Below are positions 1-64,000 of a stretch of DNA of 64,000 nucleotides, one piece after another (position 1 is the stretch's first letter; the number at the start of each line of letters is the position of its first letter). The notes below the pieces were generated by a model. It worked only from the letters and a program-made list of their open reading frames with translations. It was not told where the DNA came from and did no database searches. The translations under genes and the position numbers were made by a program. The DNA comes from Eledone cirrhosa (Eukaryota). Where the stretch lies: positions 7,440,001-7,504,000 of the forward strand of contig OZ024742.1 in NCBI GenBank assembly GCA_964016885.1, given 5' to 3'.

Positions 1-3000
1 TGACTTTCTCTGTAACTGTCACAGTTTCTACGACTTTCTCTGTAACTGTCATAGTTTCTACGACTTTCTCTGTAACTGTCATAGTTTCTACGACTTTCTC
101 TGAAACTGTCATAGTTTCTACGACTTTCTCTGAAACTGTCATAGTTTCTACGACTTTCTCTGTAACTGTCATAGTTTCTATGACTTTCTCTGTAACTGTC
201 ATAGTTTCTACGACTTTCTCTGAAACTGTCATAGTTTCTACGACTTTCTCTGTAACTGTCATAGTTTCTACGACTTTCTCTGTAACTGTCATAGTTTCTA
301 CGACATTTTCTGTAACTGTCATAGTTTCTACGACTTTCCCTATAACAGTCATAGTTTCTACGACTTTCTCTGTAACTGTCATAGTTTCGACGACTTTCCC
401 CATAACAGTCATAGTTTCTACGACTTTCTCTGTAACTGTCATAGTTTCTATGACATTCTCTATAACTGTCATAGTTTCTACGACTTTCTCTGTAACTGTC
501 ATAGTTTCTATGACTTTCTCTATAACTGTCATAGTTTCTACGACTTTCTCTGTAACTGTCATAGTTTCTACAACTTTCTCTGTAAGTGTCATAGTTTCTA
601 CGACATTCTCAGTAACTGTCATAGTTTCTACGACTTTCCCTATAACAGTCATAGTTTCTACGACTTTCTCTGTAACTGTCATAGCGTCTATGACTTTCTC
701 TGTAACTGTCATAGTTTCTACGACTTTCTCTGTAACTGTCATAGTTTCTATGACTTTCTCTGTAACTGTCATAATTTCTACGACTTTCTCTGTAACTGTC
801 ATAGTTTCTACGACTTTCTCTGTAACTTTCATAGTTTCTATGACTTTCTCTATAACTGTCATAGTTTCTACGACTTTCTCTGTAACTGTCATAGTTTCTA
901 TGATTTTCTCTGTAACTGTCATAGTTTCTACGACATTCTCTATAACTGTCATAGTTTCTATGAATTTCTCTGTAACTGTCAGAGTGTCTACGACTTTCTC
1001 TGTAACTGTCATAGTTTCTACGACTTTCTCTGTAACTGTCATAGTTTCTATGATTTTCTCTGTAACTGTCATAGTTTCTACGACATTCTCTATAACTGTC
1101 ATAGTTTCTACGACTTTCTCTGTAACTGTCATAGTTTCTATGACTTTCTCCATAACTGTCATAGTTTCTACGACTTTCTCTGTAAATGTCATAGTTTCTA
1201 CGACATTCTCTATAATTGTCATAGTTTCTACGACTTTCTCTGTAATTGTCATAGTTTCTACGACATTCTCTGTAACTGTCATAGTTTCTGTGACTTTCTC
1301 TGTAACTGTCATAGTTTCTATGACTTTCTCTATAACTGTCATAGTTTCTATGACTTTCTCTGTACCTATCATAGTTTCTAAGACTTTCTCTGTAACTGTC
1401 ATAGTTTCTACGACTTTCTCTGTAACTGTCATAGTTTCTACGACATTCTCTATAATTGTCATAGTTTCTACGACTTTCTCTGTAACTGTCATAGTTTCTA
1501 CGACATTCTCTGTAACTGTCATAGTTTCTACGACATTCTCTGTAACTGTCATAGTTTCTACGACTTTCTCTGTAACTGTCATAGTTTCTACGACTTTCTC
1601 TGTAACTGTCATAGTTTCTATGACTTTCTCTGTAACTGTCACAGTTTCTACGACATTCTCTGTAACTGTCATAGTCTCTATGACTTTCTGTGCAACTGTC
1701 ATAGTTTCTACGACTTTCCCTATAACTGTCATAGTTTCTCCGACTTTCTCTCTAACTGTCATAGTTTCTACGACAATCTCTGTAACTGTCAGAGTGTCTA
1801 CGACTTTCTCTGTAACTGTCATATTTTCTACGACTTTCTCTGTAACTGTCAGAGTGTCTACGACTTTCTCTGTAACTGTCATAGTTTCTACGACATTTTC
1901 TGTAACTGTCATAGTTTCTACGACTTTCCCTATAACTGTCATAGTTTCTACGACTTTCTCTCTAACTGTCATAGTTTCTACGACAATCTCTGTAACTGTC
2001 AGAGTGTCTACGACTTTCTCTGTAACTGTCATATTTTCTACGACTTTCTCTGTAACTGTCAGAGTGTCTACGACTTTCTCTGTAACTGTCAAAGTTTCTA
2101 CGACATTTTCTGTAACTGTCATAGTTTCTACGACTTTCTCTGTAACTGTCATAGTTTCTACGACATTTTCTGTAACTGTCATAGTTTCTACGACTTTCCC
2201 TATAACAGTCATAGTTTCTACGACTTTCTCTGTAACTGTCATAGTTTCTATGACTTTCTCTGTAACTGTCATAGTTTCTACGACTTTCTCTGTAACTGTC
2301 ATAGTTTCTATGACTTTCTCTGTAACTGTCATAGTTTCTACGACTTTCTCTGTAACTGTCATAGTTTCTACGACTTTCTCTGTAACTGTCATAGTTTCTA
2401 CGACTTTCTCTGTAACTGTCATAGTTTCTACGACTTTCTCTGTAACTGTCATAGTTTCTACGACTTTCTCTGTAACTGTCATAGTTTCTACGACTTTCTC
2501 TGTAACTGTCATAGTTTCTACGACTTTCTCTGTAACTGTCATAGTTTCTACGACTTTCTCTGTAACTGTCATAGTTTCTACGACTTTCTCTGTAACTGTC
2601 ATAGTTTCTACGACTTTCTCTGAAACTGTCATAGTTTCTACGACTTTCTCTGTAACTGTCATAGTTTCTACGACTTTCTCTGTAACTGTCATAGTTTCTA
2701 TGATTTTCCCTGTAACTGTCATAGTTTCTACGACATTCTCTATAACTGTCATAGTTTCTACGAATTTCTCTGTAACTGTCATAGTTTCTACGACTTTCTC
2801 TGTAACTGTGATAGTTTCTACGACTTTCTCTGTAACTGTCATAGTTTCTATGATTTTCTCTGTAACTGTCATAGTTTCTACGACACTCTCTATAACTGTC
2901 ATAGTTTCTACGACTTTCTCTGTAACTGTCATAGTTTCTATGACTTTCTCTATAACTGTCATAGTTTCTACGACTTTCTCTGTAACTGTCATAGTTTCTA

Positions 3001-6000
3001 CGACATTCTCTATAATTGTCATAGTTTCTACGACTTTCTCTGTAACTGTCATAGTTTCTACGACATTCTCTGTAACTGTCATAGTTTCTACGACATTCTC
3101 TGTAACTGTCATAGTTTCTACGACTTTCTCTGTAACTGTCATAGTTTCTATGATTTTTCTGTAACTGTCATAGTTTCTATGACTTTCTCTATAACTGTCA
3201 TAGTTTCTATGACTTTCTCTGTACCTATCATAGTTTCTACTACTTTCTCTGTAACTGTCATAGTTTCTACGACTTTCTCTGTAACTGTCATTGTTTCTAC
3301 GACTTTCTCTGTAACTGTCATAGTTTTTATGACTTTCCCTATAACTGTCATAGTTTCTACGACATTCTCTGTAACTGTCATAGTTTCTACGACATTCTCT
3401 GTAACTGTCATAGTTTCTACAACTTTCTCTGTAACTGTCATAGTTTCTAAGACTTTCCCTATAACTGTCATAGTTTCTACGACATTCTCAGTAACTGTCA
3501 TAGTTTCTATGACTTTCTCTATAACTGTCATAGTTTCTACGACTTTCTCTGTAACTGTCATAGTTTCTATGACTTTCTCTGTAACTGTCATAGTTTCTAC
3601 GACTTTCTCTGTAACTGTCATAGTTTCTACGACTTTCTCTGTAACTGTTATAATAGTTTCTATGACTTTCTCTGTAACTGTCATAGTTTCTACGACTTTC
3701 TCCGTAACTGTCATATTTTCTACGACTTTCTCTGTAACTGTCATAGTTTCTACGACTTTCTCCGTAACTGTCATATTTTCTACGACTTTCTCTATAACTG
3801 TCATAGTTTCTACGACTTTCTCTGTAACTGTCATAGTTTCTACGGCTTTCTCTGTAACTGTCATAGTTTCTATGATTTTCTCTGTAACTCTCATAGTTTC
3901 TACGACTTTCTCTGTAACTGTCATAGTTTCTATGACTTTCTCTGTAACTGTCATAGTTTCTACGACTTTCTCTGTAACTGTCATAGTTTCTACGACTTTC
4001 TCTATAACTGTCATAGTTTCTACGACTTTCTCTGTAACTGTCATAGTTTCTATGACTTTCTCTGTAACTTTCATAGTTTCTACAACTTTCTCTGTAACTC
4101 TCATAGTTTCTACGACTTTCTCTGTAACTGTCATAGTTTCTATGATTTTCTCTGTAACTGTCATAGTTTCTATGACTTTCTCTGTAACTGTCACAGTTTC
4201 TACGACTTTCTCTGTAACTGTCATAGTTTCTACGACTTTCTCTGTAACTGTCATAGTTTCTACGACTTTCTCTGAAACTGTCATAGTTTCTACGACTTTC
4301 TCTGTAACTGTCATAGTTTCTACGACTTTCTCTGTAACTGTCATAGTTTCTACGACATTTTCTGTAACTGTCATAGTTTCTACGACTTTCCCTATAAATG
4401 TCATAGTTTCTACGACTTTCTCGGTAACTGTCATAGTTTCGACGACTTTCTCTGTAACTGTCATAGTTTCGACGACTTTCTCTATAACTGTCATAGTTTC
4501 TACGACTTTCTCTGTAACTGTCATAGTTTCTATGACTTTCTCTATAACTGTCATAGTTTCTACGACTTTCTCTGTAACTGTCATAGTTTCTACAACTTTC
4601 TCTGTAAGTGTCATAGTTTCTACGACATTCTCAGTAACTGTCATAGTTTCTACGACTTTCCCTATAACAGTCATAGTTTCTACGACTTTCTCTGTAACTG
4701 TCATAGCGTCTATGACTTTCTCTGTAACTGTCATAGTTTCTACGACTTTCTCTGTAACTGTCATAGTTTCTATGACTTTCTCTGTAACTGTCATAATTTC
4801 TACGACTTTCTCTGTAACTGTCATAGTTTCTACGACTTTCTCTGAAACTGTCATAGTTTCTACGACTTTCTCTGTAACTTTCATAGTTTCTATGACTTTC
4901 TCTATAACTGTCATAGTTTCTACGACTTTCTCTGTAACTGTCATAGTTTCTATGATTTTCTCTGTAACTGTCATAGTTTCTACGACATTCTCTATAACTG
5001 TCATAGTTTCTACGACTTTCTCTGTAACTGTCATAGTTTCTATGACTTTCTCCATAACTGTCATAGTTTCTACGACATTCTCTGTAACTGTCATAGTTTC
5101 TACGACATTCTCTATAATTGTCATAGTTTCTACGACTTTCTCTGTAATTGTCATAGTTTCTACGACATTCTCTGTAACTGTCATAGTTTCTACGACATTC
5201 TCTGTAACTGTCATAGTTTCTGTGACTTTCTCTGTAACTGTCATAGTTTCTACGACTTTTTCTGTAATTGTCATAGTTTCTACGACATTCTCTGTAACTG
5301 TCATAGTTTCTACAACTTTCTCTGTAACTGTCATAGTTTCTGTGACTTTCTCTGTAACTGTCATAGTTTCTATGACTTTCTCTATAACTGTCATAGTTTC
5401 TATGACTTTCTCTGTACCTATCATAGTTTCTACGACTTTCTCTGTAACTGTCATAGTTTCTACGACTTTCTCTGTAACTGTCATAGTTTCTACGACTTTC
5501 TCTGTAACTGTCATAGTTTCTACGACGTTCCCTATAACTGTCATAGTTTCTACGACTTTCTCTGTAACTGTCATAGTTTCTACGACATTCTCTATAATTG
5601 TCATAGTTTCTACGACTTTCTCTGTAACTGTCATAGTTTCTACGACATTCTCTGTAACTGTCATAGTTTCTACGACATTCTCTGTAACTGTCATAGTTTC
5701 TACGACTTTCTCTGTAACTGTCATAGTTTCTACGACTTTCTCTGTAACTGTCATAGTTTCTATGACTTTCTCTGTAACTGTCACAGTTTCTACGACATTC
5801 TCTGTAACTGTCATAGTCTCTATGACTTTCTGTGCAACTGTCATAGTTTCTACGACTTTCCCTATAACTGTCATAGTTTCTCCGACTTTCTCTCTAACTG
5901 TCATAGTTTCTACGACAATCTCTGTTACTGTCAGAGTGTCTACGACTTTCTCTGTAACTGTCATATTTTCTACGACTTTCTCTGTAACTGTCAGAGTGTC

Positions 6001-8540
6001 TACGACTTTCTCTGTAACTGTCATAGTTTCTACGACATTTTCTGTAACTGTCATAGTTTCTACGACTTTCCCTATAACTGTCATAGTTTCTACGACTTTC
6101 TCTCTAACTGTCATAGTTTCTACGACAATCTCTGTAACTGTCAGAGTGTCTACGACTTTCTCTGTAACTGTCATATTTTCTACGACTTTCTCTGTAACTG
6201 TCAGAGTGTCTACGACTTTCTCTGTAACTGTCAAAGTTTCTACGACATTTTCTGTAACTGTCATAGTTTCTACGACTTTCTCTGTAACTGTCATAGTTTC
6301 TACGACATTTTCTGTAACTGTCATAGTTTCTACGACTTTCCCTATAACAGTCATAGTTTCTACGACTTTCTCTGTAACTGTCATAGTTTCTATGACTTTC
6401 TCTGTAACTGTCATAGTTTCTACGACTTTCTCTGTAACTGTCATAGTTTCTATGACTTTCTCTGTAACTGTCATAGTTTCTACGACTTTCTCTGTAACTG
6501 TCATAGTTTCTACGACTTTCTCTGAAACTGTCATAGTTTCTACGACTTTCTCTGTAACTGTCATAGTTTCTACGACTTTCTCTGTAACTGTCATAGTTTC
6601 TATGATTTTCCCTGTAACTGTCATAGTTTCTACGACATTCTCTATAACTGTCATAGTTTCTACGAATTTCTCTGTAACTGTCATAGTTTCTACGACTTTC
6701 TCTGTAACTGTGATAGTTTCTACGACTTTCTCTGTAACTGTCATAGTTTCTATGATTTTCTCTGTAACTGTCATAGTTTCTACGACACTCTCTATAACTG
6801 TCATAGTTTCTACGACTTTCTCTGTAACTGTCATAGTTTCTATGACTTTCTCTATAACTGTCATAGTTTCTACGACTTTCTCTGTAACTGTGATAGTTTC
6901 TACGACTTTCTCTGTAACTGTCATAGTTTCTATGATTTTTCTGTAACTGTCATAGTTTCTACGACATTCTCTATAATTGTCATAGTTTCTACGACATTCT
7001 CTGTAACTGTCATAGTTTCTACTACTTTCTCTGTAACTGTCATAGTTTCTACGACTTTCTCTGTAACTGTCATTGTTTCTACGACTTTCTCTGTAACTGT
7101 CATAGTTTTTATGACTTTCCCTATAACTGTCATAGTTTCTACGACATTCTCTGTAACTGTCATAGTTTCTACGACATTCTCTGTAACTGTCATAGTTTCT
7201 ACAACTTTCTCTGTAACTGTCATAGTTTCTAAGACTTTCCCTATAACTGTCATAGTTTCTACGACATTCTCAGTAACTGTCATAGTTTCTATGACTTTCT
7301 CTATAACTGTCATAGTTTCTACGACTTTCTCTGTAACTGTCATAGTTTCTATGACTTTCTCTGTAACTGTCATAGTTTCTACGACTTTCTCTGTAACTGT
7401 CATAGTTTCTACGACTTTCTCTGTAACTGTTATAATAGTTTCTATGACTTTCGCTGTAACTGTCATAGTTTCTACGACTTTCTCCGTAACTGTCATATTT
7501 TCTACGACTTTCTCTGTAACTGTCATAGTTTCTACGACTTTCTCCGTAACTGTCATATTTTCTACGACTTTCTCTATAACTGTCATAGTTTCTACGACTT
7601 TCTCTGTAACTGTCATAGTTTCTATGACTTTCTCTGTAACTGTCATAGTTTCTATGACTTTCTCTGTAACTGTCATAGTTTCTACGACTTTCTCTGTAAC
7701 TGTCATAGTTTCTACGACTTTCTCTGTAACTGTCATAGTTTCTATGACTTTCTCTGTAGCTGTCATAGTTTCTACGACATTCTCTGTAACTGTCATAGTT
7801 TCTACGACTTTCTCTGTAACTCTCATAGTTTCTACGACTTTCTCTGTAACTGTCATAGTTTCTATGACTTTCTCTGTAACTGTCATAGTTTCTACGACTT
7901 TCTCTGTAACTGTCATAGTTTCTATGACTTTCTCTATAACTGTCATAGTTTCTATGACTTTCTCTGTAGCTGTCATAGTTTCTACGACATTCTCTGTAAC
8001 TGTCATAGTTTCTACGACTTTCTCTGTAACTGTCATAGTTTCTACGACTTTCTCTGTAACTGTCATAGTTTCTATGACTTTCTCTGTAACTGTCACCTTT
8101 TCTACGACGTTCTCTGTAACTGTGATAGTTTCTATGACTTTCTCTGTAACTGCCATAGTTTCTACGACTTTCTCTGTAACTGTCATAGTTTCTACGACTT
8201 TCTCTATAACTGTCATTTTATCTATGACTTTCTCTCTAACTGTCATAGTTTCTACGACTTTCTCTGTAACTGTCATAGTTTCTACGACTTTCTCTATAAC
8301 TGTCATAGTTTCTACGACATTCTCTGTAACTGTCATAGTTTCTATGACTTTCTCTATAACTGTCATAGTTTCTACGACTTTTTCTGTAACTGTCATAGTT
8401 TCTATGACTTTCTCTATAACTGTCATAGTTTCTATGACTTTCTCTGTAACTGTCATAGTTTCTACGACTTTTTCTATAACTGTCATAGTTTCTATGACTT
8501 TCTCTATAACTGTCATAATTTCTACGACTTTCTCTATAAA
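1..8540. repeat. 30-bp minisatellite array, consensus CGACTTTCTCTGTAACTGTCATAGTTTCTA, ~285 copies visible (runs off the left edge)
   Basis: Exact 30-bp periodicity. The phase shifts only at 1-bp deletions (~3157, ~6939) and 3-bp insertions (~3650, ~7432). Confidence 0.98.
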
Positions 8541-8906
8541 TCCTAGTTACTATGACCTCCCTTCCACATTGGTTTATAACCGAGGTAAAACCAGAATGTC
8601 AGGCCTATCCTTAAACACATTCCAAACATCTTTTCGTCGTTTATTCAGATAATATACAACTAAAGCTACATCATTCTTTATCCCCTCCCTTACTTTTATT
8701 ACTTTGTATTGATGCTCTTTTAAATATTAAACCCATTGTATAACATTTGTGAAATAAACTACATAATGTAATGAGACATCCATTTTGTTAGTCTTTTGTA
8801 GAGAGTGGAGTGTAACTTTAGTAGGAATTAGCTGCTACCCCTAACGTCGAAATATTTGCGTCATTTAGTTGTCGTTCTTGGTTAGGTTTTTATTTTTATC
8901 ATTATA

Positions 8907-8907
8907 G

Positions 8908-8948
<41 letters not shown>

Positions 8949-9046
8949 GCTTTTGTTGTAGTTGTAGTTGTTCTTGTTACTGTTGTTGTTATTGTTGCTG
9001 CTGTTGTTGTTGTTGCTGTTGATGTTGTTGTTGTTGCCTTTGTTAC

Positions 9047-9077
<31 letters not shown>

Positions 9078-9672
9078 GCTAATATTGTTGTTGCTGTTGT
9101 TGTTGTTGTTGTTGTTGTCTGTGTTAATCTTCTTGTTGTTGTTGCTGTTGTTGTCGTTTTTACTGTTGTTGTTGTTGTTGCTGTTGCTGGTGTTGTTTTT
9201 GTCGTCGTCGTTGTATTTTTATTGTTGTTACTGTTGTTGTTGCTGTTGTTGTTACTGTTGTTGTTGCTGTTGTTGTTACTGTTGTTGTTGCTGTTGTTGT
9301 TGTTGTAGTTGTTGTTGCTGTTGTTTTTGTCGTTATTGGTGTTGTTGTTGTTATTGTTGTTGTTGCTGTTGTTGTTGTTACTGTTGTTGTTGCTGTTGTT
9401 GTTGAAGCTTATGCTGTTGTTGTTGTTGTAGTAGTTGTTGCTGTTGCTGTTGAAGCTTATGCTGTTGTTGTTGTAGTTGTTGTTGCTGTTGTTCTGGTAC
9501 TTGTTGTTGATGCTGTTGTTGTTGATGATGCTGTTGTTGTTGTTGTTATTGCTGTTGTTGTTGTCGTTGTTTTTGTTGCTGCTGCTGTTGTTGTTACTGT
9601 TGTTGTTGTTGTTGTTGTTGTTGTTGCTATTGTTGTTGTTGTTGTTGTTGTTGCTTCTTCTTCTTCTTTTTC
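8907..9672. repeat. Imperfect (GTT)n/(GCT)n trinucleotide microsatellite
   Basis: Continuous GTT runs with GCT/GTC/ATT variants, ending in (CTT)n. Confidence 0.95.
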
Positions 9673-9681
9673 TTCTGTATG

Positions 9682-12600
9682 TGTATGTGATATTATTGGT
9701 GGTGTCTTGACTCTATAACAGTATGCGATATTTTTGGTGGTGGTGTCTTTACTCTATAACTCTATGTGATATTATTGGTGGTGTCTTCACTCTATAACTG
9801 TATGCGATATTATTGGTTGTGTCTTTACTCTATTACTGTATGTGATATTATTGGCGGTGGTGTCTTTACTCTATAACTGTATATGATATCATTGGTGGTG
9901 GTGTCTTTACTCTATAACAGTATGTGATATTATTGGTGGAGTCTTTACTCTATAACTGTATGTGATACTTTTGGTGGAGTCTTTACTCTATAACTGTATG
10001 TGATATTATTTGTGGTGGTGTCTTTACTCTATAACTGTATGTGATATTATTGGTGGTGGTGTCTTTACTCTATAACTGTATGTTATATTATTGGTGGTGG
10101 TGTCTTTACTCTATAACTGTATGCGATATTATTGGTGATGGTGTCTTTACTCTATAACTGTATGTGATATTATTGGTGGTGGTGTCTTTACTCTATAACT
10201 GTATGTGATAATATTGGTGGTGGTGTCTTTACTCTATAACTGTATGTTATATTGTTGGTGGTGGTGTCTTTACTCTATAACTGTATGCGATATTATTGGT
10301 GATGGTGTCTTTACTCTATAACTGTATGTGATATTATTGGTGGTGGTGTCTTTACTCTATAACTGTATGTGATATTATTGGTGGTGGTGTCTTTACTCTA
10401 TAACTGTATGTGATATTATTAGTGGTGTCTTTACTCTATAACTGTATGTGATATTATTGGTGATGGTGTCTTTACTCTATAACTGTATGTGATATTATTG
10501 GTGGTGTCTTTATTCTATAACAGTATGTGATATTATTGGTAGTGGTGTCGTTACTCTATAACTGTATGTGATAATATTGGTGGTGGTGTCTTTACTCTAT
10601 AACTCTATGTGATATTATTGGTGGTGGTGTCTCTACTCTATAACTCTATGTGATATTATTGGTGGTGGTGTCTTTACTCTATAACTGTATGTGATACTAT
10701 TACTGGTGGTGTCTTTACTCTATAACTGTATGTGATATTATTGGTGGGGTCTTTACTCTATAACTGTATGTATATTATTGTTAGTGGTCGCTTTACTCTA
10801 TAACTGTATGTGATATTATTGGTGGTGTCTTTACTCTATAACTGTATGTGATATTATTGGTGGTGGTGTCTTTACTCTATACCTGTATGTGATATTATTG
10901 GTGGGGTTGTCACTCTATAACTGTATGTGATATTATTGGTGGGGTCTTTACACTATAACTGTATGTGATATTATTGGTGGTGGTGTCTTTACTCTATAAC
11001 TGTATGTGATATTATTGGTGGTGGTGTCTTTACTCTATAACTGTATGTGATATTATTGGTGGTGTATTTACTCTATAACTGTATGCAGTATTATTGGTGG
11101 TGTATTTACTCTATAACAGTATGTGATATTATTAGTGGTGTCTTTACGCTATAACTGTATATGATATTATTGATGGTGGTGTCTTTACTCTATAACTGTA
11201 TGTGATATTATTCGTGGAGTCTTTACTCTATAATTGTATCTGATATTATTGGTGGTGTCTTTACTCTATAATTGCATGTGATATTATTGGTGGTGCTGTC
11301 TTTAATCTATAACTGTATGTGATATTATTCCTGGTGGTGTCTTTACTCTATAACTGTATGTGATATTATTGGTGTTGGTGTCTTTACTCTATAATTGTAT
11401 GTGATATTATTTGTGGTGTCTTTACTCTATAACTGTATGTTCATATTATTGGTCATGGTGTCTTTACTCTATAACTGTATGTGATATTATTGGTGTTGGT
11501 GTCTTTACTCTATAACTGTATGTGATATTATTGGTGGGGTCTTTACTCTATAACAGTATGTGATATTATTGCTGGTGGTGTCTTTACTCTATAACTGTAT
11601 GTGATATTAATGGTGGCAGTGTCTTTATTCTATAACTGTATGTGATATTATTGGTGGGGTCTTTATTCTATAACTGTATGTGATATTATTGGAGGTGGTG
11701 TCGTTACTCTATAACTGTATGTGATACTATTGCTGGTGGTGTCTTTACTCTATTACTGTATGTGATAATATTGGTGGTGGTGTCTTTACTCTATAACTGT
11801 ATGTGATATTATTGGTGGTGGTGTCTTTACTCTATAACTGTATGTGATATTATTGGTGGTGGTGTCTTTACTCTATAACTGTATGTGATACTATTATTGG
11901 TGGTGTCTTTACTCTATAACTGTATGTGATATTTTTGGTGGGGTCTTTACTCTATAACTGTATGTGATATTATTGGTGGTGTCTTCACTCTATAACTGCA
12001 TGTGATATTATTGGTGGTGTCTTTACTCTATATCTGTATTTTATATTATTTGTGGTGGTGCCTTTATTCTATAACTGTATGTGATATTATTGGAGGTGTC
12101 TTTACTCTATAACTGTATGTGATATTATTGGTGGGGTCTTTATTCTATAACTGTATTTGATATTATTGGAGGTGGTGTCTTTACTCTATAACTGTATGTG
12201 ATATTATTGGTGGTGGTGTCTTTACTCTATAACTGTATGTGATATTATTGGTGGTGGTGTCTTTACTCTATAACTGTATGTAATATTATTGGTGGTGGTG
12301 TCTTTACTCTATAACTGTATGTAATATTATTGGTGGCAGTGTCTTTATTCTATAATTGTATGTGATATTATTGGTAGTGTCTTTATTTTATAACTGAATG
12401 TGATATTATTGGTGGTGTCGTTACTCTATAACAGTATGTGATATTATTGGTGGTGTTCTCTTTACTCTATAACTGTATGTGATATTATTGGTGGTGTTCT
12501 CTTTACTCTATAACTGTATGTGATATTATTGGTGGCCGTGTCATTACTCTATAACTGTATGCGATTTTATTGGTGTTGGTGTCTTTACTATATAAGTGTA

Positions 12601-15600
12601 TGTGATATTATTGGTGGTGGTGTCTTTACTCTATAACTGTATGTGATATTATTGGTGGTGTCTTTACTCTATAACTTTATGTGATATTATTGGTGGTGGT
12701 GTCTTTACTATATAAGTGTATGTGATATTATTGGTGGTGGTGTCTTTACTCTATAACTGTATGTGATATTATTGGTGGTGTCTTTACTCTATAACTGTAT
12801 GTGATATTATTGGGGGGTCTTTACTCTATAACTGTATGTGATATTATTGCTGGTGTCTTTACTCTATAACTGTATGTGATATTATTGATGGTTTTGTATT
12901 TACTCTATAACTGTATCTGATATTATTGGTGGTGGTGTCTTTACTCTGTAACTGTATGTGATATTATTGGTGGGCTGTTTACTCTATAACTGTATGTGAT
13001 ATTACTGGTGGCAGCGTCTTTACTCTATAACTGTATGTGATATTATTGGTGGCAGTGTCTTTACTCTATAACTGTATCTGATATTATTGGTAGTGTCTCT
13101 ATTCTATAACTGTATGTGATATTATTGGTGGCGGTGTCTTTACTCTATAACTGTATGTGATATTAGTGGTGGCGGTGTCTTTACTCTCTAAATGTATGTG
13201 ATATTAGTGGTGGCGGTGTCTTTACTCTATAACTGTATGTGATATTATTGGTGGTGTCTTTACTCTATAACTCTATGCGATATTATTGGTGGTGGTGTCT
13301 TTACTCTATAACTGTATATGATATTATTGGTGGGGCGGTGGATTGGCAGTATCGGTAGAGGGTCGGACGCCATGCTTTCCAGCATAGTTACGTCCCTTTA
13401 CCATCCGAGTTCAAATCCCGCCGAGGTTGACTTTGCCTTTCATCCTTACGGGGTCGATAAAATAAAGTACCAGTAATGCACTGGTAATTGCTGGCCTTGT
13501 GCCTAAAGTAGAAACAATTATTGGTGGTGGTGTCTTTACTAAATAACTGTATGTGATATTATTGGTGGTGTCTTTACTCTATAACTGTATGTGATATTAT
13601 TGCTGGTGGTGTCTTTACTCTATAACTGTATGTGATATTATTGTTGGTGGTCTCTTTACTCTATAACTGTATTTGATATTATTGGTGATGGTGTCTTTAC
13701 CATATAACTGTATGTGATATTATTGGTGGTGGTGTCTTTACTCTATAACTGTATGTGATATTATTGCTGGTGGTGTCTTTACTCTATAACTGTATGTGAT
13801 ATTATTGTTGGTGGTCTCTTTACTCTATAACTGTATTTGATATTATTGGTGGTGGTGTCTTTACTCTATAACTGTATGTGATATTATTGGTGGTGGTGTC
13901 TTTACTCTATAACTGTATGTGATATTATTGGTGTTGGTGTCTTTACTATATAACTGTTTGTGATATTATTGGTGGTGTCTTTACTCTATAACTCTATGTG
14001 ACATTATTGGTGTTATCTTTACTCTATAACTGTATGTGATAATATTGGTGGGTCTTTACTCTATAACTGTATGTGACGTTATTGGTGGTGGTGTCTTTAC
14101 TCTGTAACTGAATGTGATATTATTGGTGGTGCTCTCTTTACTCTATAAATCTATGTGATATTATTGGTGGGTTCTTTACACTATAACTGTATTTGATATT
14201 ATTGGTGGTGGTGTCTTTACTCTATAATTGTATGTGATATTATGAGTTGTGTCTTTACTCTATAACTGTATGTGATATTATTGGTGGTGGTGTCTTTACT
14301 CCATAACTGTATGTGATATTATTGGTGGTGTCTTTACTATATAACTGTATGTGATATTATTGGTGGTGTCTTTACTTTATAACTGTATGTGATATTATTG
14401 GTGGTGGTGTCTTTACTCCATAACTGTATGTGATATTATTGGTGGGGTCTTTACTCTATAAGTGTATGTGATATTATTGGTGATGTCTTTACTCTATAAC
14501 TGTATGTGATATTATTGGTGGTCGTGTCTTTACTCTATAACTGTATGTGGTATTATTGGTGGTGGTGTATTTACTCTATAACTGTATGTGATATTATTGG
14601 TGGTGTCTTTACTATATAACTGTATGCGATATTACTGGTGGTGGTGTCTTTACTCTATAACTGTATGTCATACTATTGCTGGTGGTGTCTTTATTCTATA
14701 ACTGTATATGATATTATTGGTGGTGGTGTCTTTATTCTATAACTGTATGTGATATTATTGGTGGGGTCTTTACTCTATAAGTGTATGTGATATTATTGGT
14801 GACGTCTTTACTCTATAAGTGTATGTGATATTACTGGTGGTGGTGTCTTTAATCTATAACTGTATGTGATATTATTGGGGATGGTGTCTTTACCCTATAA
14901 CTGTATGTGATATTATTGGGGATGGTGTCTTTACTATATAAGTGTATGTGATATTATTAGTGGTGGTGTCTTTACTCTATAACTGTATGTCATACTATTG
15001 CTGGTGGTGTCTTTACTCTACAACTGTATGTGATATTATTGGTGGGGTCTTTACTCTATAACTGTATCTGATATTATTGCTGGTGTCTTTACTCTATAAC
15101 AAGTATATGTTATTATTGGTGGGGTCTTTACTCTATAACTGTATGTGATATTATTGGGGGGTCTTTACTCTATAACTGTATGTGATATTATTGCTGGTGT
15201 CTTTACTTCATAACTGTAAGTGATTTTATTGGTGGTTTTGTCTTTACTCTATAACTGTATGTGATATTATTGGTGGGGTGTTTACTCTATAACAGTATGT
15301 GATATTATTGGTGGTGTCTTTACTTTATAACTGTATGTGATATTATTGGTAGGGTCTTTATTCTATAACTGTATGTAATATTATTGGTGGTGGTGTCTTT
15401 ACTCTATAACTGTATCTGATATTATTGGTAGTGTCTTTATTCTATAACTGTATGTGATATTGTTGGTGTTGGTGTCTTTACTCTGTAACTATATGTGATA
15501 TTATTGGTGGGCTGTTTACTCTATAACTGTATGTGATATTATTGGTGGCGGCGTCTTTACTCTATAACTGTATGTGATATTATTGGTGGCAGTGTCTTTA

Positions 15601-18600
15601 CTCTATAAATGTATCTGATATTATTGGTAGTTTCTTTATTCTATAACTGTATGTGATATTATTGGTGGTGTCTTTACTCTATAACTGTATGTGAAATTAT
15701 TGGTGGGGTCTTTACTCTATAACTGTATGTGATGTTATTGGTGGTAGTGTCTTCACTCTATAACTTAATGTGATAATATTGGTGGTGTCTTTACTCTATA
15801 ACTGTATGTGACATTATTGGTGGTATCTTTACTCTATAACTGTATGTGATATTATTGGTGGTATCTTTACTCTATAACTGTATGTGATATTATTGGTGGT
15901 GGTGTCTTTACTCTGTAACTGAATGTGATATTATTGGTGGTGTCGTTACTCTATAACTGTATGTGATATTATTGGTGGTGTTCTCTTTACTCTATAACTC
16001 TATGTGATATTATTGGTGGGTTCTTTACTCTATAATTGTATGTGATATTATAGGTGTTGTCTTTACTCTATAATTGTATGTGATATTATTAGTTGTGTCT
16101 TTACTCTATAACTCTATGTGATATTATTGGTGGTGGTGTCTTTATTCTATAACTCTATGTGATATTATCGGTGATGTCTTTACTCTATAACTGTATGTGA
16201 TATTATTGGTGGTGGTGTCTTTACTCTATAACTGTATGTGATACTATTGCTGGTGGTGTCTTTATTCTATAACTGTATGTGATATTATTGGTGGGGTCTT
16301 TACTATATAACTGTATGTGATACTATTGGTGGTGGTGTCTTTACTCTATAACTGTATGTGATATTATTGGTGGGGTCTTTACTCTATAACTGTATGTGAT
16401 ATTATTGGGGTGTCTTTACTCTATAACTGTATGTGATATTATTGCTGGTGTCTTTACTTCATAAATGTATGTGATATTATTGGTGGTTTTGTCTTTACTC
16501 TATAACTGTATGTGATATTATTGGTGGGGTCTTTACTCTATAACTGTATGTGATATCATTGGTGGTGGTGTCTTTACTCTATAACTGTGTGTGATATTAT
16601 TGGTGGCAGTGTCTTTACTCTATAACTGTATCTGATATTATTGGTAGTGTCTTTATTCTATAATTGTATGTGATATTATTGGTGTTGGTGTCTTTACTCT
16701 GTACCTGTATGTGATATTATTGGTGGGCTGTTTACTCTATAACTGTATGTGATATTATTGGTGGCGGCGTCTTTACTCTATAACTGTATGTGATATTATT
16801 GGTGGCAGTGTCTTTACTCTATAACTGTATCTGATATTATTGGTAGTGTCTTTATTCTATAACTGTATGTGATATTATTGGTGGTGGTGTCTTTACTCTA
16901 TAAATGTATGTGATATTAGTGGTGGCGGTGTCTTTACTCTATAACTGTATGTGAAATTATTGGTGGTGTCTTTACTCTAAAACTGTATGGGATATTATCG
17001 GTGGTGGTGTCTTTACTCTGTAACTGTATGTGATATTATTGGTGGTGGCATCTTTACTCTAAAACTGTATGTGATATTATTGGTGGTGGTGTCTTTACTC
17101 TGTAACTGTATGTGATATTATTGGTGGTGGTGTCTTTACTCTGTAACTGCATGTGATATTATTGGTGGTGGTGTCTTTACTCTATAAGTGTATGTGATAT
17201 TACTGGTGCTGGTGTCTTTACTCTATAACTGTATGTGATACTATTGGTGGTGGTGTCTTTACTCTATAACTGTATGTGATATTATTGGTGGTGTCTTTAT
17301 TCTATAACTGTATGTGATATTATTGGTGGTGTCTTTACTCTATAACTTTATGTGATATTATAGGTGGTGGTGTCTTTACTCTATAACTGTATGTGATATT
17401 ATTGGTGGTGGTGTCTTTACCCTATAACTGTATGTGATATTATTGGTGGTGGTGTCTTTATTCTATAACTGTATGTGATATTATAGGTGGTGTCTTTACT
17501 CTATAACTGTATGTGATATTATTGGTGGTGTCTTTACTCTATAACTGTATGTGATATTATTGGTGGTGTCTTTACTCTAAAACTGTATGTGATATTATTG
17601 GTGGTGGTGTCTTTACTCTATAACTGTATGTGATATTATTGGTGGTGGTGTCTTTACTCTGTAACTGAATATGATATTATTGGTGGTGTCGTTACTCTAT
17701 AACTGTATGTGATATTATTGGTGGTGTTCTCTTTACTCTATAACTCTATCTGATATTATTGGTGGGTTCTTTACTCTATAATTGTATGTGATATTATAGG
17801 TGGGTTCTTTACTCTATAACTGTATGTGATATTATTAGTGGTGTCTTTAATCTATAACTGTATGTGATATTATTGTTGGTGGTGTCTTTACTCTATAACT
17901 GTATGTGATACTATTGCTGGTGGTGTCTTTACTCTATAACTGTATGTGATATTATTGGTGGTGTCTTTACTCTATAACTTTATGTGATATTATTGGTGGT
18001 GGTGTCTTTACTCTATAACTGTATGTGATATTATTGGTCATGGTGTCTTTACACTATAACTGTATGTGATATTATTGGTGGTGGTGTCTTTACTCTATAA
18101 GTGTATGTGATATTACTGGTGGTGGTGTCTTTACTCTATAACTGTATGTGATACTATTGGTGGTGGTGTATTACTCTATAACTGTATGTGTTATTATTGG
18201 TGGTGTCTTTACTCTATAACTGTATGTGATATTATTGGTGGTGTCTTTACTCTATAACTTTATGTAATATTATTGGTGGTGGTGTCTTTACTCTATAACT
18301 GTTTGTGATATTATTGGTGGTGGTGTCTTTACTCTATAACTGTATGTGATATTATTGGTGATGGTGTCTTTACCCTATAACTGTATGTGATATTATTGGT
18401 GGTGGTGTCTTTACTCTATAACTGTATGTCATATTATTGGTGCCGGTGTCTTTACTCGATAACTGTATGTGATATTATTGGTGGTGTCTTTACTATATAA
18501 CTGTATGTGATATTATTGGTGGTGTCTTTACTCTATAACTGTATGTGATATTATTGGTGGTGTCTTTACTATATAACTGTATGTGATATTATTGGTGGTG

Positions 18601-21600
18601 TCTTTACTATATAACTGTATGTGATATTATTGGTGGTGTCTTTACTATATAACTGTATCTGATATTATTGGTAGTGTCTTTATTCTATAACTGTATGTGA
18701 TATTATTGGTGGTGGTCTCTTTACTCTATAACTGTATGTGATATTATTGGGGATGGTGTCTTTACTCTATATCTGTATGTGATATTATTGGTGGCAGTGT
18801 CTTTACTCTATAACTGTATTTGATATTATTGGTGGTGGTGTCTTTACTCTATAAATGTATGTGATATTAGTGGTGGCGGTGTCTTTACCCTATAACTGTA
18901 TGTGATATTATTGGTGGTGTCTTTACTCTATAACTGTATGTGATATTATTGCTGGTGGTGTCTTTACTATATAACAGTATGTGATATTATTGGTGGAGGT
19001 GTCTTTACTCCATAACTGTATGTGATATTATTGGTGATGGTGTCTTTACCCTATAACTGAATGTGATATTACTGGTGGTGGTGTCTTTACTCTATAACTC
19101 TATGCGATATTATAAGTGGAAGTGTCTTTACTCTATAACTGTATGTGAAATTATTGGTGATGGTGTCTTTACCCTATAACTGTATGTGATATTATTGGTG
19201 GTGTCTTTACTCTATAACTGTATGTGACATTATTTGTGGGGTCTTTACTCTATAACTGAATGTTATATTATTGTTGGTGGTGTCTTTACTCTGTAACTGT
19301 ACGTGATATTATTGGTGGTGTTCTCTTTATTCTATAACTCTATCTGATATTATTGGTGGGTTCTTTACTCTATAATTGTATGTGATATTATAGGTATTGT
19401 CTTTACTCTATAATTGTATGTGATATTATTGGTGGGGGCTTTACTCTATAACTGTATGTGATATTATTAGTGGTGTCTTTAATCTATAACTGTATGTGAT
19501 ATTATTGTTGGAGGTGTCTTTACTCTATTACTGTATGTGATATTATTTTTGGTGGTGTCTTTACTCTATAACTGTATGTGATATTATTGGTGGTGGTGTC
19601 TTTACTCTGTAACTTTATGTGATATTATTGGTGGTGGTGTCTTTACTCTATAAGTGTATGTGATATTACTGGTGATGTTGTCTTTACTCTATAACTGTAT
19701 GTGATACTATTGGTGGTGGTGTATTTACTCTATAACTGTATGTGATATTATTGGTGGTGTCTTTACTCTATAACTGTATGTGATATTATTGGTGGTGTCT
19801 TTACTCTATAACTTTATGTGATATTATTGGTGGTGGTGTCTTTACTCTATAACTGTTTGTGATATTATTGGTGGTGGTGTCTTTACTCTGTAACTGAATG
19901 TGATATTATTGGTGGTGTCGTTACTCTATAACTGTATGTGATATTATTGGTGGTGTCGTTACTCTATAACTGTATGTGATATTATTGGTGGTGTTCTCTT
20001 TACTCTATAACTCTATCTGATATTATTGGTGGTATCTTTACTCTATAATTGTATGTGATATTATAGGTATTGTCTTTACTCTATAATTGTATGTGATATT
20101 ATTGGTGGGGTCTTTACTCTATAACTGTATGTGATATTATTAGTGGTGTCTTTAATCTATAACTGTATGTGATATTATTGTTGGTGGTGTCTTTACTCTA
20201 TTACTGTATGTGATATTATTGTTGGTGGTGTCTTTACTCTATAACTGTATGTGATATTATTGGTGGTGTCTTTACTCTATAACTTTATGTGATATTATTG
20301 GTGGTGGTGTCTTTACTCTATAACTGTTTGTGATATTATTGGTGGTGGTGTCTTTACTCTATAACTGTATGTGATATTATTGGTGATGGTGTCTTTACCC
20401 TATAACTGTATGTGATATTATTGGTGGTGGTGTCTTTACTCTATAACTGTATGTGATATTATTGGTGGTGGTGTTTTTACTCGATAAATGTATGTGATAT
20501 TATTGGTGGTGTCTTTACTCTATAACTGTATCTGATATTATTGGTGGTGTCTTTACTCTATAACTGTATGTGATATTATTGGTGGTGTCTTTACTATATA
20601 ACTGTATGTGATATTATTGGTGGTGTCTTTACTATATAACTGTATGTGATATTATTGGTGGTGTCTTTACTATATAACTGTATGTGATATTATTGGTGGC
20701 AGTGTCTTTACTCTATAACTATATCTGATATTATTGGTAGTGTCTTTATTCTATAACTGTATGTGATATTATTGGTGGTGGTCTCTTTACTCTATAACTG
20801 TATGTGATATTATTGGGGATGGTGTCTTTACTCTATATCTGTATGTGATATTATTGGTGGCAGTGTCTTTACTCTATAACTGTATTTGATATTATTGGTG
20901 GTGGTGTCTTTACTCTATAAATGTATGTGATATTAGTGGTGGCGGTGTCTTTACCCTATAACTGTATGTGATATTATTGGTGGTGTCTTTACTCTATAAC
21001 TGTATGTGATATTATTGCTGGTGGTGTCTTTACTATATAACTGTATGTGATATTATTGGTGGTGGTGTCTTTACTCTATAACTGTATGTGATATTATTGG
21101 TGATGGTGTCTTTACCCTATAACTGTATGTGATATTATTGGTGGTGGTGTCTTTACTCTATAACTCTATGCGATATTATAAGTGGAAGTGTCTTTACTCT
21201 ATAACTGTATGTGAAATTATTGGTGGGTTCTTTACTCTATATCTGTATGTGATATTATTGGTGGCAGTGTCTTTACTCTATAACTGTATGTGATATTATT
21301 GGTGGTGGTGTCTTTACTCTATAAGTGTATGTGATATTACTGGTGGTGGTGTCTTTACTCTATAACCATATGTGATACTATTGGTGGTGGTGTCTTTACT
21401 CTATAACTGTATGTGATATTATTGGTGGTGGTGTCTTTACTCTGTAACAGTATGTGATATTATTGGTGGTGGTGTCTTTACTCTATAAGTGTATGTGATA
21501 TTACTGGTGCTGGTGTCTTTACTCTATAACTGTATGTGATACTATTGGTGGTGGTGTCTTTACTCTATAACTGTATGTGATACTATTGGTGGTGGTGTCT

Positions 21601-24600
21601 TTACTCTATAACCGTATGTGATACTATTGCTGGTGGTGTCTTTACTCTATAACTGTATGTGATATTATTGGTGGTGTCTTTATTCTATAACTGTATGTGA
21701 TATTATTGGTGGTGTCTTTACTCTATAACTTTATGTGATATTATAGGTGGTGGTGTCTTTACTCTATAACTGTATGTGATATTATTGGTGGTGTTGTCTT
21801 TACCCTATAACTGTATGTGATATTATTGGTGGTGGTGTCTTTACTCTATAACTGTATGTGATATTATTGGTGGTGTCTTTACTCTATAACTGTATCTGAT
21901 ATTATTGGTTGTGTCTTTATTCTATAACTGTATGTGATATTATTGGTGGTGGTGTCTTTACTCTATATCTGTATGTGATATTATTGGTCGCAGTGTCTTT
22001 ACTCTATAACTGTATCTGATATTATTGGTTGTGTCTTTATTCTATAACTGTATGTGATATTATTGGTGGTGGTGTCTTTACTCTATAAATGTATGTGATA
22101 TTATTGGTGGTGTCTTTACTCTATAACTGTATGTGATATTATTGCTGGTGGTGTCTTTACTCTATAACTGTATGTGATATTATTGGTGGTGGTGTCTTTA
22201 CTCTATAACTGTATGTGATATTATTGGTGATGGTGTCTTTACCCTATAACTGTATGTGATATTATTGGTGGTGGTGTCTTTACTCTATAACTCTATGCGA
22301 TATTATAGGTGGAAGTGTCTTTACTCTATAACTGTATGTGATATTATTGGTGGTGGTGTTTTTACTCTATAACTATATGTGATATTATTGGTGATGGTGT
22401 CTTTACCCTATAACTGTATGTGATATTATTGGTGGTGGTGTCTTTACTCTATAACTCTATGCGATATTATAAGTGGAAGTGTCTTTACTCTATAACTGTA
22501 TGTGATATTATTGGTGATGGTGTCTTTACCCTATAACTGTATGTGATATTATTGGTGGTGGTGTCTTTACTCTATAACTCTATCCGATATTATAAGTGGA
22601 AGTGTCTTTACTCTATAACTGTATGTGATATTATTGTTGGTGGTGTCTTTACTCTATAACTCTATGTGATATTATTGGTGGTGGTGTCTTTACTCTGTAA
22701 CTGTATGTGATATTATTGGTGGTGTCGTCTTTACTTTATAACTGTATGTGATACTATTGCTGGCGGTGTCTTTACTCTATTACTGTATGTGATATTATTG
22801 CTGTTGGTGTCTTTACTCTATAACTGTATGTGATATTATTGGTGGTGTCTTTACTCTAAAACTGTATGTGATATTATTGGTGGTGGTGTCTTTACTCTAT
22901 AACTGTATGTGATATTATTGTTGGTGTCTTTACTCTAAAACTGTATGTGTTATTATTGGTGGTGGTGTCTTTACTCTGTAACTGTATGTGATATTATTGG
23001 TGGTGGCGTCTTTACTCTATAACTGTATGTGTTACTATTGCTGTTGGTGTCTTTACTCTATAACTGCATGTGATATTATTGGTGGTGGTGTCTTTACTCT
23101 GTAACTGTATGTGATATTATTGGTGGTGGTGTCTTTACTCTATAAGTGTATGTGATATTACTGGTGGTGGTGTCTTTACTCTATAACTGTATGTGATATT
23201 ATTGGTGATGGTGTATTTACCCTATAACTGTATCTGATATTATTGGTGGCGGTGTCTTTACTCTATAACTGTATATGATATTATTGGTGTTGGTGTCTTT
23301 ACTCTATAACTGTATGTGATATTATTGGTGGTGTCTTTACTCTATAACTGTATGTGATACTATTGGTGGTGGTGTCTTTACTCTATAACTGTATGTGATA
23401 TTATTGGTGTTGTCTTTATTCTATAACTGTATGTGATATTATTGGTGGTGTCTTTACTCTATAACTTTATGTGATATTATAGGTGGTGGTGTCTTTACTC
23501 TATAACTGTATGTGATATTATTGGTGGTGTTGTCTTTACCCTATAACTGTATGTGATATTATTGGTGGTGGTGTCTTTACTCTATAACTGTATGTGATAT
23601 TATTGGTGGTGTCTTTACTCTATAACTGTATGTGATATTATTGGTGGTGTCTTTACTCTATAAGTGTATGTGATATTATTGGTGGTGGTGTCTTTACTCT
23701 ATATCTGTATGTGATATTATTGGTGGCAGTGTCTTTACTCTATAACTGTATTTGATATTATTGGTGGTGGTGTCTTTACTCTATAAATGTACGTGATATT
23801 ATTGGTGGTGTCTTTACTCTATAACTGTATGTGATATTATTGCTGGTGTTGTCTTTACTCTATAACTGTATGTGATATTATTGGTGGTGGTGTCTTTACT
23901 CTATAACTGTATGTGATATTATTGGTGATGGTGTCTTTACCCTATAACTGTATGTGATATTATTGGTGGTGGTGTCTTTACTCTATAACTCTATGCGATA
24001 TTATAGGTGGAAGTGTCTTTACTCTATAACTGTATGTGATATTATTGGTGGTGGTGTTTTTGCTCTATAACTATATGTGATATTATTGGTGATGGTGTCT
24101 TTACCCTATAACTGTATGTGATATTATTGGTGGTGGTGTCTTTACTCTATAACTCTATGCGATATTATAAGTGGAAGTGTCTTTACTCTATAACTGTATG
24201 TGATATTATTGGTGATGGTGTCTTTACCCTATAACTGTATGTGATATTATTGGTGGTGGTGTCTTTACTCTATAACTCTATCCGATATTATAAGTGGAAG
24301 TGTCTTTACTCTATATCTGTATGTGATATTATTGTCGGTGGTGTCTTTACTCTATAACTCTATGTGATATTATTGGTGGTGGTGTCATTACTCTGTAACT
24401 GTATGTGATATTATTGGTGGTGTCGTCTTTACTTTATAACTGTATGTGATACTATTGCTGGCGGTGTCTTTACTCTATTACTGTATGTGATATTATTGTT
24501 GGTGGTGTCTTTACTCTATAACTGTATGTGATATTATTGGTGGTGTCTTTACTCTAAAACTGTATGTGATATTATTGGTTGTGGTGTCTTTACTCTATAA

Positions 24601-27600
24601 CTGTATGTGATATTATTGTTGGTGTCTTTACTCTAAAACTGTATGTGTTATTATTGCTGGCGGTGTCTTTACTCTATTACTGTATGTGATATTATTGTTG
24701 GTGGTGTCTTTACTCTATAACTGTATGTGATATTATTGGTGGTGTCTTTACTCTAAAACTGTATGTGATATTATTGGTTGTGGTGTCTTTACTCTATAAC
24801 TGTATGTGATATTATTGTTGGTGTCTTTACTCTAAAACTGTATGTGTTATTATTGCTGGCGGTGTCTTTACTCTATTACTGTATGTGATATTATTGTTGG
24901 TGGTGTCTTTACTCTATAACTGTATGTGATATTATTGGTGGTGTCTTTACTCTATAACTGTATGTGATACTATTGCTGTTGGTGTCTTTACTCTATAACT
25001 GCATGTGATATTATTGGTGGTGGTGTCTTTACTCTGTAACTGTATGTGATATTATTGGTGGTGGTGTCTTTACTCTATAAGTGTATGTGATATTACTGGT
25101 GGTGGTGTCTTTACTCTATAACTGTATCTGATATTATTGGTGGCGGTGTCTTTACTCTATAACTGTATATGATATTATTGGTGGTGGTGTCTTTACTCTA
25201 TAACTGTATGTGATATTATTGGTGGTGTCTTTACTCTATAACTGTATGTGATATTATTGGTGGTGGTGTCTTTATTCTATAACTGTATGTGATATTATTG
25301 GTGGTGTCTTTACTCTATAACTGTATGTGACATTATTTGTGGGGTCTTTACTCTATAACTGAATGTTATATTATTGGTGGTGTCTTTACACTATAACTCT
25401 ATGTGATATTATTGGGGGGTCTTTACTCTATAACTGTATGTGATATTATTGGTGGTGGTGTCTTTACTCTGTAACTGAATATGATATTATTGGTGGTGTC
25501 GTTACTCTATAACTGTATGTGATATTATTGGTGGTGTTCTCTTTACTCTATAACTCTATCTGATATTATTGGTGGGTTCTTTACTCTATAATTGTATGTG
25601 ATATTATTGGTGGGGTCTTTACTCTATAACTGTATGTGATATTATTACTGGTGTCTTTAATCTATAACTGTATGTGATATTATTGTTGGTGGTGTCTTTA
25701 CTCTATAACTGTATGTGATATTATTGGTGGTGGTGTCTTTACTCTGTAACTTTATGTGATATTATTGGTGGTGGTGTCTTTACTCTATAAGTGTATGTGA
25801 TATCACTGGTGATGTTGTCTTTACTCTATAACTGTATGTGATACTATTGCTGGTGGTGTCTTTACTCTATAACTGTATGTGATATTATTGGTGGTGTCTT
25901 TACTCTAAAACTGTATGTGATATTATTGGTGGTGTCTTTACTCTATAACTTTATGTGATATTATTGGTGGTGGTGTCTTTACTCTATAACCGTATGTGAT
26001 ATTATTGGTGGTGGTGTCTTTACTCTATAACTGTATGTGATATTATTGGTGGTGTCTTTACTCTATAACTGTATGTGAGATTATTGCTGGTGGTGTCTTT
26101 ACTATATAATTGTATGTGATATTATTGGTGGTGGTGTCTTTACTCTATAACTGTATGTGATATTATTGGTGATGGTGTCTTTACCCTATAACTGTATGTG
26201 ATATTATTGGTGGTGGTGTCTTTACTCTATAACTCTATGCGATATTATAAGTGGAAGTGTCTTTACTCTATAACTGTATGTGAAATTATTGGTGGGTTTT
26301 TTACTCTATAACTTTATGTGATATTATTGGTGATGGTGTCTTTACCCTATAACTGTATGTGATATTATTGGTGGTGGTGTCTTTACTCTATAACTGTATG
26401 TGATATTATTGGTAGTGGTGTCTTTACTCTATAACTGTACGTAATATTATTGGTGGTGTCTTTACTATATAACTGTATGTGATATTATTGGTGGTGTCTT
26501 TACTCTATAACTGTATGTGATATTATTGCTGGTGGTGTCTTTACTCTATAACTGTATGTGATATTATTGCTGGTGGTGTCTTTACTCTATAACTGTATGT
26601 GATATTATTGGTAATGGTGTCTTTACCCTATAACTGTATGTGATATTATTGTTGGTGGTGTCTTTACTCTATAACTGTATGTGATATTATTGGTGGTGTC
26701 TTTACTCTATAACTGTATGTGTTATTATTGGTGGTGGTGTCTTTATTCTATAACTGTATGTGATATTATTGGTGGTGTCTTTACTCTATAACTGTATGTG
26801 ACATTATTTGTGGGGTCTTTACTCTATAACTGAATGTTATATTACTGGTGGTGGTGTCTTTACTCTGTAACTGAATGTGATATTATTGGTGGTGTCGTTA
26901 CTCTATAACTGTACGTGATATTATTGGTGGTGTTCTCTTTATTCTATAACTCTATCTGATATTATTGGTGGGTTCTTTACTCTATAATTGTATGTGATAT
27001 TATTAGTGGTGTCTTTAATCTATAACTGTATGTGATATTATTGTTGGTGGTGTCTTTACTCTATAACTGTATGCGATATTATTGGTGGTGGTGTCTTTAC
27101 TCTGTAAACTTTATGTGATATTATTGGTGGTGGTGTCTTTACTCTATAAGTGTATGTGATATTACTGGTGATGTTGTCTTTACTCTATAACTGTATGTGA
27201 TATTATTGGTGGTGTCTTTACTCTATAACTGTATGTGATATTATTGGTGGTGTCTTTACTCTATAACTTTATGTGATACTATTGGTGGTGGTGTCTTTAC
27301 TCTATAACTGTATGTGATATTATTGGTGGTGGTGTATTTACTCTATAACTGTATGTGATATTATTGGGGATGGTGTCTTTATACTATAACTGTATGTGAT
27401 ATTATTGGTGGTGGTCTCTTTACTCTATAACTGTATGTGATATTATTGGTGGTGGTGTCTTTACTCTATAACTGTATGTTATATTATTGGTGGTGTCTTT
27501 ACTCTATAACTGTATGTGATATTATTGGTGGTGTCTTTACTCTATAACTTTATGTGATATTATTGGTGGTGGTGTCTTTACTCTATAACTGTTTGTGATA

Positions 27601-30600
27601 TTATTGGTGGTGGTGTCTTTACTCTGTAACTGAATGTGATATTATTGGTGGTGTCGTTACTCTATAACTGTATGTGATATTATTGGTGGTGTCGTTACTC
27701 TATAACTGAATGTGATATTATTGGTGGTGTTCTCTTTACTCTATAACTCTATCTGATATTATTGGTGGTATCTTTACTCTATAATTGTATGTGATATTAT
27801 AGGTATTGTCTTTACTCTATAATTGTATGTGATATTATTGGTGGGGTCTTTACTCTATAACTGTATGTGATATTATTAGTGGTGTCTTTAATCTATAACT
27901 GTATGTGATATTATTGTTGGTGGTGTCTTTACTCTATTACTGTATGTGATATTATTGTTGGTGGTGTCTTTACTCTATAACTGTATGTGATATTATTGGT
28001 GGTGGTGTCTTTACTCTGTAACTGTATGTGATATTATTGGTGGTGGTGTCTTTACTCTATAAGTGTATGTGATATTACTGGTGCTGGTGTCTTTACTCTA
28101 TAACTGTTAGTGATATTATTGGTGGTGGTGTCTTTACTCTGTAACTGAATGTGATATTATTGGTGGTGTCGTTACTCTATAACTGTATGTGATATTATTG
28201 GTGGTGTCGTTACTCTATAACTGAATGTGATATTATTGGTGGTGTTCTCTTTACTCTATAACTCTATCTGATATTATTGGTGGTATCTTTACTCTATAAT
28301 TGTATGTGATATTATAGGTATTGTCTTTACTCTATAATTGTATGTGATATTATTGGTGGGGTCTTTACTCTATAACTGTATGTGATATTATTAGTGGTGT
28401 CTTTAATCTATAACTGTATGTGATATTATTGTTGGTGGTGTCTTTAGTCTATAACCGTATGTGATACTTTTGGTGGTGGTGTCTTTACTCTATAACTGTA
28501 TGTGATATTATTGGTGGTGGTGTCTTTACTCTGTAACTGTATGTGATATTATTGGTGGTGGTGTCTTTACTCTATAAGTGTATGTGATATTACTGGTGCT
28601 GGTGTCTTTACTCTATAACTGTATGTGATACTATTGGTGGTGGTGTCTTTACTCTATAACTGTATGTGATATTATTGGTGGTGTCTTTATTCTATAACTG
28701 TATGTGATATTATTGGTGGTGTCTTTACTCTATAACTTTATGTGATATTATAGGTGGTGGTGTCTTTACTCTATAACTGTATGTGATATTATTGGTGGTG
28801 TTGTCTTTACCCTATAACTGTATGTGATATTATTGGTGGTGGTGTCTTTACTCTATAACTGTATGTGATATTATTGGTGGTGTCTTTACTCTATAACTGT
28901 ATGTGATATTATTGGTGGTGTCTTTACTCTATAAGTGTATGTGATATTATTGGTGGTGGCGTCTTTACTCTATAATTGTATGTGATATTATTCGTGGAAG
29001 TGTCTTTACTCTATAACTGTATTTGATATTATTGGTGGTGGTGTCTTTACTCTATAACTCTATGCGATATTATAGGTGATGGTGTCTTTACCCTATAACT
29101 GTATGTGATATTATTGGTTGTGTCTTTATTCTATAACTGTATGTGATATTATTGGTGGTGGTGTCTTTACTCTATATCTGTATGTGATATTATTGGTGGC
29201 AGTGTCTTTACTCTATAACTGTATTTGATATTATTGGTGGTGGTGTCTTTACTCTATAAATGTACGTGATATTATTGGTGGTGTCTTTACTCTATAACTG
29301 TATGTGATATTATTGCTGGTGGTGTCTTTACTCTATAACTGTATGTGATATTATTGGTGGTGGTGTCTTTACTCTATAACTGTATGTGATATTATTGGTG
29401 ATGGTGTCTTTACCCTATAACTGTATGTGATATTATTGGTGGTGGTGTCTTTACTATATAACTCTATGCGATATTATAAGTGGAAGTGTCTTTACTCTAT
29501 AACTGTATGTGATATTATTGGTGATGGTGTCTTTACCCTATAACTGTATGTGATATTATTGTTGGTGGTGTCTTTACTCTATAACTCTATGTGATATTAT
29601 TGGTGGTGTCTTTACTCTAAAACTGTATGTGATATTATTGGTGGTGGTGTCTTTACTCTATAACTGTATGTGATATTATTGTTGGTGTCTTTACTCTAAA
29701 ACTGTATGTGTTATTATTGGTGGTGGTGTCTTTACTCTGTAACTGTATGTGATATTATTGGTGGTGTTGTCTTTACCCTATAACTGTATGTGATATTATT
29801 GGTGGTGGTGTCTTTACTCTATAACTGTATGTGATATTATTGGTGGTGGTGTCTTTACTCTATAACTGTATGTGATATTATTGGTGATGGTGTCTTTACC
29901 CTATAACTGTATGTGATATTATTGGTGGTGGTGTCTTTACTATATAACTCTATGCGATATTATAAGTGGAAGTGTCTTTACTCTATAACTGTATGTGATA
30001 TTATTGGTGATGGTGTCTTTACCCTATAACTGTATGTGATATTATTGTTGGTGGTGTCTTTACTCTATAACTCTATGTGATATTATTGGTGGTGTCTTTA
30101 CTCTAAAACTGTATGTGATATTATTGGTGTTGTCTTTATTCTATAACTGTATGTGATATTATTGGTGGTGTCTTTACTCTATAACTTTATGTGATATTAT
30201 AGGTGGTGGTGTCTTTACTCTATAACTGTATGTGATATTATTGGTGGTGTTGTCTTTACCCTATAACTGTATGTGATATTATTGGTGGTGGTGTCTTTAC
30301 TCTATAACTGTATGTGATATTATTGGTGGTGTCTTTACTCTATAACTGTATGTGATATTATTGGTGGTGTCTTTACTCTATAAGTGTATGTGATATTATT
30401 GGTGGTGGCGTCTTTACTCTATAATTGTATGTGATATTATTCGTGGAAGTGTCTTTACTCTATAACTGTATCTGATATTATTGGTTGTGTCTTTATTCTA
30501 TAACTGTATGTGATATTATTGGTGGTGGTGTCTTTACTCTATATCTGTATGTGATATTATTGGTGGCAGTGTCTTTACTCTATAACTGTATTTGATATTA

Positions 30601-33600
30601 TTGGTGGTGGTGTCTTTACTCTATAAATGTACGTGATATTATTGGTGGTGTCTTTACTCTATAACTGTATGTGATATTATTGCTGGTGTTGTCTTTACTC
30701 TATAACTGTATGTGATATTATTGGTGGTGGTGTCTTTACTCTATAACTGTATGTGATATTATTGGTGATGGTGTCTTTACCCTATAACTGTATGTGATAT
30801 TATTGGTGGTGGTGTCTTTACTCTATAACTCTATGCGATATTATAGGTGGAAGTGTCTTTACTCTATAACTGTATGTGATATTATTGGTGGTGGTGTTTT
30901 TGCTCTATAACTATATGTGATATTATTGGTGATGGTGTCTTTACCCTATAACTGTATGTGATATTATTGGTGGTGGTGTCTTTACTCTATAACTCTATGC
31001 GATATTATAAGTGGAAGTGTCTTTACTCTATAACTGTATGTGATATTATTGGTGATGGTGTCTTTACCCTATAACTGTATGTGATATTATTGGTGGTGGT
31101 GTCTTTACTCTATAACTCTATCCGATATTATAAGTGGAAGTGTCTTTACTCTATATCTGTATGTGATATTATTGTTGGTGGTGTCTTTACTCTATAACTC
31201 TATGTGATATTATTGGTGGTGGTGTCATTACTCTGTAACTGTATGTGATATTATTGGTGGTGTCGTCTTTACTTTATAACTGTATGTGATACTATTGCTG
31301 GCGGTGTCTTTACTCTATTACTGTATGTGATATTATTGTTGGTGGTGTCTTTACTCTATAACTGTATGTGATATTATTGGTGGTGTCTTTACTCTAAAAC
31401 TGTATGTGATATTATTGGTTGTGGTGTCTTTACTCTATAACTGTATGTGATATTATTGTTGGTGTCTTTACTCTAAAACTGTATGTGTTATTATTGCTGG
31501 CGGTGTCTTTACTCTATTACTGTATGTGATATTATTGTTGGTGGTGTCTTTACTCTATAACTGTATGTGATATTATTGGTGGTGTCTTTACTCTAAAACT
31601 GTATGTGATATTATTGGTTGTGGTGTCTTTACTCTATAACTGTATGTGATATTATTGTTGGTGTCTTTACTCTAAAACTGTATGTGTTATTATTGCTGGC
31701 GGTGTCTTTACTCTATTACTGTATGTGATATTATTGTTGGTGGTGTCTTTACTCTATAACTGTATGTGATATTATTGGTGGTGTCTTTACTCTATAACTG
31801 TATGTGATACTATTGCTGTTGGTGTCTTTACTCTATAACTGCATGTGATATTATTGGTGGTGGTGTCTTTACTCTGTAACTGTATGTGATATTATTGGTG
31901 GTGGTGTCTTTACTCTATAAGTGTATGTGATATTACTGGTGGTGGTGTCTTTACTCTATAACTGTATCTGATATTATTGGTGGCGGTGTCTTTACTCTAT
32001 AACTGTATATGATATTATTGGTGGTGGTGTCTTTACTCTATAACTGTATGTGATATTATTGGTGGTGTCTTTACTCTATAACTGTATGTGATATTATTGG
32101 TGGTGGTGTCTTTATTCTATAACTGTATGTGATATTATTGGTGGTGTCTTTACTCTATAACTGTATGTGACATTATTTGTGGGGTCTTTACTCTATAACT
32201 GAATGTTATATTATTGGTGGTGTCTTTACACTATAACTCTATGTGATATTATTGGGGGGTCTTTACTCTATAACTGTATGTGATATTATTGGTGGTGGTG
32301 TCTTTACTCTGTAACTGAATATGATATTATTGGTGGTGTCGTTACTCTATAACTGTATGTGATATTATTGGTGGTGTTCTCTTTACTCTATAACTCTATC
32401 TGATATTATTGGTGGGTTCTTTACTCTATAATTGTATGTGATATTATTGGTGGGGTCTTTACTCTATAACTGTATGTGATATTATTACTGGTGTCTTTAA
32501 TCTATAACTGTATGTGATATTATTGTTGGTGGTGTCTTTACTCTATAACTGTATGTGATATTATTGGTGGTGGTGTCTTTACTCTGTAACTTTATGTGAT
32601 ATTATTGGTGGTGGTGTCTTTACTCTATAAGTGTATGTGATATCACTGGTGATGTTGTCTTTACTCTATAACTGTATGTGATACTATTGCTGGTGGTGTC
32701 TTTACTCTATAACTGTATGTGATATTATTGGTGGTGTCTTTACTCTAAAACTGTATGTGATATTATTGGTGGTGTCTTTACTCTATAACTTTATGTGATA
32801 TTATTGGTGGTGGTGTCTTTACTCTATAACCGTATGTGATATTATTGGTGGTGGTGTCTTTACTCTATAACTGTATGTGATATTATTGGTGGTGTCTTTA
32901 CTCTATAACTGTATGTGAGATTATTGCTGGTGGTGTCTTTACTATATAATTGTATGTGATATTATTGGTGGTGGTGTCTTTACTCTATAACTGTATGTGA
33001 TATTATTGGTGATGGTGTCTTTACCCTATAACTGTATGTGATATTATTGGTGGTGGTGTCTTTACTCTATAACTCTATGCGATATTATAAGTGGAAGTGT
33101 CTTTACTCTATAACTGTATGTGAAATTATTGGTGGGTTTTTTACTCTATAACTTTATGTGATATTATTGGTGATGGTGTCTTTACCCTATAACTGTATGT
33201 GATATTATTGGTGGTGGTGTCTTTACTCTATAACTGTATGTGATATTATTGGTAGTGGTGTCTTTACTCTATAACTGTACGTAATATTATTGGTGGTGTC
33301 TTTACTATATAACTGTATGTGATATTATTGGTGGTGTCTTTACTCTATAACTGTATGTGATATTATTGCTGGTGGTGTCTTTACTCTATAACTGTATGTG
33401 ATATTATTGCTGGTGGTGTCTTTACTCTATAACTGTATGTGATATTATTGGTAATGGTGTCTTTACCCTATAACTGTATGTGATATTATTGTTGGTGGTG
33501 TCTTTACTCTATAACTGTATGTGATATTATTGGTGGTGTCTTTACTCTATAACTGTATGTGTTATTATTGGTGGTGGTGTCTTTATTCTATAACTGTATG

Positions 33601-36600
33601 TGATATTATTGGTGGTGTCTTTACTCTATAACTGTATGTGACATTATTTGTGGGGTCTTTACTCTATAACTGAATGTTATATTACTGGTGGTGGTGTCTT
33701 TACTCTGTAACTGAATGTGATATTATTGGTGGTGTCGTTACTCTATAACTGTACGTGATATTATTGGTGGTGTTCTCTTTATTCTATAACTCTATCTGAT
33801 ATTATTGGTGGGTTCTTTACTCTATAATTGTATGTGATATTATTAGTGGTGTCTTTAATCTATAACTGTATGTGATATTATTGTTGGTGGTGTCTTTACT
33901 CTATAACTGTATGCGATATTATTGGTGGTGGTGTCTTTACTCTGTAAACTTTATGTGATATTATTGGTGGTGGTGTCTTTACTCTATAAGTGTATGTGAT
34001 ATTACTGGTGATGTTGTCTTTACTCTATAACTGTATGTGATATTATTGGTGGTGTCTTTACTCTATAACTGTATGTGATATTATTGGTGGTGTCTTTACT
34101 CTATAACTTTATGTGATACTATTGGTGGTGGTGTCTTTACTCTATAACTGTATGTGATATTATTGGTGGTGGTGTATTTACTCTATAACTGTATGTGATA
34201 TTATTGGGGATGGTGTCTTTATACTATAACTGTATGTGATATTATTGGTGGTGGTCTCTTTACTCTATAACTGTATGTGATATTATTGGTGGTGGTGTCT
34301 TTACTCTATAACTGTATGTTATATTATTGGTGGTGTCTTTACTCTATAACTGTATGTGATATTATTGGTGGTGTCTTTACTCTATAACTTTATGTGATAT
34401 TATTGGTGGTGGTGTCTTTACTCTATAACTGTTTGTGATATTATTGGTGGTGGTGTCTTTACTCTGTAACTGAATGTGATATTATTGGTGGTGTCGTTAC
34501 TCTATAACTGTATGTGATATTATTGGTGGTGTCGTTACTCTATAACTGAATGTGATATTATTGGTGGTGTTCTCTTTACTCTATAACTCTATCTGATATT
34601 ATTGGTGGTATCTTTACTCTATAATTGTATGTGATATTATAGGTATTGTCTTTACTCTATAATTGTATGTGATATTATTGGTGGGGTCTTTACTCTATAA
34701 CTGTATGTGATATTATTAGTGGTGTCTTTAATCTATAACTGTATGTGATATTATTGTTGGTGGTGTCTTTACTCTATTACTGTATGTGATATTATTGTTG
34801 GTGGTGTCTTTACTCTATAACTGTATGTGATATTATTGGTGGTGGTGTCTTTACTCTGTAACTGTATGTGATATTATTGGTGGTGGTGTCTTTACTCTAT
34901 AAGTGTATGTGATATTACTGGTGCTGGTGTCTTTACTCTATAACTGTTAGTGATATTATTGGTGGTGGTGTCTTTACTCTGTAACTGAATGTGATATTAT
35001 TGGTGGTGTCGTTACTCTATAACTGTATGTGATATTATTGGTGGTGTCGTTACTCTATAACTGAATGTGATATTATTGGTGGTGTTCTCTTTACTCTATA
35101 ACTCTATCTGATATTATTGGTGGTATCTTTACTCTATAATTGTATGTGATATTATAGGTATTGTCTTTACTCTATAATTGTATGTGATATTATTGGTGGG
35201 GTCTTTACTCTATAACTGTATGTGATATTATTAGTGGTGTCTTTAATCTATAACTGTATGTGATATTATTGTTGGTGGTGTCTTTAGTCTATAACCGTAT
35301 GTGATACTTTTGGTGGTGGTGTCTTTACTCTATAACTGTATGTGATATTATTGGTGGTGGTGTCTTTACTCTGTAACTGTATGTGATATTATTGGTGGTG
35401 GTGTCTTTACTCTATAAGTGTATGTGATATTACTGGTGCTGGTGTCTTTACTCTATAACTGTATGTGATACTATTGGTGGTGGTGTCTTTACTCTATAAC
35501 TGTATGTGATATTATTGGTGGTGTCTTTATTCTATAACTGTATGTGATATTATTGGTGGTGTCTTTACTCTATAACTTTATGTGATATTATAGGTGGTGG
35601 TGTCTTTACTCTATAACTGTATGTGATATTATTGGTGGTGTTGTCTTTACCCTATAACTGTATGTGATATTATTGGTGGTGGTGTCTTTACTCTATAACT
35701 GTATGTGATATTATTGGTGGTGTCTTTACTCTATAACTGTATGTGATATTATTGGTGGTGTCTTTACTCTATAAGTGTATGTGATATTATTGGTGGTGGC
35801 GTCTTTACTCTATAATTGTATGTGATATTATTCGTGGAAGTGTCTTTACTCTATAACTGTATTTGATATTATTGGTGGTGGTGTCTTTACTCTATAACTC
35901 TATGCGATATTATAGGTGATGGTGTCTTTACCCTATAACTGTATGTGATATTATTGGTTGTGTCTTTATTCTATAACTGTATGTGATATTATTGGTGGTG
36001 GTGTCTTTACTCTATATCTGTATGTGATATTATTGGTGGCAGTGTCTTTACTCTATAACTGTATTTGATATTATTGGTGGTGGTGTCTTTACTCTATAAA
36101 TGTACGTGATATTATTGGTGGTGTCTTTACTCTATAACTGTATGTGATATTATTGCTGGTGGTGTCTTTACTCTATAACTGTATGTGATATTATTGGTGG
36201 TGGTGTCTTTACTCTATAACTGTATGTGATATTATTGGTGATGGTGTCTTTACCCTATAACTGTATGTGATATTATTGGTGGTGGTGTCTTTACTATATA
36301 ACTCTATGCGATATTATAAGTGGAAGTGTCTTTACTCTATAACTGTATGTGATATTATTGGTGATGGTGTCTTTACCCTATAACTGTATGTGATATTATT
36401 GTTGGTGGTGTCTTTACTCTATAACTCTATGTGATATTATTGGTGGTGTCTTTACTCTAAAACTGTATGTGATATTATTGGTGGTGGTGTCTTTACTCTA
36501 TAACTGTATGTGATATTATTGTTGGTGTCTTTACTCTAAAACTGTATGTGTTATTATTGGTGGTGGTGTCTTTACTCTGTAACTGTATGTGATATTATTG

Positions 36601-39600
36601 GTGGTGGTGTCTTTACTCTATAAGTGTATGTGATATTACTGGTGGTGGTGTCTTTACTCTATAACTGTATGTGATATTATTGGGGATGGTGTATTTACCC
36701 TATAACTGTATCTGATATTATTGGTGGTGGTGTCTTTACTCTATAACTGTATATGATATTATTGGTGGTGGTGTCTTTACTCTATAACTGTATGTGATAT
36801 TATTGGTGGTGTCTTTACTCTATAACTGTATGTGATATTATTGGTGGTGGTGTCTTTATTCTATAACTGTATGTGATATTATTGGTGGTGTCTTTACTCT
36901 ATAACTGTATGTGACATTATTTGTGGGGTCTTTACTCTATAACTGAATGTTATATTATTGGTGGTGTCTTTACACTATAACTCTATGTGATATTATTGGG
37001 GGGTCTTTACTCTATAACTGTATGTGATATTATTGGTGGTGGTGTCTTTACTCTGTAACTGAATATGATATTATTGGTGGTGTCGTTACTCTATAACTGT
37101 ATGTGATATTATTGGTGGTGTTCTCTTTACTCTATAACTCTATCTGATATTATTGGTGGGTTCTTTACTCTATAATTGTATGTGATATTATAGGTATTGT
37201 CTTTACTCTATAATTGTATGTGATATTATTGGTGGGGTCTTTACTCTATAACTGTATGTGATATTATTGGTGGTGTCTTTACTATATAACTGTATGTGAT
37301 ATTATTGGTGGTGTCTTTACTCTATAACTGTATGTGATATTATTGGTGGTGTCTTTACTATATAACTGTATGTGATATTATTGGTGGTGTCTTTACTATA
37401 TAACTGTATGTGATATTATTGGTGGTGGTGTCTTTACTCTATAACTGTATCTGATATTATTGGTAGTGTCTTTATTCTATAACTGTATGTGATATTATTG
37501 GTGGTGGTCTCTTTACTCTATAACTGTATGTGATATTATTGGGGATGGTGTCTTTACTCTATATCTGTATGTGATATTATTGGTGGCAGTGTCTTTACTC
37601 TATAAGTGTATTTGATATTATTGGTGATGGTGTCTTTACCCTATAACTGTATGTGATATTATTGTTGGTGGTGTCTTTACTCTATAACTCTATGTGATAT
37701 TATTGGTGGTGTCTTTACTCTAAAACCGTATGTGATATTATTGGTGGTGGTGTCTTTACTCTATAACTGTATGTGATATTATTGTTGGTGTCTTTACTCT
37801 AAAACTGTATGTGTTATTATTGGTGGTGGTGTCTTTACTCTGTAACTGTATGTGATATTATTGGTGGTGGTGTCTTTACTCTATAAGTGTATGTGATATT
37901 ATTGGGGATGGTGTATTTACCCTATAACTGTATCTGATATTATTGGTGGTGGTGTCTTTACTCTATAACTGTATATGATATTATTGGTGGTGGTGTCTTT
38001 ACTCTATAACTGTATGTGATATTATTGGTGGTGTCTTTACTCTATAACTGTATGTGATATTATTGGTGGTGGTGTCTTTATTCTATAACTGTATGTGATA
38101 TTATTGGTGGTGTCTTTACTCTATAACTGTATGTGACATTATTTGTGGGGTCTTTACTCTATAACTGAATGTTATATTATTGGTGGTGTCTTTACACTAT
38201 AACTCTATGTGATATTATTGGGGGGTCTTTACTCTATAACTGTATGTGATATTATTGGTGGTGGTGTCTTTACTCTGTAACTGAATATGATATTATTGGT
38301 GGTGTCGTTACTCTATAACTGTATGTGATATTATTGGTGGTGTTCTCTTTACTCTATAACTCTATCTGATATTATTGGTGGGTTCTTTACTCTATAATTG
38401 TATGTGATATTATAGGTATTGTCTTTACTCTATAATTGTATGTGATATTATTGGTGGGGTCTTTACTCTATAACTGTATGTGATATTATTGGTGGTGTCT
38501 TTACTATATAACTGTATGTGATATTATTGGTGGTGTCTTTACTCTATAACTGTATGTGATATTATTGGTGGTGTCTTTACTATATAACTGTATGTGATAT
38601 TATTGGTGGTGTCTTTACTATATAACTGTATGTGATATTATTGGTGGTGGTGTCTTTACTCTATAACTGTATCTGATATTATTGGTAGTGTCTTTATTCT
38701 ATAACTGTATGTGATATTATTGGTGGTGGTCTCTTTACTCTATAACTGTATGTGATATTATTGGGGATGGTGTCTTTACTCTATATCTGTATGTGATATT
38801 ATTGGTGGCAGTGTCTTTACTCTATAAGTGTATTTGATATTATTGGTGGTGGTGTCTTTACTCTATAAATGTATGTTTTATATTAGTGGTGGCGGTGTCT
38901 TTACCCTATAACTGTATGTGATATTATTGGTGGTGTCTTTACTCTATAACTGTATGTGATATTATTGCTGGTGGTGTCTTTACTATATAACTGTATGTGA
39001 TATTATTGGTGGTGGTGTCTTTACTCTATAACTGTATGTGATATTATTGGTGATGGTGTCTTTACCCTATAACTGTATGTGATATTATTGGTGGTGGTGT
39101 CTTTACTCTATAACTCTATGCGGTATTATAAGTGGAAGTGGCTTTACTCCATAACTTTATGTGAAATTATTGGTGGGTTTTTTACTCTATAACTTTATGT
39201 GATATTATTGGTGATGGTGTCTTTACCCTATAACTGTATGTGATATTATTGGTGGTGGTGTCTTTACTCTATAACTGTATGTGATATTATTGGTAGTGGT
39301 GTCTTTACTCTATCACTGTATGTAATATTATTGGTGGTGTCTTTACTATATAACTGTATGTGATATTATTGGTGGTGTCTTTACTCTATAACTGTATGTG
39401 ATATTATTGCTGGTGGTGTCTTTACTCTATAACTGTATGTGATATTATTGCTGGTGGTGTCTTTACTCTATAACTGTATGTGATATTATTGGTAATGGTG
39501 TCTTTACCCTATAACTGTATGTGATATTATTGCTGGTGGTGTCTTTACTCTATAACTGTATGTGATATTATTGGTGGTGTCTTTACTCTATAACTGTATG

Positions 39601-42600
39601 TGTTATTATTGGTGGCAGTGTCTTTATTCTATAACTGTATGTGATATTATTGGTGGTGTCTTTACTCTATAACTGTATGTGACATTATTTGTGGGGTCTT
39701 TACTCTATAACTGAATGTTATATTATTGGTGGTGGTGTCTTTACTCTGTAACTGAATGTGATATTATTGGTGGTGTCGTTATTCTATAACTGTACGTGAT
39801 ATTATTGGTGGTGTTCTCTTTATTCTATAACTCTATCTGATATTATTGGTGGGTTCTTTACTCTATAATTGTATGTGATATTATAGGTATTGTCTTTACT
39901 CTATAATTGTATGTGATATTATTGGTGGGGGCTTTACTCTATAACTGTATGTGATATTATTAGTGTTGTCTTTAATCTATAACTGTATGTGATATTATTG
40001 TTGGTGGTGTCTTTACTCTATTACTGTATGTGATATTATTGTTGGTGGTGTCTTTACTCTATAACTGTATGTGATATTATTGGTGGTGGTGTCTTTACTC
40101 TGTAACTTTATGTGATATTATTGGTGGTGGTGTCTTTACTCTATAAGTGTATGTGATATTACTGGTGATGTTGTCTTTACTCTATAACTGTTTGTGATAC
40201 TATTGCTGGTGGTGTGTTTACTCTATAACTGTATGTGATATTATTGGTGGTGTCTTTACTCTATAACTGTATGTGATATTATTGGTGGTGTCTTTACTCT
40301 ATAACTTTATGTGATATTATTGGTGGTGGTGTCTTTACTCTATAACTGTATGTGATATTATTGGTGGTGGTGTATTTACTCTATAACTGTATGTGATATT
40401 ATTGGGGATGGTGTCTTTATACTATAACTGTATGTGATATTATTGGTGGTGGTGTCTTTACTCTATAACTGTATGTGATATTATTGGTGGTGGTGTCTTT
40501 ACTCTATAAGTGTATGTGATAATACTGGTGGTGGTGTCTTTACTCTATAACTGTATGTGATACTATTGGTGGTGGTGTATTTACTCTATAACTGTATGCG
40601 ATATTATTGGTGGTGTCTTTACTCTATAACTGTATGTGATATTATTGGTGGTGTCTTTACTCTATAACTTTATGTGATATTATTTGTGGTGGTGTCTTTA
40701 CTCTATAACTGTTTGTGATATTATTGGTGGTGGTGTCTTTACTCTGTAACTGAATGTGATATTATTGGTGGTGTCGTTACTCTATAACTGTATGTGATAT
40801 TAATGGTGGTGTCGTTACTCTATAACTGTATGTGATATTATTGGTGGTGTTCTCTTTACTCTATAACTCTATCTGATATTATTGGTGGTATCTTTACTCT
40901 ATAATTGTATGTGATATTATAGGTATTGTCTTTACTCTATAATTGTATGTGATATTATTGGTGGGGTCTTTACTCTATAACTGTATGTGATATTATTAGT
41001 GGTGTCTTTAATCTATAACTGTATGTGATATTATTGTTGGTGGTGTCTTTACTCTATTACTGTATGTGATATTATTGTTGGTGGTGTATTTACTCTATAA
41101 CTGTATGTGATATTATTGGTGGTGTCTTTACTCTATAACTTTATGTGATATTATTGGTGGTGGTGTATTTACTCTATAACTGTTTGTGATATTATTGGTG
41201 GTGGTGTCTTTACTCTATAACTGTATGTGATATTATTGGTGATGGTGTCTTTACCCTATAACTGTATGTGATATTATTGGTGGTGGTGTCTTTACTCTAT
41301 AACTGTATGTGATATTATTGGTGGTGGTGTTTTTACTCGATAAATGTATGTGATATTATTGGTGGTGTCTTTACTATATAACTGTATGTGATATTATTGG
41401 TGGTGTCTTTACTCTATAACTGTATGTGATATTATTGGTGGTGTCTTTACTATATAACTGTATGTGATATTATTGGTGGTGTCTTTACTATATAACTGTA
41501 TGTGATATTATTGGTGGTGTCTTTACTATATAACTGTATGTGATATTATTGGTGGCAGTGTCTTTACTCTATAACTGTATCTGATATTATTGGTAGTGTC
41601 TTTATTCTATAACTGTATGTGATATTATTGGTGGTGGTCTCTTTACTCTATAACTGTATGTGATATTATTGGGGATGGTGTCTTTACTCTATATCTGTAT
41701 GTGATATTATTGGTGGCAGTGTCTTTACTCTATAACTGTATTTGATATTATTGGTGGTGGTGTCTTTACTCTATAAATGTATGTGATATTAGTGGTGGCG
41801 CTGTCTTTACCTTATAACTGTATGTGATATTATTGGTGGTGTCTTTACTCTATAACTGTATGTGATATTATTGCTGGTGGTGTCTTTACTATATAACTGT
41901 ATGTGATATTATTGGTGGTGGTGTCTTTACTCTATAACTGTATGTGATATTATTGGTGATGGTGTCTTTACCCTATAACTGTATGTGATATTATTGGTGG
42001 TGGTGTCTTTACTCTATAACTCTATGCGATATTATAAGTGGAAGTGTCTTTACTCTATAACTGTATGTGATATTATTGGTGGTGTCTTTACTCTATAACT
42101 GTATGTGATATTATTGCTGGTGGTGTCTTTACTCTATAACTGTATGTGATATTATTGGTGGTGGTGTCTTTACTCTATAACTGTATGTGATATTATTGGT
42201 GATGGTGTCTTTACTCGATAACTGTATGTGATATTATTGGTGGTGGTGTCTTTACTCTATAACTGTATGTGATATTATTGGTGATGGTGTCTTTACTCGA
42301 TAACTGTATGTGATATTATTGGTGGTGGTGTCTTTACTCTATAACTGTATGGGATATTATTGGTGGTGTCTTTACTATATAACTGTAAGTGATATTATTG
42401 GTGGTGTCTTTACTCTATAACTGTATGTGATATTATTGGCGGTGGTGTCTTTATTCTATAACTGTATGTGATATTATTGGTGGGGTCTTTACTCTATAAG
42501 TGTATGTGATATTATTGGTGGTGTCTTTACTCTATAACTGTATGTGATATTATTAGTGGTTGTGTCTTTACTCTATAAGAGTATGTGACATTATTGGTGG

Positions 42601-44906
42601 TGGTATCTTTACTCTGTAACTGTATGTGATTTTATTGGTGGTGGTGTCTTTACTCTGTAACTGTATATGATCTTATTGGTGGTGGTGTCTTTACTCTCTA
42701 AGTGTATGTGATATTACTGGTGGTGGTGTCTTTATTACATAACTGTATGTGATACGATTGCTGGTGGTGTCTTTACTCTATAACTGTATGTGATATTATT
42801 GGTGGTGTCTTTATTCAATAACTGTATGTGATATTATTGGTGGGGTCTTTACTCTATAACTGTATGTGATATTATTGGGGATGTATTTTCTCTATAACTG
42901 TATGTGATATTATTGGTGGTGGTGTCTTTACTCTATAACTGTATTTGATATTATTGGTGGTGGTGTCTTTACTCTATAACTGTATGTGATATTATTGGTG
43001 GTGTCTTTACTCTATAACTGTATGTGATATTATTGGTGGTGGTGTCTTTATTCTATAACTGTATGTGTTATTATTGGTGGTGGTGTCTTTACTCTATAAG
43101 TGTATGTGATACTATTGCTGGTGGTGTCTTTACTCTATACTGTATGTGATACTATTGTTTGTGGTGTCTTTACTCTATAACTGTATGTGATATTATTGGT
43201 GGTGGTGTGTTTATTCTATAACTGTATGTGATATTATTGGTGGGGTCTTTACTCTATAAGTGTATGTGATATTATTGCTGGTGTCTTTACTCTATAACTG
43301 TATGTGATATTATTGGTGGTGGTGTCTTTACTCTATAACTGTATGTGATATTATTGGTGGCGGTGTCTTTACTCTATAAGTGTATGTGATATTATTGGTG
43401 GTGGTGTCTTTACACTATAACTGTATGTGATATTATTGGTGGTGTCTTTACTCTATAACTGTATGTGATATTATTGGTGGTCTCTTTACTCTATAAATGT
43501 ATGTGATACTATTGGTAGTGTCTTTATTCAATAACTGTATGTGATATTATTGGTGTTGGTATCTTTACTCTGTAACTGTATGTGATATTATTGGTGGTGT
43601 TCTCTTTACTCTATATCTCTATGTGATATTATTGGTGGGGTCTTTACTCTATAACTGTATGTGATATTATTGCTGTTGTCTTTACTCTATAACTGTATGT
43701 GATATTATTAGTGGTGTCTTTACTCTATAACTGTATGTGATATTATTGGTGACGGTGTCTTTACACTATAACTGTATGTCATAATTTTGGCGGTCTCTTT
43801 ACTCTATAACTGTATGTGATGTTATTGGTGGTGCTGTATTTACTCTAAAACTGTATGTGATATTATTGGTGGGGTCTTTACTTTATAACTGTATGTGATA
43901 TTATAGGTGTCGTTGTCTTTACTCTATAACTGTATGTGACATTATTGGTGGTAGTGTTTTTACTCTATAACTTTATGCGATATTATTGGTGGTGTCTTTA
44001 CTCTATAACCGTATGTGATATTATTGGTGGTGGTGTATTTACTCTATAACTGTATTTATTATTATTGGTGGTGTCTTTACTCTATACCTGTATGTGATAA
44101 TAATGGAGAGTCTTTACTCTATAACTGTATGTGATATTATTGGTGGGTTCTTTACTCTATAATTGTATTTGATATTATTGGTGTTGTCTTTACTCTATAA
44201 CTATATTTGATATTACTGGTGGAGTCTTTATTCTATAACTGTATGTGATATTATTAGTGTTGTCTTTACTCTATAACTGTATGTGATATTATTGGTGGCG
44301 GTGTCTTTACTCTATAACTGTATGTGATATTATTGGCAGTGTCTTTACTCTATAACTGTATGTGATATTATTGGTGGTGTCTTTACTCTATGACAGTATG
44401 TGATATTATTGGTGGTGCTTTATTTACTCTAAAACTGTATGTGATATTATTGGTGGGGTCTTTACTTTATAACTGTATGTGATATTATTGGTGGGTTCTT
44501 TACTCTATAACTGTATGTGATATTATTAGTGGTGTCTTTACTCTATAACTCTATGTGTTATTATCGGTGGTGGTGTCTTTACTCTATAACTGTATGTGAC
44601 ATTATTGGTGGTGGTTTCTTTACTCTATAACAGTTTGTGATATTATGGGCGGTGTCTTTACTCTATAACTGTATGTGATATTATAGGTGGTGGTGTCTTT
44701 ACTCTATAACTGTATGTGATATTATTGCTGGTGGTGTCTTTACTCTATAACTGTATGTGATATTATAGTTTGTGGCTTTACTCTAGAGCTGTATGTGATA
44801 TTATTGGTGGTGGTGTCTTTACTCTATAACTGTATGTGATATTATTGGTGGTGTCTTTACACTATAAATGTATGTGATATTATTGGTGGTGTTTTTATCC
44901 TAAAAC
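9682..44906. repeat. ~35-kb satellite array of 41-bp and 38-bp monomers, CTGTATGTGATATTATTGGTGGT(GGT)GTCTTTACTCTATAA, with higher-order duplications
   Basis: Monomer spacing is 41 bp (e.g. TCTTTACTC at 10021 and 10062) or 38 bp when one GGT is missing. The array is continuous except for one SINE insertion. Confidence 0.98.
13334..13522 (+). mobile_element. Full-length young tRNA-derived SINE inserted in the 41-bp satellite
   Basis: A-box-like TGGCAGTATCGG, B-box GTTCAAATCCC, central CCTTTCATCCTTACGGGGTCGATAAAATAAAGTACCAG and ATTATT tail. ATTATTGGTGG is duplicated at 13323-13333 and 13517-13527. Only 4 differences were seen versus the copy at 51623. Confidence 0.93.
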
Positions 44907-44944
44907 TTTTTATTCCTCACCAAACTATTTTGTCCTCGTCTTCT

Positions 44945-45007
44945 CTGCTGTTGTTGTTGTTGCCGTTGTTGCTGTTGTTGCTGTTGTTGTTGTTGTTGCT
45001 GCCGTTG

Positions 45008-45038
<31 letters not shown>

Positions 45039-47008
45039 TGTTGTTGTTGGTGTTGTTGTTGTTGTCGTCGTTGTTGTCGCTTTCATCGTTACTGTTGCTG
45101 CTGCTGCTATTGTTGTTGTTGTTGTTTTTGTTGTTGTAGTTGTTGCTATTGTTGTTGTTATTGCTGCTGTTGTTGTTGTTGCTGTTGTCGATGTCGTTAC
45201 TGTTGTCGTTGTTGCTGCTATTGTTGTTGTTATTGTAGTTGTTCTTGCTATTGTTGCTGTTGTTAATGTAGTTGTTGTTGCTACTGCTGTTGTTGTTATT
45301 ATAGTTGTTCTTGCTATTGTTGCTGTTGTTATTGTAGTTATTGCTATTGTTGCTGTTGTTATTGTAGTTGTTGCTATTTTTGTTGTTGTTATTGTAGTTG
45401 TTGCTACTACTGTTGTTGTTATTTTAGTTGTTGCTACTGCTGTTGTTGTCATTGTAGTTGTTGCTATTGTTTTTGTTGTTGTAGTTGTTGCTATTGTTGT
45501 TGTTGTTATTGTAGTTGTTATTGCTATTGTTGCTGTTGTTATTGTAGTTGTTGCTATTGTTGTTGTTGTTATTGTAGTTGTTGCTATTGTTGTTGTTGTT
45601 ATTGTAGTTGTTGCTACTGCTGTGGTTGTTATTGTAGTTGTTGCTACTGCTGTTGTTGTTATTGTAGTTGTTATTGCTATTGTTGCTGTTGTTATTGTAG
45701 TTGTTGCTATTGTTGTTGTTGTTATTGTAGTTGTTACTACTGCTGTTGTTGTTATTGTAGTTGTTGCTACTGCTGTTGTTGTTATTGTAGTTGTTATTGC
45801 TATTGTTGCTGTTGTTATCCTAGTTGTTGCTACTGCTGTTGTTGTTATTGTAGTTGTTGCTACTGCTGTTGTTGTTATTGTACTTGTTATTGCTATTGTT
45901 GCTGTTGTTATTGTAGTTGTTGCTACTGCTGTTGTTGTTATTGTAGTTGTTGCTACTGCTATTGTTGCTGTTGTTATTGTAGTTGTTGCTACTGCTGTTG
46001 TTGTTATTGTAGTTGTTATTGCTATTGTTGCTGTTGTTATTGTAGTTGTTGCTACTGCTGTTGTTGTTATTGTATTTGTTATTGCTATTGTTGCTGTTGT
46101 TATTGTAGTTGTTGCTACTACTGTTGTTGTTATTGTAGTTGTTATTGCTATTGTTGCTGTTGTTATTGTAGTTGTTGCTACTGCTGTTGTTGTTATTGTA
46201 GTTGTTGCTACTGCTATTGTTGCTGTTGTTATTGTAGTTGTTGCTACTGCTGTTGTTGTTATTGTAGTTGTTATTGCTATTGTTGCTGTTGTTATTGTAG
46301 TTGTTGCTACTACTGTTGTTGTTATTGTAGTTGTTATTGCTATTGTTGCTGTTGTTATTGTAGTTGTTGCTACTGCTGTTGTTGTTATTGTAGTTGTTGC
46401 TACTGCTATTGTTGCTGTTGTTATTGTAGTTGTTGCTACTGCTGTTGTTGTTATTGTAGTTGTTATTGCTATTGTTGCTGTTGTTATTGTAGTCGTTGCT
46501 ACTACTGTTGTTGTTATTGTAGTTGTTGCTACTGCTATTGTTGGTGTTGTTATTCTAGTTGTTGCTACTGCTGTTGTTGTTATTGTAGTTGTTGCTACTG
46601 CTATTGTTGCTGTTGTTATTTTAGTTGTTGCTACTGCTGTTGTTGTTATTGTAGTTGTTGCTACTGCTGTTGTTGTTATTGTAGTTGTTATTGCTATTGT
46701 TGCTGTTGTTATTGTATTTGTTGCTACTGCTGCCGTTGTTATTGTAATTGTTATTGCTATTGTTGCTGTTGTTATTGTAGTTGTTGCTACTGCTGCAGTT
46801 GTTATTGTAATTGTTATTGCTATTGTTGCTTTTGTTATTGTAGTTGCTGCTACTGCTGTTGTTGTTATTGTAGTTGTTGTTAATATTGTTGTTGTTATTG
46901 TAGTTGTTGCTACTGCTGTGGTTGTTATTGTAGTTGTTGCTACTGCTGTTGTTGTTGTTATTGCTGCAGCTACTGTTGTTGTTATGATGATGATGGTGAT
47001 GATGATGA
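44945..47008. repeat. (GTT)n-derived tract developing a 30/33/36-bp higher-order unit (GTTATTGTAGTTGTTGCTACTGCTGTTGTT)
   Basis: Irregular GTT/GCT up to ~45230, then recurrent GTTATTGTAGTT spaced about 27-36 bp apart; ends in (GAT)n. Confidence 0.93.
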
Positions 47009-47104
47009 CTTCGTTGATCCTTTAATTTATATGGGGCTGAAAAAAATAATTCAGCATACATTGAATAATGTAGTTTCAATTAAATTTCAGCTTTAAAAAA
47101 AACC

Positions 47105-47145
47105 ATAATGGTCACGGATGGAATGCCTTTTAAAATAGGTTTGTA
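47105..47145 (-). repeat. Fragment of a second, older dispersed repeat family
   Basis: The reverse complement AAAGGCATTCCATCCGTGACCAT resembles AAAAATGTTCCAACTGTGACCAT (~53491) and AAAGGTATTCCAGCCATGACCAT (~55541). Confidence 0.5.
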
Positions 47146-47539
47146 AATGTAGTTATAAATAACAATATAAACGACAGAACCAACAACCACCACAACAAAA
47201 ACTCCGACAACCGTCAATATGACAAAACTTCCGAGTCATCAATTTCTCTGAGAAAGGTTAGTAATTGCAATGAAGCAAGTTTAAACCGATGATGTTCTGA
47301 TCGTATTAAGTTTCCTATGAGTTATGTGTAAACCAATGTTTAGTGAAATAAGGCAGCTATGCTCCACGTGCCATTGGCTCCGCTTTCAGTGCATATAGAC
47401 AATTATTAACTAAACCGTTAATGAATTTGAACAATATTTTGTTTGATTTTATTTGCACATATTCATTTAATCAATTGAATGAAATAATTGTTCCAATATT
47501 AACCAAAGAATTGGTAAATGATAACTAAAAGGATCAGGA

Positions 47540-47542
<3 letters not shown>

Positions 47543-47599
<57 letters not shown>

Positions 47600-47695
47600 C
47601 TTTACACACATACATATGACAATACACACACACACATATATATATATATGTGTGAGTGTGTGTATAAATCTTCCTCTCTCTCTCCCTCTCTCTGA

Positions 47696-47761
<66 letters not shown>

Positions 47762-47765
47762 CACA
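47543..47765. repeat. (CT)n, (CA)n and (TA)n dinucleotide microsatellite cluster
   Basis: Dinucleotide runs read directly from the sequence. Confidence 0.95.
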
Positions 47766-47913
47766 TATCAGTATTTTACATGTACTCTGCAGTATTAACT
47801 TTAATAGCCACCACTATCTTAATTAAAGTGTATGGCTATGTACCTAAGTGTGTGAGAATAGAATTTTTTTTCCATTTCCTTTTTCGTGTGACTGATAACA
47901 TTTTTCGCCTAAC

Positions 47914-48014
47914 CTGTAGCTCATCCAGCATATGACATGTTGAACAGAGCTGAGCCGGGTATTTATTGTCGTGTCCATATAACTTAATACCAATGCAAAC
48001 TTCCGAAACATTAA
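47914..48014 (-). CDS. Candidate 101-nt internal exon of an unidentified minus-strand gene
   Basis: On the minus strand there is a long pyrimidine tract ending ...CTTTGCTTTCCCAAATGTAG| as acceptor and CAG|GTTAGG as donor. Two frames are open (NVSEVCIGIKLYGHDNKYPAQLCSTCHMLDELQ or LMFRKFALVLSYMDTTINTRLSSVQHVICWMSY). No protein family was recognised. Confidence 0.4.
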
Positions 48015-48302
48015 CTACATTTGGGAAAGCAAAGGATAGAAATAAATAAAGAAATGAAGAAATAAATGCATGTTTAAACTGGCTTGCTTGGCAATCACTG
48101 ATATAATATTTTGACTTCTTAGTTTGAGAGAGAACACACTAACTATTAATCAACTACGACTTAAACTGTTATATGTAAATATGTGGTGGACGAGTGTTTT
48201 AGGTGGCAACAATGATGTTGTTTAGCTCTAGAGTAAGAAGGATATCTAATCTAACATCAAGGTCTGTACTTGCTGGGTAGGGGAAAGAAGATCATATCCA
48301 TT

Positions 48303-48430
48303 CCAGTATTTGACCGGCACTTCCATTTATCAAACCCTGAAATGTTGAATATTAATTTTGACTCCGGTGGGATTTGAACTGAGAACGACTACAAAGCATT
48401 TTACCTGATGTTCTAGCGATACTGCCGCTT
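48303..48430 (-). mobile_element. Degenerate tRNA-derived SINE fragment
   Basis: GGGATTTGAACTGAGAAC (reverse complement of the B box) and GCGATACTGCC (reverse complement of the A-box region). Confidence 0.6.
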
Positions 48431-48442
48431 CTACACCAAATT

Positions 48443-48637
48443 AATAATTATTTATACTTTTAGCATAAGGTCAGCAATTATCACAGTGTATTACTGGTAC
48501 TTTATTTTATCGACCCCGTAAGGATGAAAGGTAAAGTTAACCTCGGCGGGATTTGAACTCAGACCATAAAGGGCAGTAACTCTTTTGCTGCAAAGCATGG
48601 CGTCCGATCCTCTACCGATACTGCCAATCCATCGCCC
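48443..48637 (-). mobile_element. Full-length SINE (same family as 13334) with a 16-bp target-site duplication
   Basis: The reverse complement matches the SINE from head to tail. ACACCAAATTAATAAT occurs at 48433-48448 and 48638-48653. Confidence 0.9.
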
Positions 48638-48685
48638 ACACCAAATTAATAATAAGCAAGTAAGTTTATGATCAAATGCATTCGA

Positions 48686-48960
48686 ACCGACTTTGGTAGG
48701 ATTTGAACTCAGAATGTAAAGAGCAGGAAGAAATGACGCAAAGTATTTTATCCGATGCTCTAACGATTCTATCAATCCGCCATCCCCAATTGTTTCGAAT
48801 TAAGGCACAAGCTGGGAGGTGAAATTGATTATACTATTGTATGGACAACGGAATAATGAAAAGGGAAGTTTAACTCGGCGGTATTTGAACTCAGAACGTA
48901 ACCAAGGGCCGCAAGGAATTTCCCTCGACGTTCTAGCCATTCTGCTAATCCCCTCCACCT
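48686..48960 (-). mobile_element. Two older degenerate SINE copies in tandem
   Basis: ATTTGAACTCAGAA (reverse-complement B box) at ~48701 and ~48883, each followed by CTA(A/G)C(G/C)ATTCT(A/G) head-like sequence. Confidence 0.65.
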
Positions 48961-49684
48961 TAACACCAGATTAATAATAAGCAAGTAGTTCTACGGGGAA
49001 AACCCTTTGAACCGTAACAGTAATATATTTAATTTTCAGGCAAACTTTGGTCAACCTGGCATCACGTTTTGAACGATGTTAAGGAGTGAATCAAGGGAGA
49101 TTTGGATACTATAGAAGCAACATCAGTGACTCGTGTTAGTGATGCAACGCAATGTTACATTCGATGGTGTTTAACTATTTATTTGATTTTGAATATAGTC
49201 ATCTAGAGGTCTAACATAATTGTTTGGTAATCTTGTATTTTCCTTTCATTATATTGTCTACAGCAAATTATATTTTATAGTTTCCATCCCTTGGTTGGAA
49301 TATAAATGATATATTTTTATATATTACTTATTTAATATACATGAATAAACCTAAACATCAATGTTGCCGCTGTTTTCAACCAAACATCAATTCTCTCAGC
49401 TCGGATCAGTGATTGTTAAATAGCATTACTATATATTCCAGTCGGTCATGGATATCGTTTTAATATACCCTGTAAAAGAACGGCTCGTTAAAATATCGAA
49501 GCTAAATTTGAGAGTTTAGCAAGATATCCTTTCAACGTATATCATGACTATGATATATTCCTTGGTGGATGTACCAAGATATATATATGTGTTATCACGA
49601 TACACTAATATAATATTTATGGTTTCTATCTTGGGACATAAATCTATCGTCAGTATGAATTAAGTTGTAATCATGTAAAATGTC

Positions 49685-50133
49685 AGAATCTCTCTCTTTC
49701 GCACATTCATCCATCTAGCTATCTATCTAACTACATATCTATATATCCATCTATCTATCTATATATTTCTCTTTCCATTTCTATCTCTTCCTCACCTACA
49801 CAAACTCTCTCTCTCTCTCTATCTCTCCCTCTCTTTCACACACATACACTCTCTCTCTATATATATATATAAATGTGTGTATATATATATGTGTGTATAT
49901 GTATCTGTGGATATGAATGTATGTATATATGTACAAATATGTGTATACATACATGTATGTATGTATATATGTACAAATATGTGTATACATACATGTATGT
50001 ATGTCTAGAATGATAGATGAACAGAAGGGGAGAAGTTTGGATCGATAGTTGGATGCGTATATTAAAATTATGGATATTTATATTTACAATGTCGCAATCT
50101 AGTATACATATATATGCACACATATATATATAT

Positions 50134-50203
<70 letters not shown>

Positions 50204-50238
50204 CTATTAATTTATCTATATAGCTATTAATTTATATA
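49685..50238. repeat. Mixed (TATC)n/(CT)n/(TA)n microsatellites with a 40-bp tandem duplication (49917-50004) and a 20-bp duplication (~50198-50238)
   Basis: Read directly from the sequence. Confidence 0.9.
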
Positions 50239-50363
50239 AATATTACACACAGTAGATTGACAGCTCACGTAGAGTTTGCTCGACGGTGCCAGTTGAAATT
50301 CCAAAAGTAATCCGGAGAAAAGTAGAAAGATTTGAATGGATACAGTTTAGTTGAAAGGAATTT

Positions 50364-50415
50364 ATTATTTTTTTAATAATTTATATACATACATATATAT
50401 ACATATATAAGCATG

Positions 50416-50485
<70 letters not shown>

Positions 50486-50539
50486 TACATGCTTATATAT
50501 GTATATATATGTATGTATATAAATTATTAAAAAAATAAT
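50364..50539. repeat. ~176-bp near-perfect palindrome: 55-bp arms around a (TA)n core
   Basis: 50364-50418 (ATTATTTTTTTAATAATTTATATACATAC...AAGCATGTAA) is the reverse complement of 50485-50539. Confidence 0.92.
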
Positions 50540-50577
50540 GAATAAACAAAGAAACAGTTCCTTATATTAAAAAAAAT

Positions 50578-50719
50578 TCATTATTTTACGATCGTTTCTA
50601 GGATATATATGTGTTTGAGTTGGTATGCATATTCTATAGATCTATGTACAATATTTATACAAACTATCAGAGGGAATATACATACCTGCACATATATATG
50701 CTGTCTTCAGAAATAATGA
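50578..50719 (-). ncRNA. Type-I hammerhead ribozyme motif (minimal helix III, extended helix II), uninterrupted copy
   Basis: The minus strand reads UCAUUAUUU-CUGAAGA-[105 nt]-GAAA-C-GAUC-G-UA-AAAUAAUGA. This gives a 9-bp helix I, a complete core, a palindromic GAUC loop and a GUA cleavage triplet. Helix II is CAGCAUAUAUAUGUG/CACAUAUAUAUCCUA (13 of 15 paired). Confidence 0.78.
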
Positions 50720-51622
50720 TACTTGTTTATTGATAAGAACAAAGATTCAATACAATAGGTCTGTTTGGAAACAGGTTTTGAATTGACCAATCAGGAGATA
50801 GTGAGGGTCAAGATAGTGATATAGAATTAGGAGAACCTTAAATTATGGGTAGAGGAAGGTAGATTTCAGTTTTGGATGGAAAAGAGTATTATGAATGAAG
50901 GATTACTTTAGGGAAGAAGTAGGTCATATGTTGACCTCAGAAATAATTTTATTTGTACATTGAATAAAACCAACAAAGAACCAATATATTCTGTCTGTTT
51001 GGTAAGAGGTTTAGAATTAACCAATAGAAAGTTAATAATTGGCCAAATGGTAAAATAGTAGTAATTGAAACTTATTTTAGGGGTGAAACTAGGTCAGGTG
51101 GTCAGTAGAAGGTATACAAGCAGTTGCTGTTATAAAATAGTAATGCCAATACAAATATCTAAGGTGACCAGAGTTTTAAGATAAGGATGTTAGTGAAAAA
51201 AATACATCTATGAAAAGGATATAAAATTAATTTAATTGATGGGTATATTTATATTGATAAAATTATACTAATACATATAGATATGATAAATAAGAGTTAG
51301 ATGCAGTTGAAAAGTTCTGTTAAGGATGATGGGAGATTAAAAGAATATAAAAATGATAAAATTATTTCTGAGGTCAACATATGACCTACTTCTTCCCTAA
51401 AGTAATCCTTCATTCATAATACTCTTTTCCATCCAAAACTGAAATCTACCTTCCTCTACCCATAATTTAAGGTTCTCCTAATTCTATATCACTATCTTGA
51501 CCCTCACTATCTCCTGATTGGTCAATTCAAAACCTGTTCCCAAACAGACCTATTGTATTGAATCTTTATTCTTATCAATAAACAAGTATCATTATTTCTG
51601 AAGACAGCGGTGGATTCTGAAG

Positions 51623-51811
51623 GGCGGTGGATTGGCAGTATCGGTAGAGGGTCGGACGCCATGCTTTCAGCATAGTTACGTCCCTTTACGATCTGAGTTC
51701 AAATCCCGCCGAGGTTGACTTTGCCTTTCATCCTTACGGGGTCGATAAAATAAAGTACCAGTAATGCACTGGGTAATTGCTGGCCTTGTGCCTAAAGTAG
51801 AAACAATTATT
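51623..51811 (+). mobile_element. Full-length young SINE inserted in the right arm, with an 18-bp target-site duplication
   Basis: ATTATTTCTGAAGACAGC occurs at 51591-51608 and 51806-51823. The left arm shows the empty site once (50700-50717, reverse complement). Confidence 0.95.
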
Positions 51812-51943
51812 TCTGAAGACAGCATATATATGTGCAGGTATGTATATTCCCTCTGATAGTTTGTATAAATATTGTACATAGATCTATAGAATATGCATAC
51901 CAACTCAAACACATATATATCCTAGAAACGATCGTAAAATAAT
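51806..51943 (+). ncRNA. Second hammerhead ribozyme motif (right arm), immediately 3' of the SINE
   Basis: ATTATTT-CTGAAGA(51813-51819)...GAAA(51925-51928)-C-GATC-GTA(51934-51936)-AAATAAT. A 7-bp helix I is retained. Confidence 0.72.
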
Positions 51944-52575
51944 GAATTTTTTTTAATATAAGGAACTGTTTCTTTGTTTATTCATTATTTTTTTAATAAT
52001 TTATCTTGACTCTGTTTTCCGTTTATTTTTCACCGAAAGTAGTTTTTGAATGCATCTTCTCTTTTCATGATATCCGGATTACATTGAGTTCTTCATACGG
52101 ATTGGACACTACCGTAAACTTTTGGTAGATTTTTCTACATATGTTTGTATATATATATATATATTATGTATAAATATTTCGTATCTCCAAGGAAATACTG
52201 TTTTAGGAAGCCGTAGCTATGCAAACACCCTCTGGTGATGTCCAGCAGAAGCAAGGGGGATAACCGTCTATGCATGTCAGGCTTAACTGACCTTCGTCTG
52301 GACGGTCCCTCCCACCGCTTGCGACTGCTATGTGTGTGTGTGTATGCGTGCGCGCGTGTGTTATATTGAGTGTATGTGTATCAGTTGTTTGGTCAACACT
52401 AAAGAATTGTTATTCCACTAAGTTATTCTTACGAAGATTACCCTGAGTAGTTTCATGTGACCCCTTAATATAAAGTAGGGAGATCTCAGTCCTTCTAACT
52501 AACATATTATTTGAGAATGTTACCATGTTTTTGTTTCATGTGTTCAGCTACTTCTAATTAACTTCTATTAAAAAG

Positions 52576-52763
52576 GGCGGTGAATTGGCAGTATCGGTAG
52601 AGGGTTGGACGCCATGCTTTCTAGCATAGTTACGTCCCTTTACAGACTGAGTTCAAATCCCGCTGAGGTTAATTTTGTCTTTCATCCTTACGGGGTCGAT
52701 AAAATAAAGTACCAGTAATGTACTGTGTATTTGTTGGCCTTGTGCCTAAAGTAGAAACAATTA
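52576..52763 (+). mobile_element. Full-length SINE, slightly more diverged
   Basis: GGCGGTGAATTGGCAGTATCGGTAGAG...GTTCAAATCCC...GCCTAAAGTAGAAACAATTA. Confidence 0.92.
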
Positions 52764-53183
52764 TATCAGCGAATATTGGGGGAATTATTAAGTTCTATTA
52801 TATCAACGAAGACAATATTTGGGGAGTTATTTGTGTGACATACCTCAAATATGTTTGATAATTTCATTCCCAATGATTTTTATTTGTGTGGATTTCGAAC
52901 CCATTAATAGCAGTGAAGAAAATATATATTGCGGTGTTTAGTATCTATTAAATGTGTTACTAAGCAGCTGAGATATACGATGTACAAATACAGCACAAGA
53001 TGTAACGGACGCTGTGTAAATGTGTAAAAGTATATATATATACACTGACATATCTAAACGTGTTTCTGTAAACATGTGTAGAAATATCAGAGTAGTTATT
53101 AAAATATGTACGTAACTTTGATGAAATCTTTTCTTTATTTCTCTAAAGATAAATATCTATTATATTTAGTTTCGTCTCATTAA

Positions 53184-53337
53184 TTTCTCAGTTCTCATCC
53201 TGTCTATTTCCACTTTTACTTTCATCCTTCAGAGACGATAAATGAAATAAGTACCAGTTAACTCCCCGACTAAGTTAAATTAACTACATCCTTCACATTA
53301 AAATATCCGGATTATGTCAATGTCGGAAATCATTATT
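53184..53337 (+). mobile_element. Highly degenerate SINE fragment
   Basis: CTTTCATCCTTCAGAGACGATAAATGAAATAAGTACCAGT resembles the SINE central domain; ends GAAATCATTA. Confidence 0.6.
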
Positions 53338-53459
53338 TTTGTTCATTTACCTAGAAAATATACTTTGTAGTTTGCCGACACCTGTTAATTTCTGGGTTCA
53401 AATCAGACCAGTTTATAATTTAAATTTCCATGTTTCTGGTGTTGTTGGAGCTCACCTTC

Positions 53460-53525
53460 GGATCTGTCCAGTTTGAGCAGATCTATGATTAAAAATGTTC
53501 CAACTGTGACCATCCCATCTTTTTA
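53460..53525 (+). repeat. Fragment of the second dispersed repeat family
   Basis: Shares the TTCCA...TGACCATC motif with 47105-47145 (reverse complement) and 55525-55575. Confidence 0.45.
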
Positions 53526-53718
53526 CATATGTAGCGTATCTAGGAGTTCCTTATATTAGAAAGTTTTCCCTCGGCGGGAATTAAATATTGATGGCACAGC
53601 GGTAATATAATTCTAAAGGCAGAGTATATGTCTGAAATATAAGATGCTGAGAAGTGAAACAGTTTTAATCACTGGTCTACAGAGACTGAACAACAAACAA
53701 TTACCTTTAATGCATCAT

Positions 53719-54190
53719 TTTCATCCTTACGGGGTCGATAAATAAAGTACCAGTAATGCACTGGGGTAACTGCTGGCCTTGTGCCAAGAGTAGAAACAAT
53801 TATTTAGATTCATCTTTCCATTCTGAGTTCAAATCCCGCCGAAGTCAACTTTGCCTTTCATCCTTACGGGGTCGATAAAATAAAGTACCAGTCACACACT
53901 GAGGTCAATTTAATCGACTTTCCTCTCCCCGGAAATTGCTGGCCTTGTGCTTATACATTATTTAGATTCATCAGTGGCTGTGGTTTGGCAGAATCAGTAG
54001 AGCGTCGGACAACATTCTTTGCAAAGTTAACTCCCTTTATGTTCTGAGTTCGAATCCCACCGAGGTTAGCTTTAACTTTTATTCTTACGGGGTTGATACA
54101 ATAAAGTACCAGTAATGCACAGGGATCGATTTTACAGATTTTCTACTCGCCCAAAGTTGTTTACCTTGTGACTAAATCAGAAATCATTTT
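53719..54190 (+). mobile_element. Head-to-tail stack of three SINE copies (53719-53804 5'-truncated; 53815-53962 5'-truncated; 53975-54190 full-length, older)
   Basis: Three copies of CTTACGGGGT(C/T)GATA...AAAGTACCAGT, separated by ATTATTTAGATTCATC at 53799-53814 and 53957-53972, with a degenerate copy at 54186-54201. Confidence 0.88.
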
Positions 54191-54200
54191 TTAGATTGAC

Positions 54201-54450
54201 CTGACCCACCTACACTACTATTTTAGACCAGTCCATTTCTCACTGACCCACCTACACTAGTATTTTAGACCAGTCCATTTCTCACTGACATACTACACTA
54301 GTATTTTAGACCAGTCCATTTCTCACTGACATACTACACTAGTATTTTAGACCAGTCCATTTCTCACTGACATACTACACTAGTATTTTAGACCAGTCCA
54401 TTTCTCACTGACATACTACACTAGTATTTTAGACCAGTCCATTTCTGACA
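54201..54450. repeat. Six-copy 41/42-bp minisatellite CTGACATACTACACTAGTATTTTAGACCAGTCCATTTCTCA
   Basis: TATTTTAGACCAGTCCATTTCT at 54219, 54261, 54302, 54343, 54384 and 54425. Confidence 0.95.
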
Positions 54451-54718
54451 GACATACCAGATCTGTCTTATTTAAGACTATTACTGACAAACATACAAGA
54501 TGAATGTTGTAAGACAGTCCCTTTCTGACATACCAGTCGAGTTCAACGTTCGTTTGTTCACTCGTGGGGTTTGTTTGTTTTCAAAGGTTTCCTGTTTTTT
54601 TTTCTGGTTGTACACATTTATAATTTTTTCTGACTTTCAAAGAGAATATTAAATGGTTGGAAATATAATTAATTTGACAATTTAAATGCTTCTTTTATTT
54701 TCGTGGTGAGGGGATATA

Positions 54719-54967
54719 GAGAAAGAAAGAAAGAAGGAAGAAAAGAGAGAAGGAAGGGAAAAAAGAAAGAAAGAAAGAAGGAAGAAAAGAAATATAGAAA
54801 GAAAGAAAGAAAGAAAGAAGAAAAGAAAGATAGAAAGAAAGAAAGAAAGAAGGAAGAAAAGAAAGATGGAAAGAAAGAAAGAAGGAAAGAAAGAAGGAAA
54901 GAAAGAAGGAAAGAAAGAAAGAAGAAAGAAGGAAAAATATAAAGAAAGAAGGAAGGAAAGGAGGAAG

Positions 54968-55005
<38 letters not shown>

Positions 55006-55285
55006 AGGAAAAAAAGAAAGATAGAAAGAAGGAAAGAAAGAAGTAAGGAAAGAAAGAAAGAAAGAAAGAATGAAAGATGGAAAGAAAGAATGAAAGAAAG
55101 AAAGAAAGAAAGATAGAAATATAGAGAGAAAGAAAGAAAGATAGAAAAAAAAGGAAGAAAGAAGGAAGGAAAGAAAGAAAGAAAGATAGAAAGAAAGAAA
55201 GATAGAAAAAAAGAAAGAACGAAGGAAGGAAAGAAAGAAAGATAGAAAGAAAGAAAGAAAGAAAGAGATGGAAAGAAAGAAAGAA
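54719..55285. repeat. Polypurine (GAAA)n/(GGAA)n microsatellite
   Basis: About 570 bp that is almost purely A/G on the + strand. Confidence 0.95.
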
Positions 55286-55499
55286 GGTTTATATGAGAGT
55301 TCTGTTTTATATATTTCTTACCTGTATTACATTTATTCTATTACAGACTATCGATACGAACTAATTGAGTTTTCGATATTTCAAAGGCCATTTTTTATTT
55401 ATTATTTCGATGTTAATGATAATAATTATAAAAAAAAACTGAAAACAAAAAGATAATTATTGAAAATTGTATTGGTGGTGGCGGTGTTCGGGAGGATGG

Positions 55500-55685
55500 T
55501 GTTTTTAGTCCCTTAGCCACAATAAAGCACATCTATACCTAAAGGTATTCCAGCCATGACCATCGTCACTTTTTCAGTTTAAATAGCATTTATCTAACAA
55601 TGTTGCACTATTGTTTGATTCCATTGTCAATGATAATAGGATTGGAAAGATATTTAGTTGTTATTTCTAGCATTTCAGGACGACT
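55500..55685 (+). repeat. Longer fragment of the second dispersed repeat family
   Basis: Contains AAAGGTATTCCAGCCATGACCATC, shared with two other sites in the window. Boundaries are approximate. Confidence 0.45.
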
Positions 55686-55772
55686 GGTTTGTTAGTTATG
55701 TTTGGTTTTAATATGATTGTGAGGATTGTGTTGTGTTTTGTAGTTGTTAATGTTGTTGATGTTCCTGTTGAA

Positions 55773-58700
55773 TGTGATGGTGGTGGTGTATGTTGTGATG
55801 GTGGTGTTGTATGTTGTTGATGTTCCTGTTGAATGTGATAGTGGTGTTGTGATGGTGGTATTGTAGATTGTGATGGTGGTGTTGTATGTTGTGAAGGTGG
55901 TGTTGTATGTTGTGATGGTGGTGTTGTATTTTGTTGACGTTCCTGTTGAATGTGATAGTGGTGTTGTGATGGTGGTATTGTAGATTGTGATGGTGGTGTT
56001 GTATGTTGTGATGGTGGTGTTGTATGTTGTGATGGTTGTGTTGTATGTTGTTGATGTTCCTGTTGAATGTGATAGTGGTGTTGTGATGGTGGTATTGTAG
56101 ATTGTGATGGTGGTGTTGTATGTTGTGATGGTGGTGTTGTATGTTGTGATGGTAGTGTTGTAGATTGTGATGGTGGTGTTGTATGTTGTGCTGGTGGTGT
56201 TGAATGTTGTGATGGTGGTGTTGTATGTTGTGATGGTGGTGGTGTGTGTTGTGATGGTGGTGGTGTATGTTGTGATGGTGGTATTGTATGTTGTGATGGT
56301 GGTGTTGTATGTTGTGATGGTGGTGTTGTATGTTGTGATGGTGGTGCTGTATGTTGTGATGGTGGTGTTGTATGTTGTGATGGTGGTATTGTATGTTGTG
56401 ATGGTGGTGTTGTATGTTGTGATGGTGGTGTTGTATGTTGTGATGGTGGTGTTGTAGATTGTGATGGTGGTGTTGTATCTTGTAATGGTTTTGTTGTATG
56501 TTGTGATGGTGGTGTTGTATTTTGTGATGTTGGTGCTGTATGTTGTGATGGTGGTGTTGTATGTTGTGATGGTGGTGTTGTATGTTGTGATGGTGGTGTT
56601 GTATGTTGTGATAGTGGTGGTGTATGTTGTGATGGTGGTGTTGTATGTTGTGATGGTGGTGTTGTATGTTGTGATGGTGGTGTTTAATGTTGTGATGGTG
56701 GTGTTGTAGATTGTGATGGTGGTGTTGTATCTTGTAATGGTTTTGTTGTATGTTGTGATGGTGGTGTTGTATTTTGTGATGTTGGTGCTGTATGTTGTGA
56801 TGGTGGTGTTGTATGTTGTGATGGTGGTGTTGTATGTTGTGATGGTGGTGTTGTAGATTGTGACGGTGATGTTGTATGTTGTGATGGTGGTGTTGTATGT
56901 TGTGTTGGTCATGTTGTAGATTGTGATGGTGGTGTTGTATGTTGTGCTGGTGGTGGTGTATGTTGTGATGGGGGTGGTGTATGTTGTGATGGTGGTGTTG
57001 TATGTTGTGATGGTGGTGCTGTATGTTGTGATGGTGGTGCTGTATGCTGTGATGGAGGTGTTGTATGTTGTGATGGTGGTGTTGTATGTTGTGATAGTGG
57101 TGTTGTATGTTGTGATGGTGGTGTTGAATGTTGTGATGGTGGTGTTGTATGTTGCGATGGAGGTGTTGTATGTTGTGATGGTGGTGCTGTATGTTGTGAT
57201 GGTGGTATTGTATGTTGTGATGGTGGTGTTGTATGTTGTGATGGTGGTGTTGTAGGTTGTGATGGTGGTGTTGTATGTGGTGATGGTAGTGTTGTATGTT
57301 GTGATGGTGGTGTTGTATGTTGTGATGGTGGTGTTGTATGTTGTGATGGTGGTGTTGTAGGTTGTGATGTTGGTATTGTATGTTGTGATGGTGGTGTTGT
57401 ATGTTGTGATGGTGGTGTTGTATGTTGTGATGGTGGTGTTGTATGTTGTGATGGTGGTGTTGTATGTTGTGATACTGGTGTTGTATGTTGGGATGGTGGT
57501 GTTGTATGTTGTGATGGTGGTGTTGTATGTTGTGATGGTGGTGCTGTATGTTGTGATGGTGGTGTTGTATGTTGTGATGGTGGTGTTGTATGTTGTGATG
57601 GTGGTGATGTATGTTGTGATGGTGGTGATGTATGTTGTGATGGTGGTGCTGTATGTTGTGATGGTGGTGTTGTATGTTGTGATGGTGGTGTTATATGTTG
57701 TGATGGTGGTGATGTATGTTGTGATGGTGGTGATGTATGTTGTGATGGTGGTGCTGTATGTTGTGATGGTGGTGTTGTATGTTGTGATGGTGGTGTTGTA
57801 GATTGTGATGGTGGTGTTGTATGTTGTGGAGGTGGTGTTGTATGTTGTGATGGTGGTGTTGTATGTTGTGATGGTGGTGTTGTATGTTGTGATGGTGGTG
57901 TTGTATGTTGTGATGGTGATGTTGTATGTTGTGATGGTGGTGTTGTATGTTGTGATGGTGGTGTTGTATGTTGTGATGGTGGTGTTGTATGTTGTGATGG
58001 TGGTGTTGTATGTTGTGATGGTGGTGTTGTATGTTGTGATGGTGATGTTGTATGTTGTGATGGTGGTGTTGAAGATTGTGATGGTGGTGTTGAATGTTGT
58101 GATGGTGGTGTTGTATGTTGTGATGTTGGTATTGTATGTTGTGATGGTGGTGTTGTATGTTGTGCTGGGGTTTTGTATGTTGTGATAGTGGTGTTGTATG
58201 TTGTGATGGTGGTGTTGTATGTTGTGATGGTGGTGTTGTATGTTGTGATGGTGGTGTTGTATGTTGTGATGGTTGTGTTGTAAATTGTGATGGTGGTGTT
58301 GTAGATTGTGATGGTGGTGTTGTATGTGGTGATGGTAGTGTTGTATGTTGTGATAATGGTGTTGTATGTTGTGGTGGTGGTGTTGTATGTTGTGATAGTG
58401 GTGTTTTATGTTGTGATGGTGGTGTTGTATGTTGTGGTGGTGGTGTTGTATGTTGTGATGGTGGTGTTTTATGTTGTGGTGGTGGTGTTGTATGTTGTGA
58501 TGGTGTTGTTGTATGTTGTGATTGTGGTGTTGTATGTGGTGATGGTAGTGTTGTATGTTATGATGGTGGTGTTGTATGTTGTGATGTTGTTGTTGTATGT
58601 TGTGATGGTGGTGTTGTATGTTGTGATAGTGGTGGTGTATGTTGTGATGGTGGTGTTGTATGTTGTGATAGTGGTGATGGTGGTGTTGTATGTGGTGATG

Positions 58701-61700
58701 GTGGTGTTTTATGTTGTGATGGTGGTGTTGTAGATTGTGATGGTGGTGGTGTATCTTGTGATGGTTTTGTTGTATGTTGTGATGGTGGTGTTGTATTTTG
58801 TGATGGTGGTGCTGTATGTTGTGATGGTGGTGTTGTATGTTGTGATGGTGGTGTTGTATGTTGTGATGGTGGTGTTGTAGATTGTGACGGTGGTGTTGTA
58901 TGTTGTGCTGGTGGTGGTGTATGTTGTGATGGTGGTGGTGTATGTTGTGATGGTGGTGTTGTATGTTGTGATGGTGGTGCTGTATGTTGTGATGGTGGTG
59001 CTGTATGCTGTGATGGTGGTGTTGTATGTTGTGATAGTGGTGTTGTATGTTGTGATGGTGTTGTTGAATGTTGTGATGGTGGTGTTGTATGTTGTGATAG
59101 TGGTGATGTATGTTGTGATGGTGGTGTTGTATGTTGCGATGGAGGTGTTGTATGTTGTGATGGTGGTGCTGTATGTTGTGATGGTGGTATTGTATGTTGT
59201 GATGGTGGTGTTGTATGTTGTGATGGTGGTGTTGTAGGTTGTGATGGTGGTGTTGTATGTGTTGATGGTAGTGTTGTATGTTGTGATGGTGGTGTTGTAT
59301 GTTGTGATGGTGGTGTTGTATGTTGTGATGGTGGTGTTGTAGTTTGTGATGTTGGTATTGTATGTTGTGATGGTGGTGTTGTATGTTGTGATGGTGGTGT
59401 TGTATGTTGTGATGGTGGTGTTGTATGTTGTGATGGTGGTGTTGTATGTTGTGATAGTGGTGTTGTATGTTGGGATGGTGGTGTTGTATGTTGTGATGGT
59501 GGTGTTGTATGTTGTGATGGTGGAGTTGTATGTTGTGATGGTGGTGTTGTATGTTGTGATGGTGGTGCTGTATGTTGTGATGGTGGTATTGTATGTTGTG
59601 ATGGTGGTGTTGTATGTTGTGATGGTGGTGTTGTAGGTTGTGATGGTGGTGTTGTATGTGGTGATGGTAGTGTTGTATGTTGTGATGGTGGTGTTGTATG
59701 TTGTGATGGTGGTGTTGTAGGTTGTGATGTTGGTATTGTATGTTGTGATGGTGGTGTTGTATGTTGTGACGGTGGTGTTGTATGTTGTGATGGTGGTGTT
59801 GTATGCTGTGATGGTGGTGTTGTATGTTGTGATAGTGGTGTTGTATGTTGGGATGGTGGTGTTGTATGTTGTGATGGTGGTGTTGTATGTGGTGATGGTG
59901 GTGTTGTATGTTGTGATGGTGGTGTTGTATGTTGTGATGGTGGTGTTGTATGTTGTGATGGTGGTGCTGTATTTTGTGATGGTGGTGTTGTATGTTGTGA
60001 TGGTGGTGTTGTATGTTGTGGTGGTGGTGTTGTATGTTGGGATGGTGGTGTTGTATGTTGTGGTGGTGGTGATGTATGTTGTGATGGTGGTGTTGTATGT
60101 TGTGATAGTGGTGATGTATGTTGTGATGGTGGTGTTGTATGTTGTGGTCGTGGTGTTGTATGTTGTGATGGTGGTGTTGTATGTTGTGGTGGTGGTGATG
60201 TATGTTGTGATGGTGGTGTTGTATGTTGTGATAGTGGTGATGTATGTTGTGATGGTGGTGTTGTATGTTGTGATGGTGGTGCTGTATGTTGTGATGGTGG
60301 TGTTGTATGTTGTGATGGTGATGTTGTATGTTGTGATGGTGGTGTTGAAGATTGTGATGGTGGTGTTGTATGTTGTGGTGGTGGTGTTGTATGTTGTGAT
60401 GGTGGTGCTGTATGTTGTGATGGTGGTGTTGTATGTTGTGATGGTGGTGTTTTAGATTGTGATGGTGGTGTTGTATGTTGTGGTGGTTGTGTTGTATGTT
60501 TTGATGGTGGTGTTGTAGATTGTGATGGTGGTGTTGTATGTTGTGGTGGTGGTGTTGTATGTTGTGATGGTGGTGTTGTATGTTGTGATGGTGGTGTTGT
60601 ATGTTGTGATGGTGGTGTTGTATGTTGTGATAGTGGTGTTGTATGTTGTGATGGTGGTGTTGTATGTTGTGATGGTGATGTTGTATGTTATGATGGTGGT
60701 GTTGTATGTTGTGATGGTGGTGTTGTATGTTGTGATGGTGGTGTTGTATGTTGTGATGGTGGTGTTGTATGTTGTGATGGTGGTGTTGTATGTTGTGATG
60801 GTGATGTTGTATGTTGTGATGCTGGTGTTGTATGTTGTGATGGTGGTGTTGTATGTTGTGATGTTGGTATTGTATGTTGTGATGGTGGTGTTGTATGTTG
60901 TGCTGGGGTTTTGTATGTTGTGATAGTGGTGTTGTATGTTGTGATGGTGGTGTTGTAGAATGTGATGGTGGTGTTGTATGTTGTGATGGTGGTGTTGTAT
61001 GTTGTGATGGTGGTGTTGTATGTTGTGGTGGTTGTGTTGTAAATTGTGATGGTGGTGTTGTAGATTGTGATGGTGGTGTTGTATGTGGTGATGGTAGTGT
61101 TGTATGTTGTGATGATGGTGTTGTATGTTGTGATGGTGGTGTTGTACGTTGTGTTTGTGGTGTTGTATGTTGTGATGGTGGTGTTCTATGTTGTGATGGT
61201 GGTGTTGTATGTTGTGATGGTCGTGTTGATGATTGTGATGATGGTGTTGAAGATTGTGATGGTGGTGTTGTATTTTGTGATAGTTGTGTTGTATGTTGTG
61301 ATGGTGGTGTTGTATGCTGTGAGGCTGGTGGTGTATGTTGTGATGCTGGTGTTGTATATTGTGAAGATGGTGGTGTATGTTGTGATGATGGTGTTGTATG
61401 TTGTGATGGTGGTGTTGTAGATTGTGATGGTGGTGTTGTATGAGGTGATGGTAGTGTTGTATGTTGTGATGGTGGTGGTGTATGTTGTGGTGGTGGTGTT
61501 GTATGTTGTGATGGTGGTGTTTTATGTTGTGATGGTGGTGTTGTATGTTGTGATGGTGGTGTTGTATGTTGTGATGGTGGTGTTGTATGTTGTGGTGGTG
61601 GTGTTGTATGTTGTGATGGTGGTGTTTTATGTTGTGATGGTGGTGTTGTATGTTGTGGTGGTGGTGTTGTATGTTGTGATGGTGGTGTTTTATGTTGTGA

Positions 61701-64000
61701 TGATGGTGTTGTATGTTGTGATGGTGGTGTTGTATGTTGTGATGGTGGTGTTGTATGTTGTGGTGGTGGTGTTGTATGTTGTGATGGTGGTGTTTTATGT
61801 TGTGATGGTGGTGTTGTATGTTGTGGTGGTGGTGTTGTATGTTGTGATGGTGTTGTTGTATGTTGTGATTGTGGTGTTGTATGTTGTGATGGTGGTGTTT
61901 TATGTTGTGATGGTGGTGTTGTTTGTTGTAATGGTGGTGTTGTAGATTGTGATGGTGGTGTTGTAGATTGTGATGGTGGTGTTGTATGTGGTGATGGTAG
62001 TGTTGTATGTTATGATGGTGGTGTTGTATGTTGTGATGTTGGTGCTGTATGTTGTGATGGTGGTGTTGTATGTTATGATGGTGGTGTTATATGTTGTGAT
62101 GGTGGTGTTGTATGTCGTGATGGTGGTGTTGTATGTTATGATGGTGGTGTTATATGTTGTGATGGTGGTGTTGTATGTTGTGATGTTGGTATTGTATGTT
62201 GTGATGGCGGTATTGTATGTTCTGATGGTGGTGATGTATGTTGTGATGGTGGTGATGTATGTTGTGATGGTAGTGATGTATGTTGTGATGGTGGTGTTGT
62301 ATGTTGTGATGTTGGTATTGTATGTTGTGATGGTGGTGTTGTATTTTGTTATGGTGGTGATGTATGTTGTGATGGTGGTGATGTATGTTGTGATGGTGGT
62401 GTTGTATGTTGTGATGGTGGTATTGTATGTTGTGATGTTTGTGTTGTATGTTATGATGGTGGTGTTGTATGTTGTGATGGTGGTGTTGTAGATCGTGATA
62501 GTGGTGTTGTAGGTTGTGATGTTGGTATTGTATGTTGTGATGGTGGTGTTGTATGTTGTGATGGTGGTGTTGTATGTGTGATGGTGGTGTTGTATGTTGT
62601 GATTGTGGTGTTGTATTTTGTGATGGTGGTGTTGTAGATTGTTATGGTGGTGTTGTATGTTGTGATGGTGGTGTTGTATGTTGTGATGGTGGTGTTGTAT
62701 GTTGTGATGGTGGTGTTGTATGTTGTGATGGTGGTGTTTTATGTTGTGAAGGTTTTTGTTGTATGTTGTGATGGTGGTGTTGTATGTTGTGATGGTGGTG
62801 TTGAAGATTGTGATGCTGGTGTTGTAGACTCTGATGGTGGCGTTGTATGTTGTGATGGTGGTGTTGTATGTTGTGATGGTGGTGATGTAGATTGTGATGG
62901 TGGTGTTGTATGTTGTGCTGGTGGTGTTGTATGTCGTGATAGTGGTGGTGTATGTTGTGATGGTGGTGGTGTATTTTGTTATGGTGTTGTTGTATGTTGT
63001 GTTGGTGATGTTGTAGATTGTGATGGTGGTGTTGTATGTTGTGCTGGTGATGCAGTATGTTGTGATGGTGGTGTTGTAAATTGTGATGGTGATGCTGTAT
63101 GTTGTGATGGTGGTGTTGTAGATTGTGATGGTGGTGTTGTATGTTGTGATGGTGGTGTTGTAGATTGTGATGGTGGTGTTGTATGTTATGATGGTGGTGT
63201 TGTATGTTGTGATGGTGGTGTTGTATGTTGTGATGGTGGTGTTGTATGTTGTGATGGTGGTGTTGTATTTTGTGATGGTGATGCTGTATGTTGTGATGGT
63301 GGTGTTGTATGTTGTGATGGTGGTGTTGTATGTTGTGATGGTGGTGTTGTATTTTGTGATGGTGATGCTGTATGTTGTGATAGTGGTGATGGTGGTGTTG
63401 TATGTTATGATGGTGGTGTTGTATATTGTGATGGTGGTGTTGTAGATTGTGATGGTGGTGTTGTATGTTATGATGGTGGTGTTGTATGTTGTGATTGTGG
63501 TGTTGTATGTTGTGATGGTGGTGTTGTATGTTGTGATGGTGGTGTTGTATTTTGTGATGGTGATGCTGTATGTTGTGATGGTGGTGTTGTATGTTGTAAT
63601 AGTGGTGATGTATGTTGTGATGGTGGTGCTGTAGATTGTGATGGTGGTGTTGTATGTTGTGATGGTGGTGTTGTATGTTGTGATGGTGGTGTTGTAGATT
63701 GTGATGGTGATGTTGTATGTTTTGATGGTGGTGTTGTAGATTGTGATGGTGGTGTTGTATGTTATGATGGTGGTGTTGTATGTTGTGATGGTGGTGTTGT
63801 ATGTTCTGATTGTGGTGTTGAAGATTGTGGTGGTGGCGTTGTATTTTGTGATGGTGGTGTTGTATGTTGTGATGGTGGTGTTGTAGATTGTGTAGGTGGT
63901 GTTGTATGTTGTGATGGTGGTGTTGTATGTTGTGATGGTGGTGTTGTATGTTGTGATGGTGGTGATGTATGTTGTGATGTTGGTGTTGTATGTTGTTATG
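55773..64000. repeat. 21-bp minisatellite array, consensus GATGGTGGTGTTGTATGTTGT, ~390 copies visible (runs off the right edge)
   Basis: 21-bp periodicity with point variants and rare indels. Confidence 0.98.

What the first reader, a model, noticed from the sequence alone, without database searches (positions are those of the whole stretch)
50519..52004. 434-bp inverted arms carrying two outward-facing ribozymes: Penelope-like inverted pseudo-LTR structure
Seen: 50519-50952 is the reverse complement of 51356-52004 minus the SINE (two mismatches noticed), with a 403-bp spacer. Either strand therefore presents one sense hammerhead, and a read-through transcript would form ~430 bp of dsRNA. The spacer holds a degenerate direct copy of part of the left arm (TCTGTTTGGTAAGAGGTTTAGAATTAACCAAT at ~50994 versus TCTGTTTGGAAACAGGTTTTGAATTGACCAAT at ~50760), so it belongs to the same element. 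Established knowledge: 5'-truncated Penelope-like copies often show an inverted pseudo-LTR. Inference: this is a young truncated or non-autonomous (retrozyme-like) copy and a likely ADAR or small-RNA substrate.
Basis: partly seen in the sequence, partly recalled or inferred. Interest (0 to 1): 0.7.

Follow-up and report, generated by a model that had tools for sequence, protein, structure and literature searches.

The report
Inverted Penelope-like fragment with long-stem hammerheads
Two near-identical back-to-back copies of a non-coding repeat end each carry a hammerhead-ribozyme motif with an unusually long stem; this is likely a young, truncated insertion of a Penelope-type retrotransposon, a known layout, and whether the motifs cut RNA is untested.

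Summary
50519-50952 is the reverse complement of 51356-52004 once a 197-bp SINE and one copy of its 18-bp target duplication are removed: 434 of 434 positions align, with 2 mismatches, around a 403-bp spacer. Each arm carries a type I hammerhead motif pointing outward, with a full core and a palindromic helix III (0 of 20,000 shuffles). Its helix II is 105 nt long, and Rfam misses it.

The layout matches the published Penelope-like insertion: a longer copy (spacer plus arm) beside (TA)n, with an inverted 5'-truncated copy at its 5' end. No RT or GIY-YIG remnant was found, and copy number could not be checked, so clade membership is not shown. The retrozyme definition is not met.

Ribozyme activity here is doubtful. 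No second intact sense copy exists for dimer cleavage, the SINE is predicted to disrupt stem I of the right copy, and read-through RNA would bury either motif in duplex. ADAR or small-RNA targeting is untested.

New detail: a 184-bp palindrome to the left repeats the arm's end plus 34 nt, possibly the Penelope tail. Verdict: new member of a known kind, modest interest.

The parts
50519..50952 (-). Left arm (434 nt), 3' part of the longer copy; sense is the minus strand
50578..50719 (-). Type I hammerhead motif of the left arm: stem I 9 bp, core at 50710-50704, 105-nt helix II domain, GAAA box at 50598, 2-bp helix III with palindromic tetraloop, predicted cut after 50587
50953..51355 (-). 403-nt spacer, the 5' continuation of the longer (minus-strand) copy; no coding remnant found
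50926..51106 (-). Diverged direct repeat (71%) of 50696-50870; straddles the arm's inner boundary
50934..50947 (-). Damaged 5' half of a second hammerhead (stem I strand plus core with position 9 changed); its mirror is 51361-51374, 5 nt from the start of the right arm; no matching 3' half was found
   Evidence: alignment; sequence; 3'-half test negative, 569 of 1000 shuffles
51356..52004 (+). Right arm: inverted, 5'-truncated copy (434 nt without the SINE)
51609..51805 (+). SINE inserted in the right arm, with a short duplication at its 5' junction; 97.9% identical over 191 columns to a copy at 13333-13522
51591..51608 (+). First copy of the SINE's 18-bp target duplication (second copy 51806-51823); it is the hammerhead's stem I 5' strand, core and first 4 nt of helix II
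51806..51943 (+). Type I hammerhead motif of the right arm: stem I 7 bp, core 51813-51819, helix II domain 51820-51924, predicted cut after 51936, 68 nt from the arm's end
50485..50518 (-). 34-nt segment X beyond the left arm only: candidate Penelope-type tail, or low-complexity host flank
50419..50484 (.). (TA)n microsatellite, centre of the palindrome and likely target
50360..50418 (+). Short sense copy of the arm's last 21-25 nt plus X, tail-to-tail with the left arm; left half of the 184-bp palindrome 50360-50543

Best explanation
This is likely a young, non-coding insertion made by a Penelope-like element's (PLE) enzyme from an RNA that carried the element's 3' end with its hammerhead motif. 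Shown: a longer copy (spacer plus arm, 837 nt, or 871 with X) on the minus strand beside (TA)n, joined head-to-head to a 434-nt truncated copy on the plus strand; a SINE with its own target duplication in the right arm only. Inferred steps: (1) the enzyme cut both strands of an AT-rich site and primed one cDNA from each end; (2) the left cDNA copied X (if X is the tail), the arm and the spacer, while the right cDNA copied the arm only and stopped 5 nt beyond the damaged upstream hammerhead half; (3) the two cDNA ends were joined, which leaves both hammerheads pointing outward; (4) the SINE inserted later, at the ATTATT motif that its family prefers; (5) the 55-nt tail-to-tail copy came from a second, very short insertion at the same (TA)n or from a fold-back there. 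The diverged repeat was already in the template, as a fossil partial tandem. The locus is most likely inert: each strand has one intact motif with a dimer-type helix III and no sense partner, and the antisense arm is transcribed first on either strand.
For: Geometry and identity. Motif beyond chance; helix II fold z -4.73, 0 of 200 shuffles. PMC8557442 describes an inverted 5'-truncated copy adjacent at the 5' end, a 30-40-bp tail often at one end only, and (TA)n targets (passages). Its File S1 and S2 list Penelope-13_HM with an inverted 5' copy and a hammerhead on each strand, and Hydra-clade motifs near the 3' end. PMC4209133 reports opposite-strand hammerhead pairs 100-700 bp apart in Schistosoma and attributes most single motifs to truncated PLEs; here the cores are 888 bp apart without the SINE. 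PMC11167929 shows a PLE protein cutting and extending both strands, two reverse-transcription starts that define the tail, AT-rich cut sites, and insertion that does not need ribozyme cleavage. The motif's unpaired C and A at the base of helix II also occur in PLE-X1_cBra. The duplicated arm ends exactly where low-complexity sequence begins. PMC9977147 reports de novo PLE insertions of median 128 bp (passage).
Against: No RT or GIY-YIG remnant: Pfam gave 1 weak unrelated match (E 0.21) for 7 translations; phmmer gave 0 hits among 1.84 billion proteins for 1 of the 6 frames; two word-index searches were empty. The diverged repeat shows no clear codon pattern (22 non-synonymous against 6 synonymous changes in the best frame). 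No second copy of the arm family exists elsewhere in the window, and no eukaryotic genome was searchable. The 105-nt helix II is about twice the longest (about 53 nt) among 34 rows of File S2. The conserved G10.1-C11.1 pair of PMC4209133 is absent. No target duplication of 6 bp or more flanks the arms themselves. X is low-complexity and matches unrelated microsatellite at 27 of 34 positions.
Confidence: 0.72

Rival explanations
1. A DNA-level inverted duplication (template switch or fold-back repair) copied part of an older single PLE-type fragment, and the 184-bp palindrome arose in the same way; reverse transcription did not make the inversion.
For: Two young inverted duplications lie within 1.7 kb. 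(TA)n can snap back on itself. The flanks 50243-50358 and 52005-52145 show weak inverted similarity (1, 3, 16 and 53 of 1000 shuffles under four scorings), and a 7-bp repeat sits at 50359 and 51998.
Against: The duplication's outer end coincides with the element's T-rich 3' end and its inner end with the upstream hammerhead half, which random breakpoints would not favour. The same layout is typical of PLE insertions.
Confidence: 0.13
2. The arms are the long terminal inverted repeats of a non-autonomous DNA transposon (MITE or foldback type) that once captured a hammerhead-bearing fragment.
For: 434-bp near-perfect inverted repeats around a short non-coding centre; no RT remnant.
Against: No target duplication of 6 bp or more at the arm ends, and the flanking bases are not TA...TA. 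The spacer continues only the left arm's orientation (inverted test 353 of 500 shuffles, direct test 0 of 500). No transposase remnant.
Confidence: 0.07
3. The unit is a decayed non-LTR retrozyme dimer (about 230-330-nt monomers) that was copied from a circular RNA and inverted on insertion.
For: A direct repeat at about 230-nt offset that includes a second hammerhead half; low GC (0.27-0.29); retrozymes are proposed to derive from PLE pLTRs (bioRxiv 10.64898/2026.07.22.740005).
Against: The units are only 71% alike and the upstream one has no 3' half. No third unit (372 and 403 of 500 shuffles). Rolling-circle copying would give near-identical units.
Confidence: 0.06
4. The inverted repeat is a fold-back artefact of sequencing or assembly.
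For: Palindromes at (TA)n are error-prone, and complex PLE structures trouble assemblies.
Against: One arm alone carries a SINE with an exact 18-bp duplication, and the arms differ at 2 sites. The doubt is larger for the 184-bp palindrome than for the arms.
Confidence: 0.02

Closest known systems
Endonuclease-bearing Penelope-like elements with an inverted 5'-truncated copy, e.g. Penelope-13_HM of the Hydra clade (PMC8557442)
   Same: Head-to-head inverted copy, a hammerhead on each strand facing outward, motif close to a T-rich 3' end, (TA)n beside the insertion, possible one-sided tail.
   Different: No ORF or remnant here; helix II domain of 105 nt against about 12-53 nt in File S2; helix III is 2 bp with a palindromic tetraloop; a fossil 71% repeat lies upstream.
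Opposite-strand minimal hammerhead pairs in Schistosoma mansoni (PMC4209133)
   Same: Two type I motifs on opposite strands under 1 kb apart, with a palindromic helix III region.
   Different: Longer stem I (7-9 bp), far longer helix II, no G10.1-C11.1 pair.
Adineta vaga Pen2/Pen2a inverted-pLTR insertions (PMC3846280)
   Same: Incomplete derivatives flanked by inverted pLTRs, some without a target duplication; a 31-bp tail at one inverted pLTR.
   Different: pLTRs there are about 180-220 bp and ORF parts remain; here the arm is 434 bp and there is also a tail-to-tail palindrome.
Metazoan non-LTR retrozymes (PMC7229834; bioRxiv 10.64898/2026.07.22.740005)
   Same: Non-coding, low GC, type I hammerhead with a 2-bp helix III capped by a tetraloop.
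   Different: Retrozymes are head-to-tail arrays with an intact hammerhead per unit; here there is one intact motif per strand and the copies are inverted.

Membership tests
Penelope-like element (EN+ clades) | ORF with telomerase-like RT and GIY-YIG endonuclease | tested here: not met
   None in this copy. Expected for a truncated or non-autonomous copy, but it bars assignment to a clade; the claim made is 'works like' and 'likely mobilised by'.
Penelope-like element (EN+ clades) | Type I hammerhead core near the 3' end / in the pLTR | tested here: met
   predicted cut 68 nt from the arm end. Rfam does not detect it.
Penelope-like element (EN+ clades) | Short palindromic helix III (dimer type) | tested here: met
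   8-nt palindrome, 2 bp plus tetraloop; predicted self-duplex -12 kcal/mol.
Penelope-like element (EN+ clades) | Conserved G10.1-C11.1 pair and short helix II | tested here: not met
   C and A face each other at the base, then 2 bp, a C-C mismatch and a long stem. A C/A base occurs in PLE-X1_cBra and U/U in many Hydra motifs, so this is a variant feature rather than a disqualifier.
Penelope-like element (EN+ clades) | Inverted 5'-truncated copy adjacent at the 5' end | tested here: met
   definition.
Penelope-like element (EN+ clades) | 30-40-nt tail at one end only | tested here: inconclusive
   34-nt X follows the left arm and the short copy but not the right arm; it is low-complexity (27 of 34 match elsewhere).
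Penelope-like element (EN+ clades) | Insertion at (TA)n (Hydra, Neptune, Naiad) | tested here: inconclusive
   (TA)n lies 34 nt beyond the left arm; the right arm ends in non-repetitive sequence about 140 nt from the next TA run.
Penelope-like element (EN+ clades) | Interspersed, 5'-truncated copies across the genome | not testable with these tools
   No eukaryotic genome collection; no further copy in the window.
Naiad clade | N-terminal endonuclease; no canonical hammerhead, at most core halves 35-50 nt apart | tested here: inconclusive
   No protein to test. The core halves here are 105 nt apart and closed by stems I and III. Two short motifs from the 3' half had 0 occurrences in the paper's supplement, whose sequences are line-wrapped.
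Non-LTR retrozyme | Head-to-tail units, each with an intact type I hammerhead | tested here: not met
   definition.
Non-LTR retrozyme | Circular RNA from self-cleaved monomers | not testable with these tools
   No RNA data.
TIR DNA transposon / MITE | Target duplication directly outside the inverted repeats | tested here: not met
   None of 6 bp or more; no TA...TA or 3-bp repeat by reading; only the dinucleotide AT, which is part of the arms.
TIR DNA transposon / MITE | Transposase in the element or a partner | tested here: inconclusive
   None in this copy; partners could not be searched.

The most novel reading that the evidence does not exclude
The arm belongs to an active, non-coding PLE-mobilised family whose hammerhead works with a 105-nt helix II, a form invisible to Rfam and to published descriptors, so such elements are undercounted. 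This locus also records both reverse-transcription start sites in one insertion (with the 34-nt tail on one strand, without it on the other), plus a tail-to-tail product at the same (TA)n.
Probability: 0.2. Interest if true: 0.5.

Novelty: new member of a known kind. Interest (0 to 1): 0.27.

Why it matters
As one more inverted Penelope-like fragment it matters little: the layout is described in several animals. Two details have some value. If paralogues conserve the 105-nt helix II and it cleaves, hammerhead surveys that cap this stem miss a class of motifs. If X is the tail, the locus is a natural record of two-ended priming with two start sites, which so far rests mainly on one in vitro system (PMC11167929).

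Tried and rejected
Rfam: 0 matches at gathering score in 64 kb; 54 matches up to E 10 in 47000-55800, all below gathering score and none a hammerhead. tRNA scan: 0 genes. Coding remnant: six-frame reading and codon-position test gave 10/12/18 mismatches by position in the best frame, which is not convincing; Pfam, phmmer and two word-index searches were empty; only 1 of 6 frames went to phmmer. Relatives elsewhere: 0 exact matches of a 19-nt motif in bacterial and archaeal genomes, none in plasmids or phages; these collections are not where a eukaryotic repeat is expected, and metagenome and viral contigs stayed unchecked. A 3' half for the upstream hammerhead looked plausible by eye but failed (569 of 1000 shuffles). 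A third repeat unit failed, and the distal part of the diverged repeat was not significant alone (102 of 500). I considered the right flank 52005-52145 as a long tail: its similarity to the left flank is weak and depends on scoring (10 and 22 of 500; 1-53 of 1000), so it is left open. Candidate target duplications, 7 bp (50359/51998) and 6 bp (50481/52002), were picked after the fact and exclude each other; the 7-mer was in 0 of 3,683 background windows. Ribozyme-specific targeting by the SINE was rejected: 4 of 5 SINE loci examined have flanking repeats that start with ATTATT. Strand asymmetry of helix II is small (-32.1 sense, -29.0 antisense) and does not show selection on RNA. Host identity: a literature search with a SINE motif found 0 papers. 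The primary paper on dimeric PLE hammerheads (PMC5785218) was not held. A search for long helix II in print (5 papers) found only 6-bp 'long' stems in viral motifs; this is a narrow search and no proof of absence.

Full report
Setting. The window is mostly satellite DNA (30-, 3-, 41-, 9/30- and 21-bp arrays); the finding lies in an island of about 8.8 kb rich in SINEs and microsatellites. The window holds no N, and ARAGORN and Rfam found no RNA gene. The SINE and the satellite landscape resemble octopus DNA, but that is my recollection and no call confirmed it (one search found 0 papers with a SINE motif). If it is right, recently active Penelope-like families are on record for Octopus vulgaris (31 families, 336 insertions; PMC13282606, passages).

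Observation. The arms match over 434 of 434 positions with 2 mismatches after removing the 197-nt SINE and one copy of its 18-bp duplication. The spacer is 403 nt. The arm-specific SINE makes an assembly artefact unlikely.

The hammerhead motif. A descriptor scan of both strands gave 2 hits in 64 kb, one per arm, both pointing outward. Each has a complete core, a 2-bp helix III with a palindromic tetraloop, a GUA cut site and a stem I of 9 bp (left) or 7 bp (right). Shuffled arms gave 89 of 20,000 loose hits, 15 with stem I of 7 bp or more, and 0 with the palindromic helix III. The helix II domain is 105 nt and folds as one long stem (z -4.73, 0 of 200 shuffles). That length probably explains why Rfam misses it. 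Among the 34 rows of the PLE hammerhead table in PMC8557442 File S2, the longest such domain is about 53 nt. The G10.1-C11.1 pair called highly conserved in PMC4209133 is absent, but a C/A base occurs in PLE-X1_cBra and a U-U base in an axolotl family (PMC7229834, passage).

Would it cut? Probably not from this locus. Motifs with so short a helix III are reported to need a dimer and to be slow even then. Each strand has one intact motif. The predicted probability of stem I was at most 0.12 for the right motif in all 18 sequence contexts tried, and ranged from 0 to 0.99 for the left; in the one structure inspected, the SINE's end pairs with the 5' half of the right motif. Because the arms are head-to-head, a read-through transcript on either strand makes the antisense arm first, and the predicted fold pairs the arms throughout (-841.5 kcal/mol). 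These are equilibrium predictions, not assays.

The spacer. It holds a diverged direct repeat of 50696-50870 at 50926-51106 (125 of 175 identical, 0 of 500 shuffles). The repeat runs in the left arm's orientation only (inverted test 353 of 500) and includes a damaged 5' hammerhead half. It crosses the arm's inner boundary, and both arms carry that part identically, so it predates the insertion and was in the template. The structure is therefore asymmetric: an 837-nt copy on the minus strand and a 434-nt truncated copy on the plus strand that starts 5 nt before the damaged half. No coding remnant was found.

The SINE. Its duplication is the ribozyme's 5' half, so the motif downstream stays complete in sequence. 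This reflects target preference: 4 of 5 SINE loci examined have flanking repeats that begin with ATTATT (18 bp in the arm, 16 bp at 48443, at least 9 bp at 13333, 16 bp around the composite at 53719-53976; none at 52573). A 97.9% identical copy at 13333 shows that the SINE family is also young.

50360-50543 is a palindrome with 2 mismatched pairs, centred on (TA)n. Its left half repeats the arm's last 21-25 nt plus the 34-nt segment X. X follows the left arm but not the right, and its length fits the 30-40-bp one-sided tail of PLEs. It is also low-complexity and matches unrelated microsatellite at 27 of 34 positions, so it may be host flank caught in a fold-back. I cannot separate these readings. 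Two candidate target duplications (7 and 6 bp) and a weak inverted similarity between the outer flanks remain open.

Mechanism. The best reading is two-ended target-primed reverse transcription by a PLE enzyme acting in trans or on a truncated template. PMC11167929 shows cutting and extension of both strands at AT-rich sites, two start sites that define the tail, and no need for ribozyme cleavage. PMC3846280 offers self-priming as another route to inverted junctions and notes that 3' self-priming on a sense template would give tail-to-tail repeats. The geometry, the motif, the repeat and the order arm-before-SINE are shown; the enzyme, the priming steps and the identity of X are inferred. Confidence 0.72. 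Rivals are DNA-level duplication (0.13), a TIR element (0.07), a decayed retrozyme (0.06) and an artefact (0.02).

Comparison and novelty. The architecture is published: an inverted 5'-truncated copy with optional tail and (TA)n target (PMC8557442), Penelope-13_HM with a hammerhead on each strand, and opposite-strand pairs in Schistosoma. It works like a PLE insertion, but the defining ORF is missing from this copy, so I do not assign a clade. It fails the retrozyme definition. The ADAR or small-RNA idea is possible but untested, and not special to this locus: inverted SINE pairs 3-4 kb apart give predicted duplexes of -316 and -283 kcal/mol, against -660 for the arms.

What I read. PMC4209133: parts 1-2 of 4 and passages. 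PMC11167929: parts 1-2 of 4. bioRxiv 10.64898/2026.07.22.740005: part 1 of 5. PMC8557442: passages, supplement searches and supplement part 2 of 59. Passages only: PMC3846280, PMC6765202, PMC7229834, PMC13282606 (supplement listed in 41, not read), PMC9977147, PMC13725137. Other papers were seen only as search listings. The supplements of PMC4209133 and PMC7229834 and the unheld PMC5785218 may list long-helix variants that I did not see.

Verdict. A real, young inverted Penelope-type fragment; new member of a known kind; interest 0.27. The long helix II and the possible tail record are the only parts worth follow-up, and both need a genome-wide paralogue search.

Noticed in passing
window 50360-50543: 184-bp palindrome centred on (TA)n that repeats the arm's 3' end plus 34 nt; either a second very short insertion tail-to-tail or a fold-back.
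   Followed up: partly
window 50243-50358 and 52005-52145: The outer flanks show weak inverted similarity (1-53 of 1000 shuffles by scoring) and each ends at a TA run; possibly an older inverted element that was the target.
   Followed up: partly
window 13333-13522: A SINE copy 97.9% identical to the one in the arm sits inside the 41-bp satellite with a short target duplication; it has not been spread by array turnover.
   Followed up: partly
window 51596-51633: Short tandem duplication (period about 17) across the SINE's 5' junction, mixing target and SINE-head sequence; suggests a template jump during SINE insertion.
   Followed up: no
window 53719-54124: Composite of SINE fragments with a 16-nt repeat at about 53799 and 53958, probably nested insertions at the same preferred motif.
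   Followed up: partly
window 48365-48901: Cluster of SINE copies on the minus strand, one near full length with a 16-bp duplication; inverted to the plus-strand copies 3-5 kb away.
   Followed up: partly
window 2-8539: 30-bp satellite of 284 copies with 0% indels; all six frames hold many stops (122-274), though stop-free runs exceed 1,000 codons, so a coding repeat is not indicated.
   Followed up: partly
window 9682-44891: 41-bp satellite of about 883 copies with rare variants recurring at about 6-7-kb spacing (e.g. 19320, 26932, 33772, 39813), which hints at higher-order repeats.
   Followed up: no
window 54210-54457: Six copies of a different 41-bp unit, 97% alike.
   Followed up: no
window 50153-50242: 20-bp tandem duplication at the end of a (TA)n run; it shares a short AT-rich word with both arm ends, probably by chance.
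   Followed up: no

Follow-up and report, generated by a model that had tools for sequence, protein, structure and literature searches.

We report here a type I minimal hammerhead ribozyme motif (HHR) with a helix II of 105 nt at positions 50578..50719, minus strand, of the window, the 64,000-nucleotide stretch of Eledone cirrhosa DNA analysed. The motif is not a chance occurrence: matches to its pattern in the genome lie far above those to the reversed control. Judged from its sequence, the parent is a young, high-copy Penelope-like retrotransposon (PLE) of the Hydra clade, which carries the motif in its pseudo-LTR, sense to the ORF. Hammerheads in PLE pseudo-LTRs, including those of Hydra elements, are already known; new is a helix II of 80-116 nt. 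We consider it probable that the motif is a conditionally active ribozyme, dependent on dimer formation and probably on protein, in an RNA that is mostly copied uncut, and that helix II is a conserved rod of ~100 nt. The features of the locus are as follows.

50360..50543, no strand: (TA)n microsatellite serving as the target; a local palindrome of 92 bp covers the short 3' end of the element
50519..51358, minus: pseudo-LTR, an inverted copy of the non-coding 3' end of the element, 5'-truncated and extending to the short 3' terminus
50533..50586, minus: predicted downstream hairpin (anti-helix I, 11 bp), pairing with the helix I 3' strand
50578..50719, minus: type I minimal HHR, copy 1 (9-bp helix I, CUGAAGA, 105-nt helix II, GAAA, palindromic helix III, GUA)
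50719-50711, minus: helix I 5' strand, copy 1
50710-50704, minus: CUGAAGA core box, copy 1
50703-50599, minus: helix II insert of 105 nt, copy 1; fold of -32.1 kcal/mol, z -4.7, with compensatory changes across subfamilies
from 50598, minus: GAAA core box, copy 1
50595-50588, minus: self-complementary helix III octamer ACGAUCGU, copy 1, invariant in 27/27 aligned sequences
50587, minus: H17 = A, copy 1
50586-50578, minus: helix I 3' strand, copy 1
51356..52140, plus: the same 3' end in direct orientation, 5'-truncated, including a tail of ~137 nt at 52005-52140
51609..51805, plus: SINE within copy 2, interrupting the helix I 5' strand
51806..51945, plus: HHR copy 2, core at 51813-51936; core and helix II identical to copy 1
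52263-52310, minus: degenerate minimal hammerhead with a short (15-nt) arm, from another PLE family

The original prediction, made from the sequence of the window, was of a complete hammerhead with a 9-bp helix I and a helix II of ~105 nt, and all of its parts were located at these minus-strand positions. Copy 1 contains the conserved HHR core, namely C3-A9 (CUGANGA), G12-A14, A15.1-U16.1 and H17, and the predicted cut lies between 50587 and 50586 (minus strand), after the GUA cleavage triplet. In the predicted fold three helices surround the core and helix I is open, as in type I hammerheads, and the short palindromic helix III would permit the dimer fold of the type I minimal form; ACGAUCGU forms 2 bp and a tetraloop in a monomer, and 8 bp between two molecules in a dimer. 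The octamer and the parent element thus bear out the assignment to the type I hammerheads of PLE pseudo-LTRs with a minimal palindromic helix III. Helix II begins at its base with a C.A mismatch, followed by 2 bp and a 1x1 loop; above these come stems of 11 bp and 13 bp, and a 3+7-bp hairpin forms the apex. Folding of the reverse complement, as had been proposed, gave a stable structure for the 156-nt region (-37.0 kcal/mol, z -4.61, with 0/200 shuffles equally good). The predicted probabilities of the pairs in helices I and II are mostly 0.7-1.0, and that of the 2-bp monomer helix III is 0.05.

It had also been anticipated that so long a helix II would escape length-limited searches, and this proved correct. 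The published descriptor allows a stem II of 3-7 bp and a loop of 3-10 nt, with ~26 nt between the core boxes (PMC4209133), about one-quarter of the length of the arm here. A search of Rfam gave no hammerhead match at E<=1 on the whole window, nor at E<=10 on 50500-52400. The Rfam matches were only AT-repeat miRNA noise, and a miRNA reading was rejected.

Genome-wide, we used a tight core pattern, consisting of three helix I pairs and both core boxes, with the reversed pattern as control. For a helix II of 70-130 nt, there were 12,060 matches vs 2 in the control, divided between arms of 70-100 nt (1,641 vs 2) and 101-130 nt (10,419 vs 0); those listed mostly belong to the clan of the window copy, clan A. 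Arms of 125-155 nt gave only 261 matches vs 30, and the 100 listed are, by reading, mostly local duplications; arms therefore stop near 116 nt. A pattern with a different palindrome and a 70-100-nt arm gave 2,258 matches vs 9, partly overlapping the 1,641. With arms of 40-69 nt there were 10,078 matches vs 322. The latter cores (L161-L190) form mostly one diverse clan with rods of 58-63 nt and many changes, some head to head, and no link to a PLE ORF was found in the 30 small loci.

Long arms also occur in unrelated PLE families of this genome, at 80-95 nt. Families D (90-nt arm) and F (81-83 nt) are preceded, 445-522 nt upstream, by Hydra-type endonuclease domains that are only 40-45% identical to that of clan A; the arms of families B and C are 36 and 15 nt long. 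An endonuclease tree of 19 rows, built without published references, was weakly resolved, with 2/16 inner branches starred, and placed clan A with family F at 89/90. Family D is young and abundant (at least 733 candidates, with ~99% identity among the best 40) and combines a 90-nt helix II with only 1 bp of helix I (L140:4419-4560, L051-L065). A stretch within helix II is the complement of 7 nt of its post-cleavage strand, and the two could form a pseudoknot. Further families have a helix II of 83-95 nt (L077:820-945, L138:7091-7216, L147:1038-1175), in which branching is predicted, with a three-way junction inside the arm.

A DNA search of the 3.0-Gb genome with the locus yielded 413 candidates, and the best 40 of the 413, when scored, gave 41 matches of 98-100%. 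Two loci, L034 and L156, have the arrangement HHR-ORF-HHR in a single orientation. The ORF of L156, a sister subfamily with ~90% protein identity, is intact at 813 aa between two same-sense HHR copies. By motif reading it is a single ORF in which RT is followed by a GIY-YIG endonuclease at the C-terminus, as in the Hydra clade, and contains RWR, SDKT, YRDD, a CxCX5C linker (CNCRNKTNC), a GIY-YIG-type YIG, CxxC (CRLC) and CxH (CNH), and no CCHH. The RWK-like, DKT, CxCX5C, CxxC and CxH motifs and the lack of CCHH are as set out for Hydra-clade PLEs in section 11 of PMC8557442. A Pfam search with this ORF gave no match; by eye, the start of the protein resembles that of the octopus family Hydra-1_Obim. 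The element also inserts into (TA)n, forms partial tandems and inverted copies and carries a tail, as Hydra-clade elements do. The distance from HHR to HHR, 4.7 kb in L034 and 6.45 kb in L156, exceeds the usual <3 kb of Hydra elements because of a long microsatellite-rich 3' UTR. In full elements, the HHR lies ~300 nt upstream of the ATG, long pseudo-LTR sequence is present also upstream of the 5' HHR, and the ~137-nt tail runs on into the 5' UTR.

In the window, the short 3' terminus of the inverted copy (50519) lies 68 nt past the predicted cleavage site. The plus-strand copy 2, absent from the earlier prediction, has a helix I shortened to 7 bp by the SINE insertion. A DNA-transposon or MITE reading of the inverted repeats was rejected, as their arms correspond to the 3' end of an element that encodes RT, and their inner junctions are variable. 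Nor are these non-LTR retrozymes, which are short non-coding tandem repeats with an HHR in each; the copies here are dispersed, inverted or flanking an ORF.

The base of helix II carries C.A at 10.1/11.1, on which grounds this copy had been suspected to be weak or dead. This suspicion was not upheld. C.A is present in 30/30 of the closest loci and in 106/111 distinct clan sequences, with U-A in 4, C.C in 1 and G-C in 0, and it is found beside the intact ORF; it is the state of the whole family, and therefore not a lesion of the window copy. The G10.1-C11.1 pair, usual but not absolute for HHRs, is thus absent, and unrelated families have A.A, U.U or C.A at this position. Mismatches here are also in print: U.U is common among published Hydra HHRs and PLE-X1_cBra has C.A (PMC8557442 File S2), U.U was found to be tolerated (PMC3088659), and the 2014 descriptor permits an extra N10 and N11 (PMC4209133).

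Selection on the pairing of helix II has moderate support. The arm folds in 8/8 representatives of clan A subfamilies, with z of -4.0 to -7.1, and in all eight is more stable on the sense than on the antisense strand; the arms of seven other families have z of -0.5 to -4.5. We aligned 27 sequences, comprising 25/41 non-redundant sequences, the window copy and L149, and left out 11 with internal deletions or duplications, 4 of other families and copy 2, the SINE-split twin of the window copy. The core is invariant in 27/27 apart from N7, the conservation among paralogues that had been expected, in a set for which the search patterns had pre-selected intact cores. With the structure taken from the window copy, 89.8% of cells are paired vs 24-57% with slid partners, and double-sided changes occupy 42 cells vs 17.3 in shuffles (0/500), counts that relatedness among the sequences inflates. 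The double changes fall at four basal pairs of helix II, with compensatory A-U to G-C replacements, and at two pairs of helix I, where U-A becomes C-G in 6/27; one subfamily has a different but paired basal stem. By contrast, on two of the five measures of covariation the alignment does no better than the shuffles: there is no excess in the number of doubly changed pairs (9 vs 8.4, 231/500) or in pair types (32 vs 32.3, 338/500). RNAalifold on a plain MAFFT alignment did not recover the structure and returned an unrelated weak fold of -3.3 kcal/mol.

In silico, the proposed dimer geometry is preferred. When two copies of the 148-nt motif are folded together, the hammerhead with an 8-bp intermolecular helix III and helix I in trans is the dimer MFE, at -85.4 kcal/mol vs -70.6 (2 x -35.3) for the monomers, and the hammerhead-shaped monomer is predicted 1.7 kcal/mol above its MFE. 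The partner sequence of helix I occurs a second time, 45 nt past the cut, and an anti-helix-I hairpin is predicted in 8/8 subfamily representatives. In all eight, the predicted probability of helix I falls from 0.42-0.94 to 0.00-0.31 once the 68-nt tail is added. For dimers with the tail, an inactive fold (-98.0 kcal/mol) is 3.6 kcal/mol more stable than the hammerhead fold (-94.4). The hairpin is AU-rich with a modest z (-0.8 to -3.2) and is stronger on the sense strand in 6/6. On these predictions, it would out-compete helix I and switch the hammerhead off.

The ends of genomic insertions argue against cut RNA as the usual template. The 3' ends fall into two classes, ~62-78 nt and 196-209 nt past the cut site; among 125 distinct flanks, 58 have the short and 39 the long end, 6 continue to the ORF and 22 are unclassified. 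All short and long ends lie downstream of the cut site, and the template therefore was no linear RNA whose end the ribozyme had made. Among ~12,000 genomic copies, 5' ends do not peak at the cut site, where we found 66 matches (13/30 inspected being true junctions) vs 19 at a control position 5 nt upstream (9/10 inspected). In a count of 57 distinct clan copies, in which head-to-head pairs were counted twice and some loci were hand-picked, 24 start inside the helix I 5' strand, and for 12 of these 24 the start is exactly 7 nt ahead of C3.

The motif shares with the min-HHRs of PLEs (Cervera and de la Pena 2014, PMC4209133) the type I topology, the CUGANGA/GAAA/UH core, the palindromic helix III, the sense location in the pLTR, close opposite-strand pairs and the truncation of most copies. 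It differs from those described there in the absence of a G10.1-C11.1 pair, in a longer helix I (9-10 bp) and in a helix II of 80-116 nt vs 7-8 bp at most. With Hydra-clade PLEs as described by Craig et al. (2021, PMC8557442), the element has in common a C-terminal GIY-YIG, RWK-like, DKT and CxCX5C motifs without CCHH, (TA)n targets, inverted 5'-truncated copies, a tail, an HHR near the 3' end and a frequent 10.1/11.1 mismatch. Its arm exceeds the 3-7-bp stems II and 3-10-nt loops of the Hydra HHRs listed in Files S1-S2, and the longest arm in File S2 is ~52 nt (PLE-X1_sMoe). Furthermore, the repeat unit is 4.7-6.5 kb vs <3 kb, and the tail ~137 nt vs 30-40 nt, for Hydra elements in that account.

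Poseidon PAc of Anolis carolinensis (Frangieh et al. 2024, PMC11167929) resembles the element in having two 3' termini past the HHR that define a tail, an ATT-containing hot spot in its own pLTR and no footprint of cut RNA. It belongs to another PLE clade, and its HHR overlaps the start of the ORF instead of lying ~300 nt before the ATG; PAc was assayed. Core halves farther apart than the descriptor allows are also a property of the 'HHR_half_core' Naiads (Craig et al. 2021, PMC8557442), at 35-50 nt. The Naiads have an N-terminal endonuclease and, in that description, no full HHR model was made of them; the present motif has both halves, helix I and a palindromic helix III in complete form, with a spacer of twice the length. 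We found neither a helix II of 80-116 nt nor a downstream competing hairpin in the PLE-hammerhead or octopus/cephalopod literature, and longer arms have possibly been described elsewhere.

The conditional, dimer- and protein-dependent reading that we favour draws on published work in which monomers of PLE min-HHRs were inactive and dimers weak (PMC4209133), and cleavage by the anole PLE HHR was protein-assisted and dispensable for insertion in vitro (PMC11167929). We propose weak, conditional cutting, in the dimer and probably aided by the protein that the element encodes, because the downstream hairpin is predicted to remove helix I. Tandem or paired transcripts would pair via the 8-nt palindrome and form helix I in trans, and cleavage could take place in a short co-transcriptional window, or when protein refolds the RNA. 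Reverse transcription would likely start internally, at two tail sites of mostly uncut RNA, by analogy with the anole PLE, where two internal RT start sites define the tail (PMC11167929). We take the long arm as likely to be an extension that is tolerated yet under structural constraint, and possibly a protein-binding rod. Only tentatively would we go further and suggest that, in several PLE lineages of this genome, helix II became a functional rod of 50-116 nt bound by the RT/endonuclease, with the ribozyme gated by the conserved anti-helix-I hairpin and cutting only co-transcriptionally or on refolding by protein. If so, long-arm hammerheads would be a large overlooked class, with at least ~20,000 cores in this genome, and some PLEs reported to be without a hammerhead (the Naiad 'half cores') may belong to the long-arm type.

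A different view of the same footprints is that the motif no longer cuts, and that the retained core, palindrome and long helix II serve the retroelement as a structural signal for dimerisation, protein loading or protection of the RNA end. The non-canonical 10.1/11.1 position in 111/111 clan sequences, the abundance of family D, with at least 733 candidates and no helix I beyond a single pair, and the lack of a 5'-junction spike at the cut site are all compatible with this view, as is the finding that HHR mutants do not alter anole PLE insertion in vitro (PMC11167929). We regard it as rather doubtful. All catalytic core positions are retained across divergent families while the sequence of the arm was replaced, a retention partly built into searches that selected intact cores; helix I shows a compensatory change; and the anole motif does cleave with protein (PMC11167929). 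The long arm might instead be neutral, an AT-rich fold-back or microsatellite expansion at the DNA level whose pairing is unselected, a proposal that partly overlaps the other readings. The arm contains many TA/TG dinucleotides, and local duplications make its length vary between 80 and 116 nt; the failure of RNAalifold to recover the fold fits this account. It is nonetheless unlikely, considering the compensatory changes at the basal pairs, the subfamily with a different yet paired basal stem, G-U pairs that favour the sense strand and the limit on length near 116 nt.

At the other extreme, an efficient ribozyme could cut both pseudo-LTRs, so that unit-length RNA circularises and the circle is copied into partial tandems, the model of Cervera and de la Pena (PMC4209133). 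Helices I and II are predicted to be long and stable, helix I is predicted to form before the tail is transcribed, and 3' termini past the cut are equally compatible with a circular and an uncut template. Efficient cutting is nevertheless hard to reconcile with the long pseudo-LTR sequence upstream of the 5' HHR in full elements, with the missing junction spike that linear cut RNA would leave and with the low predicted probability of the monomer helix III. Reads of the anole PLE, moreover, neither begin nor end at the cut site (PMC11167929), and we consider this model very unlikely. The conditionally active, mostly uncut RNA thus remains our preferred reading.

For the role of hammerheads in PLEs, the element described here suits direct tests of cleavage, dimer dependence and protein assistance: it is young, has an intact ORF and >10,000 copies, and offers a natural compensatory series in its very long helix II together with a hairpin predicted to act as an on/off switch. 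In this one animal genome, tens of thousands of hammerhead cores escape descriptor and Rfam searches; genomic ribozyme counts and claims of HHR-less PLE clades therefore need re-checking.

Several smaller observations concern insertions and relics. The SINE in copy 2 is flanked by an 18-bp target duplication (51591-51608 / 51806-51823) that rebuilds the core downstream. The same SINE recurs at the same ATT site in the helix I 5' strand in L008, L037, L042, L083, L113, L144 and L160, with differing duplication lengths and three nested copies in L008, and the duplication leaves a complete core downstream. Its target base is the modal 5' junction of PLE stubs; this shared base may mark an endonuclease hot spot or the 5' end of the RNA. 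Within 50732-50717 (minus), an AATAAA lies 7 nt ahead of a TCAT at the start of helix I and is conserved across all subfamilies seen. This is a candidate poly(A) signal or initiator-like start, either of which may explain stubs that begin 7 nt before C3. The degenerate hammerhead at 52263-52310 differs in its core by two changes from the intact copies in L033, and a relic of a hammerhead 5' half, a 77% copy, is present at 50926-51025, 230 nt upstream. At L034:4470-4770, directly past the ORF stop, there are tandem CUGAUGA half-cores without a folded arm, which are diverged relics. Most of the window is occupied by satellites with 30-, 41- and 21-bp units, at 1-8539, 9682-44891 and 55773-64000.
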